Source of the DNA: Macrostomum hystrix
Lineage: Eukaryota > Animalia > Platyhelminthes
Direction of reading: 5' to 3'
Length of the DNA stretch: 64,000 bases
Assembly (NCBI GenBank): GCA_950097015.1
Contig: CATNEN010000038.1
Coordinates: 15,376,001-15,440,000 of the forward strand
The notes beneath the pieces are model-generated. The model did not search any database. It had not been told where the DNA came from and worked only from the letters and a program-made list of their open reading frames with translations. Shown here piece by piece: positions 1 through 64,000 of the stretch; within the stretch, counting starts at the first letter, position 1, and each line of letters starts with the position of its first letter. The position numbers and the translations under genes are program-made.

Positions 1-535
1 TTGCTTCCCAAACAAGCGACCTGCAGTTCGTTCGTGTTCTCGCAAAACAACAACTGGGTGGTGAAGGGGTAAGGCTGGGATAAAATTCATTAATAAATAC
101 AATCCGTGGCGGACGCACACTTTGCCCAAGAATTCCGTCAACAGTCGGACCAACTCAGCGCCGATTTGAGCCGGGAAAAACAGTTCAATGAAATTCGCTG
201 TGAGTGCGTTTGTGTTTCGTGAGTCACGATCGACAATTCGGCCGTGTTAGAGTTGAGGCAATATCACCATCGCCGCAGTGATTAATGCTTGCTCAAATGC
301 GCGCCGATTGAGTCCTAAGCTCAAGAGAGTACAAGATAGAAGATGAATAGGGTGAGATTAATGTCGAGATGCTGTGAGACATGTGATCTCATCGTGAGAT
401 CTAATGCTGTTAGGCATAAAATCTTATTAAATTATTAAACTTAATATTCGACTAACTTATTGATTTCAAATTGAATTGAAATGCATTTATGCTTTACCAG
501 ATCGCACCAATTTGACGGCACATCACAAAGCAGCA

Positions 536-601
536 ATGTCCAACTGCATGGGAGTTTGCGCTTGCATGATTAGCCAGAATCACGCTCTGTTTCACCAGCA
601 T

Positions 602-633
<32 letters not shown>

Positions 634-3600
634 GCAGCAGTACTCCGTCTGGTCATTGACTCGAGGAAATATTGAAGTGAATTTATCCACGGATAATTGC
701 GCATTAGCTCACGAGATACCGGCAACTGTTGATTGGCAAAATCGAACTGGCCGAGATGTGGCCCGCGTGTTGCTAACCACCTACCTGTCACCGCCTGTCA
801 TAATAGTCACCGTGCTAACGAACATTACCATCTGCGCTGTGTTGACCAGGAAACATATGGTGTCACCGACTAATATCATACTGCTGTGCATGGCACTGGC
901 CGATATGCTAACGGGTGAGTGAGACTTCCTGCATCAGTGGGATCTGTGCCACGAATCATTGGTGCGATAAATCCTACGTGGGATAAATCCTAGGTTAGAT
1001 AAATCCTAGGTTAGATAAATCCTAGGTGGGAAAAATCCTAGGTTACATAAGTCCTAGGTTACATAAATCCTAGGTTAGATAAATCCTAGGTTATATAAAT
1101 CCTAGGTTACATAAATCCAAGGTTAGATAAATCCTAGGTTGCATAAGTCCTAGGTTAGATAAATCCTAGGTTACATAAATCCTAGGCTAGATAAATCCTA
1201 GGTTGCATAAGTCCTAGGTTAGATAAATCCTAGGTTGCATAAATCCTAGGCTAGATAAATCCTATAGATCAGATAAATCCTAGGTGAAAAAATCCTTGGT
1301 TTGATAAATCATATAGGTTAGATAAATCCTAGGTAGGATGAATCTTAGGTGGGATGAATCTTAGGTGGGATGAATCTTTGGTGGGATGAATCTTAGGTGG
1401 GATGAATCTTAGGTGGGATGAATCTTAGGTGGGATGAATCTTAGGTGGGATGAATCTTAGGTGGGATGAATCTTAGGTGGGATGAATCTTAGGTGGGATG
1501 AATCTTAGGTGGGATGAATCTTAGGTGGGATGAATCTTAGGTGGGATGAATCTTATATTAGGTGGGATGAATCTTAGGTGGGATGAATCTTAGGTGGGAT
1601 GAATCTTAGGTGGGATGAATCTTAGGTGGGATAAATCTTAGGTGGGATGAATCTTAGGTGGGATAAATCTTAGGTGGGATGAATCTTAGGTGGGATGAAT
1701 CTTTGGTGGGATAAATCTTAGGTGGGATAAATCTTAGGTGGGATAAATCTTAGGTGGGATAAATCTTAGGTGGGATAAATCTTAGGTGGGATAAATCTTA
1801 GGTGGGATAAATCTTAGGTGGGATGAATCTTAGGTGGGATAAATCTTAGGTGGGATGAATCTTAGGTGGGATGAATCTTAGGTGGGATAAATCTTAGGTG
1901 GGATGAATCTTAGGTGGGATAAATCTTAGGTAGGATGAATCTTAGGTGGGATGAATCTTAGGTGGGATGAATCTTAGGTGGGATGAATCTTAGGTGGGAT
2001 GAATCTTTGGTGGGATGAATCTTAGGTGGGATGAATTTTAGGTGGGATGATTCTTAGGTGGGATGAATCTTAGGTGGGATGAATCTTTGGTGGGATAAAT
2101 CTTAGGTGGGATAAATCTTAGGTGGGATAAATCTTAGGTGGGATGAATCTTAGGTGGGATGAATCTTAGGTGGGATGAATCTTAGGTGGGATGAATCTTA
2201 GGTGGGATGAATCTTAGGTGGGATGAATCTTAGGTGGGATAAATCTTAGGTGGGATGAATCTTAGGTGGGATAAATCTTAGGTGGGATAAATCTTAGGTG
2301 GGATGAATCTTAGGTGGGATGAATCTTAGGTGGGATGAATCTTAGGTGGGATGAATCTTAGGTGGGATGAATCTTAGGTGGGATGAATCTTAGGTGGGAT
2401 GAATCTTAGGTAGGATGAATCTTAGGTAGGATGAATCTTAGGTGGGATGAATCTTAGGTGGGATGAATCTTAGGTGGGATGAATCTTAGGTGGGATGAAT
2501 CTTAGGTGGGATGAATCTTAGGTGGGATGAATCTTAGGTGGGATGAATCTTAGGTGGGATGAATCTTAGGTAGGATGAATCTTAGGTAGGATGAATCTTA
2601 GGTGGGATGAATCTTAGGTGGGATGAATCTTAGGTGGGATGAATCTTAGGTGGGATGAATCTTAGGTGGGATGAATCTTAGGTGGGATGAATCTTAGGTG
2701 GGATGAATCCTAGGTGGGATGAATCTTAGGTGGGATGAATCTTAGGTGGGATGAATCTTAGGTGGGATGAATCTTAGGTGGGATGAATCTTAGGTGGGAT
2801 GAATCTTAGGTGGGATGAATCTTAGGTGGGATGAATCTTAGGTGGGATAAATCTTAGGTGGGATGAATCTTAGGTGGGATGAATCTTAGGTGGGATGAAT
2901 CTTAGGTGGGATAAATCTTAGGTGGGATAAATCTTAGGTGGGATGAATCTTAGGTGGGATGAATCTTTGGTGGGATAAATCTTAGGTGGGATAAATCTTA
3001 GGTGGGATAAATCTTAGGTGGGAAAACCATTGGTAGTCAAATGTTTAATTAGATAATTAGTGTAATGATCTTTTCGTAATACCTGAATCGAAAAACTGTT
3101 TTATTTCACTCGCTTATTCGTTGATTTAAAAAATCGAATTCTTGAATCGAAAAAAAGTCTCGTAGGGTTGCTTTAGTCATATTGCGTTGTAAAGTACATC
3201 TGAACAAAAGTGTTTTGCATTCAAGCAGCCAATTTTTAATAATGGCTGAAACTGACCATTTTTCTCTCTCACTGTTCAAACAGAAATCAGGGTTTGTCAA
3301 TAATTTACAGAGTCAGTTAAGCAAATAACAAGTATTTCTGTTCGAAATAATCCAGTTTTAGCCAGGGCTGTTTTGCAATCTGGGTCACACAAATCACTTT
3401 ACGACATCTGGGTGAATTTCCATTCGAAGTATTTAATCAAGTAGCTATTTGAGTGACCAGATGGGAGTATGATAGATAGTCCCATCTGGTCTATCTTAAT
3501 AATTTAAATAATTTTTTAATGCATCAAATTGTAAATAAATAAAAAAATAAAGAATAAAGATAAAGAAGATAAAGAATGCCTAGAAATGATTCTCACCCCC

Positions 3601-4766
3601 ATATGAACCCGGCAGGCCTGTGTCCGCTGCCCATGTACCTTCTGTCGGAATTCGCGCACAATTGGACTGTAACCAAGGTCTGTCAGAGTCCACTGGCTGT
3701 CAATCTTGTGATGCTCAGCTGCAACATACTGCCAACAATATTTCACACGGTTTCAATCTGGCTGACTGTAATCCTGGCTATTCAACGCTGGATTTACATC
3801 AATTTCCCTATGTCCGTGCAGCGGCTCTGCACTAATCGCGCATCGGTGAAGGCAGCTATTAGCCTACTCACAGTAGTATCCGGGTTCATGTGCGCCTGGT
3901 TCTACATCGACGGTCCCTACAAAACTGCCAGCGAACTCGGAGCCAGCGGCGACAGCGACAATCTAGTCGTGGTATCCTGCACTGAAGGTGGCGAGAAGCC
4001 TTACTTCAAAGCCATGGTGTACTCCAGAACTCTGCTGGCCAACGTGGCTCCAAGCATCTTGCTGGTTGTGTTCACCGCCTTGCTTATCAAGGGCATCGGC
4101 CAGGCCGCCAGGCGACGGAAGCATTTGGCAACTGGTGGCGGCGGCAGCCGCGGAACCAGGCATCGAGATTCTTCCTCGAAGGCAAAGAAATCGACGCCCG
4201 GAAGTACGCCACTATCTAGGCAGGCCTCTAGTCGGCGCGTTGAAGAGGCTGGCAATACCACCGTGATGCTGACGGTGGTAGTCGGATTGTTCATGGTGGT
4301 GGAGATGCCGATGACGGTGGTCATGGCGCTCTACCTGCTCAGAGTGGAAGGCTATGTGTCGGACATTGACCAGGTGATGGGCTACGCCATGCCCATTATC
4401 AACTTCACCATTCTGGTGACCTATCCGTTGAACTTCTTCATCTACTCTATGATGTCCGCTCAATTTCGCAACACCTTTGTCGGCATCTTCGGCGGCCTGC
4501 TACGCGGCGACAGACGGCGGCGGGGCACGCGCCAGCGACGTCGCCAGCAACTGCTGCTGGCGCAGTCCGAGCGCGACGGCATCGAGCTGACAAACTTCAC
4601 CGGCGGAGGAGCTGCTGGCGGCTTCTACGGAGACGAGGGCGGATTGTACAGTACGGTCTCGAATTGCAACGCTGTTGGCGGAGTCGCTGATGGAGCCGCC
4701 GCGGCAGCCAATGGTGAGGCCGGTGGCCTGGAAACACCGCCGGAGGCGCTAGCTCTGATTGGATGA
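536..4766 (+). CDS. Rhodopsin-class neuropeptide GPCR, sex-peptide/MIP(allatostatin-B)-receptor-like; 2 coding exons (536-914, 3616-4766), 509 aa
   Basis: Donor G|gtgagt at 915 and acceptor gcag|GC at 3615 join in phase (1530 nt). Motifs VLTRKHMVSPTNIILLCMALADMLT, PTIFHTVSIWLTVILAIQRWIYI and YPLNFFIYSMMSAQFRNTF match the SPR/MIP receptor group. N-terminal polyQ. Start codon choice (536) is tentative. Confidence 0.88.
975..3023. repeat. 16-bp minisatellite (ttaggtgggatgaatc)n filling the GPCR intron
   Basis: Directly visible tandem array; 5' part uses the variant unit ataaatcctaggttag. Confidence 0.97.
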
Positions 4767-4788
4767 CGCAACAATTAGCAGTAACTGC

Positions 4789-4823
<35 letters not shown>

Positions 4824-5173
4824 TGCGGGAGGGCTGCGGGCAGTGCCAAATCAATTGGTGACACTAGACCCGCAGCCAGCGAGGAGGCAATTCTGCCCAT
4901 TTCGCTGACTCCTAAGCACACACGCACTCAGATACCGTAAGCAGGCACACGCTAACACAGGTGTGTACATCTGCGCTGACTTTCTCATCGTCAGGCAGTG
5001 TACACTTTCACTGTGCCTTGGAGGTTGGCCCTCAAGGGCGTAAATTGCACGACAAGCCCTCAAGCCTTCTCTCCGCGGCTGCGCCCCAAATGAATGTGGC
5101 CTCGCCGTGGAATCGAACTTAGGGACCTTGGTGCGAGAGACAAACGCGATAACCGCTCTGCCACCGACCCCCT
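4789..5173 (-). mobile_element. tRNA-derived SINE family 1 copy (antisense, 22 nt after the GPCR stop)
   Basis: (ATT)n tail, A/B-box-like head on the minus strand, 11-bp TSD gcagtaactgc (4778-4788 / 5174-5184); homologous to copies at 27.2, 45.5, 54.5 and 56.4 kb. Confidence 0.85.
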
Positions 5174-5794
5174 GCAGTAACTGCTTTGATTGACAGGTAA
5201 AATCGTATGGAATGGATAAGGTACAGTTTGCACTTTAGTAAGTCAGATTTGATTAATTTTTTGGCGTCTTGGATTCCTAACTGCATGAGGTCGTGAGTTC
5301 GAATCGCTGAAATAAAATTATAACTTCTTGCAAATTACTTCTCTTCACCCAGCTGTATTATGGCTTCAGGTATCGCTGATAATGAGTCCAAGGACTGGAT
5401 ATCTGTACACAGCATTTGGAAGCATTCGGACAAAAATACTGACAGACATTTTCAAATTTCTTACAACTATTCTTCTACTGAAAACATGACTTCGCAAAGA
5501 AACCAAAGTGTTTAATTACGAGCGTATTTATTGATCCTTTTTGTAGATGCCTATTCGTGATATGAGTTTGCTGTTTAACATTCGCTTTGTGAATTGCTTG
5601 TTTCCATAGAAAATGTGCACTATAAATTAACTGTATTATATTAACTGTCTTATATACCCATCGTGTCCTGATATAAAGCAAGATAATTGTCCTATAAAAT
5701 ATATATTTCTTTATTAGTCGGAATATAAAATTTCCTGCGTCGCAAAACCACGCACAATTCGCCTATAGCCATTTTACCTTCGTCATTGCTAAAT

Positions 5795-7320
5795 CGACTC
5801 ATCCAACAGTATAGATTAGCAATCCACTCATCCAATAGTATAGATTAGCAATCCACTCATCCAACAGTATAGATTAGCGATCCACTCATCCAACAGTATA
5901 GATTAGCAATCCACTCATCCAACAGTATAGATTAGCAATCCACTCATCCAACAGTATAGATTAGCGATCCACTCATCCAACAGTATAGATTAGCAATCCA
6001 CTCATCCAACAGTATAGATTAGCGATCCACTCATCCAACAGTATAGATTAGCAATCCACTCATCCAACAGTATAGATTAGCAATCCACTCATCCAACAGT
6101 ATAGATTAGCAATCCACTCATCCAACAGTATAGATTAGCAATCCACTCATCCAATAGTATAGATTAGCAATCCACTCATCCAACAGTATAGATTAGCAAT
6201 CCACTCATCCAATAGTATAGATTAGCAATCCACTCATCCAACAGTATAGATTAGCAATCCACTCATCCAATAGTATAGATTAGCAATCCTCTCATCCAAC
6301 AGTATCTAGATTAGCAATCCACTCATCCAATAGTATAGATTAGCAATCCACTCATCCAATAGTATAGATTAGCAATCCTCTCATCCAACAGTATAGATTA
6401 GCAATCCTCTCATCCAACAGTATCTAGATTAGCAATCCACTCATCCAACAGTATAGATTTGCAATCCACTCATCCAACTGCATAGATAAGCAATCCACTC
6501 ATCCAATAGTATAGATTAGCAATCCACTCATCCAACAGTATAGATTAGCAATCCACTTATCCAACAGTATAGATTAGCAATCCACTCATCCAACAGTATA
6601 GATTAGCAATCCACTCATCCAACAGTATAGATTAGCAATCCACTCATCCAACAGTATAGATTAGCAATCCTCTCATCCAACAGTATAGATTAGCAATCCA
6701 CTCATCCAACAGTATAGATTAGCAATCCTCTCATCCAACAGTATAGATTAGCAATCCTCTCATCCAATAGTATAGATTAGCAATCCACTCATCCAACAGT
6801 ATAGATTAGCAATCCACTCATCCAACAGTATAGATTAGCAATCCACTCATCCAACAGTATAGATTAGCAATCCACTCATCCAACTGCATAGATAAGCAAT
6901 CCATTTATTCAACTGCATAGATTAGCAATCCACTCATCCAACAGTATAGATTAGCAATCCTCTCATCCAATAGTATAGATTAGCAATCCACTCATCCAAC
7001 AGTATAGATTAGCAATCAACTCATCCAACAGTATAGATTAGCAATCCACTCATCCAACAGTATAGATTAGCAATCCACTCATCCAACAGTATAGATTAGC
7101 AATCAACTCATCCAACAGTATAGATTAGCAATCCACTCATCCAACAGTATAGATTAGCAATCAACTCATCCAACAGTATAGATTAGCAATCCACTCATCC
7201 AACAGTATAGATTAGCAATCCACTCATCCAACAGCATAGATTAGCAATCCACTCATCCAACAGTATAGATAAGCAATCCATTTATTCAACTGCATAGAAT
7301 CGCAAGCCACTCAACCAACA
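5795..7320. repeat. 29-bp minisatellite (ccactcatccaacagtatagattagcaat)n
   Basis: Visible tandem array between the convergent GPCR and CK1 genes. Confidence 0.97.
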
Positions 7321-8771
7321 GCTAGTATAATTAGTATAGATTGTCGTAATTATATTATAATCTAAGTATTGTGTTAATTGTACAATTCAAGAACTAGCAA
7401 GTCGTGAGCCTCTTGTTGAAGATAGACAGTCAAAACACAATGGCCACTAGCTAGCAGAATTACTTGCAATAGATGATTGATGGAGAATTCAGATTATATA
7501 ATAAAATTTTGTTTTGTTTCAGTTTAAAAGTGCTTGGCAAACATTAAGGCGAGATCCAATAGGATGTTTATCCGATGGGCTCAAACAAATCAAACCGAGC
7601 AACCTACCCTTTTTGTTGCCAAATAAACTCGCAGATAGATTAATCCAAACACAAAGCATGCACAATAGGATTATCACTGGAGACTCAGTATTGAGATCAG
7701 TCAGATAATCGTGCAAGTTGACAAAAAAAAATTTTTATCAGCAATTTTAAAATATATTTCTTATTTATAAAAAAAAATTTGGCAAATAAATTATAATCAA
7801 CAAAAAACAATTGGTAAGTACGAGTATAAAGTTACTTGGTGGAATGATAAGAAAGAGATTTTTCAAAAAAGTTTTTGGTAAAACCAAGGACTTCGGTATA
7901 TAGCATGTAGAAGCTAGAAACTTAGCTGCTAAATATAGAAGCCCATGATTCAATTATATAATATAGTTATTAATATAGTTTTTTTAAAACAAACAGTGCC
8001 TGTGAATTAAAGTGCAACCAATTGAATTCCACGAATGTACCTTACTATTTATTGATTGACATTAAATAAATTTATAATTCCCTATATTAATAATTTGTTT
8101 AAATGAACTAAAATATGTTGAAATTACAGCATTTATGCTTTAACAATAATAAAATCATGTTTTATATGAATCAAACACGCAAAATTTACATTTTTTCTTA
8201 TACTACTTAAAATAAAAAATATCAAGTAGACGGGTTCGATTTTTATTATCGTTTCTCGACAAAATTCTGCCTTAATAGTTATGTCTCTGAGGGTGATACA
8301 AAGTAGTATCGTTGGTAGCTCTTTAAATTTAGGTTAGCTTTTCCTTTTGCCAAACCAAATGAACTAGATTCACAATCGAATAGATTAGCTATCCATAATT
8401 TGGAATGCATTACTAGCCGAAAACAAAAAAGTAGCAGCGAATAAAGAGCAGAAAGCAATGGCATTGTCTCCAAAGCGTCGCGATAAAGTTAAAAATTCTA
8501 AGCATAATAAGAAGCCACATTATTTCAGCAGTGTAAACATTTCAAAGCATAATTTTTTTAACAAAGAATAGAAAAAATCAGGAATACAATAAGAAAAGTG
8601 AAGTTAGTTTAGATTTGGCAACAAAGCCTACAAATTTATACAATTAGCTTTTATTGGATTAAATTATCTTAAGGCACCCGATTATTGTTCGATTTAGAGC
8701 ACACAACAAATCCTTGGTCAATGTCTGTGCCAGCTGTTCTCGGTTTGTAAATTTTATTTCTCTCCGCATTT

Positions 8772-8780
8772 TTACTGTTG

Positions 8781-8814
<34 letters not shown>

Positions 8815-11805
8815 CGGCCAACTAGAAATTTTGTTTTGCAAAATAAGTTCTTAAAAATAAATTCTTAAAAAAACTACAGTCAAATTTGTCTGTCAGTTGA
8901 GTCACTACTGCCCTCCTCTCAGCCAGGGGGTCACGACTGCCTTACTCTCAGCCAGGGGGTCACGACTGCCTTACTCTCAGCCAGGGGTCACGACTGCCTT
9001 ACTCTCAGCCAGGGGGGTCACAACTGCCCTCCTCTCAGCCAGGGGGGTCACAACTGCCTTACTCTCAGCCAGGGGGTCACGACTGCCTTACTCTCAGCCA
9101 GGGGGGTCACAACTGCCCTCCTCTCAGCCAGGGGGGTCACAACTGCCTTACTCTCAGCCAGGGGGACACGACTGCCCTACTCTCAGCCAGGGGGGTCACA
9201 ACTGCCCTCCTCTCAGCCAGTGGGTCACAACTGCCTTACTCTCAGCCAGGGGGTCACAACTGCCTTACTCTCAGCCAGGGGGTCACAACTGGCTTACTCT
9301 CAGCCAGGGGGGTCACAACTGCCCTCCTCTCAGCCAGTGGGTCACAACTGCCTTACTCTCAGCCAGGGGGTCACAACTGGCTTACTCTCAGCCAGGGGGT
9401 CACAACTGCCCTCCTCTCAGCCAGGGGGGTCACGACTGCCTTACTCTCAGCCAGGGGGTCACGACTGCCTTACTCTCAGCCAGGGGGTCACAACTGCTTT
9501 ACTCTCAGCCAGGGGGTCACAACTGCTTTACTCTCAGCCAGGGGGTCACAACTGCTTTACTCTCAGCCAGGGGGTCACAACTGGCTTACTCTCAGCCAGG
9601 GGGTCACGACTGCCTTACTCTCAGCCAGGGGGTCACAACTGACTTACTCTCAGCCAGGGGGTCACAACTGGCTTACTCTCAGCTGATTTTAAGCAATAAT
9701 TTGCCAGTTTAAAAGCAACATAAAAAATTGCGAAACACCAACTTACAACCAACAGCACCAGCTCGTGTCCTAGAGCCAGACTGCTGCTGCTGCTGCTGTT
9801 TGCTCTGCTCTGTGCCAGCCACAGCCGCGGTGCTAGCGCTGTTAGCCGCAGCGCCGCCACCGCCAAATTTGAGCATATTCCAGTCGAACACATAGTCATA
9901 GGTGAAGCCCTCCCTATGGAACAGGTTGCGAAAGAGCTGTCTGAGGTAGCTGTAGTCTGGCTTGTCGTCAAATCGCAACGATCTGCACAGATTCAAATAG
10001 GTGACAAATTCGGCCGGATAGCCTTGGCACAGGCTTTCAACCGGTGTCTGCATCTTCTTCTCGCTGATTCTCTCGTACTTTTGTCGCTTGGTGTTGGCGC
10101 GCAGGCCCTGCCAGGGTAGGGCGCCGCGCAGAAAGTACATGAACACGTAGCCAAGGGCCTCCATATCGTCACGCCTGGCTTGCTCTGATTGGTTGGGTCG
10201 GTTTACATCGTTAATCCTTATGTAATAATCTACCAACATAGATAAATAATTCGATTTTTAGGAAATTTTCTTGAGAACTGGAGTCTAAAATCCCACTTTG
10301 AGATCACCTGGGGAATTTGAGTCTAAAATCCCACTTTGAGATCAGCTGGGGAATTTGAGTTTAAAATCCCACTTTGTGATCAGCTGAGAATTTGAGTATA
10401 AAATCCCACTTTGAGATCAGATGGGGAATTTGAGTCTAAAATCCCACTTTGAGATCAGCTGGGGAATTTGAGTTTAAAATCCCACTTTGTGATCAGCTGG
10501 GGAATTTGAGTATAAAATCCCACTTTGAGATCAGATGGGGAATTTGAGTCTAAAATCCCACTTTGAGATCAGCTGGGGAATTTGAGTTTAAAATCCCTCT
10601 TTGTGATCAGCTGGGGAATTTGAGTATAAAATCCCACTTTGTGATCAGCTGGGGAATTTGAGTCTAAAATCCCACTTTGAGATCAGCTGGGGAATTTGAG
10701 TCTAAAATCCCACTTTGAGATCAGCTGGGGAATTCGAGTATAAAATCCCACTTTGAGATCAGCTGGGGAATTTGAGTCTAAAATCCCACTTTGAGATCAG
10801 CTGGGGAATTTGAGTATAAAATCCCACTTTGTGAACAGCTAGGAAATTTGAGTATAAAATCCCACTTTGAGATCAGCTAGAGAATTTGAGTAAAAAATGC
10901 CACTTTGTGATCAGCTAGGAAATTTGAGTATAAAATCCCACTTTGAGATCAGCTGGGGAATTTGAGTATAAAATCCTACCTTGAGATCGTCTATAGTGAA
11001 GTCAAAGCCCCCACTTAGCAATTTATTAGAAATTTTAGAAACTTTATTAAAAGCTGAACTGCCAATTCTATGTAAGCAAATAACTGAAGATGAAAAAATC
11101 GCTGCTCAGTGCAATTTATAGGTAAAATCAAAATGAAACTCAGTCACTAGCTCACCAATGCCCAGGTGAGTATTGACACTGGCATATCGGGCGGTGCCTG
11201 TGAGGTTCTTGTTCTCCCTATATGGAATGTGCTGGTGAGTGCGGGAATCGCGGTACTTCTTAGCGAGGCCAAAGTCGATGATATAGACTAGATTGCCTTT
11301 CTTGCCTAGACCCATCAGGAAATTGTCCGGCTTCACGTCTCTGAAGTGAGTTTGAAAAGAAAGTTCACAGTTTATTTGCCTATTTAAAATCGATAATATT
11401 TAGACCTAAAATACAACCCTATTACCTGTGAATGAAATTCTTGCTGTGAATGAATTCCACCCGATTAAGCAACTGATCAGCTAGCAGTAAAACTGTTTTT
11501 AGTCGGAATTTTCTGCCGCAAAAGTTGAACAAATCTTCTAGACTCGGGCCAAGCAGTTCCATCACCATGACATTGTAGTCACCCTCTGTGCCGCACCATT
11601 TAATAGTCGGTATGCCGACGCCACCCTGCATTAGCTTGTAGATTTTGCTTTCAATGTGCAGCTGAGGATGTTTAGTGCGCACACACTCCAGCTTGATGGC
11701 CACCTCTTCGCCATTGGTGATGTCGGTGCCAAGGTAGATGTCGCCAAATGATCCGCTGCCAATTTTTCTACCCAATCGATATTTGTTGCCAACTCTAAGC
11801 TCCAT
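8772..11805 (-). CDS. CSNK1D/E: Casein kinase 1 delta/epsilon; exons 11805-11426, 11340-11156, 10184-9747, 8821-8772; 350 aa
   Basis: [61 protein letters not shown]; GT-AG introns in phase (1053 nt). The last short exon (FGRQ9HQQ*) is the least certain. Confidence 0.95.
8905..9685. repeat. ~28-29-bp minisatellite (gggggtcacaactgccttactctcagcca)n in CK1 intron 3
   Basis: Visible tandem array; explains ORFs 8897-9712 and 9220-9642. Confidence 0.95.
10280..10985. repeat. 38-bp minisatellite (gagtctaaaatcccactttgagatcagctggggaattt)n in CK1 intron 2
   Basis: Visible tandem array. Confidence 0.95.
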
Positions 11806-13898
11806 GTCTGACTTGAAGTTGGTTTTAGATTTCTAGAACTGATTAGCCAGTGTATTTTGGGTCACTGAAAAAACATTAGCTAGCTGCACTAGGAAGTGTG
11901 AAGTATTTTTCTGAAAAAACAGGTAAGATTGTAATAATAGTTTAAGGATGTGCCTACTGACTTAAATTAACAACAGTGCATTTCAAAGCTATTTAAAATC
12001 AAGTAAAGCTATTATAAAAATATAGCATGTAGAGTCTAAGCACCATTGCCTGTATGCCTATTGTTTACTTTAAAAAATATAGATGCAAAATGAATATAAA
12101 AATGTTGACAAATATAATTTAGTGTTGCTCTGATTACCAAATGAAATTAATAATCAACTTCTAAAATATGATCTATTGAAATTAAAAGCTGATAAAAAGT
12201 AGAAAAACACATAATTTGTCACTATTAATAATGTTGCTTCACTACAATTTCTTGACACTGCTAGGCCTAAGTGAAAAGAAATAGTTTTTACAAACATAAA
12301 TGACATAGTTATATAAACTTTTTAAATGTTAAACGTCATAAACTAGATTCAAATGAGTCTGACAAATAAGAAGCAACTTAAAAGGATGTTGCAGGATGGG
12401 ATAGGTCTGATTAACAGAGTTAGAAAACTGTCAAATCAAATAGAAATAAAACCGTCCGTCTAGATCTAGCAAATACCTTGTGCCTAATGCCTAGGCTATG
12501 GTGGCCCTAAAACACCACATTCGTTATAAAGAGTTAAACAGCTGTTAAACTGCTGTATTTTTAGTTCCATTGATTGTTTTAGTAACGGCTAGGTCTAGGC
12601 CTAATCCATCGTCTTTACCTTTTCGATGTGCCAAATAATGCTAGCCGGCTTTAAACATGAATTATTAAAAATTACTCTTTATGTAGCGAAATTGAATGCA
12701 TAAAAGAAATAGTCAACAAAATAAAAAGGCTTGGTTGTTTTTGTTTAGAAATTTGTAAACAAAACTTAACGATTTTTTTTCACAAAGTAATCATTTATTA
12801 AATTAACTTGTTAAATAAAAAGCCAATGGTGTTTTACCAGCAAAAAAGTGAAAATAGCATTTTCCTAGAAACATTAGCTAATTCGATTTATAGTCTTTGA
12901 ACTTACATTATAGTCTATTAAAGGACTTGGAGGTAGAGCAGCTGCTGCTGGGATTGACATAATCGGCTTGTTCACATTCACCAAATGAAATAAAAGGAGG
13001 GCTCTAAATTTTAATGTTTAAATAAGTATAAATATACTCTTTTATAACTTGTTTAGAAGCTATGGAAATAAAGTATATTGTTATACTTATAAATATATAC
13101 TTATATATACAAAATATATATACAAATATATACTTATAGATATAAATAATAGAATTATTTAATAAAGATTGGAGTTTTTAATTATTTCACTTATCTGCCT
13201 TACTTAAAAAGTTAGATTTTTTGCCAATCAAAAATCAATGGGTATAGAATGGTAGAATGGGTATATGATGAATGTAATTAATTTTATATTCAGTTTTCTC
13301 TCACTAAAACCCTAGTTTTGTTTTTACACAATCCACTCCTAACTCCTAAATTTTAAAATAACAAGTAATAGTATAGTCTATAGTTGTTTTTGCATTACAA
13401 ACCTTAGTCTTACGAAGTCTTACGGTAAGACTAAATAAGTCTTACCAAATATTGTCATATTACTTGTGACATGTCAATATAATTACCATATTTTCTAAAT
13501 TAATTGGTTAGTTCATTTAATCAGAGGATTGGCTTAGCCTACCAAGATTGTCATTTGTGTCATAGTTAATTGATATTTAAGTAAGAACTATTTAATATAT
13601 TTTTTAGATTTGATGCTAAAAATAATGCTTACTTTATTTCTTGTAACAAAAAGGTTAATCAGTTATTCAAATTTTCATATCAGCAAGATTTTTCTCAAGT
13701 TCAACTAAGTCTTATTAAGTTATTATTCTTTTTTATTTATATTTGGCTTAAAATGTTTACTTGTCAATACACCATTGGTATATAGATGTCAATTTAATTT
13801 CAAATATTCCAGGGAAAGTTGTTGCAATAAGAAATTACTAGCTATTGGCCCAGTTTTTATTGAATAAGCCAAGTATAACCCAAAGAAGTCTATCAGGC

Positions 13899-16800
13899 AT
13901 GGCATCAAACAATGTTGACATATCCGAGTTTGATCCACTGTCCCTATCTGACAGCAATGTCCAGGTGCCTGCCAACTCTGAGCTAGATTTTCAAGAGGAT
14001 CATTATGCCAATAGTAGGCCTCCTGTGATGCATCAGTTTGAGCCTATACACCAGCAACTAGGAAGATTGTCACTAGCACCTCACAACAGTCAGGTGAATT
14101 TATCAAATTGTTCTAAATAAATTTACTGAAAATAGTGCTCAGTGGGTTATACAATTTAGTTAAAACTTGCTGACTTTAGGACACTGCTTTTTTAGTTACG
14201 AGTCGACTATTAGTGATGTTGCACTTGAGCCAAGCATATGCCCTTTTAATTATCTAGTACAGGAAGTCAGCCCTGTGGTTAAGAGCTTCGAAATTTGGAA
14301 CAAGAGGTCTAGAGTTCGAATCTCAGCCAGGGAAAACTGTCTGTATCATTAGACAATACAATTTCAAAGGGCGCAGAGAAGTCTAACGTGTTTGCCTATG
14401 CCCTATGAGAATGCTTAGGGGCTTGTCGTGGAATTTACGCCCTTGAGGGCCAACCTCCAAGGCCCGGTGAGAGTGCAAACTGCCTGAGGATGAGAAAGTC
14501 ATACCTGTGTGCGTGGTATCTATCCATCTATCTGTCTATCTAATACACTTAAAGGCCGGGATAACGGCCGTCAGCGCGTCGCCGTCTCCGCTAGATTTTC
14601 CTAGCAACGCCAAGCTCGACTGGCTCGCCGATCCTGACGGCGACAACCAGCGGGAGGCAAAGCGGCATTTATTGCGCAGCTATCTGCGCGAGCATCAAAC
14701 AGAATTCACCGATTATAGCAGCCTGCAGATACAGTGCGGCACATGGAATGTTAATAATCAGTTTGATGAGTCACTCAGCTTAGTTGAGTGGCTGCAACCG
14801 CCAGCTGGACAGAGGCCGGCTGACATCTATGCACTGGGCTTCCAAGAGCTGGACCTGTCCACTATGACTTACATTACTCAGCGATCAGACAGAGAAGAGA
14901 AATGGACTCGACTGTGCCAAAGAGACTTTCCTAAGGGGTGAGCTGTCTCCGTCCGTCTGTCTTCCTCCCTGACCCTCTGTCTTTGTCCCCTCTGTCTTCC
15001 TCCCTGACCCTCTGTCTTCCTCCCTGACCCCTCTGTCTTTGTCCCCTCTGTCTTCCTCCCTGACCCCTCTGTCTTTGTCCCCTCTGTCTTCCTCCCTGAC
15101 CCTCTGTCTTCCTCCCTGACCCCTCTGTCTTTGTCCCCTCTGTCTTCCTCCCTGATCCTCTGTCTTTGTCCCCTCTGTCTTTGTCCCCTCTAAATTTATC
15201 CCCTCTTTCTTTGTCCCCTCTGTCTTTGTTCCCTTTATCTTTATCCCCTCTATCTTTATCCCCTGTCTTTGTCCCCTCTGTCTTTGTCCCCTCTACATTT
15301 ATCCCCTCTTTCTTTGTCCCCTCTGTCTTTATCCCCTCTTTCTTTGTCCCCTCTGTCTTTATCCCCTCTGTCTCCTATGTCTTTGACTCTTTGTCTCCTG
15401 CGTTTTTTCCTTTTTCCCCTCAGTCTTTGTCCTCTCTGTCTTTTTCCTCTGTCTTTGACCTCTCTGTCTTTTTACCCCAGTCTTTGTCCTTTCTGTCCCT
15501 ACTGTCTTTGTCCTCTCTGTCCCCACAGTCTTTGTCCTCTCTGTCCCCACAGTCTTTGTCCCCTCTGTCTTTATCCCCTCTGTCTTTGTCCCCTCTGTCT
15601 CTGTCTTCTCTGTCTCCTATGTCTTTGACTTTTTGTCTCCTGCGTTTTTTCCTTTTCCCCTCAGTCTTTGTCCTCTCTGTCTTTTTTTCCTCTCTGTCTT
15701 TGACCTCTCTGTCTTTTTACCCCAGTCTTTGTCCTTTCTGTCCCCACTGTCTTTGTCCTCTCTGTCCCCACTGTCTTTGTCCTCTCTGTCCGCACAGGCT
15801 TTGTCCTCTCTGTCCCCACTGTCTTTGTCCTCTCTGTCCCCACTGTCTTTGTCCTCTCTGTCCCCACAGTCTTTGTCCTCTCTGTTCCCACAGTCTTTGT
15901 CCCCTCTGTATTTATCCCCTCTGTCTTTGTCCCCTCTGTCTCTGTCTTCTCTGTCTCCTATGTCTTTGACTCTTTGTCTCCTGCGTTTTTTCCTTTTTCC
16001 CCTCAGTCTTTGTCCTCTCTGTCTTTTTCCTCTCTGTCTTTGACCTCTCTGTCTTTTTACCCCAGTCTTTGTCCTTTCTGTCCCTACTGTCTTTGTTCTC
16101 TCTGTCCCCACTGTCTTTGTCCTCTCTGTCCCCACAGTATTTGTCCTCTCTGTCCCCACAGTCTTTGTCCTATCTGTCCCCATAGTCTTTGTCCTCTCTG
16201 TCCCCACTGTCTCGTCTCCTCTTTTCTTCTTCTTTCCTCCTGTCCCCTCCGTACGCTTTCTGTGTTCTTCTTGTTTCCATTATTCCTTTTCCCTTTGTCC
16301 CCGTCTCTGTCTCTGTCTCAGCTTTGTGCCAACCATCTTACCTCACTATATGTGCCGCAATATTCATTAGCCTTCTAACTAAATTCTTGAAATTCCGCAG
16401 CCCGCACTGCTACAGCATAGTGAAAACTGTTCGCCTATTCTCCACTTTCCTATTGGTCGCCGCCAAAGATTCCATTCGGTCTCAGATACGCAATGTCCGC
16501 TTCGGCACCCAGGCCACCGGCCTGATGGGCTTCGGCGCTAATAAAGGCGGTACGGCTGTGAGATTTCAATTAGACGACACCCTATTCACCTTTGTTAATT
16601 GTCACCTGGCTGCCGGAGAAGATAAATTCGACAGCAGGTATAACGATCTGCGCGATATTCAACAGAAACTGCGCCTATTTTTTGACGGCACGGCTGGCCG
16701 GTACGAGTTATTGAGCCACACCGGCGACTCAGTCGGCAGTCACGTGACATTCTGCCTGGGCGATTTAAACTTTCGCCTCGCCGGCGTAACCAAGGAGGAC

Positions 16801-19800
16801 GTGGAACAGAGGCTTTTCGGCGACCGAGACGGACCGAGTGCGGCGGCTGTTCAAAGCCTTCTGGACAGGCACGACGAGCTGATTAGGGCCAAGGCTCAGT
16901 CCCGCTACATTGATTTATTTTTGGTGAGATGGTTTTTTAAGCTGGTTGATTTGAACCGGTAGGTTCTTTTCTGGCAAATGTGAGTCAGGTGGGTTCTTTT
17001 CTGGCAGATGTGAGTCTGGTAGGTCTTTTCTGGCAGATGTGAGTCTGGTAGGTTCTTTTCTGGCAGATGTGAGTCAGGTGGGTTCTTTTCTGGCAAATTT
17101 GAGTCTGGTAGGTTCTTTTCTGGCAGATGTGAGTCAGGTGGGTTCTTTTCTGGCAGATGTGAGTCTGGTAGGTTCTTTTCTTGTAGATTTGAGTCTGGTA
17201 GGTTCTATTCTGGCAAATTTGAGTCTGGTAGGGTCTTTTCTGGTAGGCTTCAGTTTGTTAGGTTTCAGTCTGGTAGGCTTCAGTCTGGTAGGATTTCTGG
17301 TAGGCTTCAGTTTGGTAGGCTTCAGTCTGGTAGGCTTCAGTCTGGTAGGATTTCTGGTAGGCTTCAGTCTGGTAGGCTTCAGTCTGGTAGGATTTCTGGT
17401 AGGATTTCTGGTAGGCTTCAGTCTGGTAGGCTTCAGTCTGGTAGGATTTCTGGTAGGCTTCAGTCTGGTAGGCTTCAGTCTGGTAGGCTTCAGTCTGGTA
17501 GGCTTCAGTCTAGTAGGCTTCAGTCTGGTAGGCTTCAGTCTGGTAGGCTTCAGTCTGGTAGGATTCAGTCTGGTAGGCTTCAGTCTGGTAGGATTCAGTC
17601 TGGTAGGCTTTGAGTCCTGTAGATTTTAGTCAGTAAAGCTTTTGCACAATCGCACAATGGTGCATAATTTAATTTTAAAGATGATGCCTTATCCTTGCTA
17701 GTAAAAGAAAATGCTTCCGCAAAGCCAAACGAAAATCCCTTACTATCCAGAGCTACGAGGAGGCACCGATTCGATTTTTGCCAACCTACAAGTACCAGCT
17801 GGGCAGTCAACGATTCGACTCCGAAAAGCAGCGGGTGCCCAGCTGGTGCGACCGGGTTCTGTACAGAGCCGAGGGTCTGCGCTGCGAGCCAATGCAGTAC
17901 CGCAGCCTGCCAAACTATGTAGTTAGCGATCACAAACCCGTAGTATGCAATTTCACTAGTCAATTGGCGCGCATTAATCCTGTCCGGCAAAAGGGAACTT
18001 TGAAACGCGGCGTACAATGGTTGGACTCTTTAGAGAATGCTGTGTTGCCGCAGTGTACTCTGGAGTCCGGGCACGATGTCTTCTTTGGACAGCTGAGCTT
18101 CTGTGACACCTTTCAGGTAAGTCCTGCTGATCAATTGGGGTCAATTTTTCACGCTGTTCGATTCCTTGCTTATAAAGTTTTATTCTAGTTGATTTCAGTA
18201 TGGTATTTTTTCTCTTCGGTTTTTCTATTTTTTTATCTTCTTGGATTGTATCCCATCGGCTAGTTATGACGTTATTTGTTTTTATCTTGTAGATTTCCAG
18301 AAGTTAAGTGTATTTATTGTAGGTTTCTGGTTTCATGTAAAATTTCCGAGTTTACGTTAAATTTCCGGGCTTACGTTAAATTTCCGGGTTTACGTTGAAT
18401 TTCTGGGTTTACGTTGAATTTCCGGGTTTACGTTAAATTTCCGGGTTTAAGTTAGTTATCAATTTCTTATCAATCAATAAATTTTCTTTAATGACATATA
18501 TTTATGTATTAGCGACTCCACTCTGATTTCTATAAAAGTTTTATCATGCAAACAAAGCTGTTTCTTCTCTACCCTGATCAGGCCAGTGTCACATTGCGCA
18601 ATACTGGTCGCGTTGTTGCCAGCTGGCTACTGATGGCAACGCCGAACGCAGACGACAGCTGCCTGCGCGCCTCGCCAGTGGAATCTCAAGTACCGATTGG
18701 CGCCAGCGAAACAATCGTGCTTGACGCCACCCTGGGCCCCTGGCAGTGGCCACAGGCTGTCAGACGCTGGGCCGCCAGCAAACCCGATCCGGCATTCGCA
18801 CCAGGCGACGTCCTTGTCATTGCCCTTGTTGGCGGGGCTCACATCTTTATTGTACCGCACGGTGACATTGTGCCAAGCTGTTTTGGCCTTCCGTTGGACT
18901 GCCTGTGCAGGCTGCGGGAACCTGTGCTCAAAACTAACAGGGAGTCACTTCGTACCATACTCAAATCCTGCTTCGATTCGGCCAGTTGGTCTGACTCTAG
19001 CGCCGGTTAGTTGATTATTTTCTCTTGAATCTTCTTGACCCTCGCGATCTCATCAGCCTGTTAAAGTGAGATGTAACTCGATTGCCAACAAATAATCTGA
19101 ATCTCATGGCATAAATGATACGTAAAACTCACTCCAGATCTGGGACCAATTCGGTCTCCAATCCCCATCGAGGTTACTCGCCTGATTGAAGCCACGGGCG
19201 ATCCCGACTCTCCACTGCTGCTGCCAGCCGACCCGGCCGACGAAGACGCGTCGACTCTGTCAGCTGCCCAGATTTCCGCCATCGCCGATGCGCTCAGCTC
19301 CGGCGGCCGGCTGCCTACAATGCGACCTGGGGCGTTTCTGCACATCCTGCTGCTGTTGCTGCAGATGCTACCCGACAAGTCAGTCCCACTCATCTTTTCC
19401 GTCTTAGGGAGAGATTTTACTCTTACCTTTCTCATATCTCCTGTGTCTCATATCTTCCGTATCTCATCTCTTCTGTGTCTTATCTCTTCCGTGTCTCATC
19501 TCTCCCGTGTCTCATCTCTCCCCTATCTCATCTCTCCTGTGTCTCATCTCTCCTGTGTCTCATCTCTTCCGTATCTCACCTCTTCCGTGTCTCATCTCTT
19601 CCGTATCTCACCTCTTCCGTGTCTCATCTCTTCCGTATCTCACCTCTTCCGTGTCTCATCTCTTCTGTGTCTCATCTCTCCCGTGTCTCATCTCTCCCCT
19701 GTCTCATCTCTCCCCTGTCTCATCTCTTCCGTGTCTCATCTCTTCCGTATCTCACCTCTTCCGTGTCTCATCTCTCCCGTGTCTCATCTCTCCCCTGTCT

Positions 19801-20425
19801 CATCTCTCCCCTGTCTCATCTCTTCCGTGTCTCATCTCTCCCCTATCTCATCTCTCCTGTGTCTCATCTCTTCCGTGTTTCATCTCTCCTCTGTCTCATT
19901 TCTCCCTTTTCTTATACCATCGGGTTTTAAATGACCAACAAATCCTATTTGTAATGCCCAACAAATCCTATTTGTAATGCCCAACAAATCCTATTTGTAA
20001 TGACCAACAAATCCTATTTGTAATGACCAACAAATCCTATTTGTAATGACCAACAAATCCTATTTGTAATGCCCAACAAATCCTATTTGTAATGACCAAC
20101 AAGGATCCCATGCTCTTACAATTGTAGGCACCTCCTACCAGGAGCCGGTCAGAGCGAGCTGGCCCGGCAGCTTCTGTCTCGCGTCTTCGCCTGGGCGCGT
20201 CGCCTATTGAAAGGGCCGAATCGGCGTCACAAAGAGGCCCTGGTGCAGAGGCTTGCTCGGGCACTGGATCGGCCAGCGGTGGCCATGCTGCCGCCTTCAA
20301 GCGAGGCTATTCAGGCGGTGCGCAGTGCTCTGGGTGACGCGGCTTCTTCTCAAGCTAGTCAGCAATGGCAGCAGCCGCAGCAGCAGCAGCAAAGTTCTCC
20401 ACATCGGGATCTGATCTCGCTCTAA
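13899..20425 (+). CDS. OCRL: OCRL/INPP5B-like inositol polyphosphate 5-phosphatase (5-phosphatase + ASH + degenerate RhoGAP-like); exons 13899-14093, 14555-14937, 16401-16923, 17751-18116, 18582-19005, 19138-19378, 20128-20425; 809 aa
   Basis: GTWNVN, DIYALGFQELDL, GANKGG, VNCHLAA, GDLNFRL, PTYKY, PSWCDRVLY, SDHKPV; ASH-like VTLRNTG...PSCFGLPL; all six introns GT-AG and in phase (2430 nt). OCRL versus INPP5B orthology cannot be resolved by eye. Confidence 0.88.
14380..14512 (+). mobile_element. Internal fragment of SINE family 1 (preceded by a tRNA-like head remnant ~14265-14335)
   Basis: ggggcttgtcgtggaatttacgcccttgagggccaacctccaagg...ctgaggatgagaaagtc matches the SINE1 body. Confidence 0.65.
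14945..16320. repeat. Pyrimidine-rich complex minisatellite (tctgtctttgtcccc-type units) in OCRL intron 2
   Basis: Visible; source of many spurious SPL-rich ORFs. Confidence 0.93.
16955..17620. repeat. Minisatellite grading from a 30-bp unit to a 15-bp unit (cagtctggtaggctt) in OCRL intron 3
   Basis: Visible tandem array. Confidence 0.93.
19430..20100. repeat. Two adjacent minisatellites in OCRL intron 6: 16-bp (ctcatctcttccgtgt)n, then 23-bp (atgaccaacaaatcctatttgta)n
   Basis: Visible; the 16-bp family recurs at 39650-40200 (inverted) and 59228-59400. Confidence 0.92.
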
Positions 20426-20494
20426 TTGGTAGAGTAAATCCAAGTAGATTTCCTCTCTTTACATGCATATATAGTCGATATATTCTTATCTGAG

Positions 20495-20690
20495 GTAGGT
20501 TAGTGGTTGTAGTCTTATGATAAGAGCGTCAGACTCACGACTTGAAGGTCAGGGGTTCGATTCCCGACTCCACTGGAACAATTTGTGTCCTTTGGCAAGA
20601 CGCTCAACTGTGCATTGCTTCAGTTCACCCAGCTGTTTGATGGGTACCAGCATCAGCTGCGGTAATTGAGGGTGGGTGTGGCGACTAACG
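20495..20690 (+). mobile_element. tRNA-derived CORE-type SINE family 2, 3'-truncated copy
   Basis: Head with ggttcgattcc B-box, then tgtgtcctttggcaagacgctcaac...ttcagttcacccagctgt...tgggtacc resembling the MIR/CORE domain; homologous to 57945 and 58508. Confidence 0.75.
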
Positions 20691-21049
20691 TAAAACCACG
20701 TGACGGTTAATAACAGTAGTCTGTGCCTCTATAAATGATTTTGTTATTATTTACTGATAAGAAAGCATGTGTGGAAATAAAACGCGGCCAATATCCATCT
20801 TTTAATTCCAGTCATTTTTATTTATTCAATAAGCTCTTTGTTCTTTCTGTAGGTTTGCTTACTTTCCAAGAAATTCTGTTGTGATAGAACTTTTTCGTTT
20901 TGCACCTTAACTTATTTTTGTTAGCCTATTAGTTATATACATTTTCGCATATATTTTCACTTTAAGTTATACGCCAGTATTGCAAAACACGGCTATTATC
21001 AGCTGACTTTCGACACTTAATCTAGCGGTGATTCAAATTAAATTTAACT

Positions 21050-21320
21050 TTATAGCCAATAGAAACAGGCCAAATCAAGTAGGCCAATTAGAATGCGACA
21101 AACCTAACAGCCAATAGAAACAGACCAAATCAAGTAGGCCAATTAGAATGCGACAAACCTAACAGCCAATAGAAACAGGCCAAATCTAGTTAACCCAATT
21201 AAATACGCCAAACTTGCAGCCAATAGACAGAGACCAAATCTAGTCTAGCTGTCAATAGACACGAGTCAAATTATCAACGTAAAGTGGCCTATCGGAATGA
21301 GTCTAACTTAACAGCCAATT
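21050..21320. repeat. CCAAT-containing degenerate tandem repeat (~27/28-bp subunits, 55-bp dimer)
   Basis: agccaatagaaacaggccaaatcaagtaggccaattagaatgcgacaaacctaac repeated. Confidence 0.75.
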
Positions 21321-22137
21321 GAAAGAGGCTTAGTCAAACAGCGAATCAGCATTAGCGGAGCCCAAAGTTTAGTCAAACGAAGCGACCACTCAGCCTAGCG
21401 GTTGCGGTCGATTAAAAAGAGGATTTATTAATCAGCTGAATATTTAGCATATTCTGATAATGCCAGTTTTTGGACTACTATTCTATATAATTTTAATAGA
21501 ACATAATATGCTGTCTAGTTTTGTACCTCAATGATTGTAGACTTGGATTTGTTGTTAATTTATAGATAATATAATTGCGAATATCATTCTCCGGATGTAA
21601 ACATTTTCGTTTTTTAATATTTCAGGTTGTGTACTACTGAAAGACTACTGAATGAATGAAATAGTGCCAGAAAAAGGTTGCTTATTTAATTTTATTTATT
21701 TATATCTTATTCATACGTAAATAAAATAAAAGGGTAAGTGCTAAAATGCACGACTTTTCTCTCGTTCATCTCAGTTTTTGGTAGCTTTGTAATCCGTAAC
21801 ATGAAAAGTACTTTCGATATAAAGTTTTTTCGACATTTTTGAGATACGGAATTAATCGGGCATTGTGACTTTACACTAGCTTTTGTTCTTGCTAAATTTC
21901 TATTTAAAAAGCCTTCTGAAGTGCCGCTAGTATATATTCATACATGTAACAGCCGTATTATTATTACCAAAATGACGTACATCACTACCTACATGTACAC
22001 AATAATGAATAGCTTTTCTGCACTCTATTTATTCAGTTGCACAAGATGTACAGATAGTGGCACAGCTGTCATGGCCGCAGCCATTTCGCGGCGCATCAGA
22101 AGGTTGCGCACGGCTGTTTTGTCCATGGACTAATGGA

Positions 22138-22557
22138 CCCTGTAAAAAATTCGGCTGCTTCTTCGGCGGGTTTTTTGTGCAAAATAGGAGTGGAATCTAC
22201 CAAAACTCCCCTATCTCGCAAGAGTTAAAGAAACCACCCAGGAAGCAGCCGATGTAACCGTAAATTGTGCGGAAACCGCCGAAGAATCACCCGAACCAGT
22301 GGCCCATGGGACAACCAGAGAATTATTTACGGGCGATTCCTCGGCAGTTTCTGAGCATGGAATCTTCCGAACTGGAGGATTCTTTGGGTGATTCCATTTC
22401 GCCACCAAGAAGCACCGAGAAAACGCCCAGTTGGGTAGATTCTAAGCATGGAATCATCCGATTGGTATGTTTCCAGCGTTCGGCTGTTTCTTTTTCTGGA
22501 AACACCGCAGATTCCAACTGGAATCACCTAAAGAAACATCCCTATTTTTTTAGCGGG
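22138..22557. mobile_element. MITE (CCC...GGG termini, 2-bp TSD GA; CMC/EnSpm-like) nested in a minus-strand SINE2 remnant (~22040-22585)
   Basis: Imperfect TIR ccctgtaaaaaatt / atttttttagcggg; GA at 22136-37 and 22558-59; flanks match the SINE2 tail (left) and head (right). Confidence 0.55.
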
Positions 22558-23014
22558 GAGTCAGGAATCGAACTCTCGACCTTAGTTAAAATATTACTAA
22601 TAATGCTCGTAGTTTTTTTTATTAAAACTGATAGAAAGTCTATGAGGGTTCGCTAAATTTCCCCATGTTTTGGATTACTGAGATCCAAGAGTTGCAAATA
22701 AGTAAATAATTTACATTGAAGACAGTTTTTAGTAAAAGGAAATTCACGCGTTTCGATTTTTGTAAGAAAGTTATTACCATTTATTAATAGCAGTAAAATT
22801 TACTTTCAACGTTACCACATATTTAAAGATTTACGCTGACACATAATAACTCGCACTTCCACACACGAATGTTAAATATAATAAATTAGCATTGCAAGAA
22901 AGAACAAGTATTTTATTTAGAACAAAAATAGAAACGTATTGAGTTGAAAAATGCATTACAAACACAGCATAAGCTGTGTAAAAATAATTGGATTAAGTTT
23001 AGAATTGCTTAGAG

Positions 23015-23270
23015 TACACCAGAAGTCACTCTCCAATTACCCGACTAAAATTGTCACTCTGGAAGTCACTCTCCAATCATTCTATTATAATTGTCACTCC
23101 GGAAGTCACTCCCTAATGACTAGACTATAATTGTCACTTCGGAAGTCACTCCCCAATTATCAGACAAAATTTGTCACTCCAGAAGACACTTTCCCATTAT
23201 TCGACCATAATTGTCACTTCGGAAGTCACTCCTTAACTTCTCCTCCCTGTAATTGTCACACCAGAAGGGA
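23015..23270. repeat. 40-bp degenerate minisatellite (ggaagtcact...aattgtcact) just downstream of the LIG1 stop
   Basis: Visible, about 6 copies. Confidence 0.85.
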
Positions 23271-23297
23271 AAAGTCACAATAAAATTAGAAATTAGG

Positions 23298-26200
23298 TCA
23301 ATAATAGTCGTCATCTTCATTCCCAGGGCCGGAAGCGGCGGCTGCGGACTTGACCACCTCCTGACTGCGGTACATCTCGGCTAGCTGGGCAGCCGTGGTC
23401 GCCTCCTCCGGTCGTTTGTCATCGCGGCGTCGGACGAATCGCGGAAAGCGCAGACTGATGCCGCGACGGGCATCGGCCAGGCCGAGGCCGGCCACATAAG
23501 CGGGACTCAAGCTGAGATCGGCGGCTTTAACCTCCCAGACAACAACCGGATCGAACCAGGCGTCGGCAGTCTGGGCCGAGCCGCAGCGGACGTATCGCTT
23601 CGGCGAGTCGATTCTGTACTGGGCCAGATCGCGAGTGAAGGCGTCCAAATCTTCATCGGAGAAGCCGGTGCCAATTTTGCACACAGTCTGATATTCTTCG
23701 TCCTCAGGATTGTAGCAGGCCAGGAGGAATCCGCCAAGCTTGCCGGCTCGCTTGCCGGTGCCGTGGTAGCCGCCGACCACCACCAGGTCGAGTGTGTCGC
23801 CGACACCGTCGACATAGTCCTTCTTTAGCTTCAGCCAGCTGTGCGACCTGCCGGGATTGGAATTTCAATTAGTTTGGAGATTTTGGAGATCTCCAAAATC
23901 TCCAGGGAGGGAGAGAAGTAGAGTATGGGTGGGAGAGAAGTAGAGTATGGGTGGGAGAGAAGGGTATGGGTGGGAGAGAAGTAGAGTATGGGTGGGAGAG
24001 AAGTAGGGTATGGGTGGGAGAGAAGTAGAGTATGGGAGGGAGAGATGTAGAGTATGGGTGGGAGAGAAGTAGGGTATGGGTGGGAGAGAAGTAGAGTATG
24101 GGTGGTAGAGAAGTAGAGTATAGGTGGGAGAGAAGTAGAGTATGGGTGGGAGAGAAGTAGAGTATGGGTGGGAGAGAAGTAGAGTATGGGTGGGAGAGAA
24201 GTAGAGTATGGGTGGGAGAGAAGTAGAGTATGGGTGGGACAGAAGTAGAGCATGGGTGGGAGAGAAGTAGAGTATGGGTGGGAGAGAAGTAGAGTATGGG
24301 AGGGAGAGAAGTAGAGTATGGGTGGGAGAGAAGTAGAGTATGGGTGGGAGAGAAGTAGGGTATGGGTGGGAGAGAAGTAGAGTATGGGAGGGAGAGATGT
24401 AGACTATGGGTGGGAGAGAAGTAGAGTATGGGTGGGAGAGAATGGGTGGGAGAGAAGTAGAGTATGGGTGGGAGAGAATGGGTGGGAGAGAAGTAGAGTA
24501 TGGGTGGGAGAGAAGTAGAGTATGGGAGGGAGAGAAGTAGAGTATGGGTGGGAGAGAAGTAGAGTATGGGTGGGAGAGAAGTAGGGTATGGGTGGGAGAG
24601 AAGTAGAGTATGGGAGGGAGAGATGTAGACTATGGGTGGGAGAGAAGTAGAGTATGGGTGGGAGAGAATGGGTGGGAGAGAAGTAGAGTATGGGTGGGAG
24701 AGAATGGGTGGGAGAGAAGTAGAGTATGGGTGGGAGAGAAGTAGGGTATGGGTGGGAAAGAAGTAGAGTATGGGTGGGAGAGAAGTAGGGTATGGGTGGG
24801 AAAGAAGTAGAGTATGGGTGGGAGAGAAGTAGACACTAGGTGGGTAGACAGAGAGCAGGACTCACCGCTTCGCAATCTCGTAAGTGGCCTCGGTATCCAG
24901 CGCTTTGAGCATGAGTCCCTCGCAGTTGCCTTTAATAGCTTCGTCCAAGAAGCCCTGAATCTCCTCCGTGTCTGCGCAGTCCTGCCATTTGGCCAGAGCA
25001 AAGTGGCCAGCTAGCTCAGTCTCAGCAAAGTTAAAGCCGTCGCGCAGTATCTGGCGCCTCTCTCTGAGCGGCTTCTCAACTAGAGACTCGCCATTGTAAT
25101 ACAGAATGTCGAATACGAACACGCACACCTGCACCTTGATTGAATCGGCGTCCGCGTCTTTGCGCTTGCGCGTTGTTAGCACCTGAGCGAGTCAAAATTA
25201 TATGACCATTTTAATATGACAAGTGCACAATAAAAATTTGCTTTTTTATCGACGACTAATTGACGAGGGGCATTTCTAATTGACGAGTGTACATTTCTTA
25301 TTGATGAGTTTACATTTCTTATTGATGGGTGTACATTTATTATTGATGAGTTTACATTTCTTATTGATGAGTTTACATTTCTTATTGATGAGTGTACATT
25401 TCTTATTGATGAGTGTACATTTATTATTGATGGGTGTACATTTCTTATTGATGAGTTTACATTTCTTATTGATGGGTGTACATTTATTATTGATGGGTGT
25501 ACATTTATTATTGATGGGTGTACATTTCTTATTGATGGGTGTACATTTCTTATTGATGAGTGAACATTTCTTATTGATGGGTGTACATTTATTATTGATG
25601 GGTGTACATTTATTATTGATGAGTGTACATTTATTATTGATGAGTGAACATTTCTTATTGATGGGTGTACATTTATTATTGATGGGTGTACATTTATTAT
25701 TGATGAGTGAACATTTCCTATTGATGAGTGTACATTTCTTATTGACGAGTGAACATTTCTTATTGATGAGTGTACATTTCTTATTGACGAGTGTACATTT
25801 CTTATTGACGAGTGAACATTTCTTATTGATGAGTGTACATTTCTTATTGATGGGTGTACATTTATTATTGATGAGTGTACATTTATTATTGATGGGTGTA
25901 CATTTCTTATTGATGAGTGTACATTTATTATTGATGGGTGTACATTTCTTATTGACGAATGGAAATTTCTCATTGACAAGTAAATATTTATTATGGACGA
26001 GTGGACATTTTTTTATTGATGGAAGAAAAATTTCTTATTGTCGAATGGATATTTATAATATTTGAGTGCAAATTTCTTACTGACGAGTGAACATGTCTTA
26101 TTGATGAGTGGAAATATTTATTTATCTAGTTATTAATTAATGAATCAGAGATTACACAGCTAAATGCCAACTTAAAAAAAACAACAGCTGCATTCAAGCA

Positions 26201-26568
26201 GTACACTACTATAAGTAGCAGAGTTTAGTCCGCGTTTAAGCTGTCAAATACGTACTAAAATCTGTTTTGTTTTGAAGCAATACATTCAAGTGCTTGTTGA
26301 GCTGGTAAAGCACAAGGGATTTGGGAAAATATTGTGGGAAATTTTTCGCTCAACTGCTTTGCAATCTTCATGCTTAACTTTCTTTTTATACGTTTTGAGT
26401 CGGCTGATCCATAAATAAAAATCCCAACTTTACCTGACATCGCGTGCCGCAAATTAATCTAAGGAATTTAAAGGACTTTATTGGCAATTTTCTATTGCAG
26501 AGGCGCGAAGATTCCCGTTTATCATTCTTTTCGCTTTTCATTTTGAGCTTCTAGAAATTTCATTTTTA

Positions 26569-26617
<49 letters not shown>

Positions 26618-29600
26618 AAACAGCAGTCTCACCTGGAATGGCAGAATCTGTAGCTTCTCAGTGTCGAAGGCCACCGCCTCAGCGTCCAGAATAAAATCCA
26701 CAGCCTGGCGTCCAGTGAGCAGGTCAGGCACCCGGGCTGCAATGTCCGGATACTTGCTGGTATTGTTCTCCTGGTTGCGCGAGTAGACTCTAACGGAGCC
26801 GTCGGGCAGTCGGTGAATCTGGGCCCGCTCGCCGTCATATTTGAATTCGCAGGTGAAAGCGCCGACACCTTCGAAGCGCTTGAGAACCTCGGCTACACCG
26901 CGAGTAGGATGCGCCAGCATCGGCTTCAATGGCAGGCCAACCTGCAGACGGCAGCGGGACAGTAGGCCGGACAGGTCGCCGGAGCTGCTTGGTAGGGGAT
27001 AAGCAAGGAAACTTTGTTTCGAGTAATATGCGCCGAAAATCTCGAAAAATAACCTATTTACCGTTTCAACTTCCGTTTAAATGGAATAGAGAAAGCGTTC
27101 AAGCGTTGGAACCAGTTTCTGCACTTTAAAATATGTTTCTATATTTAGAAAATGTTTCTATTTTTAGAATCTGTTTCTATTTTTAGAATCTGTTTCTATT
27201 TTTAGAATCTGTTTCTTTCTTTAGAATCTGATTAGGAGGCGAGTGGCAGAGCGGTCTAACACATTTGCCTCTCGCACCAAGGTCCCTGAGCTCGATTTCG
27301 CGGCGACGCAACATTCATTTGCAGAGCAACCACGGAGAGAAAGCTTCGGGGCTTGCCGTGCAATTTACGCACTGGAGGGCCAACCTCCAAGATACAGTGA
27401 GAGTGTACACTGCCTGACGATGAGATCTGACGAAGTCAGGGCAGATGGACACACTTAAGTGAGCGTATGCCTGCGTGCGTACAGCATCTGTGTGAGTGTG
27501 TGCTCAGGAGTCAGCGAAATGAGCAGAATTGCCTCCTCGCTGGCTGCGGGTCTTATGGCACATGATAATAATGACACATCAGTATCCCCAAATGATGTGC
27601 CATTACCCGCAGCCCTCTAGCAATTATTATCATTATTATTAGAATCTGATTCTATTTTTAGAATCACAATCTATTTTTAGAATTAGTTTCCATTTTAGAA
27701 TCAGTTTCTATTTTTAGAATCAGTTTCTATATTTAGAATCAGTTTGAATTATTGACTCACCTTTCAGTTTCGGCAGTCTCAGCTAGCAGGGCTGCTATGA
27801 GGAGGTCATAGTTGGGACACCGGCAGTATGCGGTGCGAACCAGCAGTGCAGCTTCATCTTGGCGTCGTTTCCACGACTCGGCCGACTGGCCTTTGGCAGC
27901 GTCCGGGGTCTGCAAATTTGGTGACCTGACAAACGCGTGGCCCAGTGCGGATAGGACAGACAGTTCGGCTAATCCAATGCGCAGTCTACCAGATAGCGAT
28001 CTGATTAGGTATTTCGCTTCGCATTGGCGACAGGACACTAGTAGTGATTGGATTTTGGCCACCTGTTTAAGCGTGCAACAGTTTGTTCATAGCTTGAATA
28101 TGTCTTTGGTAAACGGTTGGGAGCAACTATGTCATTTTTCTTAAACTTTCGTAATATAATTAGCGACATGCGGGCATAGATAGATTTGGGTGAGATAATC
28201 CTGGGATAGATAAATGAAAGAAAACTTTGGTAAGATATACGATATTTTTTAAAGTAAGAAAACTTTAAGTTAGATAAATTCAATTTCAGATAATCCTAGG
28301 TTGGATCAGTTCAAGATGAGATAATCCTTGGTTGGATAAGTTCAAGATGAGATAATCCTTGGTTGGATAAATTCAAGATGAGATAATCCTTGGTTGGATA
28401 AATTTAAGATGAGATAATCCTAGGTTGGATAAATTCAAGATGAGATAATCCTAGGTTGGATAAATTCAAGATGAGATAATCCTTGGTTGGATAAGTTCAA
28501 GATGAGATAATCCTTGGTTGGATAAATTCAAGATGAGATAATCCTTGGTTGGATAAATTTAAGATGAGATAATCCTTGGTTGGATAAATTTAAGATGAGA
28601 TAATCCTTGGTTGGATAAATTCAAGATGAGATAATCCTAGGTTGGATAAATTCAAGATGAGATAATCCTTGGTTGGATAAGTTCAAGATGAGATAATCCT
28701 TGGTTGGATAAATTCAAGATGAGATAATCCTTGGTTGGATAAATTTAAGATGAGATAATCCTTGGTTGGATAAATTTAAGATGAGATAATCCTTGGTTGG
28801 ATAAATTCAAGATGAGATAATCCTAGGTTGGATAAATTCAAGATGAGATAATCCTTGGTTGGATAAGTTTAAGATGAGATAATCCTTGGTTGGAGAAGTT
28901 CAAGATTAGATAATCCTAGGTTGGATAAATAAAAAATTCAAGGTAAGATAATGATGAAATAGGCTACATAGGCTACATCGGGTGCAGTTGTACCTAGCCG
29001 AATCGAAGATCGGGGGTTCGATTCCTGACTTTACTGGAACAATTCGTATATATTAGCAAGACACTTAACCCAGCTGTGAAATCGGCATCAGCTGATGTGT
29101 AATTGATAGGTGTAATCAACTAGTATTGGTCATGTAAATGAGCAGTTGAGCTTACCTTTTTCTGCTGAGCCGCATTGCCAGACAGATCGGCTACCTCACG
29201 CAGGCGTTGAAAAACGGCAGCCACCGTCAGTGGCTTCGGCCGGCACATGACAGACTGGCGCGAGCGCAATGATTCGCTAACGGCACCCAAATCGCCCACA
29301 GTTTGAGCTCGCTGGCGAATCTTATCAACAGTTGAGCCGGTGCTCAAAGCCATTGCCTTCATCAGCACCGAATCGCCAATGCCTAATTCCACGGCTTCAT
29401 AGGCTGGAGCCAGCTGGTTCAGGCACAGGTAGACGCATGGCAACAAATCCTTGGGGCTTAATAGACGAACGGAGCGCAGGAAATTGCACAGCAATTCTAA
29501 AATTCGCAAACGGCCGGGTGTAGCTTCGATAGCTTCGAATGTCTTAGCCAGGGCCAGGTAGGGCACTGGTTCGCCGCTGGACCAGCTGGCGTCCAACAGA

Positions 29601-30292
29601 GGATCGTAGCGAGCCTTGCCCGGATTGTAATCCGATTCTTCTGTTGCCTGCTCTAGCTGGGCTGCGGTCTTCTTCTCCTGGCCAGAGGCCTGCGGCTTTG
29701 CCACCGGTTCCGGCGACTTTTGCAACTCAACCGGCTGTTGAGACTGCTCATTTTCAATCTTGGTTGTCTTCTTCTTTTTCAAAGACTCAATCTTCTTTGG
29801 CTGAGACTTCGTTATCTTCAGCTTTTTTGCTTTCTTTTGCTGCTGCTCAGATTCCGCCTCCGATGCCGAAGAATCTGACGAAGAGATCATCCGACGCCTG
29901 CGCTTCGAAGGCGGCGGCGATTCCGGCTGAGACGAAGACGAGGACAAAGACTCACCCGGCTCGGGGGATGAGCAATCATCAGAATCTGGCGAAGTGTTCT
30001 TTCGTTTATTGTTAACTACGGACGTCGTTGGTTCGCTCTTGATTTCGCTGCCTGCTTGTTCGCCATTCTGCCAGTCTTTGTTAGCAAGTGTCTCTTTTTT
30101 AACAAGTGTCTCAGTCTTAGTTGATTCTTTGATGCCAGTCTTCGTTGCTGTTGAAAGACTCGAAGCTGAGATTTGGCGAAGTGGACAGCCGCCATTGTCG
30201 CTATTCGGCTTGTCTGCAGTAGCGGTCGGCGCTTGTGTAAAGAAGGATGTTATGGAGCGCTGCTGCTGCTGCTTGCTTTTCTGCTGAGACAT
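23298..30292 (-). CDS. LIG1: DNA ligase I; exons 30292-29156, 28062-27761, 26984-26633, 25182-24866, 23847-23298; 885 aa
   Basis: N-terminal PIP box [16 protein letters not shown], active site [34 protein letters not shown]; GT-AG introns in phase (2658 nt). Confidence 0.97.
23905..24840. repeat. 22-bp G-rich minisatellite (gtagagtatgggtgggagagaa)n in LIG1 intron 4
   Basis: Visible tandem array. Confidence 0.96.
25275..26110. repeat. 21-bp minisatellite (tgtacatttcttattgatgag)n in LIG1 intron 3
   Basis: Visible; explains ORFs 25176-25979 and 25280-26065. Confidence 0.96.
27234..27638 (+). mobile_element. SINE family 1 full-length copy inserted into a 20-bp minisatellite in LIG1 intron 2
   Basis: Head ggcgagtggcagagcggtctaac (A box)...gagctcgatttc (B-box-like), (ATT)n tail, 13-bp TSD ttagaatctgatt (27221-33 / 27639-51). 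Confidence 0.85.
28288..28930. repeat. 31-bp minisatellite (gagataatccttggttggataaattcaagat)n in LIG1 intron 1
   Basis: Visible tandem array. Confidence 0.95.
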
Positions 30293-30414
30293 TGCTGTTA
30301 AGGACGTAATAAGACGGCTAACACTTGGCCGATAAATAGCTGGCAGACTTTGGCTCCTGAATGCAAACGCAATCAGCGGGCGAAGTAACTGCAAATTTAA
30401 GCGGTAGTAAGTTC

Positions 30415-30985
30415 GACACACTCCATGCCAACCAATCAATGTACACACACTCCAGGCCAACCAATCAATGTACACACACTCCAGGCCTGCCAACCAATCA
30501 ATGTACACACACTCCAGGCCAACCAATCAATGTACACACACTCCATGCCAACCAATCAATGTACACACACTCCAGGCCTGCCAACCAATCAATGTACACA
30601 CACTCCAGGCCTGCCAACAAAAAGATGTACACATACTCCAGGCCTGCCAACCAATTAATTAATGTACACACACTCCAGGCCTGCCAAACAATCAATGTAC
30701 ACACACTCCAGGCCAATCAATCAATGTACACACAATCCAGGCCAATCAATCAATGTACACACACTCCAGGCCTGCCAACAAAAAGATGTACACATACTCC
30801 AGGCCTGCCAACCAATTAATTAATGTACACACACTCCAGGCCTGCCAAACAATCAATGTACACACACTCCAGGCCAATCAATCAATGTACACACAATCCA
30901 GGCCAATCAATCAATGTACACACAATCCAGGCCAATCAATCAATGTACACACAATCCAGGCCAATCAATCAATGTACACACACTG
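30415..30985. repeat. 28-32-bp minisatellite (tccaggcctgccaaccaatcaatgtacacacac) upstream of LIG1
   Basis: Visible tandem array. Confidence 0.93.
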
Positions 30986-31799
30986 TAAACCAATCCTTTA
31001 ATGTGAAAAACAAGCAAAAAAACAAAACTGATTTCTGCATAAACCAAGCAATTAAATGATTTATTAATTTTCGCATACGAACAGAACAGCAAACAATTTC
31101 TAGTAACATCTGATGCTTTAAGTGCATGGCTCTTTCTGCAGGTGAAATTTAAGTTGTGAAGTGCGCAGTACATCAGTTTCGAAATCAGAAAAAAAAAACC
31201 TGCTAAAAAGAGTTTAAAAAGAACAGAAACGTAATTTAAAGGAAGCAAAAAAACAAAGAAGTTACTAAAATGACGGATGAAAAAATTTACCGAATAAAAA
31301 AATTGTTTTATACTCTCTCATAGCTAATGAGAATAACAAATAGAAATAACCTGACAATATATACTATGTCTTGGACCACGGCAAATATATAAACTATACA
31401 TTTGTAACCTATACGCTAACTAAATCTTGCAATCGAGTTGCTCATAAAAACAGATATATATAGAAAGCAAAACAACTTAGCTGATAAATATTAATGCAGA
31501 GACCAAAGCCATTTGTGAAATAATAATGTAAAACGGATTTCTTATCCAGTGAGAAATGTTGCTTTGAGATCACAATATGAGCAAGTAAACGAATTGAGAC
31601 AAACAAGTAAGAACATAATAACAGAAAAATGTTCTGATAACATAAATAAATGTTCCTATTCCTAATATACTTTAAACTAATTTAAACGAAACAAGAAATA
31701 CAACAAAGCTTTGTCGATTGCGACTTGTAAAATTGACTAGATTGATTGAGTTTACAGTTGCACGAAGCACAAAACAATTTACAGCCAAGAGACAGAGAG

Positions 31800-32220
31800 T
31801 ACTTTAGAGCCTACGGGGGTAGGAATGAGTCAAATGTACATTAGAGCCTACGGGGGTAGGAATGGGTCAAATGTACATTAGAGCCTACGGGGGTAGGAAT
31901 GGGTCAAATGTACATTAGAGCCTACGGGGGAGGAAGGAGTCGAATGTACATTAGAGCCTAATTTGGGTAGGAAGGAGTCAAATGTACATTAGAGCCTAAT
32001 TTGGGTAGGAAGGAGTCGAATGTACATTAGAGCCTACGGGGGAGGAAGGAGTCGAATGTACATCAGAGCCTTTGGGGGTAGGAAGGAGTCGAATGTACAT
32101 CAGAGCCTTTGGGGATAGAAAGGAGTCGAGTGTACATTAGAGCTTACTTTGGGGGCACGATGGGACCGAATGTACATTACTTATAGGCTACTGAGGGGTA
32201 GCAAGGCCAAAGAGTACATT
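31800..32220. repeat. ~37-bp minisatellite (gtacattagagcctacgggggtaggaa...)
   Basis: Visible tandem array. Confidence 0.9.
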
Positions 32221-32919
32221 TATACGAACATATTTCCAAAATAATGAAAAAAAGACTTCAGTAGTGACAAAGCTACCAAGTCTATCAGCACAAAAAGCAT
32301 TGCAAATGTCGTTACTAAATATATAATAAGCAGCAGAACATGTACAATCTAGTCTGTGTCGCTAACTTTCATGGAATATAATTTAAAAAATGTATAAGAA
32401 CGACTAAATATTTTGATCTTAAAATAAGTTGAAGTAGATTTATTGTTTATTAAAACTTAAGCTAGCAAAAATCAATACGACAGAATTATGTAAATAAAAA
32501 TATATAAAATGTGTGACGATATGAAAACACTATAGTTAAAAATAACAGCAGTCAAATAACAAAGTCAAATACAAGCACTTGCTTGTTTAACAAAACAAGT
32601 ATGATAAATAAGAAAATAAGATAACTATTTGTAAGCAAGACTATTAAGGCTATGTTAAAGTTCAAGCTAAAATAAAACGTCATAATACAAGCACTAATCT
32701 AACAGAAGCCAAGATTGCTTTTTGTGACATTTATGCAAAACAATGGTACGTGTTTTGCGGTAGAAGCGTGCTTAAAAGTTACAACCTGGTCAGCTGAACT
32801 GTAGCGCTTAACTACTCGATAGAAATATTCTAAAAACTGAAATCTGTTTATTAAGAATTCAATAAAAACGGAACGAGATCCAGGTTTTAAAATCGAGATT
32901 CCCGATTCATAATACATAT

Positions 32920-33960
32920 ACTAAGATTCGTAATCCAGATCATGAAATTCGGAATCTATATCCTCATATTCGTAAGACATATCCTAGGATTCTGAATCCA
33001 GATCCTAAGATTCGTAAGACATATCCTAAGATTCTGAATCCAGATCCTAAGATCGGAATACATATCCTAAGATTCGGAATACAGATCCTAAGATTCAGAA
33101 TACAGATCCTAAGATTCGGAAAACAGATCCTAAGATTCGGAATCCCGATCCTAAGAATCGGAATCGAGATCCCAATATTCGGAATACAGATCCTAAGATT
33201 CGGAATACAGATCCTAAGATTCGGAATACAGATCCTAAGATTCGGAATACAGATCCTAAGATTCGGAATACAGATCCTAAGATTCAGAATACAGATCCTA
33301 AGAATCGGAATCGAGATCCCAATATTCAGAATACATATCCTAAGATTCGGAATCCCGATCCTAAGATTCGGAATCCCGATCCTAAGAATCGGAATCGAGA
33401 TCCCAATATTCGGAATACAGATCCAAGATTCGGAATACAGATCCTAAGATTCAGAATACAGATCCTAAGATTCGGAAAACAGATCCTAAGATTCGGAATC
33501 CCGATCCTAAGAATCGGAATCGAGATCCCAATATTCGGAATACAGATCCTAAGATTCGGAATACAGATCCTAAGATTCTGAAAACAGATTTTAAGATTCG
33601 GAATACAGATCCTAAGATTCGGAAAACAGATCCTAAGATTCGGAATACAGATCCTAAGATTCGGAATACAGATCCTAAGATTCGGAATACAGATCCTAAG
33701 ATTCGGAATACAGATCCTAAGATTCAGAATACAGATCCTAAGAATCGGAATCGAGATCCTAAGATTCCGAATACAGATCCTAAGTTTCGGAATACAGATC
33801 CTAAGATTCGGAAAACAGATCCTAAGATTCGGAATACAGATCCTAAGATTTGGAATCCCGATCCTAAGATTCGGAATACAGATCCTAAGATTCGGAATAG
33901 AGTAACTAAGAATTGGAATCGCAATCCTTTATTATGAATCAAGATCCTAGGACCCGGAAG
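32920..33960. repeat. 21-bp minisatellite (gatcctaagattcggaataca)n downstream of the RGS stop
   Basis: Visible tandem array. Confidence 0.95.
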
Positions 33961-34071
33961 CGAAATCTTTAGACTCTAAATCCATATTATTATAAAATTT
34001 TATGATATGAAAATTTGGGAAAGCAATTTACATCCCTACGGTTAGGAAAAGCAATCTATAAGTACACAATG

Positions 34072-34119
34072 TTATAATTTCTCAACCTTCTTAACCAAAT
34101 CTCCAGAAGCAGAGGCATT

Positions 34120-34161
<42 letters not shown>

Positions 34162-37100
34162 TGTCGCTAAGGCGACGGCGGCAGTTGGAGCAGTGGCTAG
34201 GGCAGGCGCCGGCGCAGTGAAAGGGTCGCAGAAGTCGGCGGAACCGACCGCGTCGGCGGGTCCCACATCTTTAGACTTTCTAGTGGCGGCAGAGGCGGCT
34301 ACTGTTACAGAATTGGCTGCAGCATCGCTGCTAGACAGCCTTTGCTGCTTTTTGCTGCTCAACTTCTTCTTGCCGCCGGCTAGTAATTGTCGATAAAAAT
34401 CGGAGCGCAGGAATCTGCCGTAGGAATCGGCCTTCATCAGCAGGAAGATGTGCTCTTCGGCAGCTTCAAATGTGTACCGATCGGCTGACGCTGACGTTGC
34501 CGCGGAAATTCGCTTGCGAACGGCTTCTGCGACGGGTCCGGCGACGTTGACGGGCTCGGTGGCGTCCGGACCGAGAAATGTGTCGTAGATTCGATGCACC
34601 TCGCGATGCACCTGGCTAGCTGGCGCGTGTCTCAATCGTTGGCAAGCCTCCCAGAAGGCTAGATTCTCGGCGCTCACCTCTTTAAGTAGCCATTTTTCGA
34701 ATTCCTCCCGGCCGGCCGGGTCGCGCAGCAGTTCGTGAATGCTGAATCCCCAACGCTTCACCCGTCTGGCTGGTACGTCGCGAGTTCGACGCTCCGATTC
34801 CCAATAGTCGGCGCTATCCGACACCCACGGGTTCTGGCTCTGGTCTGGCAGGCCGCCGCCAATGAATGCGTCGAATTCTGCATACTGCTGGTAATAGCAG
34901 ATGGCGCTCTCCGCCGCCTTCGACACTTTCACGCGCCTGGAGGTGCGGGGGCAGAGGGCGGTGCGGCTATGAGAACTATATTGGAAGGCAATTAAGAGGA
35001 TCGGGGTGAGGGTAAAGATGAGAGAAAGAGAGACAATTAAAGAGACAATACTCTTTAATATTAATATATATTATACAAAGAGGAAAGGAAATAAGAGTAG
35101 AGAGAAGATGAGAGGAAAGAATATGAGAGAGGAGAGGATAGGAGAGAGGAGAGGAGACGAGAGGATAGGAGAGGAGACGAGAGGATAGGAAAGAGGAGAG
35201 GAGAGGAGAGAGGAGAGGAGAGGAGAGAGGAGAGGAGAGGAGAGAGGAGAGGAGAGGAGAGAGGAGAGGAGAGGAGAGAGGAGAGGAGAGGAGAGGAGAG
35301 GAGAGAGGAGAGGAGAGAGGAGAGGAGAGGAGAGGAGAGGAGAGGAGAGAGGAGAGGAGAGGAGAGGAGAGGAGAGGAGAGGAGAGGAGAGAGAGGAGAG
35401 GAGACGAGAGGATAGGAGAGAGGAGAGGAGACGAGAGGATAGGAGAGAGGAGAGGAGACGAGAGGATAGGAGAGAGGAGAGGAGAAGATAGGAGAGGAGA
35501 TAATAGAAGAGAAAAGGACAGGGGAGGAGAGAGAAGAGGAGAGGAGAGGAGAGGAGAGAGGAGAGGAGAGGAGAGAGAAGAGAGAAGAGGAGGTGAGAGG
35601 AGGTGAGAGGAGGTGAGAAAGGAAATGAGATGAGAGGATGGAAGAGTATACCATACGTGATTATGTATTGGAATAGCCAAGTAACTAAATCTCAAGCTCA
35701 AACAGTAAATTGTTAAATTTTAACACACAGCATATATCGAACATCTCACCGTCTAGCCAGCGCCTGTCGGAGCTTCTCAGCCTTGGCAGCTGGCTCGCAG
35801 GACTCAACAGGGCTGAGCCGGCCGCTGGGTATCGGAAAACTGGCCGGCCTAGTTGCCGCCTTCTTGGGTCGCTTGGCCCGGCACAGCTTGCGCATGTCGA
35901 CCTCCGTGGCAACAACAGCGCCAGGCGGCGGCCGGTACAGCAGCCAGAAGCCGCGCTCCTGACTCTCCAGCACCATGCGCTCGAGCCTCTCCAGTTTCCT
36001 GATGGATTTAGCGGATTAGAGCTTCAGACTTCTGACCGAGAGGCTGGGAGTTCGAATCTTAGCCAAAGGGTGACAATTTGAGTCATTTAAAACGAGTTTA
36101 CCTAGCTTTAAAATGGGTACTAACATCGAAAGGAGTCCCTAAAGAATTCCGTTTGTGCGGCAAAACATCCCAGTCCATGGACTGAAAAGCTGTACGCAAC
36201 CAGCTTTCAGAGGAATTATATCTCCCGAAAGATATCAGCGGATTCCAATAGTACCTGATAGCTCAGCGGATTCCAATAGTACCTGATAGCTTTCAGCGGA
36301 TTCCAAAAGTTACATGATAGCTCAGCGGATTCCAATAGTACCTGATAGCTTTCAGCGGATTCCAAAAGTTACATGATAGCTTTCAGCGGATTCCAAAAGT
36401 TACATGATAGCTTTCAGCGGATTCCAATAGTACCTGATAGCTTTCAGCGGATTCCAATAGTACCTGATAGCTTTCAGCGGATTCCAATAGTACCTGATAG
36501 CTTTCAGCGGATTCCAAAAGTTACATGATAGCTTTCAGCGGATTCCAATAGTACCTGACAGCTTTCAGCGGATTCCAATAGTACCTGACAGCTTTCAGCG
36601 GATTCCAATAGTACCTGATAGCTTACAGCGGATTCCAATAGTACCTGATAGCTTTCAGCGGATTCCAAAAGTACCTGATAGCTTTCAGCGGATTCCAATA
36701 TATACATGATAGCTTTCAGCGGATTCCAAAAGTACCTGATAGCTTTCAGCGGATTCCAATAGTTACATGATAGCTTTCAGCGGATTCCAATAGTATCTGA
36801 TAGCTTTCAGCGGATTCCAATAGTTACATTATAGCTTTCAGCGGATTCCAATAGTTACATGATAGCTTTCAGCGGATTCCAATAGTACCTGATAGCTTTC
36901 AGCGGATTCCAATAGTACCTGATAGCTTTCAGCGGATTCCAATAGTACCTGATAGCTTTCAGCGGATTCCAATAGTTACATGATAGCTTTCAGCGGATTC
37001 CAATAGTACCTGATAGCTTTCAGCGGATTCCAATAGTAACTGATAACTTACAGCGGATTCCAATAGTACCTGATAGCTTTCAGCGGATTCCAATAGTACC

Positions 37101-40100
37101 TGATAGCTTTCAGCGGATTCCAATAGTAACTGATAACTTACAGCGGATTCCAATAGTGCCTCACAACATTTTGTGGATTATAATTCTTTGTATTTTTGTT
37201 AAATAACGAATACGACTAACACTGTAGGTCGAAGAACAGACTAAAAAATAGTAAAAACAACCCAACAAGAAGGAAAGCAGCTGCTGACACAACTCCGCTG
37301 CGATCCATTTATGCTTGAAACTGGCTGGTCCTAGTCTAACAACTGCTAAGGTCGCGACCTTGTCGATTCAGAAATATTTTCTTAATGCTGGTCACAGATG
37401 GGCAATTAGGAAATTTATTTTCTGTACTTCGCCAAGCCTTAGGCTTGGAGGACGAAAAATGGTTACCAAATTGATTTTGCACTTTCTAGATATGTACTTT
37501 TTCAATCTAAAGCTCAGAAGTATTCGATATTATCAATCCTCCGATTTCCTGAAGCATCAGTTATACTGAAGACTATGTAATACTAAAGTTACAGAAGTCT
37601 CCCTGCGTTTTCTGAAGTCCTGAATATTTTAAAGCATCGGATACCCTAAGGCCTCGGATACCCTAAGGCCTCGGATACCCTAAGGCCTCGGATACCCTGA
37701 AGCATCGGATATGAGATACCCTGAAGCATCGGATATGAGATATCCTGAAGCATCGGATATGAGATATCCTGAAGCATCAGGTATGAGATATCCTGAAGCA
37801 TCAGTTATTCTGAAGAATCAGATATCCTGAAGATACACTGAAGTTTCAGATATATTGAGTTTTGGAAAAACCTAGAGCTTGACAAAACCACGTAGCCATC
37901 AGAATTTACCTGTCGACCTTAGCCTCAGCCTCCGCCTGAAGATAGATAAACTCCCAATTGTGCGACAATAATCTTTGCAGTCTAGCCAAATTTTCAGCTT
38001 CATAATTAGCCAACTCCAGACGCTGTTTATTTAATAGAGTCCGCTTGCAGAGGTAGACAGCGTAGTCTGTATTGTCTAGGCGTTCAGGCGATTTACTTGG
38101 CCACAGGCACGGAGTTTGAAAGCGGTAGTAGGACGAGTCATTGCGTACGGCCAGCACCGTGCCTTCAACTGGTATGATGTAACCGTGAGCTGCCAGCATG
38201 CTGGCAACGTGACAGGCCTCCTAAAACAGCGGGTAGCCAAGCGCTTAATAAACTATTGGATCAAAATTAAATTGAAAATTTATAGATCGTGGGATTAGAA
38301 AACTGATGAAAAAGAGGTCCGGGCGTTTCCAAGAAACTGCTAGTGACCTTATGAACCAAAGGTCATGTTATTTCTAAGAAATAGCTAGTGAAGTTAGGAA
38401 ACAGAGGTCATGTTGTTTCTTAGAAATAGCTAGTGAAATTAGGAAACAGAGGTCATGTTGTTTCTTAGAAATAGCTAGTGAGATTAGGAAACAGAGGTCA
38501 TGCTGTTTCTAAGAAATAGCTAGTGAAATTAGGAAACAGAGGTCATGTTGTTTCTAAGAAATAGCTAGTGAAATTAGGAAACAGAGGTCATGTTGTTTCT
38601 AAGAAATAGCTAGTGAGATTAGGAAACAGAGGTCATGTTGTTTCTTAGAAATAGCTAGTGAAGTTAGGAAACAGAGGTCATGTTATTTCTAGGAAAAAGC
38701 TAGTGGAGTTTAAGAACAGAGGTCATGTTGTTTTTAGGAAAAAGCTAGTGGAGTTTAAGAACAAAGGTCATGTTGTTTTTAGGAAAAAGCAAGTGAGTTT
38801 TAAGAACAAGTTTTATGTTGTTTCTAAGAAAAAGCAAGTGGGATTCAAGAACGATGGTGATGTTGTTTCGAAGAAAAAGCTAGAGGGATTTAACAACGAT
38901 GGTGACGTTGTTTCTAAGAAAAAGCTGGTGAGATTTAAGAACAAAGGTGATGTTGTTTCGAAGAAAAAGTTAGAGGGATTAGGAAACAGATGTAGTTGAA
39001 TTTGGGAAAAGAGGTTAGTTGTTTATCGGAAAATTGCATTTAAAAGTTACTCGAGCGGATTAGGATTTTAACATACGTGCATAAAGAAATTATAAAGTTT
39101 GTAAATTTAAAAAAAAATTTTTTTTTTAATCCAGCAAAAATTTTATCCGATGCGGTGGCAAGTCTGGCAACCGATAATTCATTATGCAACAGAGCATGCT
39201 TAAATTTGTTAATATGCTCTCAATTTATGGTTCTAAAAACTATTCTACCCGGCTGACGAAGCGATACAAATTAAGTCTGAGTAAGTGAGTGAAGGCACGG
39301 ATTTAAGCAGCTTGAAACTGCTATTCAAATGCACTTTAGATACTGGAAACACAGCCTAGCTAGCTAGAAAATAACGCTTGATAACTAAACCACAAAATGG
39401 GGCTGGCACAGTCCGACGATGCTGGCCACAATGCGAAACACAATACTATTAGACTTAGCCCCTTTAATTATCCTAGAGATGAATCTTATTCCTGTCTCAA
39501 TTCTCGCTTATGTCTTCTGTCGCGCATCTCCCCTGTCTTATCTCTTCCGAGCTAAATCTCTACCCCTGCCTTATCTTTTAACTGTCCTATCTCCCATCTT
39601 TGTCTTATCTATACTGTGAGATAGCTCGTAAAAGATAAGAAAGAGATGATACGGAAGAGACGAAACACAGGAGATGAGACACAGGAGTGATAAAAGATAA
39701 GTTAATGAGAAGATATTAAACAAGATAAGACATGGGAGAGGAGAGGAGAGATTAGACAGGGCAGATGTAAGACACGGGAGTGTTGAAACAGGGAAGAGAT
39801 AAGACGCAGGAGAGATGAAACAGGGAAGAGATAAGACGCGGGAGAGATGAAACAGGGAAGAGATAAGACGCAGGAGAGATGAAACAGGGAAGAGATAAGA
39901 CGCGGGAGAGATGAAGCAGGGAAGAGATAAGACGCGGGAGAGATGAAATAGGGAAGAGATAAGACTGGGGAGAGATGAAATAGGGAAGAGATAAGACGCG
40001 GGAGAGATGAAACAGGGAAGAGATAAGACGCGGGAGAGATGAAGCAGGGAAGAGATAAGACTGGGGAGAGATGAAATAGGGAAGAGATAAGACGCGGGAG

Positions 40101-40701
40101 AGATGAAATAGGGAAGAGATAAGACACGGGAGAGATGAAACAGGGAAAAGATGAAACCGAGAAGAGATTAGACAAAAGATATAAGGCACGGGAGATGCAT
40201 CTCTCTTCGCCTTATCTCTTCCTTTTCTCAAATCTCTTATCACCATCACCTTTATCCTATCTCTCTATATATTTCGTTTCTCCGCTGTCTTTTTAAATTC
40301 ACTGCCTGTTTTTTTACTGCCTAACAGATAGCACACTGCACTAAAAACCCAGCAGTGTTATCAATCATAACTTTCAGGCCACTCGCCTGGGCATCCTCTG
40401 CGTCCGTATTGCGTAACAGCCAACCGCAGAGCTCGGCCCCTGTAAAACACGACGGCTGGCAGGACATGAAAGATTTCACGGTCCGCACACTGATGCCAGT
40501 GTCATCCTGTTGCATTCGATCCAATAGGCGCTCCAGGCGGGACCACTGATAGGCGTTGGGGTGGGGAGGCCGGCTGGAATCCGATGTCACCGGGGCAGTC
40601 TTGGCCTTGGCGTGCCTGGCGTGGTGACGAATCATTGATGTTGAAGTGGCGCCACTGCTGCCGCTTCCGCTGCATGATGGCTCAGAAGACTGCTGCTGCA
40701 T
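34072..40701 (-). CDS. RGS7: R7-family regulator of G-protein signalling (RGS6/7/EGL-10-like; DEP-DHEX-GGL-RGS); exons 40701-40387, 38220-37910, 35998-35750, 34936-34072; 579 aa
   Basis: [18 protein letters not shown]...FTGAEL (DEP), YYRFQTP...[26 protein letters not shown] (GGL), RVKRWGFS...[11 protein letters not shown]...ENLAFW...[10 protein letters not shown] (RGS). Intron 1 needs a GC donor (CAG|gcgagt); total 1740 nt. Confidence 0.92.
35080..35640. repeat. Polypurine (GGAGA/GAGAG)n tract in RGS intron 3
   Basis: Visible low-complexity tract. Confidence 0.95.
36235..37155. repeat. 30-31-bp minisatellite (gatagctttcagcggattccaatagtacct)n in RGS intron 2, preceded by a decayed SINE2 (~36010-36210)
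   Basis: Visible array; upstream gttcgaatc B-box, aaatgggtac and gtccatggactga match SINE2. Confidence 0.93.
38340..39000. repeat. 45-bp minisatellite in RGS intron 1
   Basis: aaatagctagtgaaattaggaaacagaggtcatgttgtttctaag repeated, diverging rightwards. Confidence 0.92.
39650..40200. repeat. 16/32-bp purine-rich minisatellite (gagagatgaaacagggaagagataagacgcgg) in RGS intron 1
   Basis: Visible; reverse complement of the family at 19430 and 59228. Confidence 0.9.
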
Positions 40702-41477
40702 AGCAACAGGATTTATTAGCTAATGGCTAGAATGTCACTTTTTGTTCCAGTGGATAATATATCAATTGTAACTATCTGATAAGTTAGGCTTCTTTAGGTT
40801 CCATTCACTTGTCAAGCTGAAGCCAACCTGAAAAATGTTATAAGCAACAATATTAATTATCCCATTGTTATTCGAATGTATCAGCTTGTATTATTAAAAG
40901 TTATTATGTAACATATTTAAAATCCTAAATTGCATATGATAAAAATGTGATTATCAACAATCAGCAACATTGTAGGTAATTTTTTAATAAAATAACTGTG
41001 AAAATTTATTTCTGAGCAATTTAACAAAGCTTTACAGTTCAACTTTGTGATCAAACATCAGAAAATAAAAAAGCATATTAATATAATATTAGCATAATAC
41101 AATATGTACCAATGATTTCAGAGCATCAATTCTGATTGTTGTATATGTACACATATAATTGCCATTATTAATGTCAGGCCCACTGTGACTCCAAATTAGC
41201 CTATTTATCTTTCTAAACAGAGTGATATATAGACAGATTTTGAATTACTACAAAATTATCACCACAAACACACTAGTCCTAATTTTTGTGTGCTACAACT
41301 TCACCACACAATGGACAATCTTTGTGCCAAACTGCTACACTGCACTGTTAAAGAAATTTACTACTGACTAATGTCATTCAGTGCAATGTGGTATACCAGG
41401 TTGCAACATGCAGTAATATGGCATAAAATACCACACCTTGTATGCCACACAACAGCTTTTTCTATTTCATGCCCAGT

Positions 41478-41740
41478 CATACATGCGCAACCTCCCAAAT
41501 CTTAGCCGGCCGTGCGACTTAGTTTTTGCTCTCATTTGCGACTTAGTTCGTTTCATTGCTCTATTTACGACTTAGTTTGCTCTCATTTGCTCTCTTTTTC
41601 TCTCCCCTTTTTCCTTTTCTTCACGCCTTCCTTTTTTGTCCCTTGGTCCCCCCTTTGATTTTTTTGCGCTTGGTCGATTGGTTTTTGCGACTTACCTTGC
41701 TTGGCCCTCGTTTCACCCGGCCGGGTGTTGCGCATGTATG
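41478..41740. mobile_element. 263-bp MITE, hAT-like
   Basis: Perfect 14-bp TIR catacatgcgcaac / gttgcgcatgtatg; 8-bp TSD tgcccagt (41470-77 / 41741-48); internal cgactta repeats. Confidence 0.88.
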
Positions 41741-42830
41741 TGCCCAGTGCTATCACCAATAGGTAAATTTATATTTTTATGTTTGATAGCAATGCTTTGG
41801 TCATTTACAAAATAACTATATTTGCTAGGACTAAACACTTAGCATATTTATTATTTACTCAATATTCTATATATGTAACTTGTATTGCCCAAAAAATGTT
41901 TTACATTTGCAATTAAAAATTTTGTATAAGTATTGAGTTTGCCCTTTTTAAGTTTTCAATTATAAGGCCCAATACCAAGTTCTGATATAAAAATATAGAA
42001 ATAATAAAAAAATCATAAAAGTCACTTAACTAGTTAAACTTAACTTAATTAGGTTGCAAAAATATAATTTGAATGAATACAAGAAAAAATTTTAGTAATT
42101 TTTAGGTGATGCTACATATTAATACCACAGCACTATTTTAATAACTTCAAACATTTAGAATTTAGTACAACTTCAGCTACTGTGCAGATATAGCCATCCA
42201 TTTAGTGTCATAGTCTAGTAGACTAGACGAATATGCTTATATTTTATGTTTTAGCATAAAAATCATGTTTGCTATGTTGTGTTACATATTACCTATTACC
42301 TATATATTACCCTATGAATCCCTATCTAGGCTATAGATTTTAGCTTTTATAATTTTTACTGTTTAAAATCGACTCATTCAGGTGACAATTTGATTTGTCA
42401 TACATGCTGATTATGCTCATACATACATCCCTAGTTCATTGACTTAGTACCAATTAATTATATAGCCAGTATTTTTTTGTTGCTATTAAAGTTAACCATA
42501 CAACAAACAACAACAACAACAAAGAACTGCTCCCGCCAGCCACTCAGTGGCCAGAGAGGGGAAGAGCAGTCAGAGAGCGCATTTCTGGGCCAGCGATCTC
42601 AAAAAGTCACACCCGCTAGCTTGGTCCGGGGCGCCAGCATCACTCAGAAGCCGTTCAGGAAATCTCGCCGTTTGCCCTTGGCCTCGCCTGCATACAGTAC
42701 TGCAGTGCAATAAAGTGGTGGTGAATATAATCAGTTGAACTTTCTCTTCTTTTGTTGATAATTGAAAGCCGTTAAGTGCTACCTTGTATATTTTATGATT
42801 GAAATCAATTGTTCTACTAGATATTGCAAC

Positions 42831-43458
42831 CCATAGTCCGGATCATGCTGGACTTACGCCGGAGGAAAAATCCAACATTTTTGGCACTTATGCCAGACTT
42901 ACGCCAACCAAAAAAAGGTCCCTCTGACTTACGCCACCCAAAAAAAGGTCCTTCACAATTCTTGTTAATCCATGTCTCTTTATCGGCCTCCTTGCTTGCT
43001 GCCCTCGACTAGTACATGGATGTCTCTCTCACTCTAACCATCGGTGATTAATTAAATTCAGAAGTTGCAACTGTTTAAAAATCTCACAAGTTGCAAATTC
43101 TGAATCAAGTATCAAAGTAAGCATCTTAAAGCTAAAAAAACTTTTGCTATCCTACAATAGATATTCTGCTATCTCATTTATATGAACTGCAATATTTTAA
43201 TGAACTTTGTTTTAATGCTGCTCCTTAACATCATAATTAACGCAAATGTGTTATGTTCTATAGTGATACATTTGATCGTGAATGATCTCATTTGTGCTAA
43301 CATTTACGCCACTTGATTTATGCCATGTACTTATGCCAAGCACTTATGCCAAGGCACATTTTGGCCTATACTTACGCCAAGCACTTATGCCAGCCTCTGA
43401 TCCCAAACCAGATTTACGCCGGAGATCTCCGGCGTAAACGACATGATCCGGACTATGG
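42831..43458. mobile_element. 628-bp non-autonomous DNA transposon with 8-bp TSD
   Basis: TIR ccatagtccggatcatg (17 bp perfect, extending via ttacgccggag); TSD attgcaac (42823-30 / 43459-66); about 11 subterminal aYttaYgcc motifs. Confidence 0.88.
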
Positions 43459-45353
43459 ATTGCAACAATAAAAATTAAAGCAAGAAAGCAAGACAGAACA
43501 GAGGAATGGGTAAAAATGTTTAACATTAAACCAATTTTAACAAAAAATATTTGTGATTTTCATTGCTTAAGGTTATCAGTATTGTTTCTGTATGACCTCA
43601 TATTCTACATACATTATTTTACAATTATATGGCATTTTTATGCCAAAGTGAAGCCAAAATAAATTTTTTCAGGGCAGTTTTGTACTTTTTAAGCTAGTAT
43701 TCAAGTACTATAGTAAAATCAATCAGCCATTTAGTCAAGTAGTTTAAAAAGTATTCATGTTAGTAATTGGCAAGGTGCCATCCCATGAGGCCTGACGCCC
43801 TGACAGTGACACTGACAATGAATATGCAAAATAAATACCTGTTTTACCACTGTCATTTCGTTTAGGATGTCATATAGCACAGATATTTTAGCTAGCTAAT
43901 AAACAATAAAAATAAACAACTACACTTAAAGCAAGTTAAATATTAACTGCTAAAACGTATTCTATTAATTAAATACCATTAGGGCCTATACCAGTATGCT
44001 AAGGCAGACAAAGGGTAGACCAACAATGTTAATTTCTTAAAAGTAGCTAATTTAGTATACATATGTATTCAAAATTAAGTAAAATTTGGTTTAAGTAATA
44101 ATAGTGAGACCAAAAAATATAATTTAATTTCAGTCAGCAGTTTAGCTGCAATATTCCAATTTTTAATTCGAGTTGTGAGCTCGCTTTCTTACAAACAAAA
44201 ACACATTTTTTAAATTATACTAAAGTAAAACAAGTAAAAAGCGCAATAGTTTTTGTTGCGATAATTATATCTTTAAAGAATTTAATTTTAGAATATTTTT
44301 CATTTAAACATATTTCTGTCATTAGAAAACTAAAAAAATGTACTCAAGCTTTTTTTACAATTCTATACCAATCTTTCGGCTGCGGAACTGAGATTCTAGA
44401 AGATGCAAGAATGTATATTTCCTTATTAGACCCATAATTGTAAAAGCGGAACACAGCCTTTCTTGTGCTTAATCAGGAAACTAATGTGCAAGATTGATTA
44501 ATACTAATGGCAATACGAAAAAATATCTTGATTATTCAGTCGGATTTCGAAGGATTTTCGTATGATATCTAGAAAAGATCACCAATGGCTTCCAGCAGTG
44601 ACTTACGAGCGCATTTTAAATTCGAGCTTTTTGCTTTGTCGCACTTAGTATCAGTTTGTTAGTTTAAAAAAATCCGTTTTTCGTTACCCATGGCCCTCGA
44701 AAGCGAACAGAGACGCCAGATAATTTTCGAAATATAATAAATTTCGTAGGAAAAAAATTAGCAAACAAGAAATCAAAAAGTTTAAGTTAAGCGGAACAAA
44801 ACTGACTGGTTATTTGGAACATATCCTAAATGTACCTCACCTTACTCATTCATAAATGTATTTTTAGTATTAGTGTCGATAAACCAGAGCTTCGATAACA
44901 AAAGCAACTGTTCCAAAAAGTACAAAAGAGACAATATTATAAAAAGCAATGTCCATTTTGAATAATTTTGTAAGGTAACAGGGAGATTTTACCGTGAAAT
45001 ATGTAAAAATTTAGGAAAAACATAGCTTTTAGATGTCGTTGGAAATAAAAAACGGAGATAAGCAGCTTTTAATGGCCAATTTATAATTGCTAGCTGCGTT
45101 TGTCATGTGGATATTTAATAAGCTGAGAATGAATAAAAAACTTTTTATTAGGCCGATGCTTTTCAATAATTAATTTAAGTTTAATATCTTAGACTTAAAG
45201 ACTGACTTGGAAAACGATAACGAAGGATATTAATAAGGATTAACAAGGTAACTAGATTAAAGGCTTAAAATGTAAAACAAAAAACTTGACTCGACGATTC
45301 CACCACAATATTGAATAAAGTTTCACTGTTCCAGTTCGTTCGATTGAGTCCTT

Positions 45354-48023
45354 CTAATTGTCCTGCTCTGGCTCCTGATCGCCAGACTGCTCCGATGTCC
45401 ACAGCTGGTTTGAAATATTAAAGCAAAATAAAAGTTTCACTTGTTATTAGTATGAGAATTATTTGCGGGACGACTGCGGGCAATGGCACATCATTTGGTG
45501 ACACTAGTCCCGCAGCCAGCGAGGAGGCAATTCTGCCTGTTTCGCTGACTCCTGAGCACACACGTACACAGATACCATACACAGACACGCGCTCACACAG
45601 GTGTGTACATCTGCCATGACTTTCTCATCGTCAGGCAGTGTACACTTCACTGTGCCTTGTAGGTTGGCCCTCAAGGGCGTAAATTGCACGACCAGCCCCC
45701 ATGCCTTCTCTCGGCGACTGCGCCCTAAATGAATGTGGCCTCGCCGCGAAATCGAGCTCAGGGACCTTGGTGCCAGAGGCGAACGCGTTAACTGCTATTG
45801 TAATTAACTGCTAATTGTAACTGTTAAGACAAGGATTCTCACCGTGAGATTATCGCGCAGCAGTTGCATAATAAGCGTCGAGTCCTTGTACGAGTCCTCG
45901 GCCAGCTCGTCCAAAGCGGCGATGGCATTGTCGAAGGCCTGAATTAGTAATATAATTAAGTTTTAAGAATTTACAACTTTGTCGAAATGTAATGCTTAGC
46001 GTCTTAGTCAAATTTATTCGGAGAGCAGCAAGTTTGAGAAGCTAAATATCTTAGGCTCATTTTATTCAGAACATAAAGATCTCGTGTCGTATGTCAAAAA
46101 CATGAAGATCTAGAGTACTCCTTTGTTAATGCCAACAAGATCATTGGAGCATTCAAGCAATCATTCAAGCAGATATTGGGTGGCTCTGATTTGAGAAGAA
46201 GATATTGGGTAATCCTATGTTGAAAACACAATTATCTTTTGAAGGTATGATTTGAGAACATTTGTTATTTCGGAAACAATATGAATATGACTAGCCTTCT
46301 TAGCCAGCTGGCAGGCCTTGTCGGGATCATTGCGAATCTCGTAGAAGAACACGGAATAGTTTAGAGCCAGGCCCAGTCGAATCGGATGAGTGGTAGCCAG
46401 CTCATTCTCGGCATACTCGGTGGCGGATTTGTAGGCCTGCTCGGAGCTGTCAACCACTGTACTGCGCTCGTCACCGGTGGCCACCTCAGCTAGGTAGCGA
46501 TAATAATCACCTTTCATCTTGTAATAGAACACCTTCGACTCTGGATTCAAAGCGTTGGCAATCAGGAAGTCGTCCAGTAGACCCTGGGAATTTTAATTCA
46601 TCAACAGTCATCATCAAACGAAAACATTACGAATTTTAATCAAATCTTTAGGAGGTACATTAGCCAAGTAAGTTCTATATACATTTTGTAACTTAAAAAA
46701 ACAACTGTATTTTTATTTCTAATACTATATGACTAGGCCCTAGCCTTAGTCTATTAATTTGCTAGTTCTATTAAGTTGCAATCAGGTACAAATATGCCAT
46801 GACTGGTGCTTGTCCAGGTAAGGATAGTGAGTCACTACCTATGCTGCTGTGCTAGTGCTGCAGCTGTTATTGGAGGAATGGATCAATGGAGGAACATTGC
46901 AGGATTTTGCCCATGTCCTATGCCTCAAAGCTGTCAACAAGATGTTTTAGCATGGTTACAACCTGTGCTAGACCCAGACCTTCAGTACGAACAAAACAGG
47001 TTCTGGCCCGACCAAAGCATTGTGATGCAAATCCTGTCCTAATGCCACATCATCAACAAAGCCAGCATCCATCAGTTAATCCTAGTTTCTCTGTTTGTGG
47101 TTTTTTGCCAGGCTACCCTTAAGATAATCTCAGTAAGCCTATTCAGGTATTGCATACATCACAGAGTTACAAATTTAGCAATCATATTATTCATATTGAT
47201 AGGATGGGATCCCTATTCCAATCTTGTGATGCTAAGGAAAATTATTATTGCTAGGAAAGTTGCTAGAAATATTTTTATATAGTCAGAATCCCAAACAAAA
47301 GGGGAAATTAGGAACAGTTGTTTTGGTGCGTGGTCATTTTGTCTGCCACCTTTTCATCTACCTGCAGATGAAATTACTATTTTGAAAGAGGATGAGAACT
47401 ATAAAACCATAGGCCTATTATTCTAAAACATTTCTTTCATTACAGAAAGTATATATGATGTTAAATGTTTATATAATTAAAAAACATAAAATTTTTGTTT
47501 AATAGCATCATTGATAAAAATATTATCAGACTTTTAGGTTTAGGCCCTAGGCCTAGTGACTACTTAGATGCATTTTGTCTGAACTTGTACTGTACTGATT
47601 ACTATGTTAGGCCTAATATAACATATAGCATGAAAATGTTATATAGCAGAAAACCTGGTAAGACTAAGCAGAAAAACTTACCAGAACTTCTTTGCAGATC
47701 TTCTGGAGCTCGTTTTCAATTTTCAGTCTGTATTCCTTGCCCATAGCAAGCTTATTGTTTGACTTATCACTCCCAGCTTCGGATTTGCTTTCAATGCTTG
47801 AGATGACTCTCCATGATGAGCGACGAGCTCCAACAACATTCTTGTAAGCGACTGAAAGAAGGTTTCTCTCTTCATTGCCAAGTTCTTGACCCTTCTCCGT
47901 CACTGACTTCATAGCTTCTGCCATATCATCGTATCGTTCAGCCTGCTCAGCCAACTTAGCAATGTGAACTAAGTCCTCTCGAGAGTAAGAGCTCGAGCTT
48001 AGCCATTCAGTAAAGGTAGCCAT
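45354..48023 (-). CDS. 14-3-3: 14-3-3 protein (zeta-like); exons 48023-47682, 46583-46296, 45938-45843, 45404-45354; 258 aa
   Basis: [84 protein letters not shown]; intron 2 uses a GC donor (AAG|gctagt); 777 nt. Confidence 0.97.
45445..45797 (-). mobile_element. SINE family 1 copy in the last 14-3-3 intron
   Basis: Near-identical body to the 4789 and 56439 copies; head slightly truncated. Confidence 0.82.
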
Positions 48024-49137
48024 GTTAATACGATGTAGACTATTGACTAAGATAATCGAACAGAATGAAAATAATGAGTTCGCAGAATGACGAACAAATG
48101 CCTAGCTCACAAGATTAATAATCGCAAGTTTTTTGCTTTTCAAATAAAACTTCAAGTCAGCAACGATGTTCGTAACTATCAAAATATTTAAACCTAAATA
48201 TTTGGTTATTTGAGCATGTGTGGATAAATATAAAACCGAGATCTTCTTGTTTATTTAAAAAAGTATTTAGAAGTCAGAAGATTCTTTATTAGATTTTCCT
48301 ACTAGGATTACAAAAAAGCCGGAAATGAAAAAGTAAAACATATTTTATCCTACTTATTTTCCAAATAATAATCTAATAATAGGTTACTATTGTTGAACTT
48401 AAAATAAGTAAAAGTTAATCACAAAAATATTGATGGCATATAAAATATGTATGCGTCACTAGTACTCTGAGCTTTAATATCAGTCTAATAATATGCTTTT
48501 TAAAGCCCGAAAAGCATTCGCGCATCACCTGTTTGATGCCCATAGGTAGCTTTGTCTATGTCTTTGTATAAATCACAGATATACACGCACTGAGAAGTAG
48601 AGATGCGCTTTCAGATTTTTTCTTGAAAATTGTTTTATCATATTCCGCAATGAAGCCCTTTGTTTTAGCACTTTAATATAACTTATATAATAAAAAACGA
48701 AACGTAGGTTTGTTGATTTATTCGTAGACGTGCTAATACGGCTAGTATTAAAGCTTTTTAGATATAAAATGGGAGAAACTATTCGCTTGTCGCCCATTCA
48801 TTGTGAGCTCCTTGTTATTTATAGTTAAAAGGTTTTTTATTCAATAAAAAAATTAATTAGGGGTTAAATTTTTATTTCCATAGACTTTGGTGAGTTGTAC
48901 TTAAATTTAAAGTAAAAAAATTTCTTGGTCTAGTATTTCAAAGTATATCGATAATTCGTTTCACAGCTCAAAAATAGCTTAATAGCTTTTTGCAAATCAT
49001 TATTCCTAGTTTATCTTTCATATGATTGCTAATTCATGGACTTTGATGAATAAACTTTATTTGCCAGCTTTTCTTCTAAAATTCTGAAATAGATACATAA
49101 AGCATCTTATTTAAACTTCAGCTCAAATTCAGCAGCG

Positions 49138-49831
49138 ATGCCGCCAAAAAAGAAGGGAAAGAAGGGCGGAAAGAAGAAGAAGGATCCGGCAGTGCTCGAG
49201 ATGGAAGAAAAAGTGGCGCGAGGCATCAAAGAGACAATGTCGCTCAGGTAATAAAATGCTTTTTAGTATTCCACATTCGCATCGTGCATTAATTTTTTAT
49301 TTAAATTTTCATGTAGCTGAACAAAATCAATTGATCTCTTAAAACAGGGAGGGCATTGCGCAGCGCAAGGATTTGACCCGCAAAGCATTGGCGGCCGGCG
49401 TGGAGGCGGCTACAGTCAGAGATGCTGCATTGCGAGATCTTGAAGAGCTGCAAGACGATGCGGCGGATGTGAATGCCTACATGAGCAAACAGTACAAGAT
49501 GATGCAGGCACAGATGGGTCTCCAGGTCAACCAGCTGGAACGAGATCTGCACCGGGCTAACGAGGACCTCGCCGAACGGACCGCTGAATTGGCCGACCTA
49601 CGCCGGGAACTGGAGCGAACCGTCCGGGAGAAGGACGAGAAGATCAGCTCTCTGGAGTTGAAGATGCAGAATCTGCACAGCCAGTACCAGAACATGTTGC
49701 ACACATCGCTTGACTCGCTGATTGACAAACTGAAAAGCGAATGGCTAGGCTTCGAACATAAGGAGACCGGCCTGCACCAGCATTACAAATCGGCACTATT
49801 GGAGTTTGGCTTAAATACGCACGATATTTAA
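49138..49831 (+). CDS. CCDC153: Coiled-coil domain-containing protein 153 (DRC12-like, motile cilia); exons 49138-49247, 49348-49831; 197 aa
   Basis: MPPKKKGKKGGKKKK N-terminus, MSKQYKMMQ, MLHTSLDSLIDKL, LLEFGLN resemble CCDC153; GT-AG intron in phase (594 nt). Confidence 0.82.
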
Positions 49832-50139
49832 ACTGCCCGCCAGTTGATTTTGTATAGACATGCAAAATATTTAAACAGTCGCCGCTTTTGTAATTCTCAA
49901 CGTGAACCTATTATCCACCTAAGAAATTATAGATCTAATCGAATTGCAAATTGTTGAATCTAGTTGTTAAAATGTTTTAAATAAAAAACTGACCTGAAAA
50001 ATTAAATTTTACCAACAAAGAAAATGAAAAATCACTCATTCAGAAACAATTTATTCTATTTAGTGCTTGCACGTTCAGTTGAGTTCTTATTTTTTTGCCA
50101 AGGGCCAAAACCCCTGAAATCCAAGGATTCCAGTAACTA

Positions 50140-50945
50140 AATCCAAGGGTTTCAGTCCCTAAATCCAAGGGTTTCAGTCCCTAAATCCATGGGTTTCAGT
50201 CCCTAAATCCAAGGGTTTCAGTCCCTAAATCCATGGGTTTCAGTCCCTAAATCCAAGGGTTTCAGTCCATAAATCCATGGGTTTCAGTCCATAAATCCAT
50301 GGGTTTCAGTCCATAAATCCATGGGTTTCAGTCCATAAATCCAAGGGTTTCAGTCCCTAAATCCATGGGTTTCAGTCCCTAAATCCAAGGGTTTCAGTCC
50401 ATAAATCCAAGGGTTTCAGTCCCCAAATCCAAGGGTTTCAGTCCCTAAATCCAAGGGTTTCAGTCCCTAAATCCAAGGGTTTCAGTCCCCAAATCCAAGG
50501 GTTTCAGTCCCTAAATCCAAGGGTTTCAGTCCCTAAATCCAAGGGTTTCAGTCCCCAAATCCAAGGGTTTCAGTCCCTAAATCCAAGGGTTTCAGTCCCC
50601 AAATCCAAGGGTTTCAGTCCCCAAATCCAAGGGTTTCAGTCCCTAAATCCAAGGGATTCAGTCCCTAAATCCATGGGTTTCAGTCCCTAAATCCATGGGT
50701 TTCAGTCCCTAAATCCATGGGTTTCAGTCCCTAAATCCAAGGGTTTCAGTCCCCAAATCCATGGGTTTCAGTCCCTAAATCCAAGGGTTTCAGTCCCCAA
50801 ATCCAAGGGTTTCAGTCCCCAAATCCATGGGTTTCAGTCCCCAAATCCAAGGGTTTCAGTCCCCAAATCCATGGGTTTCAGTCCCCAAATCCATGGGTTT
50901 CAGTCCCCAAATCCATGGGTTTCAGTCCATAAATCCATGGGTTTG
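50140..50945. repeat. 22-bp minisatellite (aaatccaagggtttcagtccct)n
   Basis: Visible tandem array. Confidence 0.96.
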
Positions 50946-51202
50946 GAGAGAGGGCTTGCATAAAATGCAATACAATGCAATACAATGCAATAAAAATAAG
51001 TAACGGAGGTTACGAGCGTATATTTTAAACCTTGCACTAAATAGAATTTGAAGCCCTGCTGCTCAGCATCAAGGTTTCTGCCCCCCACCTGAGAGAAAAA
51101 AATTATAAAGTGCGCGTAGAAAGGCATTTATATATATTTGCGTAGTCTCAGCATTCTTTCAAAAAAACTTTTGTTTAAAGCTTCGACTGCTAAGATCTCA
51201 GA

Positions 51203-54200
51203 ATGAGCAAAGTAGTGGTAAGTTTAAAAATACACTCAAATGCAAATTTTTATGCTAAAAAACCGTTTAATTTAATTTAAACTTCTTTTATAACGACAGA
51301 AAAGTCAAGATTTCACAGGCGAGTTCACTTGTTGGACAGGCCAGATCACAGTTTAGACAGGCCAGATCACAGGTTGGACATGCCAGATCACAGGTTGGAC
51401 AGGTTAGTTCACAGGTTGGACAGGTTAGTTCACAGGTTGGACAGGCCAGTTCACAGGTTATAAAGGCCAGATCACAGTTTAGACATGCCAGATCACAGTT
51501 TAGACATGCCAGATCACAGGTTGGACAGGTTAGTTCACAGGTTGGACAGGCCAGTTCACAGGTTGGACAGGCCAGTTCACAGGTTATACAGGCCAGTTCA
51601 CAGGTTAGACAGGCCAGATCACAGTTTAGACATGCCAGATCACAGGTTGGACAGGTTAGTTCACAGGTTGGACAGGCCAGTTCACAGGTTGGACAGGCCA
51701 GTTCACAGGTTGGACAGGCCAGTTCACAGGTTATAAAGGCCAGATCACAGTTTAGACAGGCCAGATCACAGGTTAGACAGGGCAGTTCACAGGCTATACA
51801 GGCCAGATCACAGGTTATACAGGCCAGATCACAGGTTGGACAGGCCAGATCACAGGTTATACAGGGCAGTTCAAAGGCTATACAGGCCAGATCACAGGTT
51901 GGACAGGCCAGATCACAGGTTATACAGGGCAGTTCACAGGCTATACAGGCCAGATCACAGGTTGGACAGGCCAGATCACAGGTTATACAGGGCAGTTCAC
52001 AGGCTATACAGGGCAGTTCACAGGCTATACAGGCCAGATCACAGGTTGGACAGGCCAGATCACAGGTTAGACAGGGCAGTTCACAGGTTAGACAGGGCAG
52101 TTCACAGGTTAGACAGGGCAGTTCACAGGTTAGACAGGGCAGTTCACAGGTTAGACAGGGCAGTTCACAGGTTAGACAGGGCAGTTCACAAGTTAGACAC
52201 CATAATGACAGAGGATTTAATTTGAGTTAAGGTTTCTGTAACGCAATGTGCTGATCCGCATGCAGGAGCTTGGTCGCTTGGCCATTTGCGGCGACTTCAA
52301 CGCTGTTAAACGTCTAGCAACCAAGCAACTGATGCTAGCAGTTGATGAATACGGTTGGACTGCGCTGATGCTAGCTGCCGACTCTGACGATAGCCCACCT
52401 TCATTTGGAAAGTGCATTGAGTACTTTATCTATTTGGGTGCGAACCCGTGCTCGATTGACTCTGACGGCAACACTGCTGCGCACTTTGCGGCTAGGCAAG
52501 ACCATCTGCGGATGCTGGCGCTCCTGCCGTTTAAAGCAAAGTGGCAGTTGAACGGGTAATATTTTTCTTTCAGTTTGTTTAACCTCTTCTGCGCTTACTG
52601 GAGATTTTCTACAGAAGGAAGGAAATTCTGACTACGCAGAAAATCACAGAGAAGGAAATGGCGAGGAAATCGAGAGCCATCTCAACGGCCAGCCAATCAT
52701 GGAGAAAGAGAGGGGAAGGAAATAAAGTTAGGCATCCTATCCGCCAGCCAATCACGGAGATAGAGAGGGGAAGGAAAAGTGAGGCATCTAATCCGGCAGC
52801 CAATCACGCATAAAGAGAGGGTAAGGAAAACATTAGGCATCCTGTCCGCCAGCCAATCGCGGAGAAGGAAAGCTTTTTATGTTGTACCATCCTACCGGCA
52901 GCCAATCACAGGCGAGAGAAGAAGCAAGGAGCGAGGAGCAGTGATTGCTAGCCAATTATTAGCCGCGATTGTATTATTAGACGCTGTTGAGCACGTGCGA
53001 TTGTATCTGAAAAGATCGTAAAGATCTAGTTTCCTTAATTTGCAGTCGGGGAGAAAATCCGCTAATGGAAGCAGTTCGCGCAGGAAATTGGCGATGCGCC
53101 AAGCATCTTCTCTACTTGCTTCGCCAGATGAGATATAACGAGTGCGACACGAGCGATAATGCGAAACGAAGCAATCTGCTTCAGACGCGAAATCGTGAAG
53201 GCCTCACAGCAATGGATCTGGCTCAACGAAATGGCCACTCTGAATTAGCTAAAATCATTCAGATGTAAGGAACAATTAATTTTTTAGACTAAAATTTAAA
53301 GTAAATTATCAGCCTTTTGTATTTGTCTGAAACACGCAAAACAACAATTTTTTAGAGAGTTGAGACTTGAGGTGGACGAAGATGGCAGACTCTACGGCCT
53401 GACTGACTCGGTAAGTTACATGCTAGAACATAGCTTGCTATATTTGCTATATTTGCTTGCTAAATCAGCAAGGCTTATTTTGCTGAACGATAGTAACACT
53501 TTGTTACTTTGATGGTCGCAGGTAGTGTAGCACCTGTTTGAGGGTCGTGAGTGGTTTAGCACCTGTTTGTCAGTCGTAGGTAGTTTAGCACCTTTTTGAC
53601 GGTCACAGGTAGTTTAGCACCTGTTTGACAGTCACAGGTAGTTTAGCACCTGTTTGACGGTCACAGGTAGTTTAGCACTGGTTTGACAGTCACAGGTAGT
53701 TTAGCACCTGTTTGACGGTCACAGGTAGTTTAGCACCTGTTTGACGGTCACAGGTAGTTTAGCACCTGTTTGACAGTCACAGGTAGTGGCACCTGTTTAA
53801 AAAATGCCTACGTAAAATCAACTGATTCCCTTTTCTTGTTTTAAAGTACGTGATTCACAAGGTTGTATTCAACACAATAGAGAATGGTTTCCCAGAAGTT
53901 AAGAAACGGCTTTTCCGTACAGGAGGATCAGCAACTGGGAATTGTGCACAGATTGGCTAAGTCTAACAACTTGTCACAACTGATACGAACTGCTGACTGC
54001 GTCAACTGCGACCTGCCAGAGTCTGAAGGACCGACCGCTCTCATGAGGGCCTGCGCCAATTGCACCAGCAGCCGGTTGGCCGACTGGATGTCGCTGATGA
54101 AATGCGCCGACATCACCTGCGCCAGCGTTGGCGGCCTCACGAGCCTGCACTGGGCGGCTAGGGCTGGAAATTCTGTCGCCGTCGAGGCCCTACTGACAGC

Positions 54201-56129
54201 CGGCGCCAATCCGAACGAAGTTGACGACGTCAACGCCAGGACGCCGCTGATGCTGGCGTCGATCGGAGCTCCGACTGAAGGCGGCGTCGACGCTTCGGTT
54301 GGTCGCACGCTGCTGGCAGGCGGAGCCGACTGGAGCCTGACGGACGTCAGGGGCAAGACTGCGCTGGATTTGGCCAAGGATTATCGACGCAACGGCCTGG
54401 CTGACCTACTGCAACAGTGAGTTGCGATAGAGAGCTACGACACTGCTCTCATTATTTTATAATAATAATAATAATAGTTGTCATAATGTTAATAATTGCA
54501 GTAGGGCGGGCAATGGCACATCATTTGGTGACACACTTGACCCGCAGCTAGCGAGGAGGCAATTCTGCCCATTTCGCTGACTCCTGAGCACACACGCACA
54601 CAGATACTGTACGCAGGCACACGCTCACACAGGTGTGTACATCTGCGCTGACTTTCTCATCGTCAGGCAGTGTACACTTTCATTGTGCCTTGCAGGTTGA
54701 CCCTGGAGGGCGTGAATTGAACGACAAGCCCTCAAGCCTTCTCTCCGCGGCTGCGCCAAAAAAGAATGTGGCCTCGACGCGAAATCGAGCTCAGGGACCT
54801 TGGCGCTTCAGGCGAATCCTTTAACCACTCCGCCACCTTTCCCTCGACCTTTGTCATTGAAACATACTGAAAACAATTCGCTACACAACAATCAACAGTG
54901 ATTCGCAACCTTCTCTCCACGGTCAGGTATCGAAGCAAACGCTTTTTCGATGAACCAGTCCATCTGACAATGTCGAGCCAACAAAGGATGCCGCATTCAT
55001 ACAGTGCAGCGGGCACCGATGGTGATAACCAGATGCCCTTGTCATATCGCCTACCAAAAGCAGCCACGATGCCTACAATGCAAGTTAAATTTGCATTAAA
55101 TTCACTAAATTAATCTAAGTGCTTACGTGGTAGGCTTAGAGGCCATGTTAAATGGAACGAAAAATGCTTCACAAAAGCCAGTGGAAAACGGAAACGATGA
55201 AAAGCTGAGAAAAATGAGAACTGGTGGAAGCTGGGATAGCAGTCAGGGTCAAACAATAGCAGGAAAGCTAAAAAATCTTGATAGCTAGGTTTTATGTTCT
55301 CAAGGAAAGTGCAATGTTAGCATAGTTGATTGTATTCCTTATTTTTTTCATTCAATTTAGGAATTCGATTTTACAACGCAGCTATCGAGTAACTATTCCA
55401 CAGGGCATCTGTCTGATCATCAACAACAACACATTCAAAGACGGTACGAACCTCAAAGAACGATTTGGATCGACTTATGATGTCAATCGGGTGTTGAATC
55501 TGTTCACTCTTCTTCAATTCAAAGTTGAAGTGAAGCAGGATTTGACACGCTCAGAAATGATTAGTTGTTTCGAGCAGATTGGCAGGATGGATCACAGTCG
55601 ATTTGGCACATTTGTCTGCTTCCTCATGTCTCACGGAAGCGATGGTGTCGTCTACGGCACCGATGGCTTGACCATAGACCTGCAGAGCACTCTGGTGAGC
55701 CCACTGCAGGCCAGCCGGTGCAGAAGCCTCAGCGACAAGCCCAAGATATTCTTCGTGCAAGCATGTCGCGGCGCTCATGACAATCTAGTTTCTCCGCAGT
55801 ACGACTCCGATAGCGACCAGTTCTGTCCGAACGAGGCTGACTTCCTATTCTGCTATTCCAATGTCGAGGGTTACAAGAGCTACCGTAGTTGGGAAAGTGG
55901 ATCGCCGTTTATCAAACAGCTCTGCCAAGTCATTAAAACACATCACTCGAAGCATCACCTCACCGACATGATGAATGAAGTGAATCACATTGTGAGAAGC
56001 TGGCAGTTCACTAGGTCAACTGAGAAAGAAGAACCGGCTACAATGTGCATGGTGCCAAGCTATGTGTCCCGGCTGGGTGGCACGGTTTGGTTCGACCCGG
56101 GACGGGCAAGCAAGCTACAAACTTCCTGA
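51203..56129 (+). CDS. Ankyrin-repeat + caspase (peptidase C14A) fusion protein; exons 51203-51217, 52266-52555, 53046-53264, 53356-53410, 53923-54416, 54927-55079, 55361-56129; 664 aa
   Basis: Ankyrin motifs GWTALMLAA, GNTAAHFAA, GENPLMEAV, GLTAMDLA, GPTALMRAC, GLTSLHWAA, RTPLMLAS, GKTALDLA; caspase motifs GICLIINN, RFGS..D, LMSHG, KPKIFFVQACRG, ADFL, SYR, GSPFI. All junctions are in phase (1995 nt), the last via GC donor AT|gcaagt. The two domains are clear; the 15-nt first exon and the fusion are modelled. Confidence 0.8.
51330..52200. repeat. 21-bp minisatellite (cacaggttggacaggccagtt)n in ANK-caspase intron 1
   Basis: Visible; explains HRLDRP ORFs. Confidence 0.95.
53510..53800. repeat. 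29-bp minisatellite (ggtagtttagcacctgtttgacggtcaca)n in ANK-caspase intron 4
   Basis: Visible tandem array. Confidence 0.92.
54458..54842 (-). mobile_element. SINE family 1 copy in ANK-caspase intron 5
   Basis: Homologous body and (ATT)n tail; boundaries approximate. Confidence 0.82.
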
Positions 56130-56438
56130 GTGCTCTTCACTGCTTTGCTTCAAGAAGGCATGTATTTTATCTAGACGTAATTTTTTAATCAAGAAAACCA
56201 GTTTACTTTTTGAAAACTGTAACAATATTATTTTATCCTGACCTAAATTATTCATAAGTTTAAAGTTTACTTTTTTAATTTGCATGATTATGGACTTCTG
56301 AGTCACACCCCAACTATAACCGTTGCCAGTGCACCCGAATCCTCGCTGGAGCCCCCCCCTCCAGGGAGGAGGAGGAGGTGCGTCCAACTCCTCGCCGTTC
56401 CCAGAAACCCCTGTTTCATACAAGTTCAAGCATCCTTA

Positions 56439-56805
56439 AAAATACAATAATAATAATTGCAGTAGGGCTGTGGGCAATGGCACATCATCTGGTGACACAC
56501 TAGACCCGCAGCCAGCGAGGAGGCAATTCTGCCCATTTCGCTGACTCCTGAGCACACACGCACACAGATACTGTACGCAGGCACACAATCACACAGGTGT
56601 GTACATCTGCCCTGACTTTTTCATTGTCCGGCAGAGTACACTCTCACTGTGCCTTGGAGGTTGGCCCTCAAGGGCGTAAATTGCACGACAAGCCGCCAAG
56701 CCTTCTCTCCGCGGCTGCGCCCAAAGTAAACGAGGCCTCGCCGTGTGGAATCAAACTAAGGGACTGTGGTGCGAGAAACAAACGCGCTAACCGTTCTGCC
56801 CCCAC
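56439..56805 (-). mobile_element. SINE family 1 full-length copy downstream of the caspase exon
   Basis: 13-bp TSD tcaagcatcctta (56426-38 / 56806-18); tRNA-like head and ATT tail. Confidence 0.86.
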
Positions 56806-57944
56806 TCAAGCATCCTTATTCGGAGTGTCCATGATCATTACGCAAATGTGCGAAATCATTTTATTTAAACACAGACGTTTTTTTCGAAAGAATTTATAAT
56901 ACCATTGTTCTCCCATGGTACTGTATTTTATAGTTCATCTCATAAATCATTTTAAGTGGACAAAATTTTATTTGTAAGTTGTAAGTTGTAAGGTCATTGG
57001 GTGTTTTTGAGCCGATCTACTAGGTAACTAGTAAATTGTACTTTAACCAAGTTTCAAACTTTAACCAAGTAACCATGAAATGAACTTTCTGTCACGTTTT
57101 TTTGTAACTTTCATGCGTTTCTTTCATAAGCGGATTTTTTTATTTACCGTAGAAAGACCTTTGGGCTAATTTAAACGCCAAAAATCATTTATTCTTTTTT
57201 CTGTGTCTTCACAAAATATTTAACTTATCTCCAATATAATCCAGAAAAAATCTTCCGCTAAATCCTATGAAAGCTCTGAAAATCACAAAACATCGCCATC
57301 GGCATCGGGGACAATTTTGGCCATAGACAGTCTGAATTTTAATTTCTTCTGTTTTAATAGAAAGGGACTTTGTTTGAACTGAAACTCCGCAAGCGCTGAT
57401 ATTTCCCAAAGTGTTTGAATTGAAGTTCTGCTTGTTTCTTGTTGTGCCGCGAATTACCGAGGAAAGTGGACTCTTTTAGAATTGGAACGAGATGAGAAGC
57501 TTTTGTATATTTCTATCGGCGATGACCGGCCGCGAGTTAGTATATAGCGAACAGGGGAGAGTGGTGGAAGGAACATAGACATAGACTAAAACGGACTAAA
57601 GCGAGTAAGATAAAAGTGCAATAAACAAGTTGTGATGCAAAACAAGCACGTTAAAGTTCATCGGGTCATTCCATAGAGTTAAGGTTAAACGCCACCTCAT
57701 TTCTTTTGAACAAGACTTTGTTTAAAATAGGAGGTAAAATGGTGTATATCAAATATTATCGATTAGTAAGAAATATAATCGCCAACCAGGCCTATGCAGA
57801 ACAATCTAAGTTGTCCTTGTCACTCACCAGGGCCCTAGACAAGAATCGCGGAATATCCCGACGATGCTGACGTCGAACGGCTTCGAAATTTTTAATTGTT
57901 CATCGTAAAGCGCCCCCGAACTAATAAGAAGTTCTTTTTTTCCA

Positions 57945-58258
57945 GAGAGGTCGTAGCCCAATGGTTAGAGCGTCGGACTCACGACATGAAGGTCGGGGGT
58001 TCGATTCTTGACTCCACTGGAAAAATTTGCGTCCTTTAGCAATGTCAGCTAAAGGACAATATATCCTCTACATTGCTTCAGTTCCCCCAGCTGTTAAACG
58101 TGTACCAGCGTTAGCTGGGGTAACTGAGGGTGGGTGTGGCGTCCCCCCAATTCCTCGACTGAACAGCCGTACGCAGCCTTCAGATGCGCCGCGCAATAGC
58201 TGCGGCTGTGCTGTCGGCTGCACATCTCGGGGCAGGTGTAATCAATAATTAATAATTA
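57945..58258 (+). mobile_element. SINE family 2 (tRNA head + CORE-like body), near full-length
   Basis: tagcccaatgg A box, ggttcgattc B box, CORE-like body, 3' tail ...gggcaggtgtaatcaataatt. Confidence 0.8.
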
Positions 58259-58507
58259 CTATGTAAAGGGCGAAGAAATTGGTCCATAAGGTCGACTTTA
58301 ACAAAAATCGATCATTCGGTTTGGGGGGGCCATCGTGGAGTAGGCGGACCCACCATGAAAAATGGCGTTGTCTTTCTACTATAAACTATAAACTATACGC
58401 TTTCTTTTCTTATTCGAGAATTTTCTTTCCGTATTGATATCTTAAATAGATCCTTGACCTAATACAGATTTTTTATTTAGACTCATAATACTAGTTTATA
58501 GGCTCGT

Positions 58508-58806
58508 AATCATTAATTACACCTGCCCCAATTTGGCCAGATGTGCAGCCGACAGCACAGCCGCAGCTATTACGCGGCGCATCTGAAGGCTGCGTACAGC
58601 TGTTCAGTCCATGGACTGGGGGGACGCCACACCCACCCCCAATTACCCCAGCTGATCCTGGTACCCATTTAACAGCAGGGTGAACTGAAGCAATGCTTAT
58701 TTAAGTGTCTTGCTAAAGGACACAAATTTTTCCAGTGGAGTCAGGAATCGAACCCCCGACCTTCAGAGTCGTTAGTCAGACGCTCTAACCACAAGGCTAC
58801 AACCTC
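58508..58806 (-). mobile_element. SINE family 2, near full-length, inverted relative to the 57945 copy
   Basis: Reverse complement matches the 57945 and 20495 copies. Confidence 0.8.
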
Positions 58807-59529
58807 TTTTAACTTAAAAAATATATATTAAGTCACCTGTTAGACCTGTTAGTCATTGGGTGTCGTTACTAACAAAATGAAATTCCGCGAATTTCAAAAA
58901 GCAAAGAGTGCTTCGTCAAAAAAGCAGAACTGAATATTACAGAAGTAGAGTATCACAATTTATTTTGAATAGACAGTTAAAAAAGTTGGAAGATATTTTA
59001 GATGTCAGTCTACACAGCCATAACTGCGCCAGATATTTCTTTTGTTAAATATATAAAAATAAAACAGCACATTCGTTGCGACATAGTCTACTATAAGTAA
59101 CAGCTGTTGCATTTCGTGCTTATTTATAGAGATAAATAGTAACAAAGCGAAAATAATTGGTTTTGCCATTCTAAAGCATCTTAGCCACGGTTGCTAAGCT
59201 ATAGATCAGTGATCGGCAAACACTACCGTGTTTCATCTCTCCCGCATCTCATCGCTCCGCTGTCTCATCTTTTCCTGTCTCATCTCTCACGTGTCTCATC
59301 TCTCCCCTGTCTCATCTCTCCCCTGTCTCATTTCTTCCCTGTCTCATCTCTCCCGTGTCTCATCCCTTCACTATCTCATCTCCCGTGTCTCATCTCTTGA
59401 GTACAAGTACGAGTACTTTTCAACCGAATCAAATTTTCACTTTCGATGCAACCCGCTTTCATCTTTTGGATTCTGAGTTTGGCCCGCGAGGTAAACAAGG
59501 TTGGCCGAACCATGCCACAGATGATGCAA

Positions 59530-59839
59530 TCAATCGTATGTAGCCCTGAAGCCGCCGCCGCCGCCGCTTCTAGCAGCTCCGGGATTCGCCGGATCCGGCA
59601 GGGCGGCAGCGCCGGGCGCGGCGTCGTCGCGGCCGTGCAGCACCATGGTGCGCACCTCCTCCATCTCGGCGAAGGGAATCCAATCGTCGCCAACTGGACG
59701 CCCGGCGTCAAGACGCTCGCGCTCCGTCTCGAAGACGGTCTCGTGCTTCTCCCAGGCCTGGTCGCAGGCGGCGCACATGAAGGCGGAGTTGAAGGCGCCG
59801 CACGGACAGGAGCGGCACTGGTGCTGCCGGGTGTCGCCT
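59530..59839 (-). CDS. FAM221B: Terminal exon of a FAM221B-like (DUF4475) gene; upstream exons presumably beyond the window end
   Basis: Acceptor ctcag at 59840; HQCRSCPCGAFNSAFMCAACDQAWEKHETVFETERERLDAGRPVGDDWIPFAEM resembles the FAM221B C-terminus (CAACD..WEEHETFF...GRP.G..YVPFAEM). Confidence 0.75.
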
Positions 59840-60709
59840 CTGAGGTGGTGTTGGTTTTGGGAGGCATGTCGTCAATTTAGTGGATAAAAAGTGTGACACA
59901 CTAAAAGTGGGGAACGAACCTCGCGCTGGCAGACCGAGACCGGTTTCTGGCTTGTTTGCCTTCGTCAGTCAGCCATAGCCACACGCAGTCCTCTCCCACC
60001 ACTCTTAGTGTGCACAGAAGTCTGTTTTAAGCTTGCCATTTTTATGGCGATATTTTTTAGTGTTATGTGAGAGTTTTGCAGCCAAGTCTTTGCTTTTCTA
60101 CTGTTGTCAGTAGTCTGAATTGTATCTCTCACAAAAAGGCTTCTATCGACTATCAACTTGGGCCCTTTGGGGCCAACTCAAAGATGCAGTGCTGTGTGTA
60201 CACACTGTACGCTTAACAATAAGAAAGTCATACAAGGCATGTGTATCGCTTGCCCTGTGTGTACGCGCGTGTCCCAGAGCTCGATTCTGCGGCGGGGCCA
60301 CATTCAATTTTCTCCATTCTCGGATCTGCGCTCAAAATAGTTTATTTATATTTATTCGAAAATTACATTCCGCACTCTAGGTCAGTGAAATAGACGGTCT
60401 ATTAATCTTGTTTTTTAAGGACTTTATAAGACTTAGAAATCTGAATGGAATTTAAGTGGGCGTTAGTAGGAAGCAAAAGCCAAAAATAGCAACAGCAGAA
60501 AGTACGAGCAACCGAAAGGAGAATGATTAGACAAAATCCGCCCCCAGAGATCAACTATTCATTTCAGCGCAGGCCCGGTTCGGCATGACAGCAGCTGTGC
60601 CGACGTGGAGCTGGCTGAGACCGGATCCGCAGAGGCGCTGACGTGGAGCTGCCGGAGACCGGATCCGCAGCTGTGCTGACGTGGAACGGCCCCAGCCGGA
60701 CCGACATGC

Positions 60710-62614
60710 GCACTCCTGCTGAAAATACTACTCTTCGCATTGCTCTGTACCACGGCGGAGACGATAAACCCAAGACACCAGAACTGGGTGGACACACCGA
60801 TGTACTGCCCGGAGCCCTCCAGGCCACAGATCTTCAAGCTGCCACCGGACATCGAGTGCAAGATGCCTAGCAGTATACAACAGCACCGACAGCCGATCAA
60901 CCTGACAATCTTTAGACCAAACCAGGTCTCTCACCGATCAACACTCAAGATCTGTTACCGAGAAACGTATGTCTTCACCAGCGTAGCACTGAAAACGATT
61001 GCCGCTAAAGTGGTAAGACCAGAAATGACTGTTACGGTGCAGAAACATCTAGTTTCAGAGGAAGATTGTGAGTCCTGGGAGGAAGGTTACCGAACACCAG
61101 ATGGCATCCTTGAAGAAGATGGGAAAGCTCCGAACAAAGCTGAACGCTTTACTACTCACATCTGGACAACAGAGGAATTCGACCCAACGGCTAGTACCCA
61201 AACTAGATATACGAAATCAGCGTCCACGCTGATAACGAAAATTCCGTTCTTCGTGGTGAATAAGAAAATGTCATCGCTATATATCCCACTAGGACATTGC
61301 AATTACACCATAGGAAAATGTCTTCACGAGTCCACTCTACAGGCCGAGAAGGATGCGCCGTTGGAGAGACAAGTACCCAATAAATTATGGGAAGCTCTGA
61401 GATACTACGACACAACATTCAAGGTCGCTGGAGAACGCCAGTACAGATATGCCTGGACACCCAGCGCTGCAATTGACTGCCCGTACCAGGAAGACAGGCG
61501 AATTGAAGGAACCATACACACAGGATGGTTAATGTCCAAGGACGCTACCTACGCTTTGACTTTTAAACACCCACCACACTCAATGGAGCTGAAATGCGGA
61601 GGAACGACAACTAAACTATTCAGGTCAGAACAAGGAAAGTTGGTTAAACTAGAAGGATCCGAAGCAGAATTCTTATCGATAGTACAAGGCAATTTTAATA
61701 ACTCTAGCACAGCAAAGAGGGCAAAGAGAGACTTGGTATCACAGGAAACTCTAGCAGCGAAACTACAGAGCGTTGAACTTACAATGGAAAACAGAATTGG
61801 TGATCTGACTCGTCATGTAATCCTTCAACAATGCCGACTCCAACAGACCATTTTTAGATACATTAAAGACTTCATAAGGATACAACCAACACTAGCGGTG
61901 AGGACACTGTTCAAAGACAAGCACCTCAAGGCCAGAACAATAGCCCAGCATGTCGTAATCTTCAAATGCATCCCAGTGACCGACTTCGAATTCCATCAAC
62001 CACACTGGAATCAAAGCCGATGTTTCTCCAAACCTCCGTTGAAGTACAAAGTAGCGGAGACCAACCGTACAGGATTTTTGGACGTAAGAACTATGGAAAT
62101 TGAGACAGAGCACCCCACCTTTCAGGACTGCTCGAACCGAACTGGATACCTGTTACCCAAAGAGGACAAAGTGTACAAGGTCGACTCAAATTTCACCAGC
62201 TTCGAACTTATACAGGTAAAGAAATTGAAGAACGAAGATTGGGGAATAGAGGCTATGAAATTACCTAACATCAAACGGATTATCTTTACACCAGAAACAG
62301 ATATTAAAATAGAAGAAATCCGAAGGCCAATTACATTGCACGATCTGTACACGCAGATGAAGGACCAGAGAGAATTTCTGAGAACGGTATTTAAACTACC
62401 AAAGCAGAAGACTTCACAGACGCTCGACCTCCCACCATTGGAAGCAAACATAGCCCTCAAAACTTATGACTTCGCATCTTGGATGCCGTGGATAGGCATA
62501 AAACTCAATATTTTCAACATAGCCGTTGGAGCTGCCGCTCTCTGTGTATACTTCTACATCATACTTAAAACCATAATAGTTTGTCACAGGCTCTATCGGA
62601 AAAAGTACGAGTGA
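60710..62614 (+). CDS. env: Envelope-like glycoprotein (class III / herpesvirus gB-type fusion protein)
   Basis: Signal-peptide-like ALLLKILLFALLCTTAE (in frame, upstream of the tracked ORF), at least 7 N-glycosylation sequons, furin site KRAKR (61715-29), gB-like PTLAVRTLF...LKARTI...VVIFKCIPV...CFSKPPL, C-terminal TM. No in-frame ATG for the signal peptide. Confidence 0.8.
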   Translation, partial: ALLLKILLFALLCTTAETINPRHQNWVDTPMYCPEPSRPQIFKLPPDIECKMPSSIQQHRQPINLTIFRPNQVSHRSTLKICYRETYVFTSVALKTIAAKVVRPEMTVTVQKHLVSEEDCESWEEGYRTPDGILEEDGKAPNKAERFTTHIWTTEEFDPTASTQTRYTKSASTLITKIPFFVVNKKMSSLYIPLGHCNYTIGKCLHESTLQAEKDAPLERQVPNKLWEALRYYDTTFKVAGERQYRYAWTPSAAIDCPYQEDRRIEGTIHTGWLMSKDATYALTFKHPPHSMELKCGGTTTKLFRSEQGKLVKLEGSEAEFLSIVQGNFNNSSTAKRAKRDLVSQETLAAKLQSVELTMENRIGDLTRHVILQQCRLQQTIFRYIKDFIRIQPTLAVRTLFKDKHLKARTIAQHVVIFKCIPVTDFEFHQPHWNQSRCFSKPPLKYKVAETNRTGFLDVRTMEIETEHPTFQDCSNRTGYLLPKEDKVYKVDSNFTSFELIQVKKLKNEDWGIEAMKLPNIKRIIFTPETDIKIEEIRRPITLHDLYTQMKDQREFLRTVFKLPKQKTSQTLDLPPLEANIALKTYDFASWMPWIGIKLNIFNIAVGAAALCVYFYIILKTIIVCHRLYRKKYE

Positions 62615-63973
62615 CCAGGAATTCGGGCAATTCAAAGACGGATAAAGGCGACGCGAGAACAACACGAATTGTTAGTACAGCCAAGCACGGACACTAGCTA
62701 CAGACACACGGGCCCACGCCGCCCAGCACCAGAGGCACCAACCACAAATAAGGAACAGCATCACCCGATGATTCCGTCTGCTCCACTGGCTTCATCAATC
62801 TATCCGACGATCAGCTCATGGCCACCGCCGATAGTGGCAGCAATTACGAACGGCCAGAAATACACGGTGACACGACTGAAGATAGGCACGCGAGTCTGCA
62901 GAGCGCTGATAGACAGCGGAGCTGAGAGGTCGCTGATAGACGAAGCGACGGCGCGCCGATACAGTGACAGCTTCGAGAAGCCGACGACAGAGCTACAAGG
63001 AGTACACGGAGGAAATCTCACGCAATCCGGAATGATCACGTTACCAGTCGAAGCAGGAAACGCAATCGTCAACGTTAAGTTTCATGTCATTCCTAACTTG
63101 AGCTCTGGGAGATACCATGCACTCCTGGGAATTGATTACTTAAGTCAGTTGCAGGAGGGTATGTCTATCAATTACCAACAGCAACAGATGCAGTTAAATG
63201 GCAGATCGTATGAAATCATGACAGTCGCCGCCCAAGAAGCCCCAAATAAGATCAGACTAGTTTCCGTGGTAAACCTGAATCCATGGGAAACAGCTCAAAT
63301 TACAGCTAGAACCGACTCAAAGGAGGAATTGCCTGACACGGTACTTTTCGAGCCAGACAGGGGTATCGTCGAGAATAAGGCGATAGGTCTGACTCAGGAG
63401 ATAGTTCATCCGGACGAGAAGGGAGAGATACACGTTCTCATATCTAACGAATCAGCCAGACCGATCACTCTGTACCCGGATACAGCCATAGGTTCGTATG
63501 AGGCAGATATAAAGACATATGAAATAGCTGTGAATCAGGAACAGGCACCGGCAATGACAGAGACAGAATTCAGAGATGCGATTAATCTGCAGGGAGCCGA
63601 GATAACAGCAGAGCAGAAAGAACAACTAAGAGAAATCCTCTGGGAGAACAAGGAAGCATTTCGTCTCTCAGATGATGAGATAGGCTTTACAGAAGTAGCG
63701 AAACACGAACTCCACATAAAACCGATTGTGGAGGTGAAGCTGATTTCAAATCAAGAGTCTTTCCAAGTGCACACCGACAGGCTGAAGCCAATGGCCACGT
63801 CAACACCACATGTGATGCTTCCTGACCTCAGACCGAGCGACCCACAGCGCCACCAGCGACAGCCAAGGCAGCGATTCACCAAGGAAGTGAGTGTGCAGGC
63901 AGAGGAGCTGGACGCACAGGCCGATACAGCTCGGAAGAAATACAATCTGAGGAGTAAAGTGAAACTTCTTTGA
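62615..63973 (+). pseudogene. pol: pro-pol remnant: retropepsin protease, linker, RT N-terminus fused in frame to integrase C-terminal tail
   Basis: ALIDSGAERSLI and LLGIDYL (aspartic protease); EQKEQLREILWENKEAF...IGFTEVAKHELHI (pre-RT); VHTDRLKP...KYNLRS (gypsy IN tail). No YxDD, RNase H or DDE motifs. Confidence 0.82.
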
Positions 63974-64000
63974 CAACTGATGTCAAGGTAGCGAGGAAGC

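Follow-up and report, generated by a model that had tools for sequence, protein, structure and literature searches.

A gene on the forward strand of the window (i.e., the whole 64-kb stretch of Macrostomum hystrix DNA that was analyzed) is a genuine spliced fusion encoding an ankyrin prodomain and a caspase in one protein. This is a known architecture in a distinct variant, with a twin-unit ankyrin module that is common to caspases and kinases, that has a hypervariable second face, and that belongs to a free-living flatworm lineage. We propose, with a probability of about 45%, that the protein is a sensor-effector zymogen, in which the second ankyrin unit (unit 2) would bind a specific target and the first (unit 1) a constant partner, with the resulting clustering activating the caspase by proximity.

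Gene structure and transcript contigs

The coding sequence is divided between seven exons (51203 to 56129) and, when spliced, is 1995 nt long, i.e., 664 aa and a stop. The exons, and two repeats located in the introns, are as follows.

Exon 1, 51179..51217, + strand: ATG start at 51203 with an upstream in-frame stop; aa 1-5; contigs begin at 51179/51180.
Intron 1 minisatellite, 51315..52199, no strand assigned: 42 copies of a 21-nt unit, skipped by the exon 1-2 joint.
Exon 2, 52266..52555, + strand: aa 6-102; cap and repeats 1-2 of unit 1, from contig joints and Pfam.
Exon 3, 53046..53264, + strand: aa 102-175; third and fourth repeats of unit 1, including the helix conserved in the family, and an insert.
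Exon 4, 53356..53410, + strand: 55 nt, aa 175-193; connector between unit 1 and unit 2.
Exon 5, 53923..54416, + strand: aa 194-358; ankyrin unit 2, a cap and four repeats, with binding-face positions that are hypervariable in relatives.
Dispersed repeat of ~330 nt in intron 5, 54480..54810, no strand assigned: five further copies in the window; absent from the mRNA.
Exon 6, 54927..55079, + strand: aa 358-409; conserved tail of the module, followed by the linker; GC-AG intron downstream.
Exon 7, coding part, 55361..56129, + strand: aa 409-664; complete caspase domain; contigs extend to 56201-56312.

Each of the six intron joints is present in contigs from all four sequencing runs examined (X1-X4), which belong to a single study and carry no RNA label; the exons are covered, and since the introns are skipped and most intron bins are empty, these runs behave as transcripts. 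The contigs agree with the listed exon pieces with no other letters and no gaps, and five of the introns are GT-AG, with the final one being GC-AG. Exons 1-7 are contained in a single contig in run X1 (2133 nt) and in run X4 (2091 nt), and in runs X2 and X3 one contig each links the caspase exon to exon 5 of the ankyrin part. These findings confirm the seven-exon, in-phase open reading frame of 664 aa that an earlier note had proposed from the sequence alone, and, with single contigs bridging 54416/54927 and 55079/55361 in all four runs, they confirm the fusion itself; the same bridging contigs mean that the alternative named in that note, of transcripts ending after 54420 and a caspase transcribed separately, fails. 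Apparent stops at 52559, 53268, and 54420, which had been read as coinciding with splice donors, do overlap GTAATA, GTAAGG, and GTGAGT, respectively, and the caspase exon indeed has no ATG start of its own, as its first Met is residue 475, within the domain. That two separate genes were joined by mistake, which the reliance on contigs of one study without an RNA label might seem to allow, is extremely improbable, since ankyrin and caspase exons share single contigs in every run and another species, Macrostomum lignano, has collinear single-chain relatives.

Splice models omitting exon 4, or using earlier exon-5 acceptors, were tried and contain stops in all cases, and the long open frames in intron 1 were rejected as coding sequence, being artefacts of the minisatellite repeat. 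The window contains one copy of the ankyrin-caspase gene, and its neighbors are housekeeping genes. Horizontal transfer from bacteria was also rejected, as the gene has introns and the caspase is of the animal type.

The caspase domain and the twin ankyrin prodomain

Exon 7 encodes a Peptidase_C14 domain (Pfam; E 1.8e-49, 169 bits), and alignment to human caspase-3 (E about 4e-45) demonstrated that His500 and Cys544 are kept, i.e., that the catalytic residues are intact as first described. Arg443, Gln542, and Arg584 line up with the residues (Arg, Gln, and Arg) of the Asp-specific S1 pocket of caspase-3. The intersubunit loop of 21 residues contains four Asp, including Asp557, Asp559, and Asp561, and thus has the candidate cleavable Asp looked for in a caspase, with cleavage at this loop being putative. 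Because the His/Cys pair, the S1 residues, and the loop Asp are all retained, we predict that the M. hystrix caspase is an active, Asp-specific protease.

Ankyrin matches are present on exons 2, 3, and 5 (Pfam), and contigs and Pfam together place this ankyrin prodomain ahead of P20/P10. A scan for CARD, DED, and death domains that covered exons 2, 3, 5, 6, and 7, and so all but exons 1 and 4 (5 and 18 aa), gave no match (Pfam, E 0.01), and no NACHT or NB-ARC domain was found in the M. hystrix protein or in the family members scanned (Pfam). No hydrophobic leader is visible by eye, and the protein is therefore probably cytosolic. The description of the linker as low-complexity did not hold, with the entropy of aa 369-421 (3.85) being close to the median of windows of 53 aa (3.88), and no low-entropy 12-mers being present. 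The first ~10 residues of this region are part of the ankyrin module, an Asp-Gly is located at residues 389-390, and in structure models of relatives the linker is predicted to be disordered.

The prodomain is made up of two tandem ankyrin units of ~165 aa, each consisting of a cap and four repeats. These units align with each other over their whole length (hhalign 99.7%; the score is 139, compared to 69 in the shifted register), a likeness that is consistent with an internal duplication. Models of relatives predict that each unit folds as a capped ankyrin stack of five elements, and that the two units pack as one rigid domain with a disordered linker after it; for example, the model of relative P0311, based on a 57-row alignment, has a pLDDT of mostly 94-98 over residues 31-390 and a pTM of 0.77, with a disordered linker. 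Unit 2 of this model superimposes on an ankyrin cluster of tankyrase with an rmsd of 1.9 over 158 aligned residues (Z 21.7), and on DARPins about equally well. The best Foldseek matches of a second, full-length model, that of relative P0002, are DARPin-DARPin fusions, and this model (shallow alignment of 7 rows, pTM 0.38) is uninformative on contact between ankyrins and caspase. No solved chain gave a rigid match to both units, with rows that included two units having an rmsd of 16-28; a two-copy model of the P0311 module, computed without an alignment, was uninformative (score 0.00); and a module-only Atlas search and a viral fold search returned generic ankyrins only.

The Macrostomum lignano family and its variable second unit

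The ankyrin module is present in 72 cluster representatives, 69 of which are from M. lignano, and this supports a lineage-specific family. BLAST with unit 1 gave scores of up to 196 bits within the family, compared to 52 for the best outsider. By alignment, the M. hystrix gene is a member of this twin-module family, having the two tandem units and the conserved unit-1 signature, and full-length, collinear M. lignano relatives are 33-38% identical to the M. hystrix protein. The module is combined with a caspase in 11 representatives, with a kinase in 17, with both in 1, and with neither in 43, where alternative annotations of one gene may count twice and where many of the 43 are truncated models, ending at exon boundaries or mid-repeat. 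Two relatives (P0033 and P0296) have the catalytic Cys replaced by Gly and are dead caspases, and in two others (P0035 and P0207) the linker is very short or missing. The tail of relative P0341 resembles a SOCS box by eye, with no SOCS box called there by Pfam.

Individual M. lignano proteins (for example PAA56209, PAA46841, and PAA51405, with a caspase, and PAA47029, with kinase and caspase), annotated as hypothetical, share collinearity, the two-unit module, and the tail motif with the M. hystrix protein, and none is a close orthologue, caspase identity being at most 40%. In a caspase tree of 33 rows, M. hystrix and 11 M. lignano rows lie on one side of a weakly supported branch (60/74), and the same open fork also includes sponge-like caspases. 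Four pairs of family members are located on contigs of identical size (421538, 416335, 449519, and 97615), and 2 of these 4 pairs consist of a caspase-bearing and a kinase-bearing member; the equal contig sizes suggest that family members are clustered. Macrostomids are free-living flatworms. RNAi and transgenics can be used in M. lignano, a laboratory species in which this receptor-like family is testable and in which immune recognition is poorly known.

We analyzed variability, from protein sequences, at repeat positions 33, 2, 3, 5, 10, 13, and 14, numbered relative to the TPLH motif, and with position 14 taken as a face site from DARPin design. The first six of these positions constitute the ankyrin binding surface according to PMC4308713, which also gives the tested sites as the most variable in natural ankyrin repeats generally, a caveat to any excess at these sites. 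Both units are adequately covered by 44 of the 72 sequences, 25 of which form a young clade. Within this clade (n = 25), the entropy of unit 2 is 2.02 at 27 face sites compared to 0.62 at the 132 others, and the unit-2 face supplies 13 of the top 20 when all sites are ranked by variability. The excess at the face of unit 1 is smaller (0.54 compared to 0.35 elsewhere; p 0.0085), with p-values for entropy being indicative, since sites and paralogues are non-independent. All 44 sequences gave face and rest entropies of 2.65 and 1.28 for unit 2, and of 1.48 and 0.93 for unit 1. With five near-duplicates removed, the unit-2 face has an entropy of 2.05, and sliding the face sites by 1-3 positions gave 0.80-1.33. 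The same pattern is seen in nine kinase paralogues, which are 86% identical in the kinase, 88% and 79% identical in the rest and the face of unit 1, and 79% and 37% identical in the rest and the face of unit 2.

In the M. lignano relatives, variability is thus focused on the predicted ligand-binding face, as would be looked for in hypervariable receptors, and this indirectly supports a sensor-effector function; divergence of the binding face among paralogues also fits plain substrate specialization. Two further points count against a sensor-effector function of the M. hystrix protein: most members of the young hypervariable clade are kinases or models lacking an effector, and only two have a caspase, which is dead in one and partial in the other; and in a quick module tree the M. 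hystrix gene branches outside this clade.

Proposed mechanism and comparison with known systems

In the sensor-effector mechanism, the conserved face of unit 1 would engage a constant partner or scaffold, and the face of unit 2 would set target specificity. The proximity that follows would lead to dimerized caspase domains, which would cleave the Asp-rich loop (Asp557-561) and next Asp-containing substrates; dimerization, loop cleavage, and substrate cleavage, in that order, are standard initiator-caspase behavior. Relatives bearing a kinase may provide parallel outputs, and those bearing a dead caspase regulatory outputs. Defense is the most likely driver of unit-2 variability, the ligand being putative. 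If the hypervariable unit is the sensor, the protein would represent a simple design of a binder and an enzyme, dispensing with the NTPase switch on which NLRs depend. The singleton status of the M. hystrix gene among housekeeping genes counts against a sensor-effector function. This and the three mechanisms discussed below (docking, assembly tag, and autoinhibition) can hold together.

The best of the alternatives, which we consider rather unlikely as the principal explanation, is a substrate-targeting enzyme with a developmental or housekeeping role, where the ankyrins dock an endogenous protein for the caspase or kinase, as in tankyrase clusters and ASB proteins. Tankyrase supplies the top structural match of unit 2, a substrate-binding cluster (tied with DARPins), several enzyme types are carried by the module, and the single M. 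hystrix copy with its housekeeping neighbors fits such a role, as does the tail of P0341, SOCS-box-like by eye but without a Pfam call. Docking of this kind fits poorly with a face identity of 37% in recent paralogues that are otherwise 79-88% identical, as faces recognizing fixed host substrates would usually change more slowly. Less probable again is a substitute for death folds, i.e., a like-binds-like module through which ANK-caspase, ANK-kinase, and ANK-only proteins would assemble in a manner resembling the caspase-8/RIPK/cFLIP platform. The presence of caspase, dead-caspase, kinase, and effector-less forms in one family favors this, as do the near-invariant unit 1 and a tandem arrangement reminiscent of tandem DEDs, and an ankyrin-bearing activator has been proposed for parasite ANK caspases (PMC11463336). 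A shared assembly tag does not, however, need a hypervariable unit 2, so that this model could hold for unit 1 alone, and many of the effector-less models, ending as they do at exon boundaries or mid-repeat, are possibly truncated. An autoinhibitory cap, with the ankyrins blocking the caspase of the same protein until linker cleavage or displacement of the ankyrins by a ligand, would be in line with the Asp-Gly at 389-390 and with designed ankyrin proteins able to inhibit caspases (cited in PMC11463336), but is improbable, as kinases bear the same module and the linker of P0035 and P0207 is absent or very short.

An ankyrin prodomain is atypical, as the earlier note stated, but it is not new: PMC11463336 describes ANK caspases as one clade that, one annelid apart, is unique to parasitic flatworms, and attributes their first report, in Schistosoma, to Lee et al. 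2014. With these parasite proteins (for example XP_018647858 and KAH9278879) the M. hystrix protein shares N-terminal ankyrins, a linker, a C14A caspase, and a flatworm lineage. By eye, the Echinococcus and Schistosoma ANK caspases differ in that their ankyrins form one block, their linker is much longer, and the signature helix of the twin family is absent. M. lignano is scored as having no ANK caspases in a table of PMC11463336, and the origin of ANK caspases is linked there to parasitism; this link needs correction, since free-living M. lignano has about a dozen (12 cluster representatives). In addition, M. lignano has one ANK caspase that appears by eye to be of the parasite type (PAA88208, in the PMC11463336 supplement) and that looks closer to the parasite proteins than the twin family does. 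The twin protein PAA56209 had no matches in that supplement. By-eye comparison leans towards the twin family being a fusion separate from that of the parasites.

Protein searches did not return the parasite ANK caspases among their matches, and taxonomic range is not readable from these searches because such proteins do exist; one of the searches was dominated by long ankyrin proteins. Ankyrins and a caspase also occur together in molluscs (protein searches and a domain scan), in bacteria, and in 55 proteins, mostly of arthropods, that constitute one Atlas cluster, the domain order in the latter two not being given. Searches of the open-access literature, coverage that stops short of subscription papers and preprint supplements, gave no publication on the twin-ankyrin proteins of Macrostomum, and our findings suggest that these proteins are an undescribed family of intracellular sensors. 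More speculatively, and with rather more doubt than belief, macrostomids may have an NLR-free intracellular immune repertoire of natural DARPin-like proteins, with a constant assembly unit, a hypervariable recognition unit, and exchangeable caspase, dead-caspase, and kinase outputs; the M. hystrix gene would be an old caspase-output member, and flatworm ankyrin-caspase fusions would have at least two origins, predating parasitism.

The initiator caspases -8, -9, and -2 have a long prodomain and the same catalytic and S1 residues as the M. hystrix protein, which differs by the absence of CARD and DED domains. Discrete, five-element tandem units like those in the models of relatives are also seen in the ankyrin clusters of tankyrase and in engineered DARPin-DARPin fusions, a likeness at the level of the fold (23-30% identity), with the tankyrase enzyme being different and DARPins being artificial (for background, see PMC8683736). 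Compared to fungal and plant NLRs, as described in PMC4986451 and PMC8226289, the twin family has no NACHT/NB-ARC switch and a fixed repeat number, and positive selection, reported for the ANK repeats of fungal NLRs (PMC4986451), is suggested rather than established. The ANK sensor repeats of fungal NLRs (PMC4986451) vary on the ankyrin binding face as those of the M. lignano relatives do, the highly variable plant NLRs (PMC8226289) match the variability pattern of unit 2, and both the fungal and the plant proteins combine their sensors with exchangeable effector domains, including kinases, as the twin family does.

Neighbouring genes and repeats

The neighbours of the ankyrin-caspase gene across 3573-59871 are of ordinary type, with a Srw-type GPCR, a protein kinase, an inositol-phosphatase-like enzyme, a DNA ligase, an RGS protein with a GGL domain, a 14-3-3 protein and FAM221 within this region, and with a coiled-coil gene at 49093-49831. 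Repeats occur in and around the gene, and the open reading frames at 60680-63973, both on the same strand and with the second starting directly behind the first, were read from their matches as a putative retroelement-like insert with an envelope, where the position of the envelope-like gene 5′ of the protease is an unusual order.

50112-50944: minisatellite of 22 nt, upstream of the gene
52688-52866: minisatellite of 52 nt, intron 2
53508-53798: minisatellite of 29 nt, intron 4
54480-54810, 4810-5134, 56451-56772, 45476-45773, 27274-27552, 14407-14501: copies of a ~330-nt dispersed repeat
60680-62614, +: 644-aa ORF, viral fusion glycoprotein match (Pfam PF24664, E 3.8e-10)
62615-63973, +: 451-aa ORF, retroviral-type aspartyl protease match (E 3.2e-7)

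Contig depth on the ~330-nt repeat, possibly a SINE-like element, is hundreds of times that on the exons.

The 5′ end and intron positions

In all four public runs, contigs start at 51179-51180, i.e., within one base of each other, and at an AG preceded by a T-rich tract; this position is either a fixed start or a possible trans-splice acceptor. Three relatives of the first ankyrin unit (P0368, P0372 and P0375; ORFs of 166-172 aa, 54-59% match) terminate at the point matching the end of exon 3, which suggests, from ORF ends, that intron 3 is conserved and intron 2 absent in these relatives.

Ankyrin and other front ends on caspases

In molluscs, P0157 (Haliotis) and P0181 (Batillaria) each combine a caspase, an nSTAND3 NTPase and long ankyrin arrays, with the domain order differing between the two proteins. 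The PMC11463336 table scores M. lignano as having no ANK caspase, despite the presence in the same paper's supplement sequence file of PAA88208, a caspase from this species with ankyrin repeats, by eye, at its N-terminal start. Other M. lignano caspases, apparently of one group, carry front ends of other kinds, i.e., one or two Rho-like GTPases (P0253/P0303), an LRAT domain (P0038), long near-identical ankyrin-repeat arrays (P0040/P0046), and ankyrin plus kinase (P0172); among such forms, PMC11463336 reports the kinase one alone. In their varied front ends, these caspases resemble integrated-decoy sensors.

Follow-up and report, generated by a model that had tools for sequence, protein, structure and literature searches.

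Env ahead of the protease in a Ty3/gypsy-type element of Macrostomum hystrix, very probably a broken copy

In env-bearing BEL/Pao elements and canonical errantiviruses, env usually lies downstream of pol. In the window, the 64,000-nucleotide stretch of M. hystrix DNA analysed here, an envelope gene instead lies upstream of pol sequence and no gag is visible. This raises the question of whether the locus represents a lineage in which env has taken the place of gag, as the first-pass annotation had proposed, or what is left of an element with a different layout. The window element is very probably a broken copy of Ty3/gypsy type with env before the protease in one frame, from which gag and the RT-RNase H-integrase portion have probably been deleted; the intact form is likely to be a single Gag-Env-Pro-Pol polyprotein.

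Two ORFs in the same frame occupy the last 3.3 kb of the window and are separated in the ORF list by a single stop codon. ORF1 (60680-62614) has 644 codons from stop to stop and ORF2 (62615-63973) has 452; the window ends 27 nt past the pol stop. When 60300-64000 was base-shuffled 500 times, no open frame exceeded 234 codons, against 644 in the real sequence. Within the 64-kb window there is no LTR pair, no second copy of the element and no tRNA gene, and no match to a primer-binding site or polypurine tract was found in the parts of the element that are present. The genes flanking the element are ordinary animal genes. The features are as follows, in window coordinates.

60425..60685, + strand: LTR-like or leader segment, cut short on its 3' side (contig starts or branch points at 60425, contig exits at 60685)
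60680..62614, + strand: env, predicted class III (gB/nyamivirus-like) fusion glycoprotein (Pfam, ESM Atlas, AlphaFold, Foldseek, motifs)
60685..60688, no strand: 5' deletion junction (loose contig ends on both sides)
60707..60763 (residues 10-28), + strand: N-terminal hydrophobic segment with no ATG before it (hydropathy)
62510..62593 (residues about 611-638), + strand: putative Env transmembrane anchor (hydropathy; helix 611-643 in the AlphaFold model)
62612..62614, + strand: stop codon private to the window copy, splitting env from protease (contigs, tblastn)
62867..63157, + strand: retropepsin, DSG at 62912-62920 (Pfam RVP, E 3.2e-07; gag-asp_proteas, E 1.2e-06)
63158..63743, + strand: post-protease spacer and the stretch leading up to RT (pairwise likeness to the M. 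lignano protein P0001)
63743..63747, no strand: 3' deletion junction, in frame (loose contig ends on both sides)
63747..63973, + strand: integrase C-terminal tail and end of pol (tail profile match)

ORF1 is predicted to be a class III fusion protein. It matches the Pfam family Monjiviricetes_fusion (PF24664, E 3.8e-10) and, weakly, Glycoprotein_B (E 0.0016), and it contains 16 cysteines, seven N-sequons and a furin-like RAKR site at 61718-61729. Its ESM Atlas features score 0.95-0.96 to negative-strand virus glycoproteins; a PDB sequence search gave no match. A single-sequence fold was uninformative (pLDDT only 34.6); the AlphaFold model, with an alignment of 57 sequences, has a pLDDT of 78.6 and a pTM of 0.53. 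The top Foldseek matches among solved structures are all herpesvirus gB (HSV gB, E 8e-21; TM 0.24-0.38), and the best among predicted viral structures is a nyamivirus-like G (E 9e-27); global TM-scores are only 0.2-0.4, and the class III assignment draws on the E-values and on domain-level likeness. The Pfam match and gB-like fold bear out the glycoprotein ORF that had been annotated at about 635 codons.

The RVP match in ORF2 likewise agrees with the earlier call of a DSG retropepsin directly after env. Remnants of the start of RT and of the integrase tail had also been claimed: the stretch before RT and the integrase tail are present, and no RT catalytic domain is left, the RT profile reaching at best 8.1 bits in the window. 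The tail was recognised with a profile of the last 130 aa of six relatives, which matches ORF2 379-448 (E 2e-05 in a two-sequence search). The RT-based Ty3/gypsy label is putative for the window copy: RT is gone, the protease comes first and the integrase tail last, and the full PR-RT-RH-IN order is found only in relatives.

An HMMER profile search of 1.84 billion representative proteins returned 64 matches. The best of these (E 1e-73) is P0001 (PAA86625.1, BOX15_Mlig009479), a protein of 2852 aa from the Macrostomum lignano annotation in a 5-member cluster. In one ORF it carries env at 667-1510, PR at 1626, RT at 1969, RH at 2190 and IN at 2433-2606. A gag profile from which P0001 was left out gives its N-terminal part 26.8 bits, against 5.2 for the best of 200 shuffles, and a CCHC motif is located at 396.

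P0001 is collinear in one frame with window positions 60749-63724. Signal, Env, anchor, linker, protease, pre-RT stretch and C-terminal end follow one another in the same order; for ORF2 8-370 against P0001 1535-1912, pairwise identity is 24% (E 9e-21). The likeness stops at 63724, 57 residues short of the RVT_1 match of P0001, after which the window jumps to a tail matching the ends of six full-length relatives. The two elements differ in that a Thr-rich insert of 200 residues lies at the furin site in P0001 and is missing from the window, and they are only 24-31% identical; P0001 therefore belongs to another family. A quick env tree was built from 39 matches and the window (the other 25 of the 64 cover fewer than 450 of the 644 profile positions); in this tree the window is sister to P0001 with an SH-aLRT of 96, both being long, compositionally odd branches. 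It groups with this flatworm element and apart from the nematode proteins P0039 and P0041.

Searches for close relatives by word index gave none among 4884 candidates for env near its length, 2638 for env in longer sequences and 3406 for ORF2 1-370 in longer sequences. No related loci were found in viral contigs, and none of 44 pattern matches in metagenome contigs was confirmed.

Gene order was read from the 64 matches, 28 of which have a gag, PR or RT call. Where env is fused into a longer ORF, which is the only case on which this census informs (stand-alone env ORFs give no order), gag is upstream of env in 19 of 20 proteins, the first PR is downstream in 18 of 19 and RT is downstream in 7 of 7. 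The exceptions are P0024, with a weak gag call after env, and P0032, with PR on both sides. Eight of the 19 gag-before-env proteins and all seven RT proteins were themselves used in the profiles; each has its own Pfam match (24 of 64 scanned). Ten of the 64 have gag, env and PR in that order within a single ORF.

ORF1 as it stands is not a free-standing gene, because no ATG in its frame precedes the N-terminal hydrophobic segment. The earliest one, at 60800 (residue 41), follows this segment, which therefore reads as an internal signal sequence; the segment aligns with an internal hydrophobic segment of P0001 (658-675) and is likely to have served as the internal signal of a polyprotein.

Other copies of the element were found by a run search, in which 20 runs from 8 studies contain the element stretch. 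Contigs of six runs (X1, X4, X5, X7, X14 and X17; one per study, six studies) were compared, and the counts that follow are among the contigs listed. Each run has several variant contigs, 85-99% identical to the window.

Family sequence starts at about 60425. The segment from there to 60685 includes a 38-bp tandem repeat (60602-60685, 2.2 copies), and its summed depth exceeds that of env in all six runs compared, depth being a hint only. We infer that it is an LTR; there is no second LTR in the window. It abuts env with no spacer, contrary to the roughly 340 nt that had been placed between a putative LTR and env.

Behind 60685, contigs leave the window in all six runs, and one from X17 (record 9) extends into 676 nt that do not resemble the window; loose ends enter before 60688 in at least two of the six (X4, X5). 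At the other site, contigs leave behind 63743 in X14, X4, X7, X5 and X17, where record 11 of X17 continues for 2249 nt, and loose ends lie before 63747 in X1, X5 and X17. Thus, the window copy has lost two internal stretches, of at least 676 and 2249 nt.

The contigs locate the points at which other copies depart from the window but do not reveal what the extra sequence encodes; its probable content is read from relatives. At 63743-63747 the loss is likely to comprise RT, RNase H and most of integrase; the stretch of P0001 that corresponds to it is about 865 aa long and contains RT, RH and IN. At 60685-60688, by analogy with P0001, the rest of the LTR, the primer-binding site and gag are likely to have been lost; the 676 nt that make up the measured part of this stretch are possibly LTR.

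The letters at the junctions, two at 60686-60687 and three at 63744-63746, fit neither flank. A retro-copied spliced env mRNA was considered as the origin of the 5' junction and is thought unlikely, because these letters match neither side and no ATG was brought into frame.

The window copy has no visible gag, as had been noted: a gag profile searched against the whole window, split into 1043 six-frame pieces, reached at best 6.8 bits (E 0.27). The explanation then offered, that env occupies the gag slot or that gag is absent, is supported neither by the other copies, which have extra sequence between the LTR-like piece and env, nor by the sister element, which has Gag there in the same ORF. 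Gag is likely to have been deleted from the window copy.

Gag is ascribed to the window's own family on the strength of relatives, which leaves some room for an intact family that starts with env. Its env would have its own ATG in the lost stretch, gag would lie elsewhere (for example after pol) or nowhere, and only LTR or leader sequence would be missing at 60685-60688. In such a family, the 2028 nt unlike the window that precede 60425 in record 9 of X17 could represent an extended 3' region able to hold another ORF, and the ENV-GAG-POL arrangement reported from two mites in the available part of one study (PMC13524379) indicates that the order can vary. However, P0001 has Gag in frame before the equivalent internal hydrophobic segment, all but one of the 20 gag calls among relatives are upstream of env, and ORF1 has no ATG before its signal. 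An env-first family is therefore improbable. The same low probability attaches to an env-pro-pol(-gag) design in which Pol reaches particles only through the Env tail and gag is absent or encoded in the sequence of about 2 kb that precedes the LTR-like segment in one contig. If a family without upstream gag did exist, it would have a new gene order for reverse-transcribing viruses.

It is also conceivable that the env-protease form, with its two deletions, has replicated as a non-autonomous element that intact copies mobilise, since the 3' deletion leaves the frame open and env is otherwise unbroken. Yet no contig among those listed crosses either junction, and in X17 both contigs that make up all of the depth at 63787 leave at 63747. 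None of the six runs has the stop codon at 62612-62614, and there is no start codon ahead of the env signal. This makes a non-autonomous form very improbable, and a broken copy of a longer element is the preferred reading.

The stop codon is private to the window copy. At 62612-62614, all listed contigs that cover the codon differ from the window and have no stop (6/6 runs), and P0001 reads through this position in one frame by tblastn. Stop read-through between env and protease was considered as a mode of expression and rejected, as the stop is missing from other copies. Contigs without gaps span the env-protease junction in X14 (61923-62991), X17 (60749-62799), X5 (62557-62991) and X1 (62525-62713). 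Env ahead of pro-pol, as first annotated, is thus real and family-wide. Third codon positions account for 36 of the 58 differences listed inside the frame (p 7e-06); therefore, the family remained coding until a recent time.

A locus composed of two elements, nested or in tandem, with env from one and pol from the other, had been named in advance as the case that would undo the env-pro-pol reading; the stop between ORF1 and ORF2 in the window would suit it, yet single contigs of four runs bridge the junction, one P0001 tblastn HSP covers 61829-63724 and the unrelated Logan protein P0003 likewise continues from the Env tail into protease, so this explanation has next to no probability.

The first-pass annotation suggested that Pol is tethered to the membrane through the tail of Env. 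It is reasonable to place Pol behind the cytoplasmic tail of Env, because Env, linker and protease share one frame. Gag, in turn, would be tethered on the other side of Env and not be missing.

In all ten relatives with gag, env and PR in this order, a hydrophobic 17-mer is found before Env (mean 1.55-2.61) and after it (1.53-2.66), giving the look of a single-ORF, twice membrane-crossing polyprotein in 10/10 relatives checked. From hydropathy and the general working of signal sequences, the product of intact copies would be a single polyprotein passing through the ER membrane twice, with Gag and Pol cytosolic and Env luminal. Synthesis of Gag would take place in the cytosol; the first hydrophobic segment would thread Env into the ER, and the second would stop transfer and put PR-RT-RH-IN back in the cytosol. 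Gag and Pol would initially be tethered to the membrane, flanking Env. The parts would then be released by signal peptidase, by furin-like cleavage and by the protease of the element, and particles would bud with the fusogen aboard. Unless splicing or partial termination occurs, a single polyprotein would necessarily yield Gag, Env and Pol in equal amounts.

The locus had been put forward as the best candidate for an undescribed system. In the available part of their paper, Chary and Hayashi (eLife, PMC13524379) already report Ty3/gypsy elements with gB-type env arranged GAG-ENV-POL in Nematoda, Bryozoa and Platyhelminthes. They list an M. lignano element with 16 copies (Platyhelminthes_Rhabditophora_Mlig_errantivirus_2), count 51 env and 93 pol ORFs in ENV-POL arrangement in the M. 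lignano assembly, and credit Sacco et al. 2022 (J Gen Virol, PMID 35550022) for the flipped env-pol order in nematodes. P0001 is probably Mlig_errantivirus_2, judging by species and size (an 8559-nt ORF against 8864 nt between the LTRs).

As far as that paper is available, its GAG-ENV-POL errantiviruses share with the window element a gB-type env before pol, two hydrophobic segments around the ectodomain and, probably, membership of a multi-copy invertebrate family. The window copy differs from them in having neither gag nor RT-RH-IN and in its private stop. Short motifs of the window have no match in the available supplements of PMC13524379, and the available main text contains no statement that the three genes form one ORF. 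In searches that covered few subscription papers, only PMC13524379 and its preprint were found for gag-env-pol order, and nothing was found on gag-env-pro-pol order, on NERV or on Macrostomum LTR retrotransposons with an envelope.

Two nematode-derived matches, P0039 (Caenorhabditis tropicalis) and P0041 (Globodera), bear on the comparison with the Nematoda endogenous retroviruses (NERV). As reportedly described by Sacco et al. in J Gen Virol in 2022, NERV is one continuous gag-env-pro-pol ORF with an env akin to that of Nyamiviridae. These traits match P0039 and P0041, as well as the top nyamivirus-like Foldseek matches. Set beside NERV, the window family has env-pro continuity in six runs; gag-env continuity is found only in its relatives.

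The window copy is inert: its signal is not preceded by a start codon, its stop is private, and both gag and RT are missing. The element is a new family within the published GAG-ENV-POL class, although the figures and GitHub sequences of PMC13524379 may include it. It adds one family to that class, and the locus illustrates that a double deletion can mimic a 'gag-less' design.

Host genes in the window were called by matches to Pfam domains:

3573-4766, GPCR of the Srw/rhodopsin type
16186-16962, inositol-phosphatase-like EEP domain
23298-30526, minus strand, DNA ligase
34072-35070, minus strand, RGS with a GGL domain
53881-54420, ankyrin repeats
55326-56129, caspase
59530-59871, minus strand, FAM221A/B exon (E 8.9e-13)

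Short-period satellites are numerous among these genes across 3573-56129. The FAM221A/B exon lies approximately 550 nt from the start of the retroelement and is oriented away from it. Immediately upstream of the element, 59900-60310 contains very high-copy repeats, with a summed depth of about 1e5 in the public sequencing run X1; a 39-nt piece of this region (60271-60309) is found again in the window at 5088, 27282, 45727 and 54758.

Three gag-env-pol relatives (P0040, P0055 and P0032) contain two protease-like domains within a single ORF; in P0040 and P0055 both are in tandem after Env, while P0032 has one on either side of Env. In the Macrostomum lignano polyprotein P0001, a long insert that is mucin-like and rich in Thr (residues ~1030-1200) sits at the furin site of Env; the window env has no such insert.

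Other copies of the family are represented by contigs from public sequencing runs. In one X1 contig, the sequence jumps from 61033, within env, back to 60425, with 13 letters in between; this may be a different copy with an LTR inserted in its own env, or a rearrangement. A 2967-nt contig from a second run (X17, record 9) aligns to the LTR-like piece at 60425-60685. In the contig-to-window alignment, the 2028 nt ahead of 60425 show no likeness to the window; this stretch could be host flank, or the element could have a long 3' region here, leaving space for an additional ORF.
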